Assembly (NCBI RefSeq): GCF_964213995.1
Contig: NW_027590156.1
Location: 496,001 to 560,000 of the forward strand
DNA length: 64,000 bases
Source: Mustelus asterias
Lineage: Eukaryota
Direction of reading: 5' to 3'
In this document: positions 1 to 64,000 of the stretch, piece after piece
How the letters are laid out: each line of letters starts with the position of its first letter
Position numbering within the stretch: the first letter of the stretch is position 1
Position numbers and translations under genes: made by a program
Notes under the pieces: generated by a model
What the model was told of the DNA's origin: nothing
Seen by the model: the letters and a program-made list of their open reading frames with translations, nothing else
Databases searched by the model: none

Positions 1-525
1 CACAATATTGCAGACAATACGAGAGCATTTAGATATTATATGCAAGACCTAATAGTTATTCACAAGACGAAACGCATTCTTCGAACCTCTTTCGTCGACA
101 CAAATAAATTACATTTTATAAGTTAATATCCATCTTTTCATGTCGCTCGTTATTTCTTTCTTTCCATCTGTCAGACGCATATTATAGAAAACGAATTGCT
201 GAGACACTGTCTGCTTAATTATTAGGACACAATGTAATACAAAGTGAGGCACGGATGCGTTCAGTAGTACATGACATAGAGCCGAGCACAATAATATTTG
301 AGATGGAGCTTAATGTAACAGAAGTGGCCTCTTGACTGAAGAAAAGCTCAGAAATAATGATTTGTAGCATTGTCTTCATGTAATAATAAATGAAGCGGCA
401 TATTATGAAATGTAAAGAGATACAAGATCTATTGCAATAATGATTCAGATGAGTCACGTGCAGTATATAAAGAGGCATGGCCCAGTGCATTATCGTTCAT
501 AACTGCACCAAATGTGTGTGAGGGA

Positions 526-622
526 CAGAGAGGGGGAGGGAGCGAGAGAGAGAGGGAGACAGGGACAGAGAGAGAGAGAGAGAGAAAAGGCAGGGAGAGA
601 GAGGGAGGGAGAGAGAGAGAGA
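526..622 (+). repeat. (GA)n/purine-rich microsatellite
   Basis: Direct GAGA/GGGA repeats; explains the spurious ORFs 512-903. Confidence 0.9.
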
Positions 623-1696
623 GGACATATCTCCTTTTCTTCGTGCTCTGCCACTTTTCTTTCGGCTCATGTCCAATCCTTATTGCTCCCCATGATGCCT
701 TGCCTTTATCCTGTGGCTTGTTGTCTTCTTGCCTCCTGGGACTTTTTCTTCTTGTATTTCATAGATTATTAACTGTGTTCGTTTTTTCTTGTGTGGGGTG
801 GTGTGTGGGGGAAAGAAACGTGATGGTCTGCTCCTGTCGTGTTTTAAGTGGTTGGGGGGAGATGGTTGTTGAGGTGGTGTGTGTTAGGAGGAGGGGCTGC
901 TAGGTTGGGTGTTTACGTGTTTCCGGGTGCTGGCGTGGATGCCAAAGTGGTGTGTGTGTTGGAGAGTTGTTTTTTTTTGGGAAGGGGTTCTTAGCTGGAG
1001 AGGTTTTGCATCTGTTGCTGGGTCAGATTCTGTTTTTTCGGAGAGGGATTGGGGGAGAAAAAAATAAAATAAATTTTTGTTTAGTGGATGGGCCATTGAG
1101 GGGGTAGTAGGTGGGAAATTAGCATGATGTAGGCAGTCCCTTTTGTTATTTAGAATGAGTCAGTCTGTAACTAAGTTTCTGCCATTGATCCTGATAGTCC
1201 AGTACTTAAAAATTTGCATTTTCCCCCGACCTGCCTATGGATTTTAGCCGGTCACCAAGTGGTCGGAGTATCATCCATGCCGATTTACACGTTTATACCT
1301 TTGCTTTTGTTTTGCACGGGGATGCGGGGGGGGGGGGGGGGACGGGACGGGAGGGGGGGGCGTGGGGGAGGGGGCGTGGTGTGGTTTATGGATCTTACCC
1401 AGTCACCAAGTGGTCGGAGTATCATCCATGTGGAGTTGCACATTTATACCTTTGCACTTTTGGGGATTTATACTACTCCGTGTGGATTAGTTCACCCACT
1501 CTAATAGATTCTCATACGTGACCAATTACCCCTTTTCATTAACGTGAAACTAGAGTAATCCCCCTGCCATATCTAAGACTGAGGACTGAGAATATCTGAG
1601 GACCTTTTGTATGTTCTATTGAGAGAGAGAGATGCACATGAATACCATTCCACTTATGATAATTGATCTGCTGAGTGTTTCTGGGTTTTTTTTAAG

Positions 1697-3061
1697 ACAG
1701 TAAGAAGTTTAACAACAACAGGTTAAAGTCCAACAGGTTTATTTGGTAGCAAAAGCCACACAAGCTTTCGGAGCTGCAAGCCCCTTCTTCAGGTGAGTGG
1801 GAATTCTGTTCACAAACAGAGCATATAAAGACACAATTTCAATTTACATGAATAATGGTTGGAATGCGAATACTTAGAACTAATCAAGTCTTTAAGTAAC
1901 AAAACAACATGAGTGGAGAGACCATCAAGACAGGCTAAAATGATGTGTATTGTCTCCAGACAATACAGCCAGTGAAACTCTGTGGGGGTTACAAATAGTG
2001 GGACATGAACCCAATATCCCGGTTGAAGCCGTCCTCGTGTGTGCGGAACTTGGCTATCAGTTTCTGCTCAGCGACTGCGCTGTCGTGTGTCGCGAAGGCC
2101 GCCTTGGAGAACGCTTACCCGAATATCAGAGGCCGAATGCCCGTGACCGCTGAAGTGCTCCCCAACAGGAAGAGAACAGTCTTGCCTGGTGATTGTCGAG
2201 CAGTGTTCATTCATCCGTTGTCGCAGCGTCTGCATAGTTTCCCCAATGTACCATACCTCGGGACATCCTTTCTTGCAGCGTATCAGGTAGACAACGTTGG
2301 CCGAGTTGCAAGAGTATGTACCGTGTACCTGGTGGATGGTGTTCTCACGTGAGATGATGGCATCTGTGTCGATGATCCGGCACGTCTTGCAGAGGTTGCT
2401 GTGGCAGGGTTGTGTGGTGTCATGGTCACTGTTCTCCTGAAGGCTGGGTAGTTTGCTGCGGACAATGGTCTGTTTGAGGTTGTGCGATTGTTTGAAGGCA
2501 AGAAGTGGGGGTGTGGGGATGGCCTTGGCGAGATGTTCGTCTTCATCAATGACATGTTGAAGGCTCTGGAGGAGATGCCGTAGCTTCTCCGCTCCGGGGA
2601 AGTACTGGACAACGAAGGGTACTCTGTCCACTGTGTCCCGTGTCTTCTGAGGAGGTCGGTGCGGTTTTTCGCTGTGGCGCGTTGGAACTGTTGATCAATG
2701 AGTCGAGCGCCATATCCTGTTCTTATGAGGGCATCTTTCAGCGTCTGGAGGTGTCTGTTGCGATCCTCCTCATCCGAGCAGATCCTGTTAATACGGAGGG
2801 CTTGTCCGTAGGGGATGGCTTCTTTAACGTGTTTAGGGTGGAAGCTAGAGAAGTGGAGCATCGTGAGGTTATCCGTGGGCTTGCGGTACAGTGAGGTGCT
2901 GAGGCGAGCGTCCTTAATGGAGATGCGTGTGTCCAAGAATGCAACCGATTCCGGAGAGTAGTCTATGGTGAGTCTGATGGTGGGATGGAACTTGTTGATG
3001 TCATCATAGAGTTGTTTCAGTGATTGTTCACCATGAGTCCAAAGGAAGAAAATGTCATCGA
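1697..3061 (-). mobile_element. Penelope-like retroelement, 5'-truncated (RT C-terminus + GIY-YIG endonuclease, frameshifted) with pseudo-LTR
   Basis: ORFs 2283-2936 (LYRKPTDNLTMLHFSSFHP...IPYGQALR) and 2068-2631 (NVVYLIRC...WYIGET...RMNEH = GIY-YIG); pLTR ...CAGGTTAAAGTCCAACAGG at ~1697-1800. Confidence 0.9.
1759..1795 (-). ncRNA. Minimal type-I hammerhead ribozyme in Penelope pLTR
   Basis: Minus strand CAC-CTGAAGA-A-GGGGC-TTGCA-GCTCC-GAAA-GCTT-GTG: CUGANGA/GAAA core, stem II, CAC/GTG stem I. Confidence 0.65.
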
Positions 3062-3852
3062 TTTTTTAAAGATCCCATACAACTGCAATATCTTCCTGAT
3101 AACAACGAGATATTTGGTCAGACTACTGAAAGGATGGCTTAAAAGGAACAATTTTATGGATTGATTTAGACGAGGAAAGTGAGGTAAGGAGATTTAGGGA
3201 GAGCATAACAGACCTTAGGGCGTAGGCAGATGAACACATCCCAAACTGAAAAATAATTTTGAAGATAACAATACAAATTGCAGAAAATATATACTTTTAA
3301 TTCTATTCAAACATAACATAACATAACATAACTGTCAACACTTGTTCTGTGGCCATTTCGTTTTTTCTCTCTCTGAAACAGATGAGCAACTAATGATTGG
3401 ATGGATATTTAGCCTGTGAGAGCCCGTCTGGTGATATTGCGAGTACACAATTCTGTCTCGCACTGTCAGTGTATCAGCCGAATGGTATGAATAAAATAAA
3501 ATAAGATAGGCGAAACAATCTTTATCGCTAAAATCAGTGCAACACAATATTCAAATAATAAAATGTATCACAACAGAGGTTGCTTAAAGGTATCGCAACG
3601 AGCACTGCACGATTGTTCAGACATTGACTGGTCCCCCAATGCCAGTTAATCACTGAGAAATTATTATAACGATCACGTTAAATATTACCCACACGATCAC
3701 AGAACAATTAGACGTTTCTCGCAGTTACTTATAAATATCAGCAAAAACTAAAGCTGCTCTTGCAAACAAAAATGATTGGTATCGGACAGACACACCCATA
3801 TTATATTGTGATTGATAATATCTCGACAGGCAGCATATTCGTGGTCGTTTGG

Positions 3853-6645
3853 TACATAAGAACATAAGAACATAAGAAATAGGAGCAGGAGTAGGCCATC
3901 TGGCCCTTCGAGCCTGCCCCGCCATTCAACAAGATCATGGCTGATCTGAAGCAAATCAGTTCCACTTACCCGCCTGCTCCGCATATCCCCTAATTCCCTT
4001 ATTGATCAGAAAACTATCTCCCCGTGATTTAAACATATTCAACGAGGAAGCCTCCACCACTTCAGTGGGCAGAGAATTCCAGAGATTCACTACCCTCTGA
4101 GAGAAGAAGTTCCCCCTCAACTCTGTTCTGAACCGGCCCCCCCTTATTTTGTGGCTGTGCCCTCTAGTTCTGGTTTCCCTTCTAAGTGGAAAGAATCTCA
4201 CCACCTCTACCCTATCCAGCCCCTTCATTATCTTATATGTCTCTATAAGATCACCCCTCATCCTTCTAAACTCCAACGAGTACAGACCCAATCTGTTTAA
4301 TCTCTCCTCATAAGCTCCACCCCTCATCTCCGGTATCAACCTGGTGAACCTTCTCTGCACTCCCTCCAAGGCCAATATATCCTTTCGCAAATAAGGGGTC
4401 CAAAACTGCACACAGTACTCCAGTTGCGGCCTCACCAGTGCCTTGTACAGTTGCAGCAAGACCTCCCTGCTTTTATATTCTATCCCCCTCGCGATAAAGG
4501 CCAACATCCCATTTGCCTTCTTGATCACCTGCTGCACCTGCAGACTGAGTTTTTGCGATTCGTGCACAAGGACCCCCAGGTCCCTCTGCACAGTCGCACG
4601 ATGTAAATTTTCTCCATTTAAATAATATTCCAATTTACGATTATTTCTTCCAAAGTGGATAACCTCACATTTGCTAACGTTATATTCCATCTGCCAGATC
4701 CTCGCCCACTCGCTCAGCCTATCCAAATCTCTCTGCAAACTTTCCGCGTCCTCCACACAATTCGCTTTCCCACTCACCTTCGTGTCATCAGCAAACTTGA
4801 ATACCCTAGATTCAGTCCCCTCCTCCAGATCATCTATGTAAATGGTAAACAATTGAGGCCCCAGCACCGATCCCTGTGGCACGCCACTGGTCACCAACTG
4901 CCAACCAGAAAAGCACCCATTTATCCCAACTCTCTGCTTCCTGTTAGATAGCCAATCCCCAATCCACGCCAACACCTTACCCCTAACTCCGTGTACCCCA
5001 ATCTTCTGCAGCAACCTTTTGTGAGGCACCTTATCGAACGCCTTCTGGAAATCTAAAAACGCCACATCCACCGGTTTCCCTCTGTCAACCGCACTAGTGA
5101 CATCTTCATAAAGTCCAGTAGATTCGTCAAACACGACTTTCCCTTCATGAATCCATGCTGCGTCTGCTTGATCGAACCATTCTTATTCAGGTGCTCTGTT
5201 ATTTCCTCTTTAATAATGGACTCGAGCATCTTCCCAACTACGGACGTTAAGCTAACCGGCCTGTAGTTACCCGCCTTTTGTCTACTTCCTTTTTTAAACA
5301 GCGGCGTAACAGTAGCTGTTTTCCAGTCAGCCGGCACTACCCCAGAGTCCAGCGAATTTTGATAAATTGCTACTAACGCATCTGCTATTACCTCAGCCAT
5401 TTCTTTCAGTACCCTGGGATGCATTCCATCCGGGCCCGGGGACTTGTCTACCTTCAGTCCTATTAGTCTACCAAGCACCACCTCCTTAGTAACAGTAATT
5501 GTATTAAGGACCTTCCCTCCCACCAACTCTCGATCTCTAATATTCAGCAAAATATTTGTGTCTTCCACCGTGAAAACCGACACAAATAACTTATTTAAAG
5601 TCTCAGCCATTTCCTCGTTTTCCACTATTAAATCCCCCCTCTCATCTTCCAAGGGTCCAACATTCACTCTAGCCACTCTATTCCTTTTTATATACTTGTA
5701 AAAGCTTTTACTATCATTTTTTATATTTTGAGCTAGTTTAGTTTCATAATCTATCTTTCCTTTCTTAATCGCTTTCTTAGTCGTTCTTTGTTTTTCTTTA
5801 AAGCTTTCCCAATCCACTAATTCTCCACTATTTTTGGCCACTCTGTAAGCATCTGATTTTATTTTAATACTCTCCTTTATTTCCTTCGTTATCCACGTCC
5901 GGTTATCCTTTTTCTTACAGTCCTTCTTTATCACCGGAATATATTTTTGCTGAGTACTTAAAAAAATCTCCTTAAAAATCCTCCACTGTTCCTCAGCTGT
6001 CCTACCTACCAGTCTGCTCGCCCAGTCTACATGAGGCAATTCCACCCTCATCCTATCGTACTCCCCTCTGTTCAAGCAGAGGACACTGGTTTGGGACCCT
6101 ACTTTCTCACCCTCCTTCTGTATCAGAAATTCCACCATATTATGATCACTCATCCCAAGAGGATCCTTCACAAGAAGATCCTTAATCCTACCTGTCTCAT
6201 TGCACAGAACCAGATCCAAGATAGCTCGCTCTCTCGTAGGTTCTGTAACATACTGTTCAATGAAACAATCCCGACAGCATTCCAAGAACTCTTCCTCAAG
6301 CCCTCCACGTCCAATTTGAGTCGACCAATCAATATGTAGGTTAAAATCCCCCATGATTATTGCCGTTCCACTTTTGCACGCATCCATTATTTGCTTGCTT
6401 ATAGCCCTCCCCACCTTTAAGTTATTATTTGGGGGCCTACAGACCACGCCTACCAGTGTCTTTCTCCCCCTACTATTCCTTATCTCCACCCACAACGATT
6501 CCACGTTTTGCTCCTCAGAGCCTATGTCGTCTCTCACTACCGTCCTGATATTATCCTTTATTAACAAAGCTACCCCACCTCCTTTTTCTACCTGTCTATC
6601 CTTCCTAAATGCCTGATAACCCTGTATATTCAGTTCCCAGTCCCG
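3853..6645 (-). mobile_element. CR1 LINE, near-complete ORF2 (APE endonuclease + RT) with one frameshift near 5100
   Basis: ORFs 5053-6693 (MGDFN, SDHN, KSPGPDG) and 3956-5134 (LDFQKAFDKVPH, GVPQGSVLGP, FADDTK); (ACATAAGA)n 3' tail at ~3854-3878. Confidence 0.95.
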
Positions 6646-6879
6646 GTCTGGTGGATTAACAGAGATAGGTTCTGATGTAATGTAATGAGACAAATCCTAT
6701 GTAATATAAAAATAGATGGGATCAGATGTAACATAATCAGATCCGTGGTCTACTCTTGTACTAATTGAATGGTTATATAATTCGTGGACAGATAAGAAAC
6801 AGAGAGTGGAAATAAATCAGTCTTTTTCCGAGTGGCAGTCAGCGATTAGTGGGATACCGCAGGGTAACAACATTTTTAA

Positions 6880-7140
6880 TTTATTTATTAGTCACAAGTA
6901 GGCTTACTTTAACACTGCAATGAAGTTACTGTGAAAATCCCCGAATCGCCACATTCCAGCGCCTTTTCGGGTACACTGAGGGAGAATTTAGCATGGCCAA
7001 TGCACCTAACTAGAACGTCTTTCGGACTGTGGGTGGAAACCGGAGCACATGGAAAAAACCTATATAGACACGGGGAAAACGTGCAGACTCCATACAGACA
7101 GCTACCCAAGCTGGGAATCGAAACCAGGTCCCTGGTGCAG
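6880..7140 (-). mobile_element. tRNA-derived shark SINE (HE1/V-SINE-like)
   Basis: Reverse complement of the family body seen at 7865, 12515, 23392 (GGTTTCGATTCCC B-box, GGGTTTCCTCCGGGTGCTCCGGTTTCC-type core). Confidence 0.85.
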
Positions 7141-7652
7141 TGTCACTGTGGGATCTGCATGAGGGAATCAAATGGAACATGTCCAAAAGGGTTGGCGATG
7201 CATAACTGGGAGGAATTGTGAGCTGTGAGGAAGATGAAGGGGGCTTCAATGTGATCAGGACAAGTTGATTGAATGGGTGAGCACGTGGCAGATGCAGTAC
7301 AACGTGACTAAATGTGCAGTTATATACTGGTGTGTAAAGCAGAAAGCAATATATATACTAGGAAGTGTGATGTACAAATGGATCTGGGTGTCCTTGTACA
7401 CCAGTCAATGAAATTGGAGAGGCATGCACAGCAAGCAATTAGGAAGGCCTTCTTTGCACGAAGATTTGAGTTCGGAATTAGGGAAGTCTTACTGCAGCTA
7501 TGACAGGCCTTCATAAGACCACGCCTGGTGTAGTGCATGTAGTTCTGATCTCGCTAAATAAGAAAGATTCTGTGGGGAGTAGAACTGATACCAGGATTGT
7601 TGGGAGTGTCCTGGGAGGCGAGATTGATTCGACTGGGCCTGTATTCACTTGA

Positions 7653-7777
7653 CTCACCTGATGAAGTAGCAGCGTTCTGAAAGCTCGTGATTGCAAAAAA
7701 ACCTGTTGGACTTTAACCTGGTGTTGTGAGACTCCTTACTGTGCCCATCCCAGTCCAACGCTGGCATCTCCACATCA
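7653..7777 (+). mobile_element. Solo Penelope pseudo-LTR with hammerhead core, 13-bp target-site duplication
   Basis: TCAC-CTGATGA...GAAAGCTC-GTGA at 7654-7690; TGTATTCACTTGA duplicated at 7640-7652 and 7778-7790. Confidence 0.85.
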
Positions 7778-7864
7778 TGTATTCACTTGAGTTTAGAAGG
7801 ATGAGAGGAGATCTGATCGAAACATATAAAATCGTGATTGAAACATATAAAACATATAAAATGA

Positions 7865-8145
7865 GGGCGGCCCGGTGGCACAGCGGCAGGGAACCGGTTT
7901 CGATTCCCAGCTTGGGTCACTGTTTGTTCAGAGTCTACATTTTCACTCGTGTCTCCGTGGGTTTCCTTCGGGTGCTCCGGTTTCCTCCTACAGCGTGAAA
8001 GACGTGCTGGTTAGGTGCATTGACCATGCTAAATTCTCCCTCAGTTACCGAACAGGCGCTGGAGGGTGGTGATTCAGTGATTTTCACAATAACTTCATTG
8101 TAGTGTTAATGTATGACTACTTGTGACACTAATAACAAATAAACT
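7865..8145 (+). mobile_element. tRNA-derived shark SINE (HE1/V-SINE-like)
   Basis: GGCGGCCCGGTGGCACAG...GGTTTCGATTCCC...GGGTTTCCTTCGGGTGCTCCGG...AATAAAC. Confidence 0.85.
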
Positions 8146-8519
8146 TATAAATAATTAATTGATTTCTAACAGTGCTGGACAGGCTAGATGAAGGAAGGAT
8201 GTTTTCTCTGGTTAGGGAGTCTCAAACCAGGGATGCAGCTTCAAGACTGAGGGTAGCCAATTTAGGACAGAAATTAGGAAAGTTCTCTTCACTTCAGAGG
8301 CAATTGAACCTGCGGAGTGATCCAGCACTGAAGGCTGTGGATGCCATACCACTGCATATATTCAAGAAATAAATAGATTTGTGATTAGATTTAAATGCTG
8401 TCAAGGGATGTGCGCAGAATGCAACAAAGTAGCCTTTAGATAGGAAATTATCCATGATCATGATGAATGACGGATCAGAGTCGAATGGCCTACTCCGGCT
8501 CCTGGTTTCCATGTACCTA

Positions 8520-8828
8520 ATGTTCAGCTAATGTTCTGAGGACCTGGGTTCAATTCCGCCACGGCAGATGGTGGAATTTGAATTCAATAAATAATATCTG
8601 GAACTAAGAATCTATTGAATACTGAGACCATTGTTGATTGTTGCAAAACCGCATCTGGTTCACTAATGTCCCTTTAGGGAAAGAAATTTGCCGCCCTTAC
8701 CTTGTCTGACCTACATGTGACTCCCGAGTCACAGCAATATGGTCAACTCTCAACTGCCCTCCTAGGGTAACTAGGGATGGGCACCAAATGCTGGCCAGCC
8801 AGTGACGCCCAAGTCCCACGAATGAATA
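8520..8828 (+). mobile_element. Second shark SINE family (SacSINE1-like); related copies ~18760-19090, ~20700-21015 (-), ~25590-25930
   Basis: GGGTTCAATTCC B-box, GGTGGAATTTGAATTCAATAA, CATCTGGTTCACTAATGTCC, GGGATGGGCA...GTCCCAC...AATGAAT tail recur in several copies. Confidence 0.7.
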
Positions 8829-9109
8829 AGAATCTATGTTTACCCTATCTGTTCTGCATGTGACTCCAGTTCCACAGTGATGAAGTTGACTCTTAAGTGC
8901 CTCTGAAATTGCTGAAAGAGCCATTTAGGTGTTTCACAATTTCTGCAGAAAGTCAAATAAAACCGTCCAGAGGTCATTTTCTTCCCAAAAAGGTGGTTCA
9001 CAAACGCCTTCTCAGGATGGGCAATTAACGCTGACTTTGTCAGTGGTGCCCAAATCTCGAGAATGAGTAGTGGAAACTACTGCGGATTCCAGAACTTTAT
9101 AAGAAATGT

Positions 9110-9183
9110 GTCCCAGTGGCGCAATGGATGACGTGTCTGACTACGGATTAGAAGATACCAGGTTCAATTCCTCGCTGTCTGCG
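9110..9183 (+). pseudogene. tRNA-Arg(ACG) pseudogene
   Basis: GTCCCAGTGGCGCAATGGATGACGTGTCTGACTACGGATTAGAAGATACCAGGTTCAATTCC matches vertebrate tRNA-Arg-ACG; acceptor and T stems mismatched. Confidence 0.8.
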
Positions 9184-9307
9184 TCTCAGATCCTAATAAA
9201 GTTGGCAAGCTCCATGTTAGTTTCGATGAATAAATGTATTTTCAGTAACGTTACAAAAATTCAGTCAAATGTTGACCAAATCCCGTTAGCTTCAATAAAA
9301 AAAAATG

Positions 9308-9615
9308 GGTAGCAAAGTGGTTAGCACTGCTGCTTCACAGGGCGAGGAACCCGGGTTCGATTCCTGGCTTGGATGACTGTCTGTGAGGAGTTTCACATTC
9401 TCCTCCGTCGACGTGGGTTTCCTCCGGGTGCTCTGGTTTCCTCCCACATTCCGAAGATGTGCGGGTTAGATTGACTGGCCATGATAAATTGCCCCTTGGT
9501 ATCAGAGGGACTAGCTAGGGTAAATGGGGATCGGGACTGGGTGGGATTGTGGTTGGTGCAGGTTCGATGAGCCGAATGGCTTCCTTCTGTAGGATTCTAT
9601 GATCTATGATCTATG
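9308..9615 (+). mobile_element. tRNA-derived shark SINE
   Basis: GTGGTTAGCACTGCTGC...GGGTTCGATTCC...; CR1-like 3' end with (ATCTATG)n tail. Confidence 0.85.
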
Positions 9616-10759
9616 AAAGGAAACAAAAAAGATAGGCCAGTGGACATCAGCAGAGAGAGAATCAGATTCTCATTTCAGGTCAATGACAGGATGTAAAATT
9701 CTAAAGAACAGAACTGTCCTCCCCAGTATCCTGGGCCGTTCGTTCTTCAACTAAAATCACAAAATTACTGTTCATTTATCACATCTCGGTTTGTGGGAGC
9801 CTGCTGTGCACCAAATACTTGCTGAATTTCCAACATTACAGCAGTGACTAAATTCAGCGAAAATATATCATTCAGTTTAAAATGCTTTGGGATGACCTGA
9901 GGTGGGGTAAAGCGTTATAAAAATGCAAGTTCTTTTCAAATATTAATGTCATAAACGACCAGATTTGATATGCTGAAAACGCTGAGATTAATTTGATTGT
10001 AATGACTCCTCTGCCTGATGTTTTAACTTGTCTAGTTTTAGTAGATGCAATCAAAAATCACACTGACATTCAGTGGAATACCAGCCTGTTCAAATATGTT
10101 TTATTTATTGTGAGATCAAAAATTTGGGAACAAATTCTTGATTAGAACGCTTTTTAAATTTGTACTAGATAGCATCTGTTCTAAGGGGAATTCACGAAGC
10201 TTCTATTCATTTTGAACCAATTGTCAATGTACTTTAAATAAACCGCTATTTTGAGTTGAAACTAATCAATAAGTAATTGTTTTTCTGGTTTTGCAGCCGT
10301 GAGCATTTCATTCATGAGGTGTTTATGTAAATAAATGCAGAAATAGAAATCCCAGATTAGAATTATTGGTTGACAAAAACACAACACATATTTCCCCATC
10401 AACGCAGCACGGAAATGGAGCTAAACGTACAAATAACTCAACGGATTCCAGTCGTGATTGTTTCTTTGGAATTCGTTTTCATCAGTTATATGCGCAAAAC
10501 AAGCTATGATCATATCTATGTTCAAAATTAGAAAGATTCCCTCTAATCTCGAAATATAATGACACGGCAAATATATTTGTGGAGGTTTCCTGTGCGTTAT
10601 CTCTTTGTGCCTTTCTCCTGCCTGATTCAGTGTCTTTTCTTGTCTCTCCACATGGGTCATTGTCTTTGCTCAACATTATCAAGTCAAACTCCAGCGAATG
10701 TATTCTCTCAGCCCTGTTCATAGACTTCTAACGAAATGGATCTAATTCAATTAATCTGA

Positions 10760-11050
10760 ATTTATAGAGAGAGCTTTACTCCAACATGTATCTTCATTAT
10801 TCCCTGTATTAACCCGCCCTGTCCCAACCATCGAATTGTTTGAATGGACAGTGTAGAGAGAGTTTTAGTGATTCTAAACAGTCTATATTTTCTGGAAATG
10901 CTTGATTGGGGCAGTGTAGAAGGAGAATCACTTTGTATTTATCCCGTGCTGCACTTGCCTTGGGAGTGTTTAATGTTGCAATGTGGAGAGAGCTTTACAT
11001 TTAGTACCTAATCCCATTCTACACCTGCCCTTGGAATGTTTGGTGGGGCA
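10760..11050 (+). repeat. Degenerate ~60-bp minisatellite
   Basis: Recurring CAGTGTAGAGAGAGCTTTAC...CCCGTGCTG...CCTTGGGAGTGTTT units. Confidence 0.7.
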
Positions 11051-11679
11051 GTAGGCCCTGCCTCCATATTGCACTCGTTTGTCACCCTATCTCTGCTTAT
11101 GTAAAATTAACTAATCTGTGTGTCTCTTTATATTAAGGAAGATTCTGTCTCTGTTCATATTACATTAGACATGCTCTCTGTTTATGCTAAACCAGATGCT
11201 GTCTCTGTTTATATTACACGTCACCATGCCTCTGTTTATATTAAGCTCGACAATGACTTTGCTTTTATTAATGTCGACCTGTCTCTGTGCTAAACTAGAT
11301 GTAGTCTCAGTCCTGCACTTAACTATGTTCATGTTAATTTTATATTGGGCAGGGACTCATTATTACTGCACTAGACAATGCCCAGTTATGTGAAAAGTGG
11401 CTGTGGGAACACAGTTCTCTGCATCCTCCTACACAGGCAACTCTGTCCCATGGAGACTGGTCTTGGCAACTGGAAAAGAAGAAGTGATATCTGAAATCTA
11501 ATCCTGCTAACTGCATTGAAAATGGATATCAAAACAGCATACGCTGTCGATCCAATACTTTCTTTTTCAGCATCTTGCTGAATGCAGATGTTTTTAGCCC
11601 AGCCTATTTATGTATATTATCTCTCTACCTTCGAGTAATGCAGCTATAATTCAAAAAGAGGCAAAATCTAGTGACCCGG

Positions 11680-12360
11680 TCTCGTGAAATATAGACAGAA
11701 CCAGGATCAAATATCATATAAACAGGGATTGGGTCCAGTGCAACATAAACTAATTCCTGGTCAAGCGGAGTACTAACATAAACAGGAGTTATTTTAATAT
11801 AAACAGAGGCCTGATCCAGTAAAATAGAAATGGGGTAGTGCCGAGTGCCTTGTGGGAAGTTAAAGGCGAAATACTGACTTTACCAGAGACACCCACATCC
11901 CATGAAAGAGACATTTAAAAATATGAATGACATCGACTAGTACAAGAAAAACTGTGAAGGTGTCCAGTGCAATTTAACTGGATGCAAAAACTTGTGCGAC
12001 ATAAACTGAGACAGAATCTAATGGCTTCGTGTGAATTACTGATACATGCTTCGACCAATATTAACTGAAACAGAGCCAAGTGCATTTGTAATAATTACTG
12101 ATACAGGACCTAGACTGATATAAACTGAGACAGAATTTAGCGTGTTATCAGTAATTAGAGATACGAGATCTCGACTAATATAAACTGAGACAGAGCCTAG
12201 TGCATTTGTAAGAGTTAATGATATGTGATCTAGACTACAACACACTAAGATATGGACAATGCAGCAAATTAGATAGATCACATGATGCAACAATAACAGA
12301 GACAAGCAATAGTGTTAAATAAATAAATAATTGGACTCGCGCAGCATTAACTAAAACAGC
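11680..12360 (+). repeat. Degenerate ~30-bp tandem repeat (ATATAAACTGAGACAGAGCC...AGTGC); inverted copies ~11120-11390
   Basis: Repeated TAAACTGAGACAGA / ACTGATACAGG motifs at ~30-60 bp spacing. Confidence 0.7.
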
Positions 12361-12514
12361 ATCGAGTTTAGTTGATCTAATGAACTATTAGAACAATGAC
12401 TGTGACCAAAACTCTTGTAATGCAAGATGGATGTTGTTCCAGTTTAGTATACACAGATAAACGTTCTGATGCCTTTGATATTGAGATACAGTCTTTTGCC
12501 AGATTAAAGTTTTG

Positions 12515-12800
12515 AAGCTTATTTATTAGTGTCACAAGTAGGCTTACATTAACACTACAATGAAATTACTGTAAAAATCCCTTAGTCACCACACTCCGGC
12601 ACTTGTTTGGTCACAGTGAGGGAGAATTGAGCATGGTCAAAATGCACCTAATCAGCACCACTTTCGGCCCGTGGGAGGAAACCAGAGCACCTGACGGATC
12701 CCACGCAGACTCCACACAGACATTCACCGAAACTGGGAATTGAACCCGCGTCCCTGCCACTATGAAATAACAGTGCTAACCGCTGTGCCACCGCGTCGCC
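12515..12800 (-). mobile_element. tRNA-derived shark SINE
   Basis: Reverse complement of the 7865/23392 family. Confidence 0.85.
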
Positions 12801-13019
12801 CAGATCAACTAGGACATAGTTCAGCACGGCCATGACTCAGAAAGTATCGTGAAAACAGGGTCTTGGCTTCATGTACGGCCAACTGAAAATGAGTCGAGTC
12901 GGGAAATAACGGAGAAAGGACATGCTGTAATTTGATCGAGACATGGCCTATTACAATACAAACAGAGGTGCGGGCTAGCTGAATATAAGCAGAGATATGA
13001 CATGTTCAAAATTATTTAA

Positions 13020-14830
13020 TGAGATTTTCGTGTCACTCGTAAAGTAGCATTTGTTGCCAATTCTTTTTTCCTTTGAGAATGTGGTGGTGGGCCCTCTTCT
13101 TGAATCATTGCATTCCATACTGAGTAAGTACACCCACAGTGCTGATAGGAAGGGAGTTACAAGATTTCTATTCATGGACACTGAAGTATAGCGATATAAT
13201 TCCAAGTCAAGATGGGTGTGGGTTTTATGGACGCTTGCAGGTAATAGTGTACTCATGCCTCTGCTGACCTTGTCCTTTTAAGTGTCAGAGTTAATGCTAT
13301 CTAAGGAATATGTTGCTGCGATACAATTTGTTTATGGTTCACATTATAGAGTTGTACATCTGTGATGCTGAGAGTGAGTGTTTAACGTGGTGGGTGGGGT
13401 GTTCATCGGACCGCCTGATTTTTGCTGGGTGGTATCTGGCTTTTTGTTGCTTCAGCGCCACACATCAGGCAAGTGGAGAACATTCAATCACACTCCTGAT
13501 TTTTGCCCTGAATACAATGGCTAGGGTTTGGGAAGTCAGGATGTGAGTTGCACAACGCTCAATTCCCAGCCTCTGACCTGCTCTTGTAGCAATATTATTT
13601 ACATGGCTGTCCCAGTTCACTTTTTTCATCAATGGTAATTGCCATAATGATGGGAGTTTCAACTGTAGTCATTCCATTTAATGACAAGCGGAGATGTTTG
13701 GAATCACTCTTTCTTGAGAGTGTCATTGCCTGCCGCTTGGGTGGTGTGAATGTCACTTGCCACTTCACAACCAAAGCCTAAATGTTTACTTCGTCTTGCA
13801 GCTTATGGACACGATCTGCTTCAGTGTCTGAGGAGTCGTAAATGTGCTGAACATTGTGTAATCATGAGTGAACATCCCACTTCTGACCTTGTAATGAAGG
13901 GTGAAGATTAGACCGAGCACACTATCCTGAGGAGTTCCTTCAGAAATGCCCTGTGACTCAGATGATTGGCTTTCAACAGCCACAGCCATCTTACTCTGTG
14001 CTCGGTATGACTGAATCCAGTGGAACGTTTTTCCCCAGAACCCCATTGACTGCAGCTTTTCTTAGGTTCCTTGATGCTACAATCGGTCAAGTGCTGCGTT
14101 GATGTAGAAGGCAGGCACTCTCACATCACCTCACTAATTCAGCTATTTCCACGATATTTGGACTAAGTTAAATGATTGCTGGAACCGAGGGCTCCTCGCG
14201 GGATCAAAACAGAGCATCATTGAGCAGATTATTATCATTGTTTATTGGATCATCCTTGACACTTTCCATTACATTGATCGAGTCAGGACTCGGTGCGGTA
14301 ATTGGTCAGGTTGGATTTCTCCTGCCTTTGCAATAGGGCATGTTTGCCAATTTTCCACACTGTTGGATATATGATACTGTTGTAGCTATACTTGAACAGA
14401 TTGGTTAGGGCGTAGCTAGTTGCAGAGCAGAAATCGCCATGAGTATTGCTAAATATTGTCAGGACCAATAATGTTTACATTGTCCAATGCCTTCAGCACC
14501 GAGTTAGACAACAGATAAATCATGATCATGTTGCATGGCGGAGCTTTCTCCAGAGGATGAATAGCCTACTCCTGTTCCTATGTTCCAGTTTATCATGTAA
14601 AATTAATTGAACAGGTTGGAGACAGGCATCTGTGATGCAGGGGACCTCAGGGGAATGACGAGATGGAACTTCATCTCGGCACTTATGGCTGAAGATGGTA
14701 GCAATTGTTTCAGTCTTGCTTCTTTTTCCTTTTACTGAGCTCCCTCATCATTAAGAATTGGGGTTTCATTTGAGGCTCCTGCTGCGGTTATTTGTTTAAA
14801 TGTCCACTACCATTCAGGATTGCATGCGGG
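13020..14830 (-). mobile_element. Old decayed LINE (L2/CR1 group) ORF2 fragments
   Basis: Minus-strand peptides WDSHVNNIATRAGQRLGI, GTPQDSVLG, YPTVWKIG...KSNLTNYR; many stops. Confidence 0.7.
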
Positions 14831-15274
14831 AGAAATACAAAGTTACATCCTGCCTGTAAAAATTCGGCTCAGAGTGATTATGCGATGTATACATTGACAT
14901 GTACTGGTGCAATATTAGTTGAAATAGAGTGCCATATGATATAATATATTATAATCGGAGACTGGGCCCATTCTAACATTTTTACATCAGGAACCCTATT
15001 AAAAATGAACAGACACAGGGTCCAGTGTAGTATTTATTGAGGCGGTGCCTGATTCGTATCATGTAACCCATCAAGATTTCAATTCCATCTGCTGTCAAAA
15101 CTCTGCAATTGCAGTTAACTGTGAAAATATTGTTGTCAGGTATGATCGACGATATTAATACATCAAGAATTCACATCCATGAATGTAATACCACATCCCC
15201 CTCTGTGGAACGTGCCAAGATTTGAGGTGCAACGAATTGTAGATGTACCTTGCTGAATAATGCAGATAAAGTGG

Positions 15275-16102
15275 TGTCCAGCAGGAATCTGTCTTGGGGC
15301 CTCAATTATTTACAATATTCATTAGCGGCTTAGATAATGGCATAAAAACGTCAAATATCCAGATGATATAGATCGAGGCGTTTTTTGGAAGGCGGATGCG
15401 CAGCGAGATTTGGAGGTACAGGTGCATAGCTTCTTAAAATGTCACGAACTGATGCAGAAAATGGTCAAGAAGGCCAATGGAATGCTGGCCTTCATATGTA
15501 AAGGACTGGAGTATCGGGATGCAGATGTTGTGCTGCAATTGTACAAAATCCTTGTTAGACCCCAATTCGAGTACTGTGAGCAGGTATGGGCAACACACTT
15601 TGGAAATATGTTGGCCTGGAGAGAGTTCAGTGCAGATTTATGAGAATTATACCTTTTTTAAGAGCTTAGGTTGCGAGGAGAAATTGGATAAATTCAGCCT
15701 TTTATTGTCGAAATCGGATATTTGAAGTGTGCTCTGAGAGAGATCTACAAAATGTTTACCGGGAAGGACGGGGTGGATAAGGAAAAAATGTTTCCACCAG
15801 TTGGCGGCTCTAAAATAAAGGGTCATAATTTAAAACAAGATAGGGCCAAGCCGTGTAGGAGAGTTGAGAGAACGCATTTCTACACACAGAGAGTGGTGGA
15901 AGTTTGGAACAACCTTCCTCAAACGCCGGTGGGTGCTGGTTTAATTGTTAAATTTAAGTCTGAGATAGTTTTTTCTATTGAACAGGGTTATCAAGGGATA
16001 TGGGCCTTGGGCAGGTACATGGAGATAGGTTACAGATCAGCCATGATCTTATAGAATGGCGGGGCGAGTTCGAGGAGCTGAATGGCCTACTCCTGTTCCT
16101 TT
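15275..16102 (+). mobile_element. Decayed CR1 3' fragment
   Basis: KKANGMLAFICKGLEY...LVRPQFEYC, FYTQRVVEVWNNLP, CR1 3'UTR. Confidence 0.85.
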
Positions 16103-19100
16103 GTTGCGAGGTCAGCCTCAGAGCAAAATGCCTCAATCCATGGTAATGTATTTTTGTTCATCTTGATGAGAAGGAGGAATGTTGACCAGGACGCTGTTGG
16201 TGATCATGGGACCTTTAACGTCCAGCTCAGAAATCATGGCGATGGGGAAAGTTTCTTTCTTCATCATTCCATCTGAAACATAGTTGGAATCATTGTATCT
16301 GAAGCCTCCTCGGAAGCAAAGGTGGAGTCTTAAGTTGAAGGAAAATGTTTGTATGCGTGTGTGTGTGTGAACTTGTGTGTGTGTGTGTGAGAACAAGAGA
16401 ATGTGTGGATGTATGTGTGTGGCTGTGTGCGTTGTCTGAAAAATGTCATATTGTGTACAAATCAATTTCACAATGATAATCGGCATCCTTCCATTTACAA
16501 TAAAAGTTAGACACACAGTAAACACATCAGTTTCAGAAAGGTTTCTTTTTCATAGGTCACCTTTGTTGATTACTGAGCAGGACAATTTTTTGGAGCTTGA
16601 TTTGACTAAAAGTGTTGTAAATGAAACTACCAATTGTGGTTATAATTTGTCGTCTTCTGTGTCATGAATGAGACTGAGGATATTTGGTGGAGAGAGAATG
16701 TCCCCAAATCTTGTAGTCCCTGCTCTGCTGCTAGTGTCGAATGTCTGAGTGAGAATCATGAAATTATGGGAAAGACACGTGTACATGGCATATGGAGCAG
16801 ATGTTTTACTAGAGTAAATATTCCAACACAAACACAACACCTTGCTTCAGGGTAATCCCGGTCTTCAAGCAGATGGAAGTTTTAAAGAGTGACACTGGCA
16901 AAGGCCTTTCCCGTGATACTATGTTGGAGATATATCTGTAGTTGTTGCTGTGTCCTCTGTCGGGTTTGCTTTCAGATAGTGTGATGTTTTTGAATCATGC
17001 ATCTCCTGTGGAACGGATCCTATCTTCCAACAGAGAAAGAGAAAGTCATAAATGTTCAGAAAGTTGGTATTTATTTTCACCAATTGCCATCCATTCACAA
17101 ATTTTCACAATTTTGTTCATCAATTATCATCCATTCATTAACATTAATATATTTATGTTTTAATTTAAGGGATGTGGGCGTTGATGGCTCGGTCAACATT
17201 TGTTGCCTGTCCCTAATTGCCCTTCGTAAGCTGGTGGTGAGCTCCCTTCTTGAATTCCTGCAGAACCTTTGGTGTAGCTGTTACAGAGGGAGTTCCATGA
17301 TTTTGACCCAGCGACAGTGAAGCATGGACGATATGCTTCCAAGTCAGGTATATGAATGACTTGGAGGGGAATTTATAGGTGATATTCCCAGGTAACTGTT
17401 ACTCCTGTCCTTCCAGGTGGTAACTTCGTGTGGTTGGAAGTGCTGCCGAAGGAGTCTTGGTGGGTTCCTGAAATGAATCTTGTAGATGGTACATAATATT
17501 GCTGTTGTTTGTCGGTGGTGGATGGAGTGAACAATTCCAACTGCTATGCCAGTCAAGCCGGCTGCTTTGTCCTTAATGGTATCAATCTTCTTAAATGTTG
17601 TTTGAGCTCCACTCATTCAAACAAGTGGAGAAATTCCTATTGCACTTCTGATTTGTGTCTTGTAGGTGGTGGGCAGGTTTGGGGAGTCAGGAGGTGGGTT
17701 ACTCACGGGAGGCTGACTTGATATTCCAGCCGGAGCATTTATATACCTAGTTAATTCAGCAATTGGCCAATGGTAACCCCGGCTATGCTTATCGTGGGTC
17801 ATTCAGTATCGTAATATCATTGAGTGACAAGGGGCAATGGACAGATTTTCGCTTTTTGGAGATCGTCATTGCCTGGCGCGAGTACTACGAATAATCTTCA
17901 ATTCACAAAAATAAATTAATATTTCCAAACCCAGTTGCAGTTTATTTAATATAATTTATTGAGATTCAAATGTATTGAGATCACATTGACCTTTCTGTCA
18001 CCAAAGAATCAAATCTGCAACAAGCGGGAAATGGAATTAAATCAGATCGTGGATCGGGAGCAGCTACCCAGCCGCCTCTCCCCTTTATTGACACGTAATT
18101 ACCTCATCATCACACAGAAACTCCTGATACATAACTGGAGTGTGTGACCATTTTAAAAATGACGGTAGAATTGAAAGTATCTGTATCTAATGTGAATTTA
18201 TAGAAGCTTAAAATCCAGATTAATTTTTGCATAGTTCTGGAAAGTAATTCACCACTACAAGCTGTCCAATGAGTTTCATAATATTTCTGTTGCCACTTTA
18301 TTTACTTTTTTAGCCTGTTGCCTTCAGTAATTTGGGTGATGATATGTTGAGTGATTTGTTGCTCTCGAAAGGGCCACATGTTCTAAATATTACAATCCAC
18401 CCTAATCAACTTAATCATGTTCACTATTTCCAGCTTGGATTTGAAGATGGGGGAGGGGGGTAGGAAATCAGACTACTCTGACCGAGATTCAGTTCATTTG
18501 CTCCCGATAGCCCGGGGATGGAATTCACCAAGAAAATATGGGAGGGCTAAAGGTTATGCACTGACACAATTGTAATAAAGGACCAGCTTCGATTTTTAAA
18601 GTAGCAAAACACAAGTATGCGAATGTAGAACAACAAATTTCAGGACCAGCTATCGTCGCATCCATCAATCCATTCACTGATTCCTCTATCCTCTACTGGC
18701 ATCCAACTATCGTTCATCCCTGCACCAACACAAGCAATTATTTATTTTTTGTGTAGCTGGTGGCGCAATATTAATGCCAGTGGACCGGTAATCCAGAAGC
18801 CCGTGGGATCACGAGATTAAATGCGACCATGGCAGCTGGTGGAATTTGATTTCAATCAATAAATCTGGATTCATACTTACTGCGACCAGATTAACCACTC
18901 TGATTCCCCAATCAAGGAAATCTGCCATCCCTACTTGGTCTCACCAGGATGTGACTCCAGACGGACAGCAGTATGCATAACTGGACAATGCTTTCCGAGA
19001 TACCATAGCACACCACTCAGTTGAAAATAAATTAAGCACAGGAAACAAATGTTGGTCTTTCCAGAGCCTCCCACGTCCTATGGAAGAATAAAGTGAAATA

Positions 19101-20397
19101 AAACACAAGCAGACATGTTTATATCGCATAAAGTATATCACCTCTCTGAATCAACTCTCACAATCTGCCTGTATTTATTTCTATCCATCGATCATAGTGG
19201 TTTGTTGTGTTGGAGAGATCATCGTTGTTGCTAATAAGGTGCCAGAGAAGTTGGATAGCTTTCTTTTCCAAAGAAATGGGGAGCATTCATATAAGTTTAC
19301 AACTTTAAAAATAATTAAGTTGCCTCCAGTACTGTTGCTGGGCAGATTTGTTTATAAATAGGCCCCATTGACAATGCTATGAGTTTGAAGTTGGCTTGCA
19401 GCCAAGCGCTCAGTACTGAGGAAACAGATCTTTGAGTTTCTGAACAAACACCCTCAGATGCTTCCTGTAAATATCTTCTGGTATTTAGCAGCAGGTTGGA
19501 CTGCTGCCAATTACTGCCTTGGACAGATTAACGTGAATATTAAGGATAACATGGGACTTAGCCAGTTATACAATAAATGATTGATTCCAACAAGAAAGAC
19601 ACGTATTCAATGGTATTCATTCCAAACAAATATTTTAAATGAATGCACTGTTCATTATGTGATCAAACTGTATCAGAAACTAGTAAATTGGCTAGGTACT
19701 ATTTCATTTGTATAACGTCCAAATAAATGTTCTTCCAACAATTAAAGCCATTTTGTGAGCAACTTCATGAAGTGCACGAAAGAGGTTTTGATGTCCCCAA
19801 TCCCTCAGCCCAATGAGATCAGTGTATTAGCCCAAAATTAAAATAATTAAAAGTAAAAGAAAGTCATATAACTGCCTTGAACAGCGGGGATTCCTGGAAT
19901 ATTCTCAGTGTTCTACACCTCTTTAAAAATACAACGTCAATTATACGTGATTGGCACCATGTTCTGTTGTGCAGCATAACCTGATTTCGAATATTTAACA
20001 GTCCCTCTCAGAGCTGCCAATGAGTGAAGAAATGACCAGCTCATAACCTTGTTCAGTGGAAGATAAAACATTTACTCTTGTGATATTGTGAAAAATGCTG
20101 CAAAGTCCTGATATCCTGTATTCCCACGACGAATGAATGCTAGACAGCGGTGGCCAATGAAATGAGCTGTAATGATTGGGATGCTGAAGGAGAACTTTCC
20201 TGATCGCCGTGTTGGTTCTGATTCATTAATTTCTCTGTCAAAATCGGTTTCAATTTTATGTATCTCTGTCAACTCAATTAATTATAAGTCAACCAGGTTT
20301 CTTTCACTGTTAATTTTCACAGGGTTAAGGAGCTGTTGGGGAAATATAAGGTGTAACATTGTATCATATGAGGAGTTTCTTTTTTCAATTCATTCGT

Positions 20398-20700
20398 GGG
20401 CGGCACGGTGGCATAGTTGTTAGCACTGCTGCGGCACAGCGCCAGGGACCCGGATTCAATTCCAGGTTTGGATTTGCGTGGAGTCTCTGTCTGTGTGGAG
20501 TCTGCACGTCTTCCAATTGTCTGCCTATTTACTCACACGGTCCGAAGATGTGCCGCTTAGGTTGATTAGCGATGATAAATTCTTCCATGATGCCAAGGGA
20601 ATTAGCAGGGAATATACGTGGGGTGATGCGGAGAGGGCCTGAGTGGGAATGGTGTCAGTGCAGGCCTAATGGCCTCCTTCTGCTCTGTAGGGATTCTATG
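20398..20700 (+). mobile_element. tRNA-derived shark SINE
   Basis: GGGCGGCACGGTGGCATAGTTGTTAGCACTGCTG...GGATTCAATTCC. Confidence 0.8.
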
Positions 20701-21442
20701 GACATGGATGCCGCTGAATGATCAGCATTTATTGCCCACTCCTTGTCCGAGGGCAGTTGAGAGCCAGCCACATTGCTGTGGCTCTGGAATCACATGTAGG
20801 CCAGCCAGGTAAGGACTGCAGATTTCCTTCTCGAAAGGACATTACTGAAGACAATCGACAATGATATCATGGTCGTCAGTAGATTCCTAAGTCCAGACGT
20901 TTTTACTGAATTTAAATTCCGCCATCTGCCGTGGCGGGATTCGAAGCCGGATCCTGAGAACATTAGTTGAGTTTGTGGATTAATTGTATAGCGATAATAA
21001 CACTAAGCCATTGCTTCCCTTTTTCTTATATCCAGTCCCAAATTACACGGATAGCTATCCACACCTGAAATACAATCATCCCAGCATGTAGTTACATAAA
21101 TCGATAATAATTCTTCTAATTAATTAATATTTTGCTGCAATGTGTTAGAGACACAGAATTATTGCAAATCTGACTGACGTCTTTACACTGATAAGATAAT
21201 GTCACCTTGTTTATGTCTATTCCCTTGTGAAGGGGTGCAGAAATGAAGGTATTTAATTTACAATGAAATTGTTTATTTTATATAACAGATAATCAAATGC
21301 AATTTCACCTCTTGGACTTGCAGAGACATTACAATGGATCTCAATCTTACTGCCTCAGTATTAGTCTGTTTCTGGAATGTTCCAGTGTCAGCAATCAATT
21401 CACCGGGAGTAATCCTCGGTATTTTTGATAAATTTTATTTGA

Positions 21443-21735
21443 TTTCATTTGATTTATTATTATCACACATATTAGTACACAGTGAAAGTTATTGTTTCGT
21501 GTTCACTATATAGACAGAGCATACTGTACACAGGGAAGAAAGGGAGAGAGTTTAGAATGTAATGTTACAGTCATAGCTAGGGTGTAGAAAAAGATCAACT
21601 TAATGCGAGGTAGGTCCATTCAAAAGTCTGAATGCAGCAAGAAAGAAATTGTTTTTAACTCGGTTTATAAATGTCCTCAAGCTTTTGCATCAGCGCGATG
21701 GAAAAAGGCAAGAGAGTATGTTCGGGGTGCATGGC
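21443..21735 (-). mobile_element. LINE 3' fragment (Rex1/Babar-like, tentative)
   Basis: Recognised by eye as a common shark repeat 3' end (TTTATTATTATCACA...CAGTCATAGCTAGGGTGTAG...CCATTCAAAAGTCTGA); no coding confirmation. Confidence 0.45.
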
Positions 21736-21771
21736 GTTGTTTTTACATGTTTTTCTTTCATATTTTTAAAA

Positions 21772-21929
21772 GTGTCTAATTAGACGTTGTGTTGGCTCAA
21801 CCAGAGGCAGAAACCGGGCGTCCCTGAGGCTCCCTGAGACTGACCTGTAAAGCCATCGCGTGGCTTTACCCATGGCAGCAACTGGGTGTCAAGGTCCGAC
21901 AGGTCCCTGGACAGTGTTTGTAGTGTCTT
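21772..21929 (+). pseudogene. IgM VH pseudogene fragment (FR1-CDR1-FR2)
   Basis: GACGTTGTGTTGGCTCAACCAGAGGCAGAAACCGGGCGTCCC-TGA-GGCTCCCTGAGACTGACCTGTAAA...GTCCGACAGGTCCCTGGACAG = [22 protein letters not shown]...VRQVPGQ; stops, frameshift, no leader, truncated by CR1. Confidence 0.92.
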
Positions 21930-22790
21930 AGGAACATAACAACTAGGAGCAGAAGTAGGCCAACTAACGCCTCGATCCTGCTCCGCCATTGAATAAGATC
22001 ATGGCCGATCTTTTTGTGGACTCAGCTCCACTTATCAGCCCGTACACCATGACCCTTCATTACTTTACTGTTCAGAAATGTATTTTTCCTTGCCTTCGAA
22101 ACTTTAAATGAGTAGCCTCCACTGCTTCACTGGGCAGGGAATTCCACAGATTCACAATCCTTTGTGTGAAGAATTTCCTCCTCAACTGAGTGCTAAATCT
22201 GCTCCTCCTTATTTTGAGGCTATGCCCCCTAGTTCTGGTTTCACCTGCCAGTGGAAACAACTTCCCTGCTTCTATCTTATCAATTCCCTTCCTAATCTCA
22301 TATGCTTCTATAAGATTCTCCCGGCATTCTTCTGAATTCCAATGACTATATGTTCAATACCTCTGAATTTCTTCATTTCCAGTTATTACATCCCCCTTGT
22401 TATCCTCTAAAGGACCAATGTTTACTTTAGCCACTCTTTTTTTTGCTTTCTATATTTGTAGAAACATTTGATATCTGTTTTCATATTCTAAGCTAGTTTA
22501 CTTTCATCATCCATCATACTTTTCCTTATAGCTTTTTTCGTGGCTTTCTGTTGACTTTTGAATATTTCCAAATGCTCTAATTAATAACTAATCTTTGCCA
22601 CTATATCTGCATTTTCTTTCAATTTGGTACTCTCCTTTATTTCCTTAGATATCCATGGCTGATTATTTTTTTTTCTACAGTCCTTCCTTATCACTGGTAC
22701 ATACTTTTGCTGAGCACTGTGAAATTTGTATCTATACTTGGACTCATTTAAAATCATTTCTGGAATCGAGTGATTCTGGCGGAACAAAAA
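21930..22790 (-). mobile_element. CR1 LINE fragments truncating the pseudo-VH
   Basis: FFTQRIVNLWNSLP, QQKYVPVIRKDCRKK...PWISKEIK; similar to 3853-6645. Confidence 0.85.
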
Positions 22791-23391
22791 TTGAGCATTT
22801 TGGTTTGCGTGTTTTGTGAAATACATCATGTTCTTTAGAAATTAATTTAAAAATGATCACTTGCATCCTTCCATTTACAGCACATGATGGACACACAATA
22901 AACACATCCAATTCAGATTGACTTCCTTTACATATGTAACCTTTTCTGATGATTGAGGAGGACAATTTTTGAAAGGTTAGTTCTGCCACAAGTGCTGCCC
23001 ATTAAGCTACCATTTGTTATCGTTTTTGTATCATGAATGGATATTAGGAGCTTTGGTGTAGAGTTTTGGTTATCACCAGAATCCTATAGTCCTTGCCGTG
23101 CTGACGGTGTTGAATGTCTTAGCGAGATTGACCAAAGTACGTTAAATATATGGACATAAGGAACATGGAGAAGTTGTTGTCTGGAGTACATCTTCCAACA
23201 CAATCACTACACTGCACATCAGGAATACCCAGTCTGCAAGCAGATGATGTATTTCAAGTGTGACCCTAGCAAATATCTTTCCCGTGATACCACGACTGAG
23301 ATATGTCTGTAGCTGGAGAAGCCTCTTCCATTGGCTTACTTTGCAAAAAGTGTAACGAATTTGAATCATGCATCTCTTGTGGAATGGTGGG

Positions 23392-23700
23392 TGCCAGGGT
23401 GGCACAGTGGTTAGCTCTGTTGCCTCACATCGCCAGGGCCACAGGTTTTGTTCCTGGCTTGGGTCAGTGTCTGTGCGGAGTCTGCACCTTCTTCCCGTAT
23501 ATGCGTGGATTTCCTCTGGGTGCTCCAGTTTTCTCCCACAGTCCGAAAAAGCATGCAAGTAGGGTCCGCTGGCCAGGCTCAATTCTCCCTCAGTGTACCC
23601 GAACAGAATCCGCAACGTGGCGACTCCCGGATTTTCACAGTAACTTCATTGAAGTGTTAATGTAAGCCTACTTGTGACATTAATAAATAAACTTCAAACC
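23392..23700 (+). mobile_element. tRNA-derived shark SINE, specific to duplication copy B
   Basis: Full family body; empty site in copy A at ~17010-17022. Confidence 0.85.
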
Positions 23701-26281
23701 TTAAATCTTCCAGCAGATAAGGAGAATGTCATAAATGTTCAGAAAAATAGTAATTATTTTCACCAACGACCGTCCATTCACAATTTTATAAATGCATTCA
23801 CCAGTTCTCATTCATTCATAAAGATTAGTATATTTAACATTACTTTATGGGAGGTGGGCGACACTTTCTAGGCCAGCATTTGTTCTCCATTGCTAATTGC
23901 ATTCGGTAAAGTGGTGGTGAACCGCCTTGTTGAACCGCTGCAAAACCTGCAGAGTAGGTACTCCCATAGTGCTGTTAGGGAGGGTGCTCATGGATTCCGA
24001 CCCAGCGACAGCTTAGGAACGGTAATATATGTTCAAGTGGGGTTGATGTGTCTTGGAGGGGAATTTCCAGGAGGGGTTGTTCCACTTCACCAATTATCAT
24101 CAATTCATACAGATAAACAATTATTTCACCAATTATATTCAGTATTTTGATAAAAGCAAAATACTACGGATTCTGGAAACTGAAACAAAAACAATAAATT
24201 CTGGAAAATCTCAACAGGTCTGACAGCATCTGGGAAGAGAGAATAGAGCCAACATTTTGAGTCAGGATGACCCATTTTTATTTGGAGGAAATTGAAGTGG
24301 ATGATGAAATTTGGAAATGATAAGGTTGGATAGGGATTAGGAAGTTTTATTTAGGATATAGTTAGTGATTGAGGCGTTGATTAGGTTAGTTAGGATGGAG
24401 AAGTTGAATATGATATTTGGGATCGATATCTGAATTGATGTAACTTGTGTGCGGGTCGACATAGTGTATATCATTAAACAGTAACGATTTAAACTAGTCC
24501 CATCTCACAGGAAAGTGATGCAGCTTCTCTGACACCTTGTTAGAAACAATGATGATCTCTCCAACGCATCAGGAATACTCTGCCGAAGCACCATCCAGAC
24601 ACGAAAGGTTGGCTCTACTCTGTCTCCACAGAAGCTGTCAGGCCTGCTGCGATTTTCCAGCATTTTCTGTTTGTTTTCAATATTTCATCCTATACAACAT
24701 ACAATTGTAATTTGCTTCGTAGGATGTATTGACATTAACATTTATTGGCATCATATTGGCCTTTCTGTCACCAAGGAATAAAATCTGTCTCAGAATTCAG
24801 TGGGGAATGGAATTAATTCAGACCGAGGATAATGAACAGGTACCCAGCAGCCTCTGTTCTTCATTGACAAGTAATCACCTCATCATCACACAGAAAGTCC
24901 TGATACATAGCTGGAGTGTGTGATGATTTTCAAAGTGATGATATAAATGAAACTACCTGTACCTCATGTGAAGTTACTGAACCTTTAAATCCTGATTTAT
25001 TATTACACTGTTTTGGGAAGTAATGTAACACTTGTAGTTGTCCAGTGAGTCTCACAATATTTCTGTTGGTGCCTTATTTACTTTTCACCCTGTTACCTTC
25101 ACTAATTTGGGTGAGGGCATGTTGAGTGATTTGCTGCACGTGAAGAACCACATGTTTCAAATATTACAATCCTCCCTCCTCAAACTTAATCACGTTCACT
25201 CTTTTTATCTTGGATATGAAGATTCAGCATCAGCAGAGAAATGAACCATCCGAGCAGCAGGAATATCTCGTCCTTCTCTTCGTGAGGATCAGCGTGCTAA
25301 CTCCCGATAAACTCGTGATGGATTTCACCCAGACACTCTGGAAGAATTGAAGGTATTAGACTGACACAAATGGAATAAAGGAGATGATTCAATTTATGAA
25401 ATAATCAAGCACAAATATGGGAATGTAGAACAGCATTTTTCAATGCCATCTATCAATGCATCCATCAATCCATTAATTGAATGCTCAATCAAAATATTCA
25501 GGCATCAAACTGTCATTTATCCAAACATCATTCATTCAAATGTCATTCATTCCTGAATCAACACAGTAATACATTTATTGTTTGCGTAGATTGTGACATA
25601 ATATTAATTTAATTTATCCAGTGATCCAGAGACCCAGGACAATGATGTGGGGACAGGGATTTAAATCGGAGCATTGCAGCTGGTGGAATTTGAGTTCAAT
25701 TAATAAATCTGGAATAGATATTAATGGCGACCATTGGAACCTCTCTGATTCCCCAATGGACGAAATCTGCCATCGCTACCTGGTCTCACAAGAATGTGAC
25801 TCCTGACGGACAGCAAAATAGCTGACTCTTTCATATCTTCAGAAGTGGCCTAGAAAACCAGTCAGTTCAAGGGAATTTGGGACATGGAAAAAGTGCTGGT
25901 CTTTCCAACCAAACATGTCATGGAATGATAAAGGGAAAGAAAATACAAACATACATGTTCATGTATCGTCTCTCTGAGTCATCTCTTAGTTTGTCTGTAA
26001 TTCTTTCTATCCATCTATCACAATATCTTCATGTGTTGGAAAAATCATCATTGTTGCTAACAGGGTGCCAGAGAAGCTGCATGACTTTCCTTTCTTTAGA
26101 GATGGGAACAATTCATTTAGATTTACAACTTTAAATAATTAAAGTGCCTCCAGTCGTGTTACTGGGTAGATTTGTTTATAAATAGGCCTCATTGACAACG
26201 TGAAGTGTTTTAAGTTTTCTTGCAGCCAAATGGTCAGTACTGAGGAAAGAGATCTTTGATCTACTGCACAAACACCCACAG

Positions 26282-27948
26282 GGGCCATGTTTTTCAGGAA
26301 GAGAAGGTGTTACAGGCTAATAGGCTGGAGGAAATAGATGTTCGGAGGGAGGATGTATTGGCAGTTTTGAATAAACTGAAGGTCGATAAGTCCCCTGGGC
26401 CTGATGAAATGTATCCTAGGATTCTTTGGGAGGCGAGGGATGAGATTGCAGAGCCTTTGGCTTTGATCTTTGGGTCCTCGCTGTCCACGGGGATGGTGCC
26501 AGAGGACTGGAGAGTGGCGAATGTTGTTCCTCTGTTTAAGAAAGGGAATAGAAATGACCCTGGTAATTATAGGCCGGTTAGTCTGACTTCGGTGGTTGGT
26601 AAATTGATGGAAAAGGTCCTTAGGGATGGGATTTACGACCATTTAGAAAGATGCGGATTAATCCGGGATAGTCAGCACGGATTTGTGAAGGGCAAATCGT
26701 GCCTCACAAATTTGATAGAATTTTTTGAGGAGGTAACTAGGTGTGTTGATGAAGGTAGGGCGGTTGATGTCATATACATGGATTTTAGTAAGGCGTTTGA
26801 TAAGGTCCCCCATGGTCGGCTTATGATGAAAGTAAGGAGGTGTGGGATAGAGGGAAAGTTGGCCGATTGGATAGGTAACTGGCTATCTGATCGAAGACAG
26901 AGGGTGGTGGTGGATGGAAAATTTTCGGACTGGAGGCAGGTTGCTAGCGGAGTGCCGCAGGGATCGGTGCTTGGTCCTCTGCTCTTTGTGATTTTTATTA
27001 ATGACTTCGAGGAGGGGGCTGAAGGGTGGATCAGTAAATTTGCTGATGACACCAAGATTGGTGGAGTAGTGGATGAGGTGGAGGGCTGTTGTAGGCTGCA
27101 AAGAGACATAGATAGGATGCAAAGCTGGGCTGAAAAATGGCAAATGGAGTTTAACCCTGATAAATGTGAGGTGATTCATTTTGGTAGGACTAATTTAAAT
27201 GTGGATTACAGGGTCAAAGGTAGGGTTCTGAAGACTGTGGAGGAACAGAGAGATCTTGGGGTCCATATCCACAGATCTCTAAAGGTTGCCACTCAAGTGG
27301 ATAGAGCTGTGAAGAAGGCATATAGTGTGTTAGCTTTTATTAACAGGGGGTTGGAGTTTAAGAGCCGTGGGGTTATGCTGCAACTGTACAGGACCTTGGT
27401 GAGACCGCATTTGGAATATTGCGTGCAGTTCTGGTCACCTCACTATAAGAAGGATGTGGAAGCGCTGGAAAGAGTGCAGAGGAGATTTACCAGGATGCTG
27501 CCTGGTTTGGAGTGTCGGTCTTATGAGGAAAGGTTGAGGGAGCTGGGGCTGTTCTCTCTGGAGCGGAGGAGATTGAGGGGAGACTTAATAGAGGTTTATA
27601 AAATGATGAAGGGGATAGATCGAGTGAACGTTCAAAGACTATTTCCTCGGGTGGATGGAGCTATTACAAGGGGGCATAACTATAGGGTTCATGGTGGGAG
27701 ATATAGGAAGGATATCAGAGGTAGGTTCTTCACGCAGGGAGTGGTTGGGGTGTGGAATGGACTGCCTGCAGTGATAGTGGAGTCAGACACTTTAGGAACA
27801 TTTAAGCGGTTATTGGATAGGCACATGGAGCACACCAGGATGGTAGGGAGTGGGAAAGCTTGATCTTGGTTTCAGATGAAGGTCGGCACAACATCGTGGG
27901 CCGAAGGGCCTGTTCTGTGCTGTAATGTTCTATGTTCTATGTTCTATT
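26282..27948 (+). mobile_element. Young 5'-truncated CR1 LINE with uninterrupted RT ORF
   Basis: ORF 26256-27863 with KSPGPD, DFSKAFDKVPH, GVPQGSVLGP, FADDTK; (ATGTTCT)n tail; empty site in paralog at 19446-19465. Confidence 0.95.
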
Positions 27949-29339
27949 AGATGCTTCCTGTCAATAACTTTGAGCATTTGACAGCAGGCTGGATTGCTGC
28001 CAAACAATGTGTGGGACAGATTAGCGTGAACGTGAAGGACAAAATGGCATTCAGCCATTTAAACAATAAATGTTTCATTCCCACAAGAAAGGCACATTTT
28101 AAATCGTACTCATTCTATTCAAATATTTTCATTCACTGTCCTGTTCATTATGTGAGTAAATAGTATCGCAAAACAATAAAATGACCAGGTGGTTTTTCGT
28201 TTGTATAACTTCCAAGTAAATGCCATTCCAATAATTATAAATGAAATGCGAGAGAGAGATGTTGATGTTCCCAATTCCCCGGTCAATTGAGATCAGAGCA
28301 ATGGCAAAAATGCATCGAAATAATATTACAAGAACATTATAAAACTGACATGAAAAGCGAGGATTGCTGGAATATTCCGAAAGTTCTGTATCTCATTTAA
28401 ACAGCAGCGTCTCTTGTCCCTGATTTACACCGTGTTCTATTGTACAGTATAATCTGATTTCCATTCTTGAAGAGTTCCTCTCATAGCTGCCAATGAGTGG
28501 AGAAATGATCAGCTGATAACCTGATTCAATGGAAGATAATCCATTTATTCTTGTGATGTTTTGCAATGTGCAGCAAAGCCCTGATATCTTGTGTTCCCAA
28601 CACCAGCGAATGTTAGACAGCCGGTGGCCAATAGAGTGAGCTGCCACGATTTGGATGCTGAAGGAGAACTTTAATGATCTCCGTGTTCGTTCCGATTCAT
28701 TAACTTCTCTGTCAAAAGTCGATGTTACTTTTATGTTTCTCTGTCAACTCACTATTTAATTATCAGGAAGGCGGGATTCTTATTATTTTCAAAGGGCTGT
28801 CTTCGAGATTGGGGAAGTTTGACAAATATAAGGAGAAACATTGTATTGTGTGAGAGTTTCTTCTCATCTCCAATCCCAAATTGTACAGTGATAGCCATCC
28901 GCACTGTAAACGCAATCACTTTGTTCATACCTCGCATTTCGTTACAGAAATCGATAACAATTCTTTTGATCAATTATGCTTTATTATTGTGATGTGACAG
29001 AGACTCGGAATTGTTGCAAAATAGACTGACGGTCTCCTTATTTTCCAAAAATGTTATTTCAGCATTTTTAGATTTGTATTCTACTTGGGGGCGTGGTAAT
29101 AAAATCACCATATTTACAATTGAATTCGTTTTTTAAATAAAGAAATGATGAACTGCAATATCACCATCAGAAATAAGGGGAACAATACAATGAACATATT
29201 CAGCCAAACAAATATCCCGACACAGACAAAATGTCCATTTTAATATTAACGTAATGGGAGTCCATTCTGTTGGGTGTGGAAGGTGGGACGTGGATCCAGT
29301 CACCGCCTCCAGCAGGGAATCAACACGCGGCGCCGTAAA

Positions 29340-29367
29340 GCCGCCCCCTGCTGCAGGGTATTTAAAT
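29340..29367 (+). promoter_or_regulatory. VH core promoter: TATA-like box TATTTAAAT (29359-29367) preceded by a CTCF-like motif
   Basis: ~90 bp 5' of the leader ATG; GCCGCCCCCTGCTGCA is the reverse complement of TGCAGCAGGGGGCGGC. Confidence 0.6.
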
Positions 29368-29457
29368 GCCGCTCACTGGGACCGGAATCCAACAGTCTGG
29401 GAGCTGGTTTGTTCACTGAGTTCCTGACACAACCATTTCCCCCAATTTACCAGAAAG

Positions 29458-29503
29458 ATGAGGTCGGCGATTTCTCTCAGTTTGTTGCTGACTTTCTTAC
29501 CCG
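29458..29503 (+). CDS. IGHV: IgM heavy-chain leader exon (MRSAISLSLLLTFLP-G)
   Basis: ATG, hydrophobic signal peptide, phase-1 donor G|GTGAGT, 134-bp intron. Confidence 0.95.
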
Positions 29504-29637
29504 GTGAGTAGTTTTTTTTTTCATTGTCCAAGTCTCCCACTGTTACTGTCTCAGTCTTAGTTTATCTCTGAAATATTCCAAAGTAAGAAATCATTCCACC
29601 AGGATTAATCGTCGGGTTTTTTGATCTATTTTTACAG

Positions 29638-29942
29638 GTGTCCAGACGCAGGTTGTGTTGACTCAGCCAGAGGCAGAGACCGGGCGTCCCGGAGGCTCCC
29701 TGACACTGACCTGTAAAACCAGCGGCTTCGATCTTAGCAGCTACTACATGTGTTGGATCCGACAGGTTCCTGGGCAGGAATTGGAGTTGCTGTTTTGGTA
29801 CTACACTTCATCTGGCAACTACTACGCCCCAGCAATTAAGGATCGACTTACTGCGTCCAAAGACACTTCAAACAACATCTTCTCTTTGGAGATGACGAGG
29901 CTGAAGACCGAAGACACCGCCATCTATTACTGTGCAGGGGAT
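29638..29942 (+). CDS. IGHV: IgM VH gene segment
   Basis: TTTTTACAG acceptor; [97 protein letters not shown]; open frame. Confidence 0.97.
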
Positions 29943-29981
29943 CACAGCGAGAGGAACCAGGGATGGACCCGAACAAGAACA
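29943..29981 (+). other. VH 3' RSS, 23-bp spacer
   Basis: CACAGCG-23 nt-ACAAGAACA. Confidence 0.92.
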
Positions 29982-30350
29982 GCTCGAAAGGGAATTCAGC
30001 ATCTTTCATCATAACCTGAAGGTCAGTATTTGTTTTAAATGTATTAACGACAGTGATCAGAAGCAAAACACAAACCACTTCTGACAAACCTAACTTAGTG
30101 AAAATTAAACATTAAACCAAGAAAACACACAGTCATAATGGGCTGAGATTTTCACCCTGTTTATATTTACTGTTAACAGTTTCTGCAATTACAGACCTGG
30201 ATATAATGCTAGTTTTACTATTTCCGATACTTGCAGACGATGTTTCTAGATTGTGTTTTGTAATCTATTGCAGAAATTGTAAATTGCATCAGAAATATTC
30301 GTCTATTTTAAGTAAATATTGAGCGGCAGCACTGAACAGAGAGCGAGTGC

Positions 30351-30431
30351 AGTTTTTGTGCGGGTGTGTGTCACTGTGATAGGTACAGTGGGTCACAGTG
30401 CAGAGCACAGCGACATCCTCATGCAAAAACC
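30351..30431 (+). other. DH1 segment (coding 30379-30393, ATAGGTACAGTGGGT) with 5' 12-RSS and 3' 22-RSS
   Basis: AGTTTTTGT-12-CACTGTG | D | CACAGTG-22-GCAAAAACC; the typical shark D1 12/22 arrangement. Confidence 0.95.
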
Positions 30432-30744
30432 TCATGGAAAGAGATTGCTCAAACTGATAATCAGTACCACTGCAGGATTTTCAAAGTAAACGAGGCTTCA
30501 ATGATATAATGTGTAGAAGTAATATTAGTTTGGGAAAGGTATAAAAATCTTCTCGGCAAAATCTGTTTTGACCGATGTGCTCAATCTACATTGACGGTTT
30601 AGAAGCATTCCGATCCTCTTTATAAATGTAATGGCCAGAATATGCTGAAATAACTCACTCATTCGCTCTCAGAAGAGGAAGAGTCAGATTTTTGACAGAG
30701 CAGTGAAATTACATCTCTGTATTTTACAGTTAGCAGTCAGGCAC

Positions 30745-30772
30745 AGTAATTGTCATGCTGTGTCTCACTGTG
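30745..30772 (-). other. 12-bp-spacer RSS 5' of the (D)J segment
   Basis: AGTAATTGT-12 nt (CATGCTGTGTCT)-CACTGTG. Confidence 0.88.
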
Positions 30773-30825
30773 ATACCACAGCATGGGCTACTGGGGAAAA
30801 GGGACCATGGTGACGGTGACTGCAG
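30773..30825 (+). CDS. IGHJ: JH segment with D-like 5' extension (probable germline-joined D2-J): YHSMGYWGKGTMVTVTA
   Basis: WGxG motif, donor G|GTAAG at 30825/30826, directly abuts a 12-RSS. Confidence 0.93.
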
Positions 30826-33239
30826 GTAAGAACCATGCATTTATTTAGTAAGTGTTTTACTTGAGTTTTTGTTTTATCTTTTTTCGCGGTTTTATTAAAT
30901 CACTTGTTCACTGAAATGTGGTTTGGTGGATTCGGTGCTGAAAACCTTTAAAATGTTTCATGTGAAACTGCTTAAAATGGGGATTATAGAATTATACTGT
31001 TAATTGACAAAAGGTGATGCTGAATGATTCAGTCTCTGCTTGTTGTGATTTGGTATTTATCACCTGAGGACATTGTGTCGCTGGGTTACTTCATATGCCA
31101 ATCTTCTGTTAAACAGTTCGCCGTTTCCGCAATGTTTAATCTCGGTGACATCTGGTGGCTGCGAGTTGTACCATCTACTGCACAAGTGTTTGAAATCTAA
31201 CCCAATATTAACAAAATGTGGTAACGTTTCTGCATTAATGTTATGAACATGTTAATCACAATGCTGGTTTTGTTATGTCATTGTTGTGTTCACTAATTAT
31301 TAGTTACTTTAGTGAAAGGCGGATTGGCTGGATTTTAAATTGAGATTTTCTGCCCATGTGAAATTTGATTTTGTTGAAACTGCTTGTACAATTGAACTGC
31401 TTCTGCATGAAGCGGGGTTCAGTCCCTTCGTGGTGCGTTTTTCTTCTGAGGATGTTGTCTGTCTGGGTGACTTTGAATAAGTATAATTTGTGAAATGGTC
31501 TGGCGATTCTGCATTGTTTACACTTGGTGACACAGAGCTGTTACACGTTTTGTGATTGAAAACAAAGTCTGCGGGTTTTAACCTACTTGACGTGTGCCTG
31601 CAGACAGAAATCAGGCAGGCTTAATTGTATTTGTATTTTTTTAAAATCGTAAGTGATAATTGCAGGTTAAACTAAACCACGGTTTACGCTATTCGTCCAG
31701 AACATAGTTTGCCACTGCATTCACAATTTGGGATACATGCAATGTTTTACCTCTGTGGCACCTGACACCTGCAGCGTTAACCATCCAAATGTTTAAATAT
31801 GTTTGAAATCTGTTTGAAATATGACCCAATATGAATAGAATGTGGTAACGTTCCAATATGAATTTGTTGGACATATTCCACCTCCTCGCAATGCTTGCTC
31901 TTATTCCAGATTTCTGTTTAGTTTAGTCATTCATACATTTGGTGACGAGTTGGTTTGCTGGATTGGATATTGAAATTTTCTGGCAATGATATTTTGGATT
32001 TTGTTGAATGCATAATTGAGCTGCTTCTCCGTGAAACAAACTCATTCCCTCATTGATGTGTTTTGGTGTGTTTCTGTTGAGGAGGTTCTGCGGTTTGGTC
32101 ACTGAATGTTTAAACTGTGTGAAATGGTTTGTTGTTTCGGCATTGTTTCTGCATTGTTTAAACTCGGTGGCACTGAGCGGTTACACGTTTTCTGGTTGAA
32201 TGCAAGCAATCTATGAGTTTCAGAATCCTTGTAGGGAGAAAACTAGCAGGTTCTAAAAGAAATAAAATAAAGATGTATAGCATTTTTATAAATGTTAACT
32301 AACGTTTACAAATTAAAATAAATCATGTTTTACAACGCTCAATCGGACACTAAGTCGTTGCTGCAATCGCAAACTTCTCATTAACAAGTTTGAGAGTAAA
32401 ATTAGTATCAATCAAACAATTATTAATCGGTAATATAACTCCATATTCACCAAAGATTATTTTACATTAGTATTTCGCATTAGTCGGCTTTGATAGTTCT
32501 GCTATGCTTTGCAAAGTCGAAGGGAGTATTGAAATGAATAACAGTTTAATTGAAAGGAGGTTATTGATTTTCTGTTGTTGTAAGTTGATCATTGATCAAT
32601 TTGAATCAAACCGTTTGAATGAAATTGACAGACTGAACAGATCTGTCTGCTGGGCACTCGACTGTTGCACCGTTTATGCCTGTTCTGTTTCTGTGCGCGT
32701 GGTCACTGTATTGGGACCAGGAATCTGTTCCTTCACCTGTATTTCAGGGAGTGAAATTTGATTTATTTCTTCAATAAACTTGTATCTGTGAGAAATGTGA
32801 CAGTTTGACTCGATGTTTGACTCGGCGCCTCAGAAATATCATTCTTAAAGCATATTGTGACCATCAGAGAGAGCAGAAACTTCAGACAGACTGTAGAAGG
32901 AGATTTGGTTGATTTTTAGCCAGTGATGTACCGGCCTTGGGAATGTTCGATGGGCAAAAGCAAAGGAAGATTTACTGTATAGTACTCCATACCGGAGCAG
33001 TCCCTGACTTGTTCAGTAGGACAGTTGAAGAGTCAAATTCGTTTGCATCTTATTTTTAATCTTCTAAAGACATTTTAGAGTCATTTGGTTGGCAATAATT
33101 TCTAATTTTCCCTAATTGCTCCTTCAGAAAGTGTTGATATGAAATATCCTTGATAAACTGCAGTCCATGAGCTGCAGCCATCCGCCGTGTCGTTAGGCAG
33201 CAAGTTCCAGGATTTTGACCCAGCAACTGTAAAGGAATG

Positions 33240-33560
33240 GCGGCATGGTAGCACACGGTAGCACAGCGGTTAGCACTGCTGCTTCACAGCTCCAGGGTCC
33301 CGGGTTCGATTCCCGGTTCGGGTCACTGTCTGTGTGGAGTTTGCACATTCTCCTCGTGTCTGCGTAGGTTTCCTCCCACAGTCCAAAGATGTGCGGGTTA
33401 GGTTGATTGGCCAGGTTAAAAATTGCCCCATAGAGTCCGGGGATGCATAGGTTAGAGGGATTAGCGGGTAAATATGTGGGGGTAGGGCCTGGGTGGGATT
33501 GTGGTCGGTGCAGACTCGATGGGCCAAATGGCCTCCTTCTGCACTGTAGGGTTTCTATGA
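33240..33560 (+). mobile_element. tRNA-derived shark SINE nested in an old LINE fragment (~33060-33900)
   Basis: GGTAGCACAGCGGTTAGCACTGCTGC...GGGTTCGATTCCCGG. Confidence 0.85.
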
Positions 33561-34044
33561 TTTCTATAATGTTTCAAGTCAGAATGGCGTGTGCCTTGGG
33601 GGGGAGCTTGCAGATGGTCGGGTTTATATGTGGTTGCTGCCCTTGTCCTGCTCGGATGTAAAGGCAGTGGGTTTGGACAGTGTTTTCTATGGAGTCTTGG
33701 TGAGTTGCTGCAGTGCATCTTGTATATAATACACACTGCTTTCACTGCTTGTTAGTGGTGGAGAGAGTAAATGGAGTGAATGAGGGGGCGAATAATCTTG
33801 TGCGTCACTTTGTCCTGGATTGTGTCCAATTTCTTGAGTTTTTACAAGTTTCGCTCATTGAGGCAAATGGAAATTATTCAATTGGAATTGACTTGTAAAA
33901 GATTTAAATGTTTTCCAACCCTTGGCCCGCGGTCCGTATTGTGTTCACTTGTCACTCCCACTTACTGCGAGAGTGGTTGAGGATGTGAGTGGAGTGTGAG
34001 GGTAAGGCTGACTTTCGAGACTGATTCAGCCAGATAGAGACGTA

Positions 34045-34532
34045 CATATATCACACACTCTCGCACACATAAATAAACTCATGCACACTCTCATATACTC
34101 TCACATATGTAAGTACATGCTCACACTCACTATATCTCTCACACGATCTCTCTCATACACCCACACACATTCTCTCTCACACACATTACACATACAGTCT
34201 CTCACACACAAATATATAGATACACTTGCTCTCTCAATCAATCTCTCACACCCCCATTCACGAAAGCACTCACACACCCACACATTCTCTCTTACACACA
34301 GACACACACTTTTACATAAGCAGTCTCATGCTCTCTTTCACGCACACTCACATGCACTCTCTCACACATACTCGGTCACACACGCTCAAACTGTCTCACA
34401 TTTATTGACACAAGGTCTCTCAATATTCCTCTTGCATCTCTCTCTCTGTCACACACACACACGCACATATTTATTTCTCTCTTTCACAACCTTTCTCACA
34501 CATGGACATTCTTGCTCTTACAAACACTCTCA

Positions 34533-34568
<36 letters not shown>

Positions 34569-34605
34569 CACACACTCTAACACACACTCTTACACACAGA
34601 CACTG
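34045..34605 (+). repeat. Degenerate (CA)n/(CT)n tract
   Basis: Direct inspection. Confidence 0.9.
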
Positions 34606-35794
34606 TGTAAGAGGAATTTTCTGAAGGTGATTCCCCTGAGGTGCTCTGTACTTGTTGAACCTCACTCAACAGATACATAGTGTGCGAAAGACAGTATATA
34701 GTTAAAGAACGAAAAGGAAGTTATTTGCTGACGCTTGCTTCAGGAGAGACACAGTCAATAAGGGTTGACTATCATCTATGACCTAATATTGCAAGGTAAA
34801 AATATTATATTGTTCTGAACATTTCAATATCCTGCGTAGTCTCATCATCAGACTGGAGGGCCGAATCACAATATTCAACAATATTACCTTCGCCAATAAC
34901 GTTCCACCTGCCAACAGGAATTGGAGCTTATCAGCTTATTGCCCATCTAGGTTCATTCCCCTTTACCTAGGAAACCTAACCCACATCATTACAAGTAACC
35001 AAGGCCATACCATACATCTGTGATTTTTAATTGGTGAAAGGAGTCACTCTTTTGCTGGAACCTTCGCCTCATTTATCAGCTTGAGAGACTGCTACAGCCT
35101 GGCTATTTGGACAGCATTTGGACAAGTGGGGATCGAGGAGCCCAATAAAAACTGGAGTGACTAAGAATCAGGGGGAAACTCTTCTCCGTTCGGAATCATA
35201 TTTAGCACAAAGCAAGATGGTAATAGTTGTTGGCAGTCAAACATCTCAGTTCAGATTTCACTGCAGGAGTTCGGCAGGAGAGTGTTCTGGGACCAACAAT
35301 CCTCTACTGCTTCAGCAATGACATTTCTTCCAACATGAGGTCAGAAGTTGGGACTTTCATGTGTTACACAGGATGTAAAGCACAATAAATAGGGAAGGAC
35401 TTGGCTAAGACTAATGCCGATGGCGTGCCCAATACTGGTGTAAACTTGGTGTTTGATTTCTGTGTGGCCCATCCTGGTTTTGCTGTCGGCTTCCCTTCCA
35501 GCTCCCTCAGTCTGTCTATTTGTTCACTGACACGGGTTTCTTAAAGAAAGGCATCGACATTAAAGCATCTGCCCAGTGATCTACATTGCTGCCTGCTTTA
35601 CACAGCCCTGTTATTGAAAGCTGATCAATGTTAAGAATCAGGACAAGATCGATGGAGAGGAAGAGGAGGAGGTGGAGCTGCTGGAGCCGAATGGAGGAGT
35701 CCCCGACTAGCTGTGGACAACAGGCAACGGAAAGCTGAGCCTGAGGAAAAATCATCTGGAGAATCATTCAGATAATGGGACTAGAGTAATTGTG

Positions 35795-36620
35795 AATGAT
35801 CACTGACCCACTGTTACTGACCGACCCTACTTATTTACCCTCACTGAATCACTCACTCTCACTCACTCACTCACTCACTTACTTACTCCCATTAATTGCT
35901 ACTGACTCACCATCACTCACTCACCCTCACACATTCACCCGCACTCACCTAACCTCGCTCGCTCACACCCTCACTCACTCAGCCTCACTCACACTCGCTC
36001 TTTCGTGCAAACTAACTAACCCCCACTCACCCAACCTCACTTATTCTCACTCACAATCACTCATCCTCACTCACCCTCGCTCACACTCATTCATTTTCAC
36101 TGTCATTGACCCTTATACCCTCACTCACTTATACACTCTCAATTAACCTTACTCACATAGCCTAATTCACACTCACTCAATCACTCACTCACCCCACTCA
36201 CCCCCATTCACTCAAACAACATCATTCATTCATCCTCACTCATTTACGCAACCTCACTCATGCTAGCTAACACTGACACTCACTCATATGCACTCATCCT
36301 CAATCACCCTCACTCACACTCACTAATTGTCTCTCACCCTCACTCATTCACCGTGGCTCACCCATTTCCACGCACTCACTGGCTCACCATCATTCAATTA
36401 GCCTCACTCAATTATCCCCACTCCCTCAGCATCCATCAATCACTCACTCACCTAACCTTACTCAACCTCACTCACACACTCACACTCTCTCACATTCGCA
36501 TCCACTCTCATCAACCCATCCTCACTCACCCTAACTCACTCACCCTGACTCACTCACCCGGGCTCACTCACCCGGGCTCACTCACCCGGACTCAGAAACA
36601 CTCACTCACCCTCTCTCATC
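35795..36620 (+). repeat. Degenerate (CACT)n tract
   Basis: Direct inspection. Confidence 0.9.
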
Positions 36621-36732
36621 CTGAAGTGAGGTCTGAAGACGGAGTGATGCCCAACTTCAGGAGCATGTCAATGGAGTGAGAGAGGTGTAGGGAAGCGCCG
36701 GGGGTTCTGGGCCAGGGAAAACGTCAAGTAGC

Positions 36733-48105: not shown

Positions 48106-49250
48106 ACAGTAAGAGTTTTAACAACACCAGGTTAAAGTCCAACAGGTTTATTTGGTAGCAAATGCCATTAGCTTTTGGAGCGCTGCTCCTTCATCAGATG
48201 GAGTGGAAATCTGCTCTCAAACAGGGCACAGAGACACAAAATCAAGTTATAGAATACTGATTAGAATGCGAATCTCTGCAGCCAACCAGGTCTTAAAGAT
48301 ACAGACAATGTGAGTGGAGGAAGCATTAAGCACAGGTTAAAGAGATGTGTATTGTCTCCAGACAGGACAGCCAGCAAGTCCAGGAGGCAAGCTGTGGGGG
48401 TTACTGATAATGTGACATAAACCCAACATCCCGGTTTAGGCCATCCTCATGTGTGCGGAACTTGGCTATCAGTTTCTGCTCAGCGACTCTACGCTGTCGT
48501 GTGTCGTGAAGTCTGCCTTGGAGAACACTTACCCGAAGATCAGAGGCTGAATGCCCGTGACCGCTGAAGTGCTCCCCAACAGGAAGAGAACAGTCTTGCC
48601 TGGTGATTGTCGAGCCGTGTTCACTCATCCGTTGTCGTAGCATCTGCATGGTTTCCCCAATGTACCATGCCTCGGGACATCCTTTCCTGCAGCGTATCAG
48701 GTAGACAACGTTGGCCGAGTCGCAAGAGTAGGTACCGTGGTGTTCTCACGTGAGATGATGGCATCCGTGTCGATGATCCGGCACGTCTTGCAGAGGTTGC
48801 TGTGGCAGGTTTGTGTGGTGTCATGGTCACTGTTCTCCTGAAGGGTGGGTAGTTTGCTGCGGACAATAGTCCATTTGAGGTTGTGTGGTTGTTTGAAGGC
48901 AAGAAGTGGGGGTGTGGGGATGGCCTTGGCAAGATGTTCGTCTTCATCAATGACATGTTGAAGGCTCCGGAGGAGATGCCGTAGCTTCTCCGCTCCGGGG
49001 AAGCACTTGACGACGAAGGGTACTCTGTCCACCGTGTCCCGTGTTTGTCTTCTGAGGAGGTCGGTGCGGTTTTTCGCTGTGGCACGTCGGAACTGTCGAT
49101 CGATGAGTTGAGCGCCATATCCTGTTCTTATGAGGGCATCTTTCAGTGGCTGGAGGTGTCTGTTGCAATCCTCCTCTGTTGGACTTTAACCTGGTGTTGT
49201 TAAAACTCCTACTGTGTTTACCCCAGTCCAACGCCGGCATCTCCACATCA
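48106..49250 (-). mobile_element. Penelope element, truncated, with inverted pLTR end and 17-bp flanking direct repeat
   Basis: GIY-YIG peptides (48401-49032); inverted ends 48104-48145 / 49176-49218; TGACTACAATGCTTAAC at 48089-48105 and 49251-49267. Confidence 0.92.
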
Positions 49251-49884
49251 TGACTACAATGCTTAACTCCATTGTGTTGCTGCAAGTTCGTATGGTGAGA
49301 TTGAGAGCCCATGTCACTGAATAGAAAAACACATCCGTTACGTTCAACCTGATATCTCAACTTAATTTGTACTTTAAAATTAAAAAGCTTTCGTCTGGCA
49401 AATGATTAAGGAAGCAAATATTTCTGCACAATCATTAATACTTAATTCTTATCTTCCTGCGAATAATTTCAACCAAATATACTCAGTATTTGTTTCATAG
49501 CTTTATAGATTGCCTACATGCTGAAAAGGCCATTCAGCCCAGCGAATCTGCAGCGACGCCAGAGTCTCGTAATCAGGATTTTTCCCCTGTCCTATCCCCG
49601 TAACACGACTCATTTCCCATGTCTAATGCATCCAACACAAGGAGCAATTTAGCATGTCCATCCACCTAACCTGCACATCTTCATTCAACATTTAATATCA
49701 ATACATTTATTTAATCTATATTTCCTAATTCTCAATTTAATATTTCTGGAACTGACGATCAGTCTCTCTGCATTGTTCAGCTCCGCTCTGTTGCTGCACG
49801 TTCTAATGGCTAGACTGAGACTCAATGCGAGAAGACAATCGTTACATTAAATGGTTGCCCTGTTTGTGAACCCAGCTCCCCATT

Positions 49885-49919
49885 CATCTGATGAAGGAGC
49901 AGCACTCCGAAAGCTCGTG
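49885..49919 (+). ncRNA. Minimal type-I hammerhead ribozyme in a solo Penelope pLTR (~49880-50010)
   Basis: CAT-CTGATGA-A-GGAG-CAGCA-CTCC-GAAA-GCTC-GTG. Confidence 0.72.
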
Positions 49920-50654
49920 CTACCAAATAAACCTTTTGCACTTTAACCTGGTGTTGTGAGACTTCTTACTGTGCCCACCCCAGTCCAACGCCAGCATCTC
50001 AACATCATGGCTACTTTCAACCTTATATGTCAACTTATCTAGAATTTCAAAATTGAAAAGCGTTCATCTGCAAATGACTAAAGGGACAGTGATTTCTGCT
50101 AATGCATAAATGCATCATTCTCATCTTCCGTAGAATAGTTTCAACCAATTATATCCAGTTATTCAACATTAAATATCAACATAACACATTCTGTGTTGAA
50201 TATCTCTGAAATACACAACATTGAAGCGTAAACATGCTTGTCCAACAAAAGAAATCGAGTCACTGGGCAATACACATGCAATGCTGCTTATTTGAGATGA
50301 GTAAGAAGTCTCACAACACCAGGTTAAAGTCCAACAGGTTTATTTGGTAGCAAATACCATCAGCTTTTGGAACACAGCTCCTTCGTCAGATGGAGTGGAT
50401 ATATTTGAGATTAACCAGTCAGCTTATTTTTTAACATCAAATATCTTTCAAGGGAAGAGATTTAAGAATGAGCTGTTAGTTATACATGATCCCTCTTTAT
50501 TCTGGGAGTGAAACATTCTTGCGCCTAAATCTCGTTCATCTATGGAAGTGCAACAGATTCAGACTGATTCTCGATTTCCTCATCTGCCTGAGTGGTTTTT
50601 CCTATTTCTTTATTATGAAGAACAAGTTTTTAAAAATGTGCTTCTGGGAAATAA

Positions 50655-51408
50655 AACCATAAAACTATAAGACATAGGAGCAGAATTAGGCCACTCGGCC
50701 AATAGAGTCTGCTCCGCCATTCAATCATGGCTGATAATTTTCTCATCTCCATTCTCCTGTCTTTTCCCCATAACCGCTGATTACCTTATTAATCAAGAAG
50801 CTATCTATCTCTGTCTTAAAGACACCCAATGACCTGGCCTCCACAGCCTTCTGTGGCAAAGAATTCCACAGATTCACCACTCTCTGGCTGAAGAAATTCC
50901 TCCTCATCTCAGTTTTAAAGGATCGTCCCTTTGGCCTGATGTTGTGCCCTCTGGTTCTAGGTTTTCCTACTAGTAGAAACATCCTCTCCACGTCCACTCT
51001 ATCCATGCCTCGCAGTATCCTGTAAGTTTCAATATGATCCCCCCTCATCCTTCTAAACTCCAACGAGTACAGACTCAGAGTCCACAACCGTTCCTCATAC
51101 GACAAGCTCTTCATTCCAGGGATCATTCTTGTGAACCTCCTCTGGACCCTTTCCAAGGCCAGCACATCCGTCCTTCGATATAGGGCCCAAAACTGCTCAC
51201 AATCTTCAAATGGAGTCTGACCAGAGCCTTGTACAGCCTCAGAAGTGCATCCCTGCTCTTGTATTCTAGCCCTTTCGACATGAATGCGAACATTGCATTT
51301 GCCTTCCTAACTGCCAACTGAACCTGCATGTTAACTTTAAGAGAATCTTGAACAATGACTCCCAATACCCTTTGTGTTTCTGATTTCCTAAGCACTTTCC
51401 CATTTAGA
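50655..51408 (-). mobile_element. CR1 3' fragment
   Basis: ORFs 50743-51165 and 51123-51395 (ALERVQRRFTRMIPG). Confidence 0.9.
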
Positions 51409-52293
51409 TGTTACAACCATTTTATCTTTGCTCTGTACTCGGCCTCAAACCCTTTCTGTAAAATAAGAAATACTGATTTTGTTTGAGCCGCTGACAGAAA
51501 AGAAACTTTTCGATTTTGACAACGTGCACATATTAACATCTCATTCAGTCGACAACAGAATTTAATGGGTTTGTCGGTGCAGACTAACATGGTTAATCAC
51601 CATCTGAACCATGTCTAATATTAGTGTGTGCTCAAAAAGACAGACACAAATGATACTGTAAGTGAACTGGAGGAAATGGCGCACATTTCCCAGAAGAATC
51701 TTTTTTAAAAATCTTTCTTCAGAGCATAGAAATAGGAGAAACCGCTCAGACAGATGATGAAATCTAGACCCATTTTGGATCTACTGGACTTTCGCATAGA
51801 TGGCCGAAATTTATGCGCCTGAATCTTTCACACCCATAAAAACAAAATGCTCAAGTCTAACTAACGGATAGCACTAAAATCTCTTCAATTTGAAAATAGT
51901 TGACTGAGTTTAAAAGCTGACTATGGTCAATCGCAAATAAGCACCATGGAATCTGTATTAGCCCATGACTCGATCCCTTCTGTTGGTCAGTTATGTTTGC
52001 AATATAGTGATCTTTAATTTCAAAGATGTTCAATTCATATGAGGACACATGTGTCAAATAATGTATTGATGTTAAATGTTGAATAACTAGTCAAGTACTG
52101 AGTAGAATTGGTTGAGATAATTCGAAGGAAGATGAGAATGATGCATTAATGATTGAGCAGAAATCATTCCTTCCTTAGATATTTGCCAGACGAACGCATT
52201 GAAATTTTGAAGTTCAAGATAAGTTGAGAAATAAGGTTGAAAGTAACAGTTTTCTTCTTGAATTAAGAATGGGCTTAATTCAAGCTGTCAGCT

Positions 52294-52366
52294 GATTCTG
52301 TAGTGTAGTAGCTATTGCGTTTGCCTCAAATGTGAAAAGTTGCACTTTCGAAACCGAGTACAAACA
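52294..52366 (+). pseudogene. tRNA-Val(CAC-type) pseudogene, heavily decayed
   Basis: GATTCTGTAGTGTAGTAGCTATTGCGTTTGCCTCAAATGTGAAAAG...TTCGAAACCGAGTACAAACA aligns over 73 nt to tRNA-Val. Confidence 0.72.
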
Positions 52367-52610
52367 CTCTTGGATCCTTCTCATTAAGTGTGAGCGAAGC
52401 CTGCATGTGTCTGCTTTTATTAGCACGCAATATTATGAGACATGTTTCAGATAGTGATTAAATAAGTTAGTCTGCATCTACAAATCCATTAAATTCTGCT
52501 GTGGCTGAACGGGTTGGAATATGTGCACAAACAATACAAGCATTTAGTTCCTGCCATTGCTTCCTAAAATACAGCATTTCAGAATGTCCTAAAAGGATTT
52601 GAGTTGATGT

Positions 52611-52978
52611 CATAGAGTCAGAGTCATCGAGGTTTACAGCATGGAAACAGGCCCTTCGGCCCAACTTTCCATGCCGCCCTTTTTTTTAAACCCCTAAGCT
52701 AATCCCAATTGCCCGCATTTGGCCCATATCCCTCTATACCCATCTTACCCATGTAAATATCTAAATGCTTTTTAAAAGATAAAATTGTACCCACCTCTAC
52801 GACTACCTCTTGTAGTTTGTTCCAGACACTTACCACCCTCTGTGTGAAATAAATGCCCCTCTGGACACTTTTGTATCTCCCCCCCCCCCCTCACTTTAAA
52901 ACTGTGCCCTCTAGTTTTAGACTCCCCTACCTTTGGGAAAAGATATTGACTATCTACCTTGTCTATGCCCCTCATTAT
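52611..52978 (-). mobile_element. CR1 3' fragment
   Basis: MRGIDKVDSQYLFPKVGESKTRGHSFKVRG + 3'UTR. Confidence 0.85.
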
Positions 52979-53133
52979 CTCTCCGGGGAAATTATAATGG
53001 GGAGCAAAGAAATGGCAGAAAAATTGAATAAGTGACAGCTTGATGGGGGGGGGCGGGTAGCATAGAACTCTAGTATCAGCCCTTCATTTTAGCATTACCA
53101 TAATAAGTAGACTAGGTGAAGGTAATTATAAAG

Positions 53134-56100
53134 AACAAAGAACAAAGAACAATACAGCACAGGAACAGGCTCTTCGGCCCTCCGAGCCCGCACAGCTCCC
53201 TGGTCCAAACTAGACCATTCTTTTGTATCCCTCCATTCCCACTCCACTCCTGTGGCTATCTAGATAAGTCTTAAATGTTCCCAGTGTGTCCGCCTCCGCC
53301 ATCTTGCCTGGCAGCGCATTCCAGACCCCACCACCCTCTGGGTAAAATACGTCCTTCTGGTATCCGTGTTAAACCTCCCCCCTCCCCCCCTTTCCCCCCC
53401 CCCCCCCTCACCTTGAACCTATGACCCCTCGTGAACGTCACCACCGACCTGGGAAAAAGCTTCCCACCTTTCACCCTATCTATGCCTTTCATAATTTTAT
53501 ACACCTCTATTAGGTCACCCCTCATCCTCCGTCTTTCCAGTGAGAACAACCCCAGCTGGAATTGCGAAGAGCATTGTCGGGCAATATAGCAGGATATAGA
53601 TAGGCTGGAAAATTGGGCGGAGAGGTGGCAGATGGAGTTTAATCCGGATAAATGCGAAGTGATGCATTTTGGAAGAAATAATGTAGGGAGGAGTTATACA
53701 ATAAATGGCAGAGTCATCAGGAGTATAGAAACACAGAGGGACCTAGGTGTGCAAGTCCACAAATCCTTGAAGGTGGCAACACAGGTGGAGAAGGTGGTGA
53801 AGAAGGCATATGGTATGCTTGCCTTTATAGGACGGGGTATAGAGTATAAAAGCTGGAGTCTGATGACGCAGCTGTATAGGCCACATTTGGAGTACTGCGT
53901 CCAGTTCTGGTCGCCGCACTACCAGAAGGACGTGGAGGCATTGGAGAGAGTGCAGAGAAGGTTTACCAGGATGTTGCCTGGTATGGAGGGTCTTAGCTAT
54001 GAGGAGAGATTGGGTAGACTGGGGTTGTTCTCCTTGGAAAGACGGAGAATGAGGGGAGATCTAATAGAGGTATACAAGATTATGAAGGGTATAGTTAGGG
54101 TGAACAGTGGGAAGCTTTTTCCCAGGTCGGAGGTGACGATCACGAGGGGTCATGGGCTCAAGGTGAGAGGGGCGAGGTATAACTCAGACATCAGAGGGAC
54201 ATTTTTTACACAGAGGGTGGTGGGGGCCTGGAATGCGCTGCCAAGTAGGGTGGTGGAGGCAGGCACGCTGACATCGTTTAAGACTTACCTGGATAGTCAC
54301 ATGAGCAGCCTGGGAATGGAGGGATACAAACGATTGGTCTAGTTGGACCAAGGAGCGGCACAGGCTTGGAGGGCCGAAGGGCCTGTTTCCTGTGCTGCAC
54401 TGTTCGTTGTTCTTTGTTCTTTACCCACTCTCTCCTCATAACTAAGCCCTTCATTACCAGGCAACATCCTGGTAAACCTCCTCTGCACTCTCTCGAAAGC
54501 CTCCACGTCCTTCTGATAGTGTGGCGACCAGAACTGGGCGCAGTATTCCAAATGCGGCCGAACCAACGTTCTATACAACTGCAACATCAGACCCCAACTT
54601 TTATACTCTATGCCCCGTCCTATAAAGGCAAGCATGCCATATGCCTTATTCACTACCTTCTCCACCTGTGACGTCACCTTCAAGGATCTGTGGACTTGCA
54701 CACCCCCAGGTCTGCGTATCTACACCCTTTATGGTTCTGCCATTTATCGTATAGCACCCCCCTACGGTACTTCTACCAAAATGCATCACTTTGCATTTAT
54801 CTGGATTGAACTCCATCTGCCATTTCTTTGCCTAAATTTCCAGCCTATCTCTATCCTGCTGTAGCCTCGGACAATGTTCCTCACTATCTGCAAGTCCAGC
54901 CATTTTCGTGTCGTCCGCAAACTTACTGATCATCCCAGTTACACCTTCTTCCAAATCGTTTATATAAATCACAAACAGCGGAGGTCCCAATACAGAGCCT
55001 TGCGGAACACCACTAGTCACAGGCCTCAAGCCGGAAAAAGCCCCTTCCACTACCACCCTCTGTCTTCTGTGACCAAGCCAGTTCTCCACCCATCTAGCCA
55101 CCTCCCTCTTAATCCCATGAGATCCAACCTTTTGCACCAACCTACCATGACGGACTTTGTCAAACGCTCTACTAAAGTCCATATAGGCGACATCCACGGC
55201 CCTTCCCTCGTTAACCATTCTAGTCACTTCATCAAAAAACTCCACCAGGTTAATGAGGCATGACCTCCCTCTCACAAAACCATGCTGACTATCGTTAATG
55301 AGCTTATTCCTTTCTAAATGCGCATACATCCTATCTCTAAGAATCCTCTCCAACAACTTCCCTACCACGGACGTCAAGGTCGCTGGCCTATAATTTCCTG
55401 GGTTGTCCTTCCTCCCCTTCATAAATAACGGGACCACATTAGCTATCCTCCAATCCTCTGGGACCTCACCTGTGTCCAGTGACGAGACAAAGATTTGCGT
55501 CAGAGGCCCAGCGATTTCAGCTCTCGTCTCCCTGAGCAGCCTTGGATAGATTCCATCAGGCCCTGGGGATTTGTTAGTCTTTATATTCCCTAAAAAACCT
55601 AACACTTCCTCCCTTGTAATGGAGATTTTCGCTAACCGGTCAACACTCCCCTCCGAGACACTCCCAGTCAACACATCCCTCTCCTTTGTGAATACCGATG
55701 CAAAGTATTCATTTAGGATCTCCCCTACTTCTTTGGTCTCTGAGCATAATTGCCCACTTTTGTCCCTGAGAGGTCCGATTTTTTCCCTGACAACCCTTTT
55801 GTTCCTAACGTATGAATAAAATGCCTTGGGATTCTCCTTCATCCTGTCTGCCAAGGACATTTCGTGACCCCTTTTTGCCCTTCTAATTCCTCGTTTGAGT
55901 TCTTTCCTACTTCCTTTGTATTTCTCCAGAGGTCCCTCCGTTTCTAGCTGCCTGGACCTAACGTACGCCTCTCTTTTCTTTTTGACCAATCCCTCAATTT
56001 CCCTGGTTATCCACGGTTCTCGAATCCTACCCTTCCTATCCTTCTTTTTTACAGGCACATGCCTATCCTGCAGCCCCAACAACTGTTCCTTAAAAGACTC

Positions 56101-58036
56101 CCACATGCCAGATGTGGATTTACCCTCAAACAGCCTCTCCCAATCAAGAGCTCCCAATTTCTGCCTAATCCCACTAAAGTTAGCCTTCCCCCAATCCAAC
56201 ACCTTACCCTTGGGATACCACTCATCCTTTTCCATCACTATCCTAAAGCTAACAGAATTGTGGTCACTATTTGCCACATGTTCCCCTACCAAAACTTTGA
56301 AGACCTGACCAGGCTCATTCCCCAGTACCAGGTCCAGCATAGCCCCCTCTCTAGTCGGGCTATCTACATATTGTTCCAAAGAACCTTCCTGTACGCATTT
56401 TACAAATTCCTGCCCATTCAGACTCCCAGCCCTACGCGATTTCCAGTCGAGACCAGGGAAATTGAAGTCTCCCACTACAACAACCCTATTTTTTCCTGCA
56501 CCTATCCATTATCTCCTGACATATCCGTTCTTCCACTTCCCTTGGGCTGTTAGGGGGCCTGTAGTATACCCCCAACAAAGTGACTGCGCCCTTCCTGTTT
56601 CTGAGCTCCACCCACAGTGACTCGTTACACGACCCCTCTGAATTGTCCTCCCTCTGCACCGCTGTAATATGCTCTCTAACTAATACTGCTACTCCCCCAC
56701 CTCTTTTGGCCCCTCCTCTGTCTCGCCTAAAACACTTGTACCCCGGAATATTCAGTTGCCAGTCCTGTCCCTCTTTCAACCAATTCTCTGTCACCGCAAC
56801 CACATCCAATTTCCTCGTAAGCATTAAGGCCCTAAATTCGCCTGCCTCACCTGCTACGCTCCTTGCATTGAAGTAGATGCACTCCAGACCTCCAGGCCCA
56901 GTGAGGTCATCCTCCCCCAGAGTGCTCTTCTTCTTTGCCAGCCTTGTCCTGGCCCCAAGCTCGTCCTCAGCCTCTACACTTGTAGACCTAATTTTTTGAT
57001 CCCCACCCCCCTGCCATATTAGTTTAAACCCACCCGAACTGCACGAGCAAAACTCCCAGCCAGGATATTCGTGCCCTTCCAATTTTGTTGTGACCCATCC
57101 TTCTTGTACAGTTGGCCTCCTCTCTTGAAAACTTCCCAGTGATCCAGGAATATGAAGCCCTCCCTCCTGGACCAGTCCTTTAGCCAAGCGTTCAATTGTA
57201 CTATCTCCCTATTCCTAGCCTCACTGGCCCTAGGCATTGGGAGCAGCCCAGAGATTGCCACCCTGGAGGCCCTACTTTTTAGCCTATTTCCCAACTCACT
57301 GAATTGCTCTCGTAGGATCCCCCTGCTCTTCCTATCTACGTCATTTGCACCAATGTTTACAATGGCATCCGTTTCTTTATCCTCCCCTTTTAATATGCCT
57401 CCTATCCGCTCGGAGACATCCAGTACCCCAACACCAGGTAGGCAGACTACCATCCTGAAGTCCTGTTCACACCCACAGAATCGCCTGTCCGTGCCTCTAA
57501 CTGACGCGTCCCCCACCACTATTGCTCTCCTAACCCCTCTCTTTCCTTTCCGGGCCACAGAGCCTGACTCTGTGCCAGTGACCTGGTCACTGTGGCTTAC
57601 CCCTAAAGAGTCATCCTCCTCCACACTATCCAAAACAATATACTTGTTTTGGAGTGGGACAACCACAGGTGACCCCTCCACTAATTGCTCACTCCCCTCC
57701 CCTCTCACACCTGTCGCCGAGCCCTTCCTATTATGAGAGACAGCCACTGGAGTACTCTCTGGTACGTTACCCTTATGACCTTTACTCCTCCTAACTGTGA
57801 CCCACGTGTCTTCCCCCTGAGGCCCCGGTGTAACTACTTGCCTATAACTCATGTCTATTTGTTTCTCATTCTCCCTGACTAGACTAAGGTCATCAAGCCG
57901 CTGCTCCAGTTCCCTGACGCGGTCCCTCAGGAGCTACAGTTCCACGCACCTGGCACAAATGTGAACCTTGGGGCGGCGAGGTGTTTCCAGGAACTCCCAC
58001 ATCCCACACCGAAAGCAACAAACTGGCCTATCACTC
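53134..58036 (-). mobile_element. Near-full-length CR1 LINE (SGNH-esterase ORF1 + frameshifted ORF2), TSD ATAAAG
   Basis: ORF1 57019-57852 (IVVGDASVRG...NIGAND), ORF2 pieces 56486-57187, 54832-56475, 54339-54701; (AACAAAG)n tail; ATAAAG at 53128-53133 and 58037-58042. Confidence 0.93.
53556..54419 (+). mobile_element. CR1 3' fragment inserted antisense into a related CR1
   Basis: ORF 53632-54342 plus own 3'UTR/tail; host sequence rejoins as ...AACCCCAG|TTTACCC... Confidence 0.9.
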
Positions 58037-58819
58037 ATAAAGTGCCTTATGTATATACATATAAAATGAGAATTCACAATGCACCTGGAACAAAATATAC
58101 GAAGGTATTATAAACTACGAAGGTATTATAAATTGTACACCCACAAATTAACCAACTATTATAAGCTTAAACTGTACTTTCAACCCTATATTGTGAGCCT
58201 TGACCAACTTCATTCTGAATGCAGCTTGATGGGAAACACAGTGGTAGGCCGAATTCTGTTAATAGAATGGAGCACAGAAAGGCAGCTTCTGCTATCTGTT
58301 TCTGGATATGCGAAAACAAGTTTAATCATAGACCTGCTATTTAAGGGAGTAAATTCGTTCATGGGTAGCGAGGCTGGAGCAGTCTCTCAAGCTGATAAAG
58401 GAGGCCCTGGTTCCCCAAAAGAGTGACTCCTTTCATCAATTAAAATTCGCAGGTGTTAGTTATAGCCTTGGTTACTGGTAATGACGTGGGCTGGGTTTCT
58501 TAGGTAAAGGGGGAGGAACCTACATGGGCAATGAGCTAATAATCTCATGTAGGTTCCTCCCCCTTTGTGGGTATACAATTTATAATACCTTTGCAGTTTA
58601 TAATACTTTCGTATATTTTGTTCCAGGTGCATTGTGAATTCTCATTTTATATAAGGCACTTTATAATTACCTTAACCTAGTCTACTTATTATGGTAATAC
58701 TAAAATGAAGGGACAGATACTAGAATTCTATACTACCCCCCATCAAGCTGTCACTGTGCATAATGTGCAAGTCAGCAAGGATTTCTAAACAGTCACTTTT
58801 TCCTCTTTTATTTAAAAAT

Positions 58820-58920
58820 TAACCGCCGGGGAGGAGCTGGACGTGACATCACGGCAATATCCCACCCCTCCCCGGGACTCATTTCTTCCGAGCTGCGGGC
58901 GGGCCGGAGCGGGCAAGAGT
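58820..58920 (+). promoter_or_regulatory. Small CpG-rich promoter/first-exon-like island
   Basis: Local CpG enrichment, CRE-like TGACATCA, GGGCGG box; no linked ORF identified. Confidence 0.3.
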
Positions 58921-60393
58921 TGTCTGCATGTCTGTGAATGTGCATGTTTGTGTAAGTCTGAGTATTTTTGTCTGCATGTCTGTGTGCGTCTGTGAATGTG
59001 TTTGTGTGTGTGTGCCAGCTGCCTGTAGCTGTTTGTCTGAGATACTGCATATCTGTATATGTGTTTGAGTTTCCCAGTGTCTGTCAATGTGTTTGTGTGT
59101 CTGCGAGTTTGCCTGTTGCTGTTTCTAAGATTGTTGTCGAGTTTGTGAATAGGTTCATCTGCATTAAAATATATTAAAATAACAAACAATAGGAACAAGA
59201 AAAGTACAGCAGCATAATTCTCCAATAAGATCCTTCAGTCGTCTGAAAATTCAGTGATCTTCCAGGTAGGGACCAATTACCTCACAAGAGGGAGCTCCCC
59301 TCACTGTGTTGTGTGTTCACTGCAGCAGCAGGTGGATGGAATGAAAACGTCAATATTTTCATGTTTAATAAATGTTTTTGTTAAAAGTAAATTGGCCATC
59401 AGTGACTCTGTTCATCCACATTTCTAAAACAAAACGGTAAACGTTATGGTCGCTTGATCAGGGTTTTATTCTTGAACCTTCCTGTCCAATAATAACATCA
59501 GCTGGGATTGTAACATTCCATCTCCTCTTAGCAGCTCATCTTGTCCAGGAAACCCACCTTCTGTTCTCTTCACCCAATTCCCAATAAACTGCTTTCAGAT
59601 TTGGGTGAGTTTGTATAAAATAGATAAAGGTGGATATTCAAGATACTTAACAAGTGAATAAAGGCACAAAATGTAAACTTCTATGACTCTATGCCACAGG
59701 TTTTGAACAAACAAAATAAACTTTACTATACACTGTGAGAAAGGTAAAGCAATTCACAATATGTGGGCATTCAAACATTCAAGGACTTTAGAGAGGAAAG
59801 GGAGATGGGATGGTAGTTTACAAGGGCATGTGCCAAGGATTAGTTTTTTTACAGAAGTGGGTGATGATTTGGAGGAGAGGAAGCTATTAACAATAACAGC
59901 TAATGTGGAGAAATCGTGCTGCCAGTAGCTCAGTGGGAATAGGATTGGGGGATCAGGTGGTGGGTCTCATGGACAAGATGATCTCAAGAGCACATGAGGG
60001 GAGGCGGGAGAGAAACCGCAGAAAGATGAGTGTTCAGACAAAGGGGAGTGTTAGAGGAGGTTTGGTCGAGTGGGTTAGGGGAAGGGAGGGAAGCCACAGA
60101 GGCAGCTGATTGGATTGTCTCAAACTTAGTGACAAAGAAGATCATGAGTTTCTCCTCCATGAGCACTTGTGGGGAGGTGAAGATGGAGGAGGGACAAAGG
60201 GAGAAGGAATTCAGTTATGTTGATGATTTTAAAGATATTCAACACAGTATCGAACACAAAGCTAATTTATTTGACTTTTATTCAGAATATTAAATCATAC
60301 AACTGGCTGGAGGTCATTAACATCAGCAAAAATAAACCCAATTAACACATTACAGTCATAGATAGGATTAACAGCAGATTCCAATCACTGTGG

Positions 60394-61300
60394 TTACTCG
60401 TGAATTCTTTGGTGTCTAAGCAGGTGGAATGACTGAGAAAATCCCTTTCCACACTCGGAGCAGATGAATGGTCTTTCCCCAGTGTGAACTCGTTGGTGTC
60501 TCAGCGGGTTGGATGACCGAGTGCATCCCTTCCCACACTCTGAGCAGGTGAATGATCGCCTGAACCCAGCCCCACAGTGAGAGCACCCGAATGGTCTCTC
60601 ATCAGTGTGAACACGTTGATGGGACATCAGTTCACTAGAACTTTTATAGCACTTCCCGCAGTCTGAGCATTTAAAAGGTCTTTCGTCAGTGTGAACCCGT
60701 TGATGTGTCAGGAGGTCAGATGATTGAGTGAATCCCTTCCCACACTGAGAGCAGATGAACGGCCTCTCCCCAGTGTGAATGCGCTGGTGTGACACCAGGC
60801 TGGATGACTGAGTGAATCTCTTCCCACACTGAGAGCAGGTGAACGGCCTCTTCCCGTGTGAAGCCATTGGTGTCTCAGCAGGTGGGATAATTGAGTGAAT
60901 TCCTTCCCACACTCAGAGCAGGTGATTGGCTTCTCCCCAGTGTGAACATGCTGATGAGTACGTAGGTGGGATGACCGAGTGAATCCCTTTCCACACTCGG
61001 AATAGGTGAACAGTCTCTCCCCAGTGTGAACTCGCTGGTGTAACACCAGGTTGGATGACTGAGTGAATCCCATTCCACACTCAGTGCAGGTGAATGGCGT
61101 CTCCCCATGTGACTGCGCCGATGAGTTTCCAGCTGGGATGGGTAACTGAATTCCTTCTCACAGTCCACACGTTGCTGCGCTTTTTCCATAGAGTGACTGC
61201 ACTTATGTTTTGACAGGCCAGATGATCGGTTGAGGCCTCGTCCACACACAAAACATATGTATGGTTCCCTCCACCGTGAACGGTGTTTTTTCCTTCCACG
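60394..61300 (-). pseudogene. Tandem C2H2 (Kruppel-type) zinc-finger pseudogene
   Basis: HTGERPFxCxxCGKxFxQSSxLxxHQR fingers distributed over several frames (ORFs 60394-60912, 60708-61073, 60875-61312, 61081-61305); upstream region replaced by CR1. Confidence 0.9.
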
Positions 61301-61379
61301 TTCAAAAGCCACTGATATTCAGTTACAATAAATTGGATGAATCTGTCAGATTTTGATATGTTATTTATTTTCAGTTTCC

Positions 61380-61698
61380 AGGGTGAACAGTGGGAAGCTT
61401 TTTCCCAGGTCGGAGGTGACGATCACGAGGGCTCACGGGCTCAAGGTGAGAGGGGCGAAGTATAACTCAGATATCAGAGGGACGTTTTTTACACAGAGGG
61501 TGGTGGGGGCCTGGAATGCGCTGCCAAGTAGGGTGGTGGAGGCAGGCACGCTGACATCGTTTAAGACTTACCTGGATAGTCACATGAGCAGCCTGGGAAT
61601 GGAGGGATACAAACGATTGGTCTAGTTGGACCAAGGAGCGGCACAGGCTTGGAGGGCCGAAGGGCCTGTTTCCTGTGCTGTACTGTTCTTTGTTCTTG
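61380..61698 (+). mobile_element. Short CR1 3' end, nearly identical to 54098-54419
   Basis: RVNSGKLFPRSEVTITR...MEGYKRLV shared. Confidence 0.9.
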
Positions 61699-61732
61699 TT
61701 CCATGTACCACAGCTCACTGAGCTGCCAACAC

Positions 61733-63954
61733 GATAGCATTGGAAAGAGATAGGATCAGGCAGGCTAAGAAAGTGTTTCTCTGGAGTAAAGGGAAATACA
61801 GTGTCATCAGGGAGGAAATTAGACGGGTAAATTGGAAGGAGGCATTCTTGGGGAAAAGTACCGAAGGAAAGTGGAGGATTTTCAAGGAATGTTTGTCTGG
61901 AGCTCTGCATGACAACATTCCGATGAGACAGGGGGGTGTTGGTAGGGTACGGGAACCGTGGTGCACGAAGGTTGTGATGAACCTGGTGAATAAGAAAAGA
62001 GAGGCGTACAGAAGGTTCAGAGAGCTAGGAGGTGTTAAGGATTTAGAGGAGTATACGGGATGTAGGAAGGAGCTTAAGAAGGAAATTAGGAGAGCGAGAA
62101 GGGGTCATGAGAAGACCTTGGCGGGTAAGATTAAGGAGAATCCCAAGGCTTTCTACAAATATGTCAAGAGTAAAAGGATGAGATGTGAAGGCATAGGACC
62201 CTTAAAAGGTGAAGGGGGAAAAGTTTGTGCGGAACCGTTAGAAATGGCGGAGGTGCTTAATGAATACTTTACCTCGGTATTCACGGTGGAAAGGGATCTG
62301 GGTGGTTGTACTGCTGGTTTGCGGTGGACAGAAAGGATCGAGCATGTGGACATAAAGAAAGAGGATGTGTTGGAACTATTGAATGGCATCAAGGTTGGTA
62401 AGTCGCCGGGACCGGATGGGATGTACCCCAGGTTACTGTGGGAGGCGAGGGAGCAGATTGCGGAGCCTTTGACGATGATCTTTGCATCGTCGATGGAGAC
62501 GGGAGAGGTTCCGGAGGATTGGAGGATTGCAGATGTGGTCCCTATATTCAAGAAAGGGAACAGGGACAGCCCGGGAAATTACCGACCGGTGAGTCTAACC
62601 TCAGTGGTTGGTAAGTTGATGGAGAGGATCCTGAGAGACAGGATTTATGATCATCTAGAGAAGTTTAGTATGATCAAAAGTAGTCAGCACGGCTTTGTCA
62701 AGGGCAGGTCGTGCCTTACGAGCCTGGTTGAGTTCTTTGAAAATGTGACCAAACACATTGACGAAGGAAGAGCGGTGGATGTGGTCTATATGGACTTCAG
62801 CAAGGCGTTCGATAAGGTCCCCCATGCAAGACTTCTTGAGAAAGTGAGAGGGCATGGGATCCAAGGGGCTGTTGCCTTGTGGATCCAGAACTGGCTTGCC
62901 TGCAGAAGGCAGAGAGTGGCTGTGGAAGGGTCTTACTCTGCATGGAGGTCAGTGACCAGTGGAGTGCCCCAGGGATCTGTTCTGGGACCCTTGCTGTTTG
63001 TCATTTTCATAAATGACCTGGATGAGGAAGTGGAGGGATGGGTTGGTAAGTTTGCTGACGACACCAAGGTAGGTGGTGTTGTGGATAGTTTGGAGGGATG
63101 TCAGAAGTTGCAGCGAGACATAGGTAGAATGCAAGACTGGGCGGAGAAGTGGCAGATGGACTTCAACCTGGATACGTGTGTAGTGATCCATTTTGGCAGA
63201 TCCAATGGGATGAAGCAGCAGTATAATATGAAGGGTACCATTCTTAGCAGTGTAGAGGATCAGAAGGACCTTGGGGTCCGGGTCCATAGGACTCTTAAAT
63301 CGGCCTCGCAGGTGGAGGATGCGGTCAAGAAGGCGTACGGCGTACTAGCCTTCATTAATCGAGGGATTGAGTGTAGGAGTCGGGAGATAATGCTGCAGCT
63401 TTATAGGACCCTGGTTAGACCCCACTTGGAGTACTGCGCGCAGTTCTGGTCACCTCATTACAGGAAAGATGTTGAAGCCATTGAAAGGGTGCAGAAGAGA
63501 TTTACAAGGATGTTGCCTGGATTGGGGGGCATGCCTTATGAGGATAGGTTGAGGGAGCATGGTCTCTTCTCCCTGGAGAGACGAAGGATGAGAGGTGACC
63601 TGATAGAGGTTTACAAGATGTTGAGAGGTCTGGATAGGGTAGACTCTCAGAGGCTATTTCCAAGGGCTGAAATGGTTGCTACGAGAGGACACAGGTTTAA
63701 GGTGCTGGGGGGGTAGGTACAGAGGAGATGTCAGGGGTAAGTTTTTCACTCAGAGGGTGGTGGGTGAGTGGAATCGGCTGACGTCGGTGGTGGTGGAGGC
63801 AAACTCGTTGGGGTCTTTTAAGAGACTTCTGGATGAGTACATGGGATTTAATGGGATTGAGGGCTATAGACAGGCCTAGAGGTAGGGATATGATCAGCGC
63901 AACTTGTGGGCCGAAGGGCCTGTTTGTGCTGTGGCTTTCTATGTTCTATGTTCT
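61733..63954 (+). mobile_element. Young 5'-truncated CR1 LINE inserted into a 38-bp tandem repeat, TSD AACAC
   Basis: ORF 61740-63716 with full RT motifs; (ATGTTCT)n tail; AACAC at 61728-61732 and 63955-63959. Confidence 0.95.
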
Positions 63955-64000
63955 AACACCCTGCCCCATGTACCACAGCTCACTGTGCTGCCAACACCCT

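Follow-up and report, generated by a model that had tools for sequence, protein, structure and literature searches.

Elasmobranch IgM is encoded in miniclusters of the order L-V-D1-D2-J-Cμ1-4-secretory tail-TM with 23/12-22/12 recombination signals (PMC4279169, PMC2435157), and in sharks, some clusters are partly joined in the germline (PMC4279169). For heavy-chain-only antibodies, the absence or modification of CH1 has been described as the first requirement (PMC3149040; also PMC2150980), and in mammals BiP holds CH1 until the light chain displaces it (PMC2150980). The heavy-chain-only IgG of camelids (PMC3149040, PMC12168134, PMC2150980) carries a VHH set in framework 2 (FR2) that consists of Y/F37, E44, R45, and L/G/F47 (PMC12168134). 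In type I IgNAR V domains (VNAR), an FR2 Cys and an FR4 Cys are bonded to two Cys residues of CDR3 (PMC12907318). The single-domain IgM Cos5 of ratfish lost CH1 and duplicated CH2 (PMC3149040, PMC2150980). Finally, an engineered autonomous human VH (PDB 7jwb) combines Leu47 with Gly35, Arg39, and Glu45, but keeps Gly44.

Organisation of the IgM cluster

The window, i.e. the complete stretch of 64,000 nucleotides from Mustelus asterias analysed here, contains a complete shark IgM minicluster (L-V-D1-joined D2J-CH1..4-TM), with open frames throughout and introns that are all of the GT-AG type. Unless noted otherwise, its parts lie on the forward strand. The leader exon (29458..29503; ATG at 29458) has an intact GT donor and is followed by the exon for the second leader part and VH (29638..29942), which encodes a V of 98 amino acids with an open frame and a full-length CDR2. 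The V ends in YYC-A-G-D, with Gly94 at 29937..29939, and is followed by a 23-RSS (29943..29981) with a family-typical nonamer (52/54). D1 (30379-30393) and its signals, a 5' 12-RSS and a 3' 22-RSS, occupy 30351..30431. D2 and J are already joined (30773..30825; YHSMGYWGKGTMVTVTA); both segments are trimmed, and the join includes bases that look non-templated. V and D1 are unjoined, and the signals for the two remaining joins are present. As in the partly joined miniclusters described, one join has been made; its type, D2-J, also occurs in the loci L026 and L027. The 5' 12-RSS of D2 (30745..30772, reverse strand) carries a private T>A exchange in its nonamer at 30749 (1/56) of doubtful effect. 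We did not count this exchange as a lesion, since A or T is allowed at this position (PMC12711392), and it is probably tolerated.

The constant region starts with an open CH1 exon (38555..38854), flanked by an intact AG acceptor and GTAAGT donor. Its N-terminal VSSC cysteine, the residue used for the bond to the light chain, is the same as in the paralogs and in the Triakis and nurse shark chains. CH2 (39197..39511) is open, with one Cys changed to Trp in common with the L057 cluster. CH3 (40536..40835) contains private Glu and Ser changes, and CH4 with the secretory tail (41664..42055) is open and has the penultimate Cys. The membrane form is encoded by a cryptic donor within CH4 (41991..41999), an open TM1 exon (45536..45663), in which the membrane-proximal Trp is replaced by Arg as in the L057 cluster, and a TM2 exon (45802..45810) that ends in IK-stop. 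The cluster therefore has the layout of shark IgM, V-D-D-J with 12/23 signals, four Cμ exons, secretory tail, and TM exons, with D2-J pre-joined. None of the lesions of a classical pseudogene (stop, frameshift, lost GT or AG) is found in L, V, D2J, CH1-4, or TM1-2. The cluster belongs to the family of shark IgM clusters and would work like conventional IgM. The window also harbours, ~8 kb before the V (21783-21920), the remnant of a VH that is disrupted by a stop and a frameshift; many clusters are preceded by relics of this kind.

The cluster is a mosaic. Its V exon is 92% identical to that of L003, 89% to L050, and 84-86% to L057 and L059. Beyond ~33.5 kb, most of the DNA is 83-93% similar to the clusters L057, L059, and C131, compared to 65-85% for L003 and L050. 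The CH3 exon belongs, together with six loci (L122-L127), to a minority IgM constant subfamily whose CH3 is only ~65% identical to that of the main family: it is 80-87% identical to these six loci and at most 68% to the other 95 matches. We infer a past exchange within the J-CH1 intron, which may be the reason why this copy has no close twin. Within this intron (30826-38554), the nearest paralog switches from the main to the minority family before ~33.5 kb, near a SINE-like insert (33240-33566).

Distribution of the framework changes

The span of the V from 29751 to 29798 carries Cys35 (TGT, 29751..29753), Glu44 (GAA, 29778..29780), Leu45 (TTG, 29781-29783), and Leu47 (TTG, 29787..29789). Position labels follow the Kabat convention; up to position 67, sequential and Kabat numbering coincide in this V. 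The initial annotation had described Cys35, Glu44, and Leu47, a retained Leu45, 'CAG instead of CAR' at the V end (the letters being amino acids), an intact CH1 with its N-terminal Cys, and the lack of a partner Cys in D1 and DJ. Each of these observations agrees with our reading: codons 35, 44, and 47 start at 29751, 29778, and 29787, and neither the three forward frames of D1 nor D2J encodes a Cys. From these data, the annotation had suggested that the VH may pair poorly with light chains or act as a single domain, and had named drift under relaxed selection as equally possible. Its description did not include two further private framework changes, Phe49 (29793..29795) and Leu67 (29847..29849; Phe in 87/90 loci), each present in one of the best 90 of 150 V-like matches, nor an FR4 exchange from Gln to Lys (1/76 loci) and a private exchange that affects the splice donor for the membrane form.

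Within the same genome, a search yielded 150 V-like matches. The best 90 were tabulated and another 20 were inspected; the remaining 40 are low-scoring fragments or TCR/IgW-like. Near-identical duplicates are frequent, and the 77 other V loci of equal length include only 56 distinct ones. By eye, the V of the paralogs L018 and L019 agrees with a database protein named as Mustelus asterias. Among the best 90 of the 150 matches, position 35 is occupied by His (25), Tyr (23), Gly (20), Asn (14), Ser (5), Arg (2), and, in the window only, Cys. At position 44, 83 loci have Gly, three each Glu and Ala, and one Arg; position 47 is Trp in 84 loci, with three Leu and three Phe. In the same comparison, Ile37, Gln39, and Leu45 of the window V stay VH-type, and Gly94, found in 4/90, is nothing special. 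Glu44 and Leu47 occur together in the window V alone (1/90 of these best matches), and its FR2 DNA haplotype is present once in the assembly. Both remaining carriers of Leu47 are defective genes: in L089, Cys22 is missing and J is frameshifted, and L090 contains a stop. The 20 further V hits include no Cys35, two extra copies of the broken Leu47 genes, and one copy with Glu44 and Trp47.

Glu44 with Trp47 is found in L050, L077, L194, and one catshark VH. Trp47 is replaced by Phe in three loci, all of them with CH1, and by Cys in another catshark VH. The window V protein is 77% identical to Triakis IgM and 75% to a horn shark VH, and among 28 database homologs, several of them from outside the sharks, we found neither Cys35 nor Leu47, and Glu44 with Leu47 in 0/28. 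A dedicated V repertoire with VHH hallmarks is therefore not apparent, with the E44+L47 pair in 1/90 of the best loci, 0/20 of the further V-like hits, and 0/28 database homologs. Cys35 and the Cys35/Glu44/Leu47 combination are private to this copy, an outcome that the initial annotation had itself named as speaking against its single-domain reading.

Three observations concern other loci of this genome. L186-L193, L195, L199, and L200 form a divergent VH-like family with the FR2 motif WYRHSP(E/G) and Gly46, ~50% identical to IgM V. L020, L021, and L044 are near-identical Trp47Phe clusters, each with a CH1 match nearby, that show three join states (V-D-D joined, D-D joined, and unjoined), which reflect either joins made recently in the germline or somatic ones that entered the assembly. 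At L159 (G000:C71, ~9058000-9058300), a TCR-like V follows the TM exons of an IgM cluster at a distance of ~8 kb, a placement that is expected because IgH-TCR linkage has been published (PMC12227049).

Origin of the changes and strength of selection

All odd codons are single-base neighbours of a paralog codon. The TGT of Cys35 is one step from GGT (Gly, 12/89 paralogs) or AGT (2/89), the GAA of Glu44 from GAG (Glu in 2/89 paralogs, L050 and L077, both with Trp47), and the TTG of Leu47 from TGG (84/89 paralogs); likewise, TTT at position 49 derives from GTT or CTT and CTT at position 67 from TTT. Glu44 was likely inherited from the tolerated GAG variant, and Cys35 would have arisen from Gly at a hypervariable position and Leu47 from Trp. 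Two other sources were considered and rejected. Hypermutation, germline or somatic, is rejected, since private changes are equally dense inside and outside the V, and the tandem changes at codons 35 and 44 are only apparent: a single exchange leads from GGT to the former and from GAG to the latter. For Leu47, a gene conversion by the L089/L090 family is unsupported, with flanking codons that differ.

Of 50 terminal branches, that of the window copy is the second longest, and the private changes of this copy are spread evenly over coding and non-coding DNA. Compared to 34 representative paralogs, strictly private bases occupy 59 of 1723 non-coding sites (3.4%) and 6 of 305 sites of the V exon. 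The private framework replacements (positions 44, 47, 49, and 67) affect 4 of 161 replacement sites (2.5%), with 5.5 expected at the non-coding rate. Their number needs no special cause, because it matches the background divergence (Fisher p=0.65). Three of these four replacements fall into FR2 (p=0.026) and two on hallmark positions (p=0.014), both values being post hoc; this concentration is mildly non-random. Four rare framework residues were counted in the window copy and nine, the most of 38 loci, in L050. These top two are both main-family carriers of Glu44.

The changes might also not belong to the germline at all, but derive from the mutated chromosome of a lymphocyte or from a low-coverage consensus. 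The cluster is present in one copy only, though many clusters appear twice in the assembly, and its D2-J join could be somatic. Nevertheless, we consider such an artefact extremely unlikely. V and D1 are unjoined, the exons are free of homopolymer frameshifts, and the private changes reach from upstream of the promoter as far as the exons and introns of the constant region, 10 kb away, a spread that exceeds the range of hypermutation. The haplotype was seen in none of four DNA-type and four presumed-RNA runs (in X21, sampled at ~4%, 0 of 223 reads were at 99% or more, and 29 of 30 had G at 29788), but none of these runs is known to be from this species, and they do not count as evidence.

We then have to ask if the cluster still encodes a protein. 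A recently silenced pseudogene, for which no protein was ever made and all changes are neutral, would account for framework replacements that accumulate at the non-coding rate. It would also fit the signs of wear outside the V. The cryptic donor for the membrane form was located with a catshark gene model, via its KSS-DSTD junction; the mechanism has been described in mammals (PMC3570791). Its -1 position is G in 30 of 31 motif matches of the examined loci (26 distinct other loci) and A in the window only, where a private G>A exchange at 41993 constitutes the single genome-wide match of this variant. According to a duplex-energy estimate with the U1 5' end, pairing to U1 drops from -5.5 to -1.9 kcal/mol, so that the exchange is predicted to weaken the donor. 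Two core-looking CH3 changes each occur in 1/30 loci. Upstream of the TATA box, a private deletion has removed eight bases near 29254, and other changes of this region are likewise private. This block, within 29250-29360, belongs to an otherwise conserved stretch. Moreover, the sister minority-family locus pair (C131, C71:11.8 Mb) is already reduced to CH3-CH4-TM with a CH4 frameshift.

Against silencing, the 1707 coding bases contain no stop and no frameshift, while 1.5-2.6 stops and ~2-5 indels would be expected had the whole branch been neutral; the latter estimate is scaled from private non-coding indels (5 in 1.7 kb, 1 in 0.8 kb). Furthermore, the constant exons carry 19 changes at 1098 replacement sites versus 14 at 321 silent sites, a ratio of 0.40 (p=0.009). 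This replacement deficit is weakened by the fact that 11 of the 14 silent changes are from G/C to A/T, and by the CH3-CH4 intron, which, with 16/808 (2.0%), is near the replacement rate. Because of the open frames and the ratio of 0.40, the cluster is not long-dead, and we regard its recent silencing as possible but rather unlikely. Taken together, selection on the cluster appears to be present, but weak or recently lost. Of the two readings of the initial annotation, drift under relaxed selection is thus the better supported one, given that the framework rate equals the non-coding rate, but it has to be qualified by the frames that were kept open.

Probable light-chain dependence of the cluster

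With respect to the known single-domain systems, the window V shares Glu44 and Leu47 with camelid VHH, but has Ile37 and Leu45 where VHH has Phe/Tyr37 and Arg45, i.e. two of the four positions of the tetrad (F/Y37, E44, R45, G/L/F47) agree. It is also a single copy without a gene family or a Cys pair, and its CH1, which is absent or unspliceable in the VHH type, is open with AG and GTAAGT intact. Like type I IgNAR V, it has an additional Cys that directly precedes the conserved Trp, and we assume that Cys35 occupies the exact position of the extra VNAR Cys. It differs from that type in its Cμ constant region, in the lack of Cys in FR4 and the D segments, and in a full CDR2: its 98 amino acids align to IgM VH without the gap that the loss of a conventional CDR2 would leave. 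The ratfish Cos5 is likewise a cartilaginous-fish IgM cluster with an altered V, but the cluster of the window has not lost CH1. Leu47 is common to 7jwb as well; the top rank of this structure comes from three tandem copies, and with 78 bits per domain it scores lower than a conventional VH (83). Differences from the elasmobranch miniclusters are the private Cys35, Leu47, Phe49, and Leu67, the minority-type CH3, and the weakened membrane donor.

An incipient heavy-chain-only IgM would be a V that folds without VL, J-to-CH2 splicing that skips CH1, and a Cys35 that pairs with a CDR3 Cys made at the junctions. The exons are phase-compatible for such splicing, and Glu44 and Leu47 match VHH residues, being the exact residues of one hallmark set (Y37 E44 R45 L47; PMC12168134). 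Precedents exist in the CH1-less ratfish IgM (PMC3149040) and in the removal of CH1 in light-chain-deficient mice (PMC2150980). Still, we judge this reading very improbable for a gene in which acceptor and donor of CH1 are intact, Ile37, Gln39, and Leu45 are unchanged, and D1, D2J, and FR4 provide no germline partner Cys, and whose changes are private to a single copy and no faster than background. The single-domain function suggested by the initial annotation is thus unsupported: the changes are private, only two of four hallmarks are altered, CH1 is intact, and Cys35 is partnerless.

A different candidate for CH1 loss was found elsewhere in the assembly. At G000:C71:17395100-17404800 (L171-L172), with a second copy at G000:C221:352700-362400 (L175-L176), an in-frame, germline-joined VDJ with the FR2 EQRLELLIY (Arg44, Leu47) is followed ~8 kb downstream by CH3 and CH4 with a secretory tail. 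Neither CH1 nor CH2 is detectable in the 8 kb between VDJ and CH3, and the 19 kb downstream yielded no TM exon. In both copies, V codon 6 is a TAG stop. There are also related copies of the V alone (C71:9509111, C108:725053) and of CH3-CH4 alone (C138:901587, C112:865127), which overlap in a common 360-base stretch, and the locus could be a defunct IgM without CH1 or have been fused by chance. It is a more promising lead than the window V. Both loci can be combined into one reading, in which the window IgM is at a first step to light-chain independence, with FR2 partly camelised, CH1 spliced out, and Cys35 awaiting a CDR3 Cys, and the VDJ-CH3-CH4 locus is the dead relic of an independent attempt. 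We give this combination very little credence. If true, it would represent a heavy-chain-only IgM in a shark and a snapshot of FR2 change preceding CH1 loss; our search of the literature for heavy-chain-only IgM found the ratfish Cos5 and no elasmobranch case.

The V changes could instead have been selected in a variant that is still paired but specialised, e.g. for one light-chain isotype or for secretion. For this, a dedicated H-L pair has been described with IgM1gj (PMC4279169), and the open frames, the purifying signal in the constant region, and the FR2 clustering would be in agreement, as would membrane-form changes (donor, TM Trp>Arg) beside an intact secretory tail. Such a specialisation nonetheless seems quite improbable for a single copy that has a counterpart in none of the 28 database homologs and still faces two rearrangement steps, which we infer would normally need the membrane receptor for selection.

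The window gene is therefore probably best viewed as a conventional, light-chain-dependent IgM copy under weak selection and not as a single-domain antibody. This copy, with its main-family V and minority-family constant region, would have escaped the homogenisation that keeps paralogs alike, and its drift would have taken place under weak selection. Once V-D1 and D1-D2J are joined, its chain would need a light chain. A poorer light-chain pairing of the VH is plausible, but Glu44, Leu47, and Phe49 would at most narrow the set of fitting light chains, since a chain without its partner would be retained on BiP through CH1. Cys35 would contribute a free thiol, presumably at the bottom of the binding site; Leu67 is presumably remote from the surface that faces VL. 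With the weak donor, less surface receptor would be made, and together with the FR2 changes, this would lead to a cluster that is rarely selected, relaxing constraint further. In a family of ~90 clusters, two VHH-like residues can arise by single-base drift, and FR2 hallmarks alone therefore do not identify single-domain antibodies.

What the first reader, a model, noticed from the sequence alone, without database searches (positions are those of the whole stretch)
30745..30825. IgM cluster with V-D-(DJ) architecture: JH carries a 12-RSS and a D-like 5' end (probable germline D2-J joining)
Seen: V-23RSS ... 12RSS-D1-22RSS ... 12RSS-ATACCACAGCATGG-GCTACTGGGGAAAAGGG(J). No second free D and no 22/23-spacer J-RSS is visible. 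The segment lies ~380 bp after D1, the spacing expected for D2. Established: elasmobranch IgM clusters are normally V23-12D1 22/23-12D2 12-22/23J, and germline-joined Ig genes occur in cartilaginous fish. Inference: RAG acted in the germline to fuse D2 to J while leaving V and D1 free. The fused segment is open (YHSMGYWGKG), still obeys the 12/23 rule with D1, and also permits direct V-to-DJ joining, giving a semi-fixed, short CDR3 repertoire. I cannot tell whether this exact configuration has been reported for IgM in this lineage.
Basis: partly seen in the sequence, partly recalled or inferred. Interest (0 to 1): 0.85.

Follow-up and report, generated by a model that had tools for sequence, protein, structure and literature searches.

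The report
Shark antibody gene with pre-fused D2-J
One shark IgM heavy-chain gene cluster carries its second D segment already fused to J in the assembled genome, leaving V and D1 free to rearrange; this is one more form of the germline-joined antibody genes long known in cartilaginous fish.

Summary
The window carries one complete, apparently intact IgM minilocus: leader, V, D1, one J-bearing segment, Cmu1-4 and TM1. Its signals are V-23RSS, 12RSS-D1-22RSS and 12RSS-J segment. No free D2 and no 22/23-spacer J signal exist. Only 2 good 12-RSSs occur in 64 kb, against 0.08 expected.

Germline D2-J joining is the best reading (about 0.7).
- Contigs of other shark runs carry J with its own heptamer and a different, non-12-RSS flank. 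They stop matching the window at 30782/30783.
- The window's 12-RSS flank is multi-copy in those runs. The two listed contigs that carry it end at 30773 and 30775, just past the heptamer.

D2-J germline fusion is already in print inside "V D1-D2J" clusters of horned shark and little skate (PMC2193153). My searches found V-D-DJ only as a somatic intermediate (PMC2435157).

The scan noted a similar "pre-joined D(D)J" elsewhere in this genome (s1-892811). I could not check it.

Modest interest: a new member of a known kind.

The parts
29458..29503 (+). Leader exon (MRSAISLSLLLTFLP + 1 nt), donor GT at 29504. A TATTTAAA box lies at 29359.
29638..29942 (+). VH exon, open frame, ends ...TAIYYCAGD
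   Evidence: translation; best hits are shark IgM VH (Mustelus asterias 86% over 53% of the query, Scyliorhinus torazame 80% and 69%, Chiloscyllium punctatum 71%)
29943..29981 (+). V 23-RSS (CACAGCG / 23 / ACAAGAACA)
30351..30378 (+). D1 5' 12-RSS (AGTTTTTGT / 12 / CACTGTG)
30379..30393 (+). D1 coding, 15 nt (frames IGTVG, *VQW, RYSG)
30394..30431 (+). D1 3' 22-RSS (CACAGTG / 22 / GCAAAAACC)
30745..30772 (+). 12-RSS in front of the fused segment (AGTAATTGT / 12 / CACTGTG). Inferred to be the D2 5' signal.
   Evidence: In one search this flank is multi-copy in four other runs, and the listed contigs X1 record 6 and X10 record 13 end at 30773 and 30775.
30773..30777 (+). ATACC: inferred D2 remnant and/or junctional nucleotides. 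The upper bound of the non-J part is 30781.
   Evidence: J-type contigs stop matching at 30782/30783 and carry AC as the first J bases after their heptamer. Flank-type contigs match through 30773-30775.
30778..30825 (+). J part (AC AGC ATG GGC TAC TGG GGA AAA GGG ... GCA G), donor GT at 30826
   Evidence: P0011 residues 71-86 match 30780-30827 at 87.5%.
38551..38865 (+). Cmu1 exon (approximate ends), open
39205..39525 (+). Cmu2 exon (approximate ends), open
40520..40840 (+). Cmu3 exon (approximate ends), open
41660..42055 (+). Cmu4 exon with secretory tail (…[17 protein letters not shown], then stop)
45544..45669 (+). TM1 exon (approximate ends)
   Evidence: P0020 residues 235-276, 74%

Best explanation
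This is a shark IgM minilocus in the form V - D1 - D2J - Cmu. In an ancestor's germ line, RAG cut at the D2 3' 12-RSS and at the J 22/23-RSS. The two coding ends were joined and the D2-J interval was lost with its signal joint.

The product keeps the D2 5' 12-RSS, about 5 nt of D2 or junction (ATACC) and an untrimmed J.

The fused segment carries a 12-RSS, so the 12/23 rule still allows D1 (22-RSS) to join it and also V (23-RSS) to join it directly. The cluster therefore needs one or two somatic joins instead of three. The C-terminal half of CDR3 is then largely fixed as (Y)HSMGYWGKG.

Shown: the signal layout, the open frames and the difference from J flanks in other sharks. Inferred: the D2 origin of the flank, RAG as the agent, germline fixation and use in B cells.
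For: 1. Layout and statistics of the signals.

2. In one search I laid contigs of four runs (X1, X2, X10, X15) on 29300-31300 at 80% likeness or more.
- J-type contigs lose the match just 5' of 30782 (X1, 3 contigs) and 30783 (X2, 2 contigs).
- There they carry a heptamer directly in front of J: CACTGTG + ACGC in X1, CACAGTG + ACCCT in X2.
- Their upstream letters are unlike the window. Where a 12-RSS nonamer would sit, 0 of the 7 (X1) and 0 of the 6 (X2) visible letters match it.
- X15 record 22 (722 letters) aligns only from 30789 on. It has 368 more letters on the upstream side that fit nothing in the stretch.

3. The window's own flank is a common cluster part in those runs.
- Bin 30707-30773 has summed depth 4698 in X10, against 5641-6213 for the D1 bins.
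- 24 contigs (X10) and 20 (X15) cover 30712.
- The two listed contigs on this flank end at 30773 and 30775, right after the heptamer.

4. The relatives' J-flank word is absent from the whole window at up to 3 mismatches.

5. The J start is consistent with a cut at the heptamer border. Relatives' J begins AC. Mustelus P0011 reads DSMGYWGQG.

6. The 379-nt spacing from D1 fits the reported spacing: 250-500 bp in PMC5192425 and 300-400 bp in the abstract of PMC2192082.

7. All exons are open, including Cmu1-4 and TM1.

8. There is precedent for RAG-type germline joining in sharks, including D2J (PMC2193156; PMC2193153).
Against: - No contig shown to me carries this flank followed by a D2 and a 3' signal. 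Its identity as D2 rests on position, RSS type and copy number. Only 32 of 1883 laid pieces and 24 of 309 loose ends were listed.
- All four runs differ from the window at many fixed positions. None holds this cluster itself, so germline status in the source animal is untested.
- The organisms of the runs are coded. I cannot say whether they are the same species.
- The nonamer is weak (6 of 9, with two mismatches in the A-tract), so its efficiency is unknown.
- Only about 5 nt of D2 remain, too few to identify D2 by sequence.
- No expression evidence. No listed run is on record as RNA.
Confidence: 0.7

Rival explanations
1. Germline hybrid joint. RAG cut at the D2 5' 12-RSS and at the J RSS, and the 12-RSS signal end was joined to the J coding end. 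D2 and the interval were lost, and ATACC is junctional addition rather than D2.
For: J appears untrimmed and only 5 nt lie between heptamer and J. A germline hybrid joint that swapped RSS types is documented in a shark cluster (PMC2193153, passages).
Against: Flank-type contigs of other runs still match the window for 1 to 3 nt past the heptamer (A, ATA, records 6 and 13). This suggests the first bases are D2-derived, but it is weak evidence. Standard coding joints are the usual outcome.
Confidence: 0.08
2. Ancestral or lineage-typical one-D cluster. J has always carried a 12-RSS here (a TCR-beta-like V23 / 12-D-23 / 12-J layout) and no fusion took place.
For: Six codons before the J tryptophan is a normal J length. 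The 12/23 layout is self-consistent.
Against: J in X1 and X2 contigs has another heptamer and flank, with no 12-RSS nonamer. The window's flank is multi-copy there, but the listed contigs end at the heptamer rather than running into J. An unchecked scan note reports a full V-D-D-J-Cmu cluster in this genome (s1-890467).
Confidence: 0.08
3. Deletion not made by RAG (replication slippage or end joining) that happened to remove the D2 3' part, the interval and the J signal.
For: It cannot be excluded from one sequence. No P nucleotides are visible.
Against: The 3' edge of the deletion falls within 0-4 nt of the J heptamer border as seen in relatives. That is the expected site of RAG cleavage.
Confidence: 0.06
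4. Somatic one-step intermediate (V-D-DJ, as seen in shark lymphocytes and thymocytes) or an assembly artefact taken into the reference.
For: V-D-DJ is a real somatic configuration in nurse shark (PMC2435157, passages). No read set of the source animal was available.
Against: Any one somatic junction is rare in a cell population and should not win an assembly consensus (inference). The 64-kb window has no N. The scan notes several other joined forms in this genome (unchecked).
Confidence: 0.05

Closest known systems
Partially germline-joined IgM clusters of horned shark and little skate (VD-J, VDD-J, V D1-D2J / VD-DJ)
   Same: Cluster-type IgH. Joining at RSS borders in the germ line. The D2J fusion itself occurs in the VD-DJ form (PMC2193153; PMC5192425).
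   Different: Here V and D1 are both still free, so the cluster remains a rearranging gene with two usable 12/23 pairs. The reviews I read list VD-J, VD-DJ, VDD-J and VDJ, but not V-D-DJ as a germline form.
Somatic V-D-DJ ('1R') intermediates in nurse shark B cells and thymocytes
   Same: Identical configuration and mechanism: D2-to-J joining within one minilocus (PMC2435157).
   Different: Those are somatic and rare per junction. This one sits in a genome assembly.
Fully germline-joined VDJ IgM genes (nurse shark IgM1gj; Mustelus asterias gene model P0011)
   Same: RAG-type joining in the germ line. P0011 shares the J motif SMGYWG and a Cmu1 79% identical to the window's (PMC4279169).
   Different: Those have a fixed binding site and need no RAG. 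The window's cluster still needs one or two joins.
TCR-beta/delta-type signal layout (V-23, 12-D-23, 12-J)
   Same: After the fusion the cluster has exactly this order of spacers. The TCR layout itself is recalled, not tested here.
   Different: It is an IgM cluster. The resemblance is a by-product of losing D2, not homology.

Membership tests
Cartilaginous-fish IgM minilocus (cluster-type IgH) | Leader + VH exon, D and J within about 1-2 kb, then Cmu1-4, secretory tail and TM exon, all on one strand | tested here: met
   V hits are shark IgM VH. Cmu1 is 79% identical to Mustelus P0011.
Cartilaginous-fish IgM minilocus (cluster-type IgH) | Canonical four segments V-D1-D2-J with signals 23 / 12-22 / 12-12 / 23 | tested here: not met
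   Only three segments. J carries a 12-RSS. No free D2. The canonical spacer order is partly recalled. The V-D1-D2-J order is in PMC5192425.
Germline-joined (RAG-rearranged) Ig gene of cartilaginous fish | Two segments abut with loss of both facing signals and of the interval, the junction lying at the coding borders | tested here: met
   No J-side signal or interval in the window. J in other runs has its heptamer exactly where the match to the window ends.
Germline-joined (RAG-rearranged) Ig gene of cartilaginous fish | A closely related unjoined cluster shows the flanks to be homologous and the interval to be precisely missing | tested here: inconclusive
Germline-joined (RAG-rearranged) Ig gene of cartilaginous fish | Present in non-lymphoid DNA or in several individuals | not testable with these tools
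   No run held more than 0.09 of the words. None of the four laid runs held this cluster itself.
Functional rearranging gene | Transcripts with CDR3 ending in HSMGYWGKG, spliced to this Cmu1 | not tested
   No listed run is on record as RNA.

The most novel reading that the evidence does not exclude
The cluster is a working, RAG-competent V-D-DJ gene that is fixed in the species. It would be a living example of how a germline coding joint at once removes a D segment and changes the J signal from 23 to 12. That turns an IgH-type layout into a TCR-beta-like one. It would feed a short, semi-fixed CDR3 repertoire (possibly used early in life) through one-step V-to-DJ joining.
Probability: 0.25. 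Interest if true: 0.6.

Novelty: new member of a known kind. Interest (0 to 1): 0.4.

Why it matters
Germline-joined antibody genes are the main evidence that RAG has reshaped antigen-receptor loci in germ cells.

A cluster with only D2-J fused is still rearranging. It shows a simple route by which the number of D segments, and the spacer type on J, can change in evolution.

It also predicts a testable class of short CDR3s with a fixed C-terminal half.

The mechanism and the D2J fusion itself are already documented, so the gain is incremental.

Tried and rejected

**Paralog inside the window.** Self-BLAST of 28000-32500 against the window found only a truncated psiV module (19521-21914) and an intron duplication. 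There was no second D/J region.

**Scan notes.**
- The genome-wide look-up gave titles only.
- One word look-up also gave titles only; the other was blank.
- The look-up by sequence was blank.

**Public collections.**
- A J-coding pattern in metagenome contigs gave 0 hits.
- A V-profile scan there gave 2 loci, both only 44-45% identical. They are not shark and may be another vertebrate or human. I did not open, compare or search them further.

**Sequencing runs.** No run held more than 0.09 of the sampled words. The four laid runs hold relatives or paralogs, not this cluster.

**Second protein search.** A search with P0011 gave J peptides of other sharks (SLGYWGQG, AKDYWGQG, FDLWGQG). It gave no protein ending YHSMGYWGKG.

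**Cryptic RSS rejected.** CACAGCA at 30777-30783 could be a D2 3' heptamer. But the word 12 nt downstream (GAAAAGGGA) matches the nonamer consensus at only 3 of 9 positions, by my own count.

**Papers not held or incomplete.**
- PMC4874517 and PMC454840 are not held.
- PMC2191167 is held only as abstract and references.
- Supplements were closed and not requested. Table 1 and the supplementary figures of PMC2435157, and the 1988-1993 Litman papers, may list germline V-D-DJ clusters that I could not see.

**Print claim.** "V-D-DJ not listed as a germline form" rests on searches, and on passages read.

**Spliced model.** Exons were translated apart.

Full report
**What is there**

The window holds one complete IgM minilocus on the + strand.
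- The leader exon is 29458-29503 and the VH exon is 29638-29942, which ends ...TAIYYCAGD.
- V is followed by a 23-RSS.
- D1 (15 nt, 30379-30393) lies 436 nt further on, with a 12-RSS on its 5' side and a 22-RSS on its 3' side.
- Another 379 nt on, a 12-RSS (30745-30772) abuts a 53-nt coding segment (30773-30825). This segment reads YHSMGYWGKGTMVTVTA and ends in a splice donor.
- Cmu1, Cmu2, Cmu3, Cmu4 with the secretory tail, and TM1 follow between 38.55 and 45.67 kb. All are open.
- The V exon's best protein matches are shark IgM VH. Mustelus asterias is 86% identical over 53% of the query, Scyliorhinus torazame 80% and 69%, and Chiloscyllium punctatum 71%.
- The animal is therefore a shark, probably a carcharhiniform. 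The species is not known to me.

**Is the observation more than chance?**

Yes.
- A perfect heptamer with a 12-nt spacer and a nonamer of at least 6 of 9 occurs twice in the window on both strands. The two sites are the D1 5' side and the J-bearing segment.
- 200 shuffles gave a mean of 0.08.
- No other spacer length from 10 to 25 gives a nonamer-like word in front of the J segment. Spacers 22 and 23 score 2 of 9.
- No second D with paired signals lies between D1 and J (sequence read).

**What the fused segment is**

The decisive comparison would be with canonical clusters. I therefore used the single read-laying run.

No public run held more than 0.09 of the sampled words of 29000-32000. I laid contigs of four runs from four studies (X1, X2, X10, X15) on 29300-31300 at 80% likeness or more. 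The numbers laid were 201, 384, 786 and 469 contigs. All four show many fixed differences from the window, so they represent paralogs or related species, not this cluster.

Three results bear on the question.

1. J-type contigs stop matching just 5' of 30782 (X1, 3 contigs) and 30783 (X2, 2 contigs).
   - The unmatched letters end in a heptamer followed by 4-5 J bases: ...GTGACACTGTGACGC in X1 and ...GTAACACAGTGACCCT in X2.
   - J in those genomes therefore has its own signal and a flank unlike the window's.
   - Where a 12-RSS nonamer would sit, none of the visible letters fit (0 of 7 and 0 of 6).
   - X15 record 22 has 368 further letters upstream of 30789 that fit nothing in the stretch.
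2. The window's 12-RSS flank is itself a common part of clusters in those runs.
   - Its summed depth is similar to that of the D1 region: 4698 against 5641-6213 in X10.
   - 24 contigs (X10) and 20 contigs (X15) cover 30712.
   - The two listed contigs on it end at 30773 and 30775, just after the heptamer, instead of running into J.
3. The relatives' J-flank word is absent from the whole window.

Together these results say that ordinary clusters carry this flank and, separately, a J with another signal. In the window the two are abutted. This is what a D2-J coding joint predicts.

**Where the junction lies**

- J in the relatives begins AC directly after the heptamer.
- The Mustelus joined gene model P0011 reads ...CDSMGYWGQGTMVTVTA and aligns to 30780-30827.
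- The window's J therefore most likely begins at 30778 (AC AGC ATG GGC TAC TGG). It is untrimmed.
- Only ATACC (30773-30777) is left for D2 plus any added bases. The upper bound of the non-J part is 30781.

**How it works (inferred)**

- The 12/23 rule allows V (23) to D1 (12), D1 (22) to D2J (12), and V (23) directly to D2J (12).
- The cluster needs one or two joins instead of three. It loses the D2-J junction as a source of diversity and fixes the C-terminal half of CDR3.
- The nonamer AGTAATTGT has two mismatches in the A/T tract, so efficiency may be reduced.
- Nothing here shows expression.

**Rivals**

- A germline hybrid joint (12-RSS signal end joined to the J coding end) would give the same layout without any D2 bases. 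The 1-3 nt of continued match past the heptamer in flank-type contigs argues weakly against it.
- An ancestral one-D cluster is contradicted by the J flanks of the relatives. It is not formally excluded, because I saw no contig with flank, D2 and 3' signal. Only 32 of 1883 pieces and 24 of 309 loose ends were listed.
- A deletion not made by RAG is unlikely, because its 3' edge lies at the heptamer border.
- A somatic V-D-DJ intermediate or an assembly artefact is unlikely on general grounds, but it is untested.

**Comparison with what is known**

- Reviews list partly and fully joined IgM clusters: VD-J, VD-DJ and VDJ (PMC5192425, passages; PMC4279169, passages).
- Lewis and Wu list V DD-J, VDJ and V D1-D2J clusters in horned shark and little skate, and a germline hybrid joint that swapped signal types (PMC2193153, passages).
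- Lee et al. argue for RAG action in germ cells (PMC2193156, passages).
- V-D-DJ appears in my searches only as a somatic one-rearrangement intermediate in nurse shark (PMC2435157, passages; searches).
- So the D2J fusion and its mechanism are known. A germline cluster with only that fusion is not listed in what I could read. The primary papers of 1988-1993 and all supplements were out of reach.
- The scan's own unchecked notes report, elsewhere in this genome, a canonical V-D-D-J-Cmu cluster, a pre-joined VD, a pre-joined D(D)J behind a free V, and joined VDJ genes. This genome evidently holds a range of joined forms.

**Verdict**

- It is a new member of a known kind, of modest interest.

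Noticed in passing
window 29745-29800 (V exon): The V domain has a Cys in YYMCWIRQ and an FR2 reading GQELELLF, where eight other shark VH have GQGLEWLV-like residues.
   Followed up: partly
window 19521-21914: A duplicated V-upstream module with a truncated pseudo-V fragment (21761-21914, 77% to 29627-29777). It stops after FR2 and has no D or J behind it.
   Followed up: partly
window 31187-31560 and 31811-32200: Direct duplication of about 390 nt at 67% identity inside the J-Cmu intron.
   Followed up: no
window 36700-37900: Low-complexity block just 5' of Cmu1, with GC 0.54 and strong AT skew.
   Followed up: no
protein P0018: A 132-aa protein filed under Salmonella enterica, on a 480-bp contig, is 81% identical to shark IgM and reads as spliced J-Cmu1-Cmu2. 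It is most likely shark cDNA contamination in a bacterial assembly.
   Followed up: no
run X1, joints 30381->30791 and 29937->30783: In one coded run, single contigs join the start of D1 (30381) to J, and the V end to J. The letters between are unknown. These are joined or rearranged cluster forms in a relative.
   Followed up: no
window 30538-30648: Contigs of X10 (2) and X15 (1) skip 111 nt here. The window may carry an insertion in the D1-D2 interval relative to many paralogs.
   Followed up: no
window 3956-6693 (-), 26256-27863 (+), 54832-56475 (-), 61740-63716 (+), 60394-61312 (-): Several LINE-type reverse-transcriptase ORFs flank the cluster, and C2H2 zinc-finger ORFs lie at 60.4-61.3 kb.
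   Followed up: no
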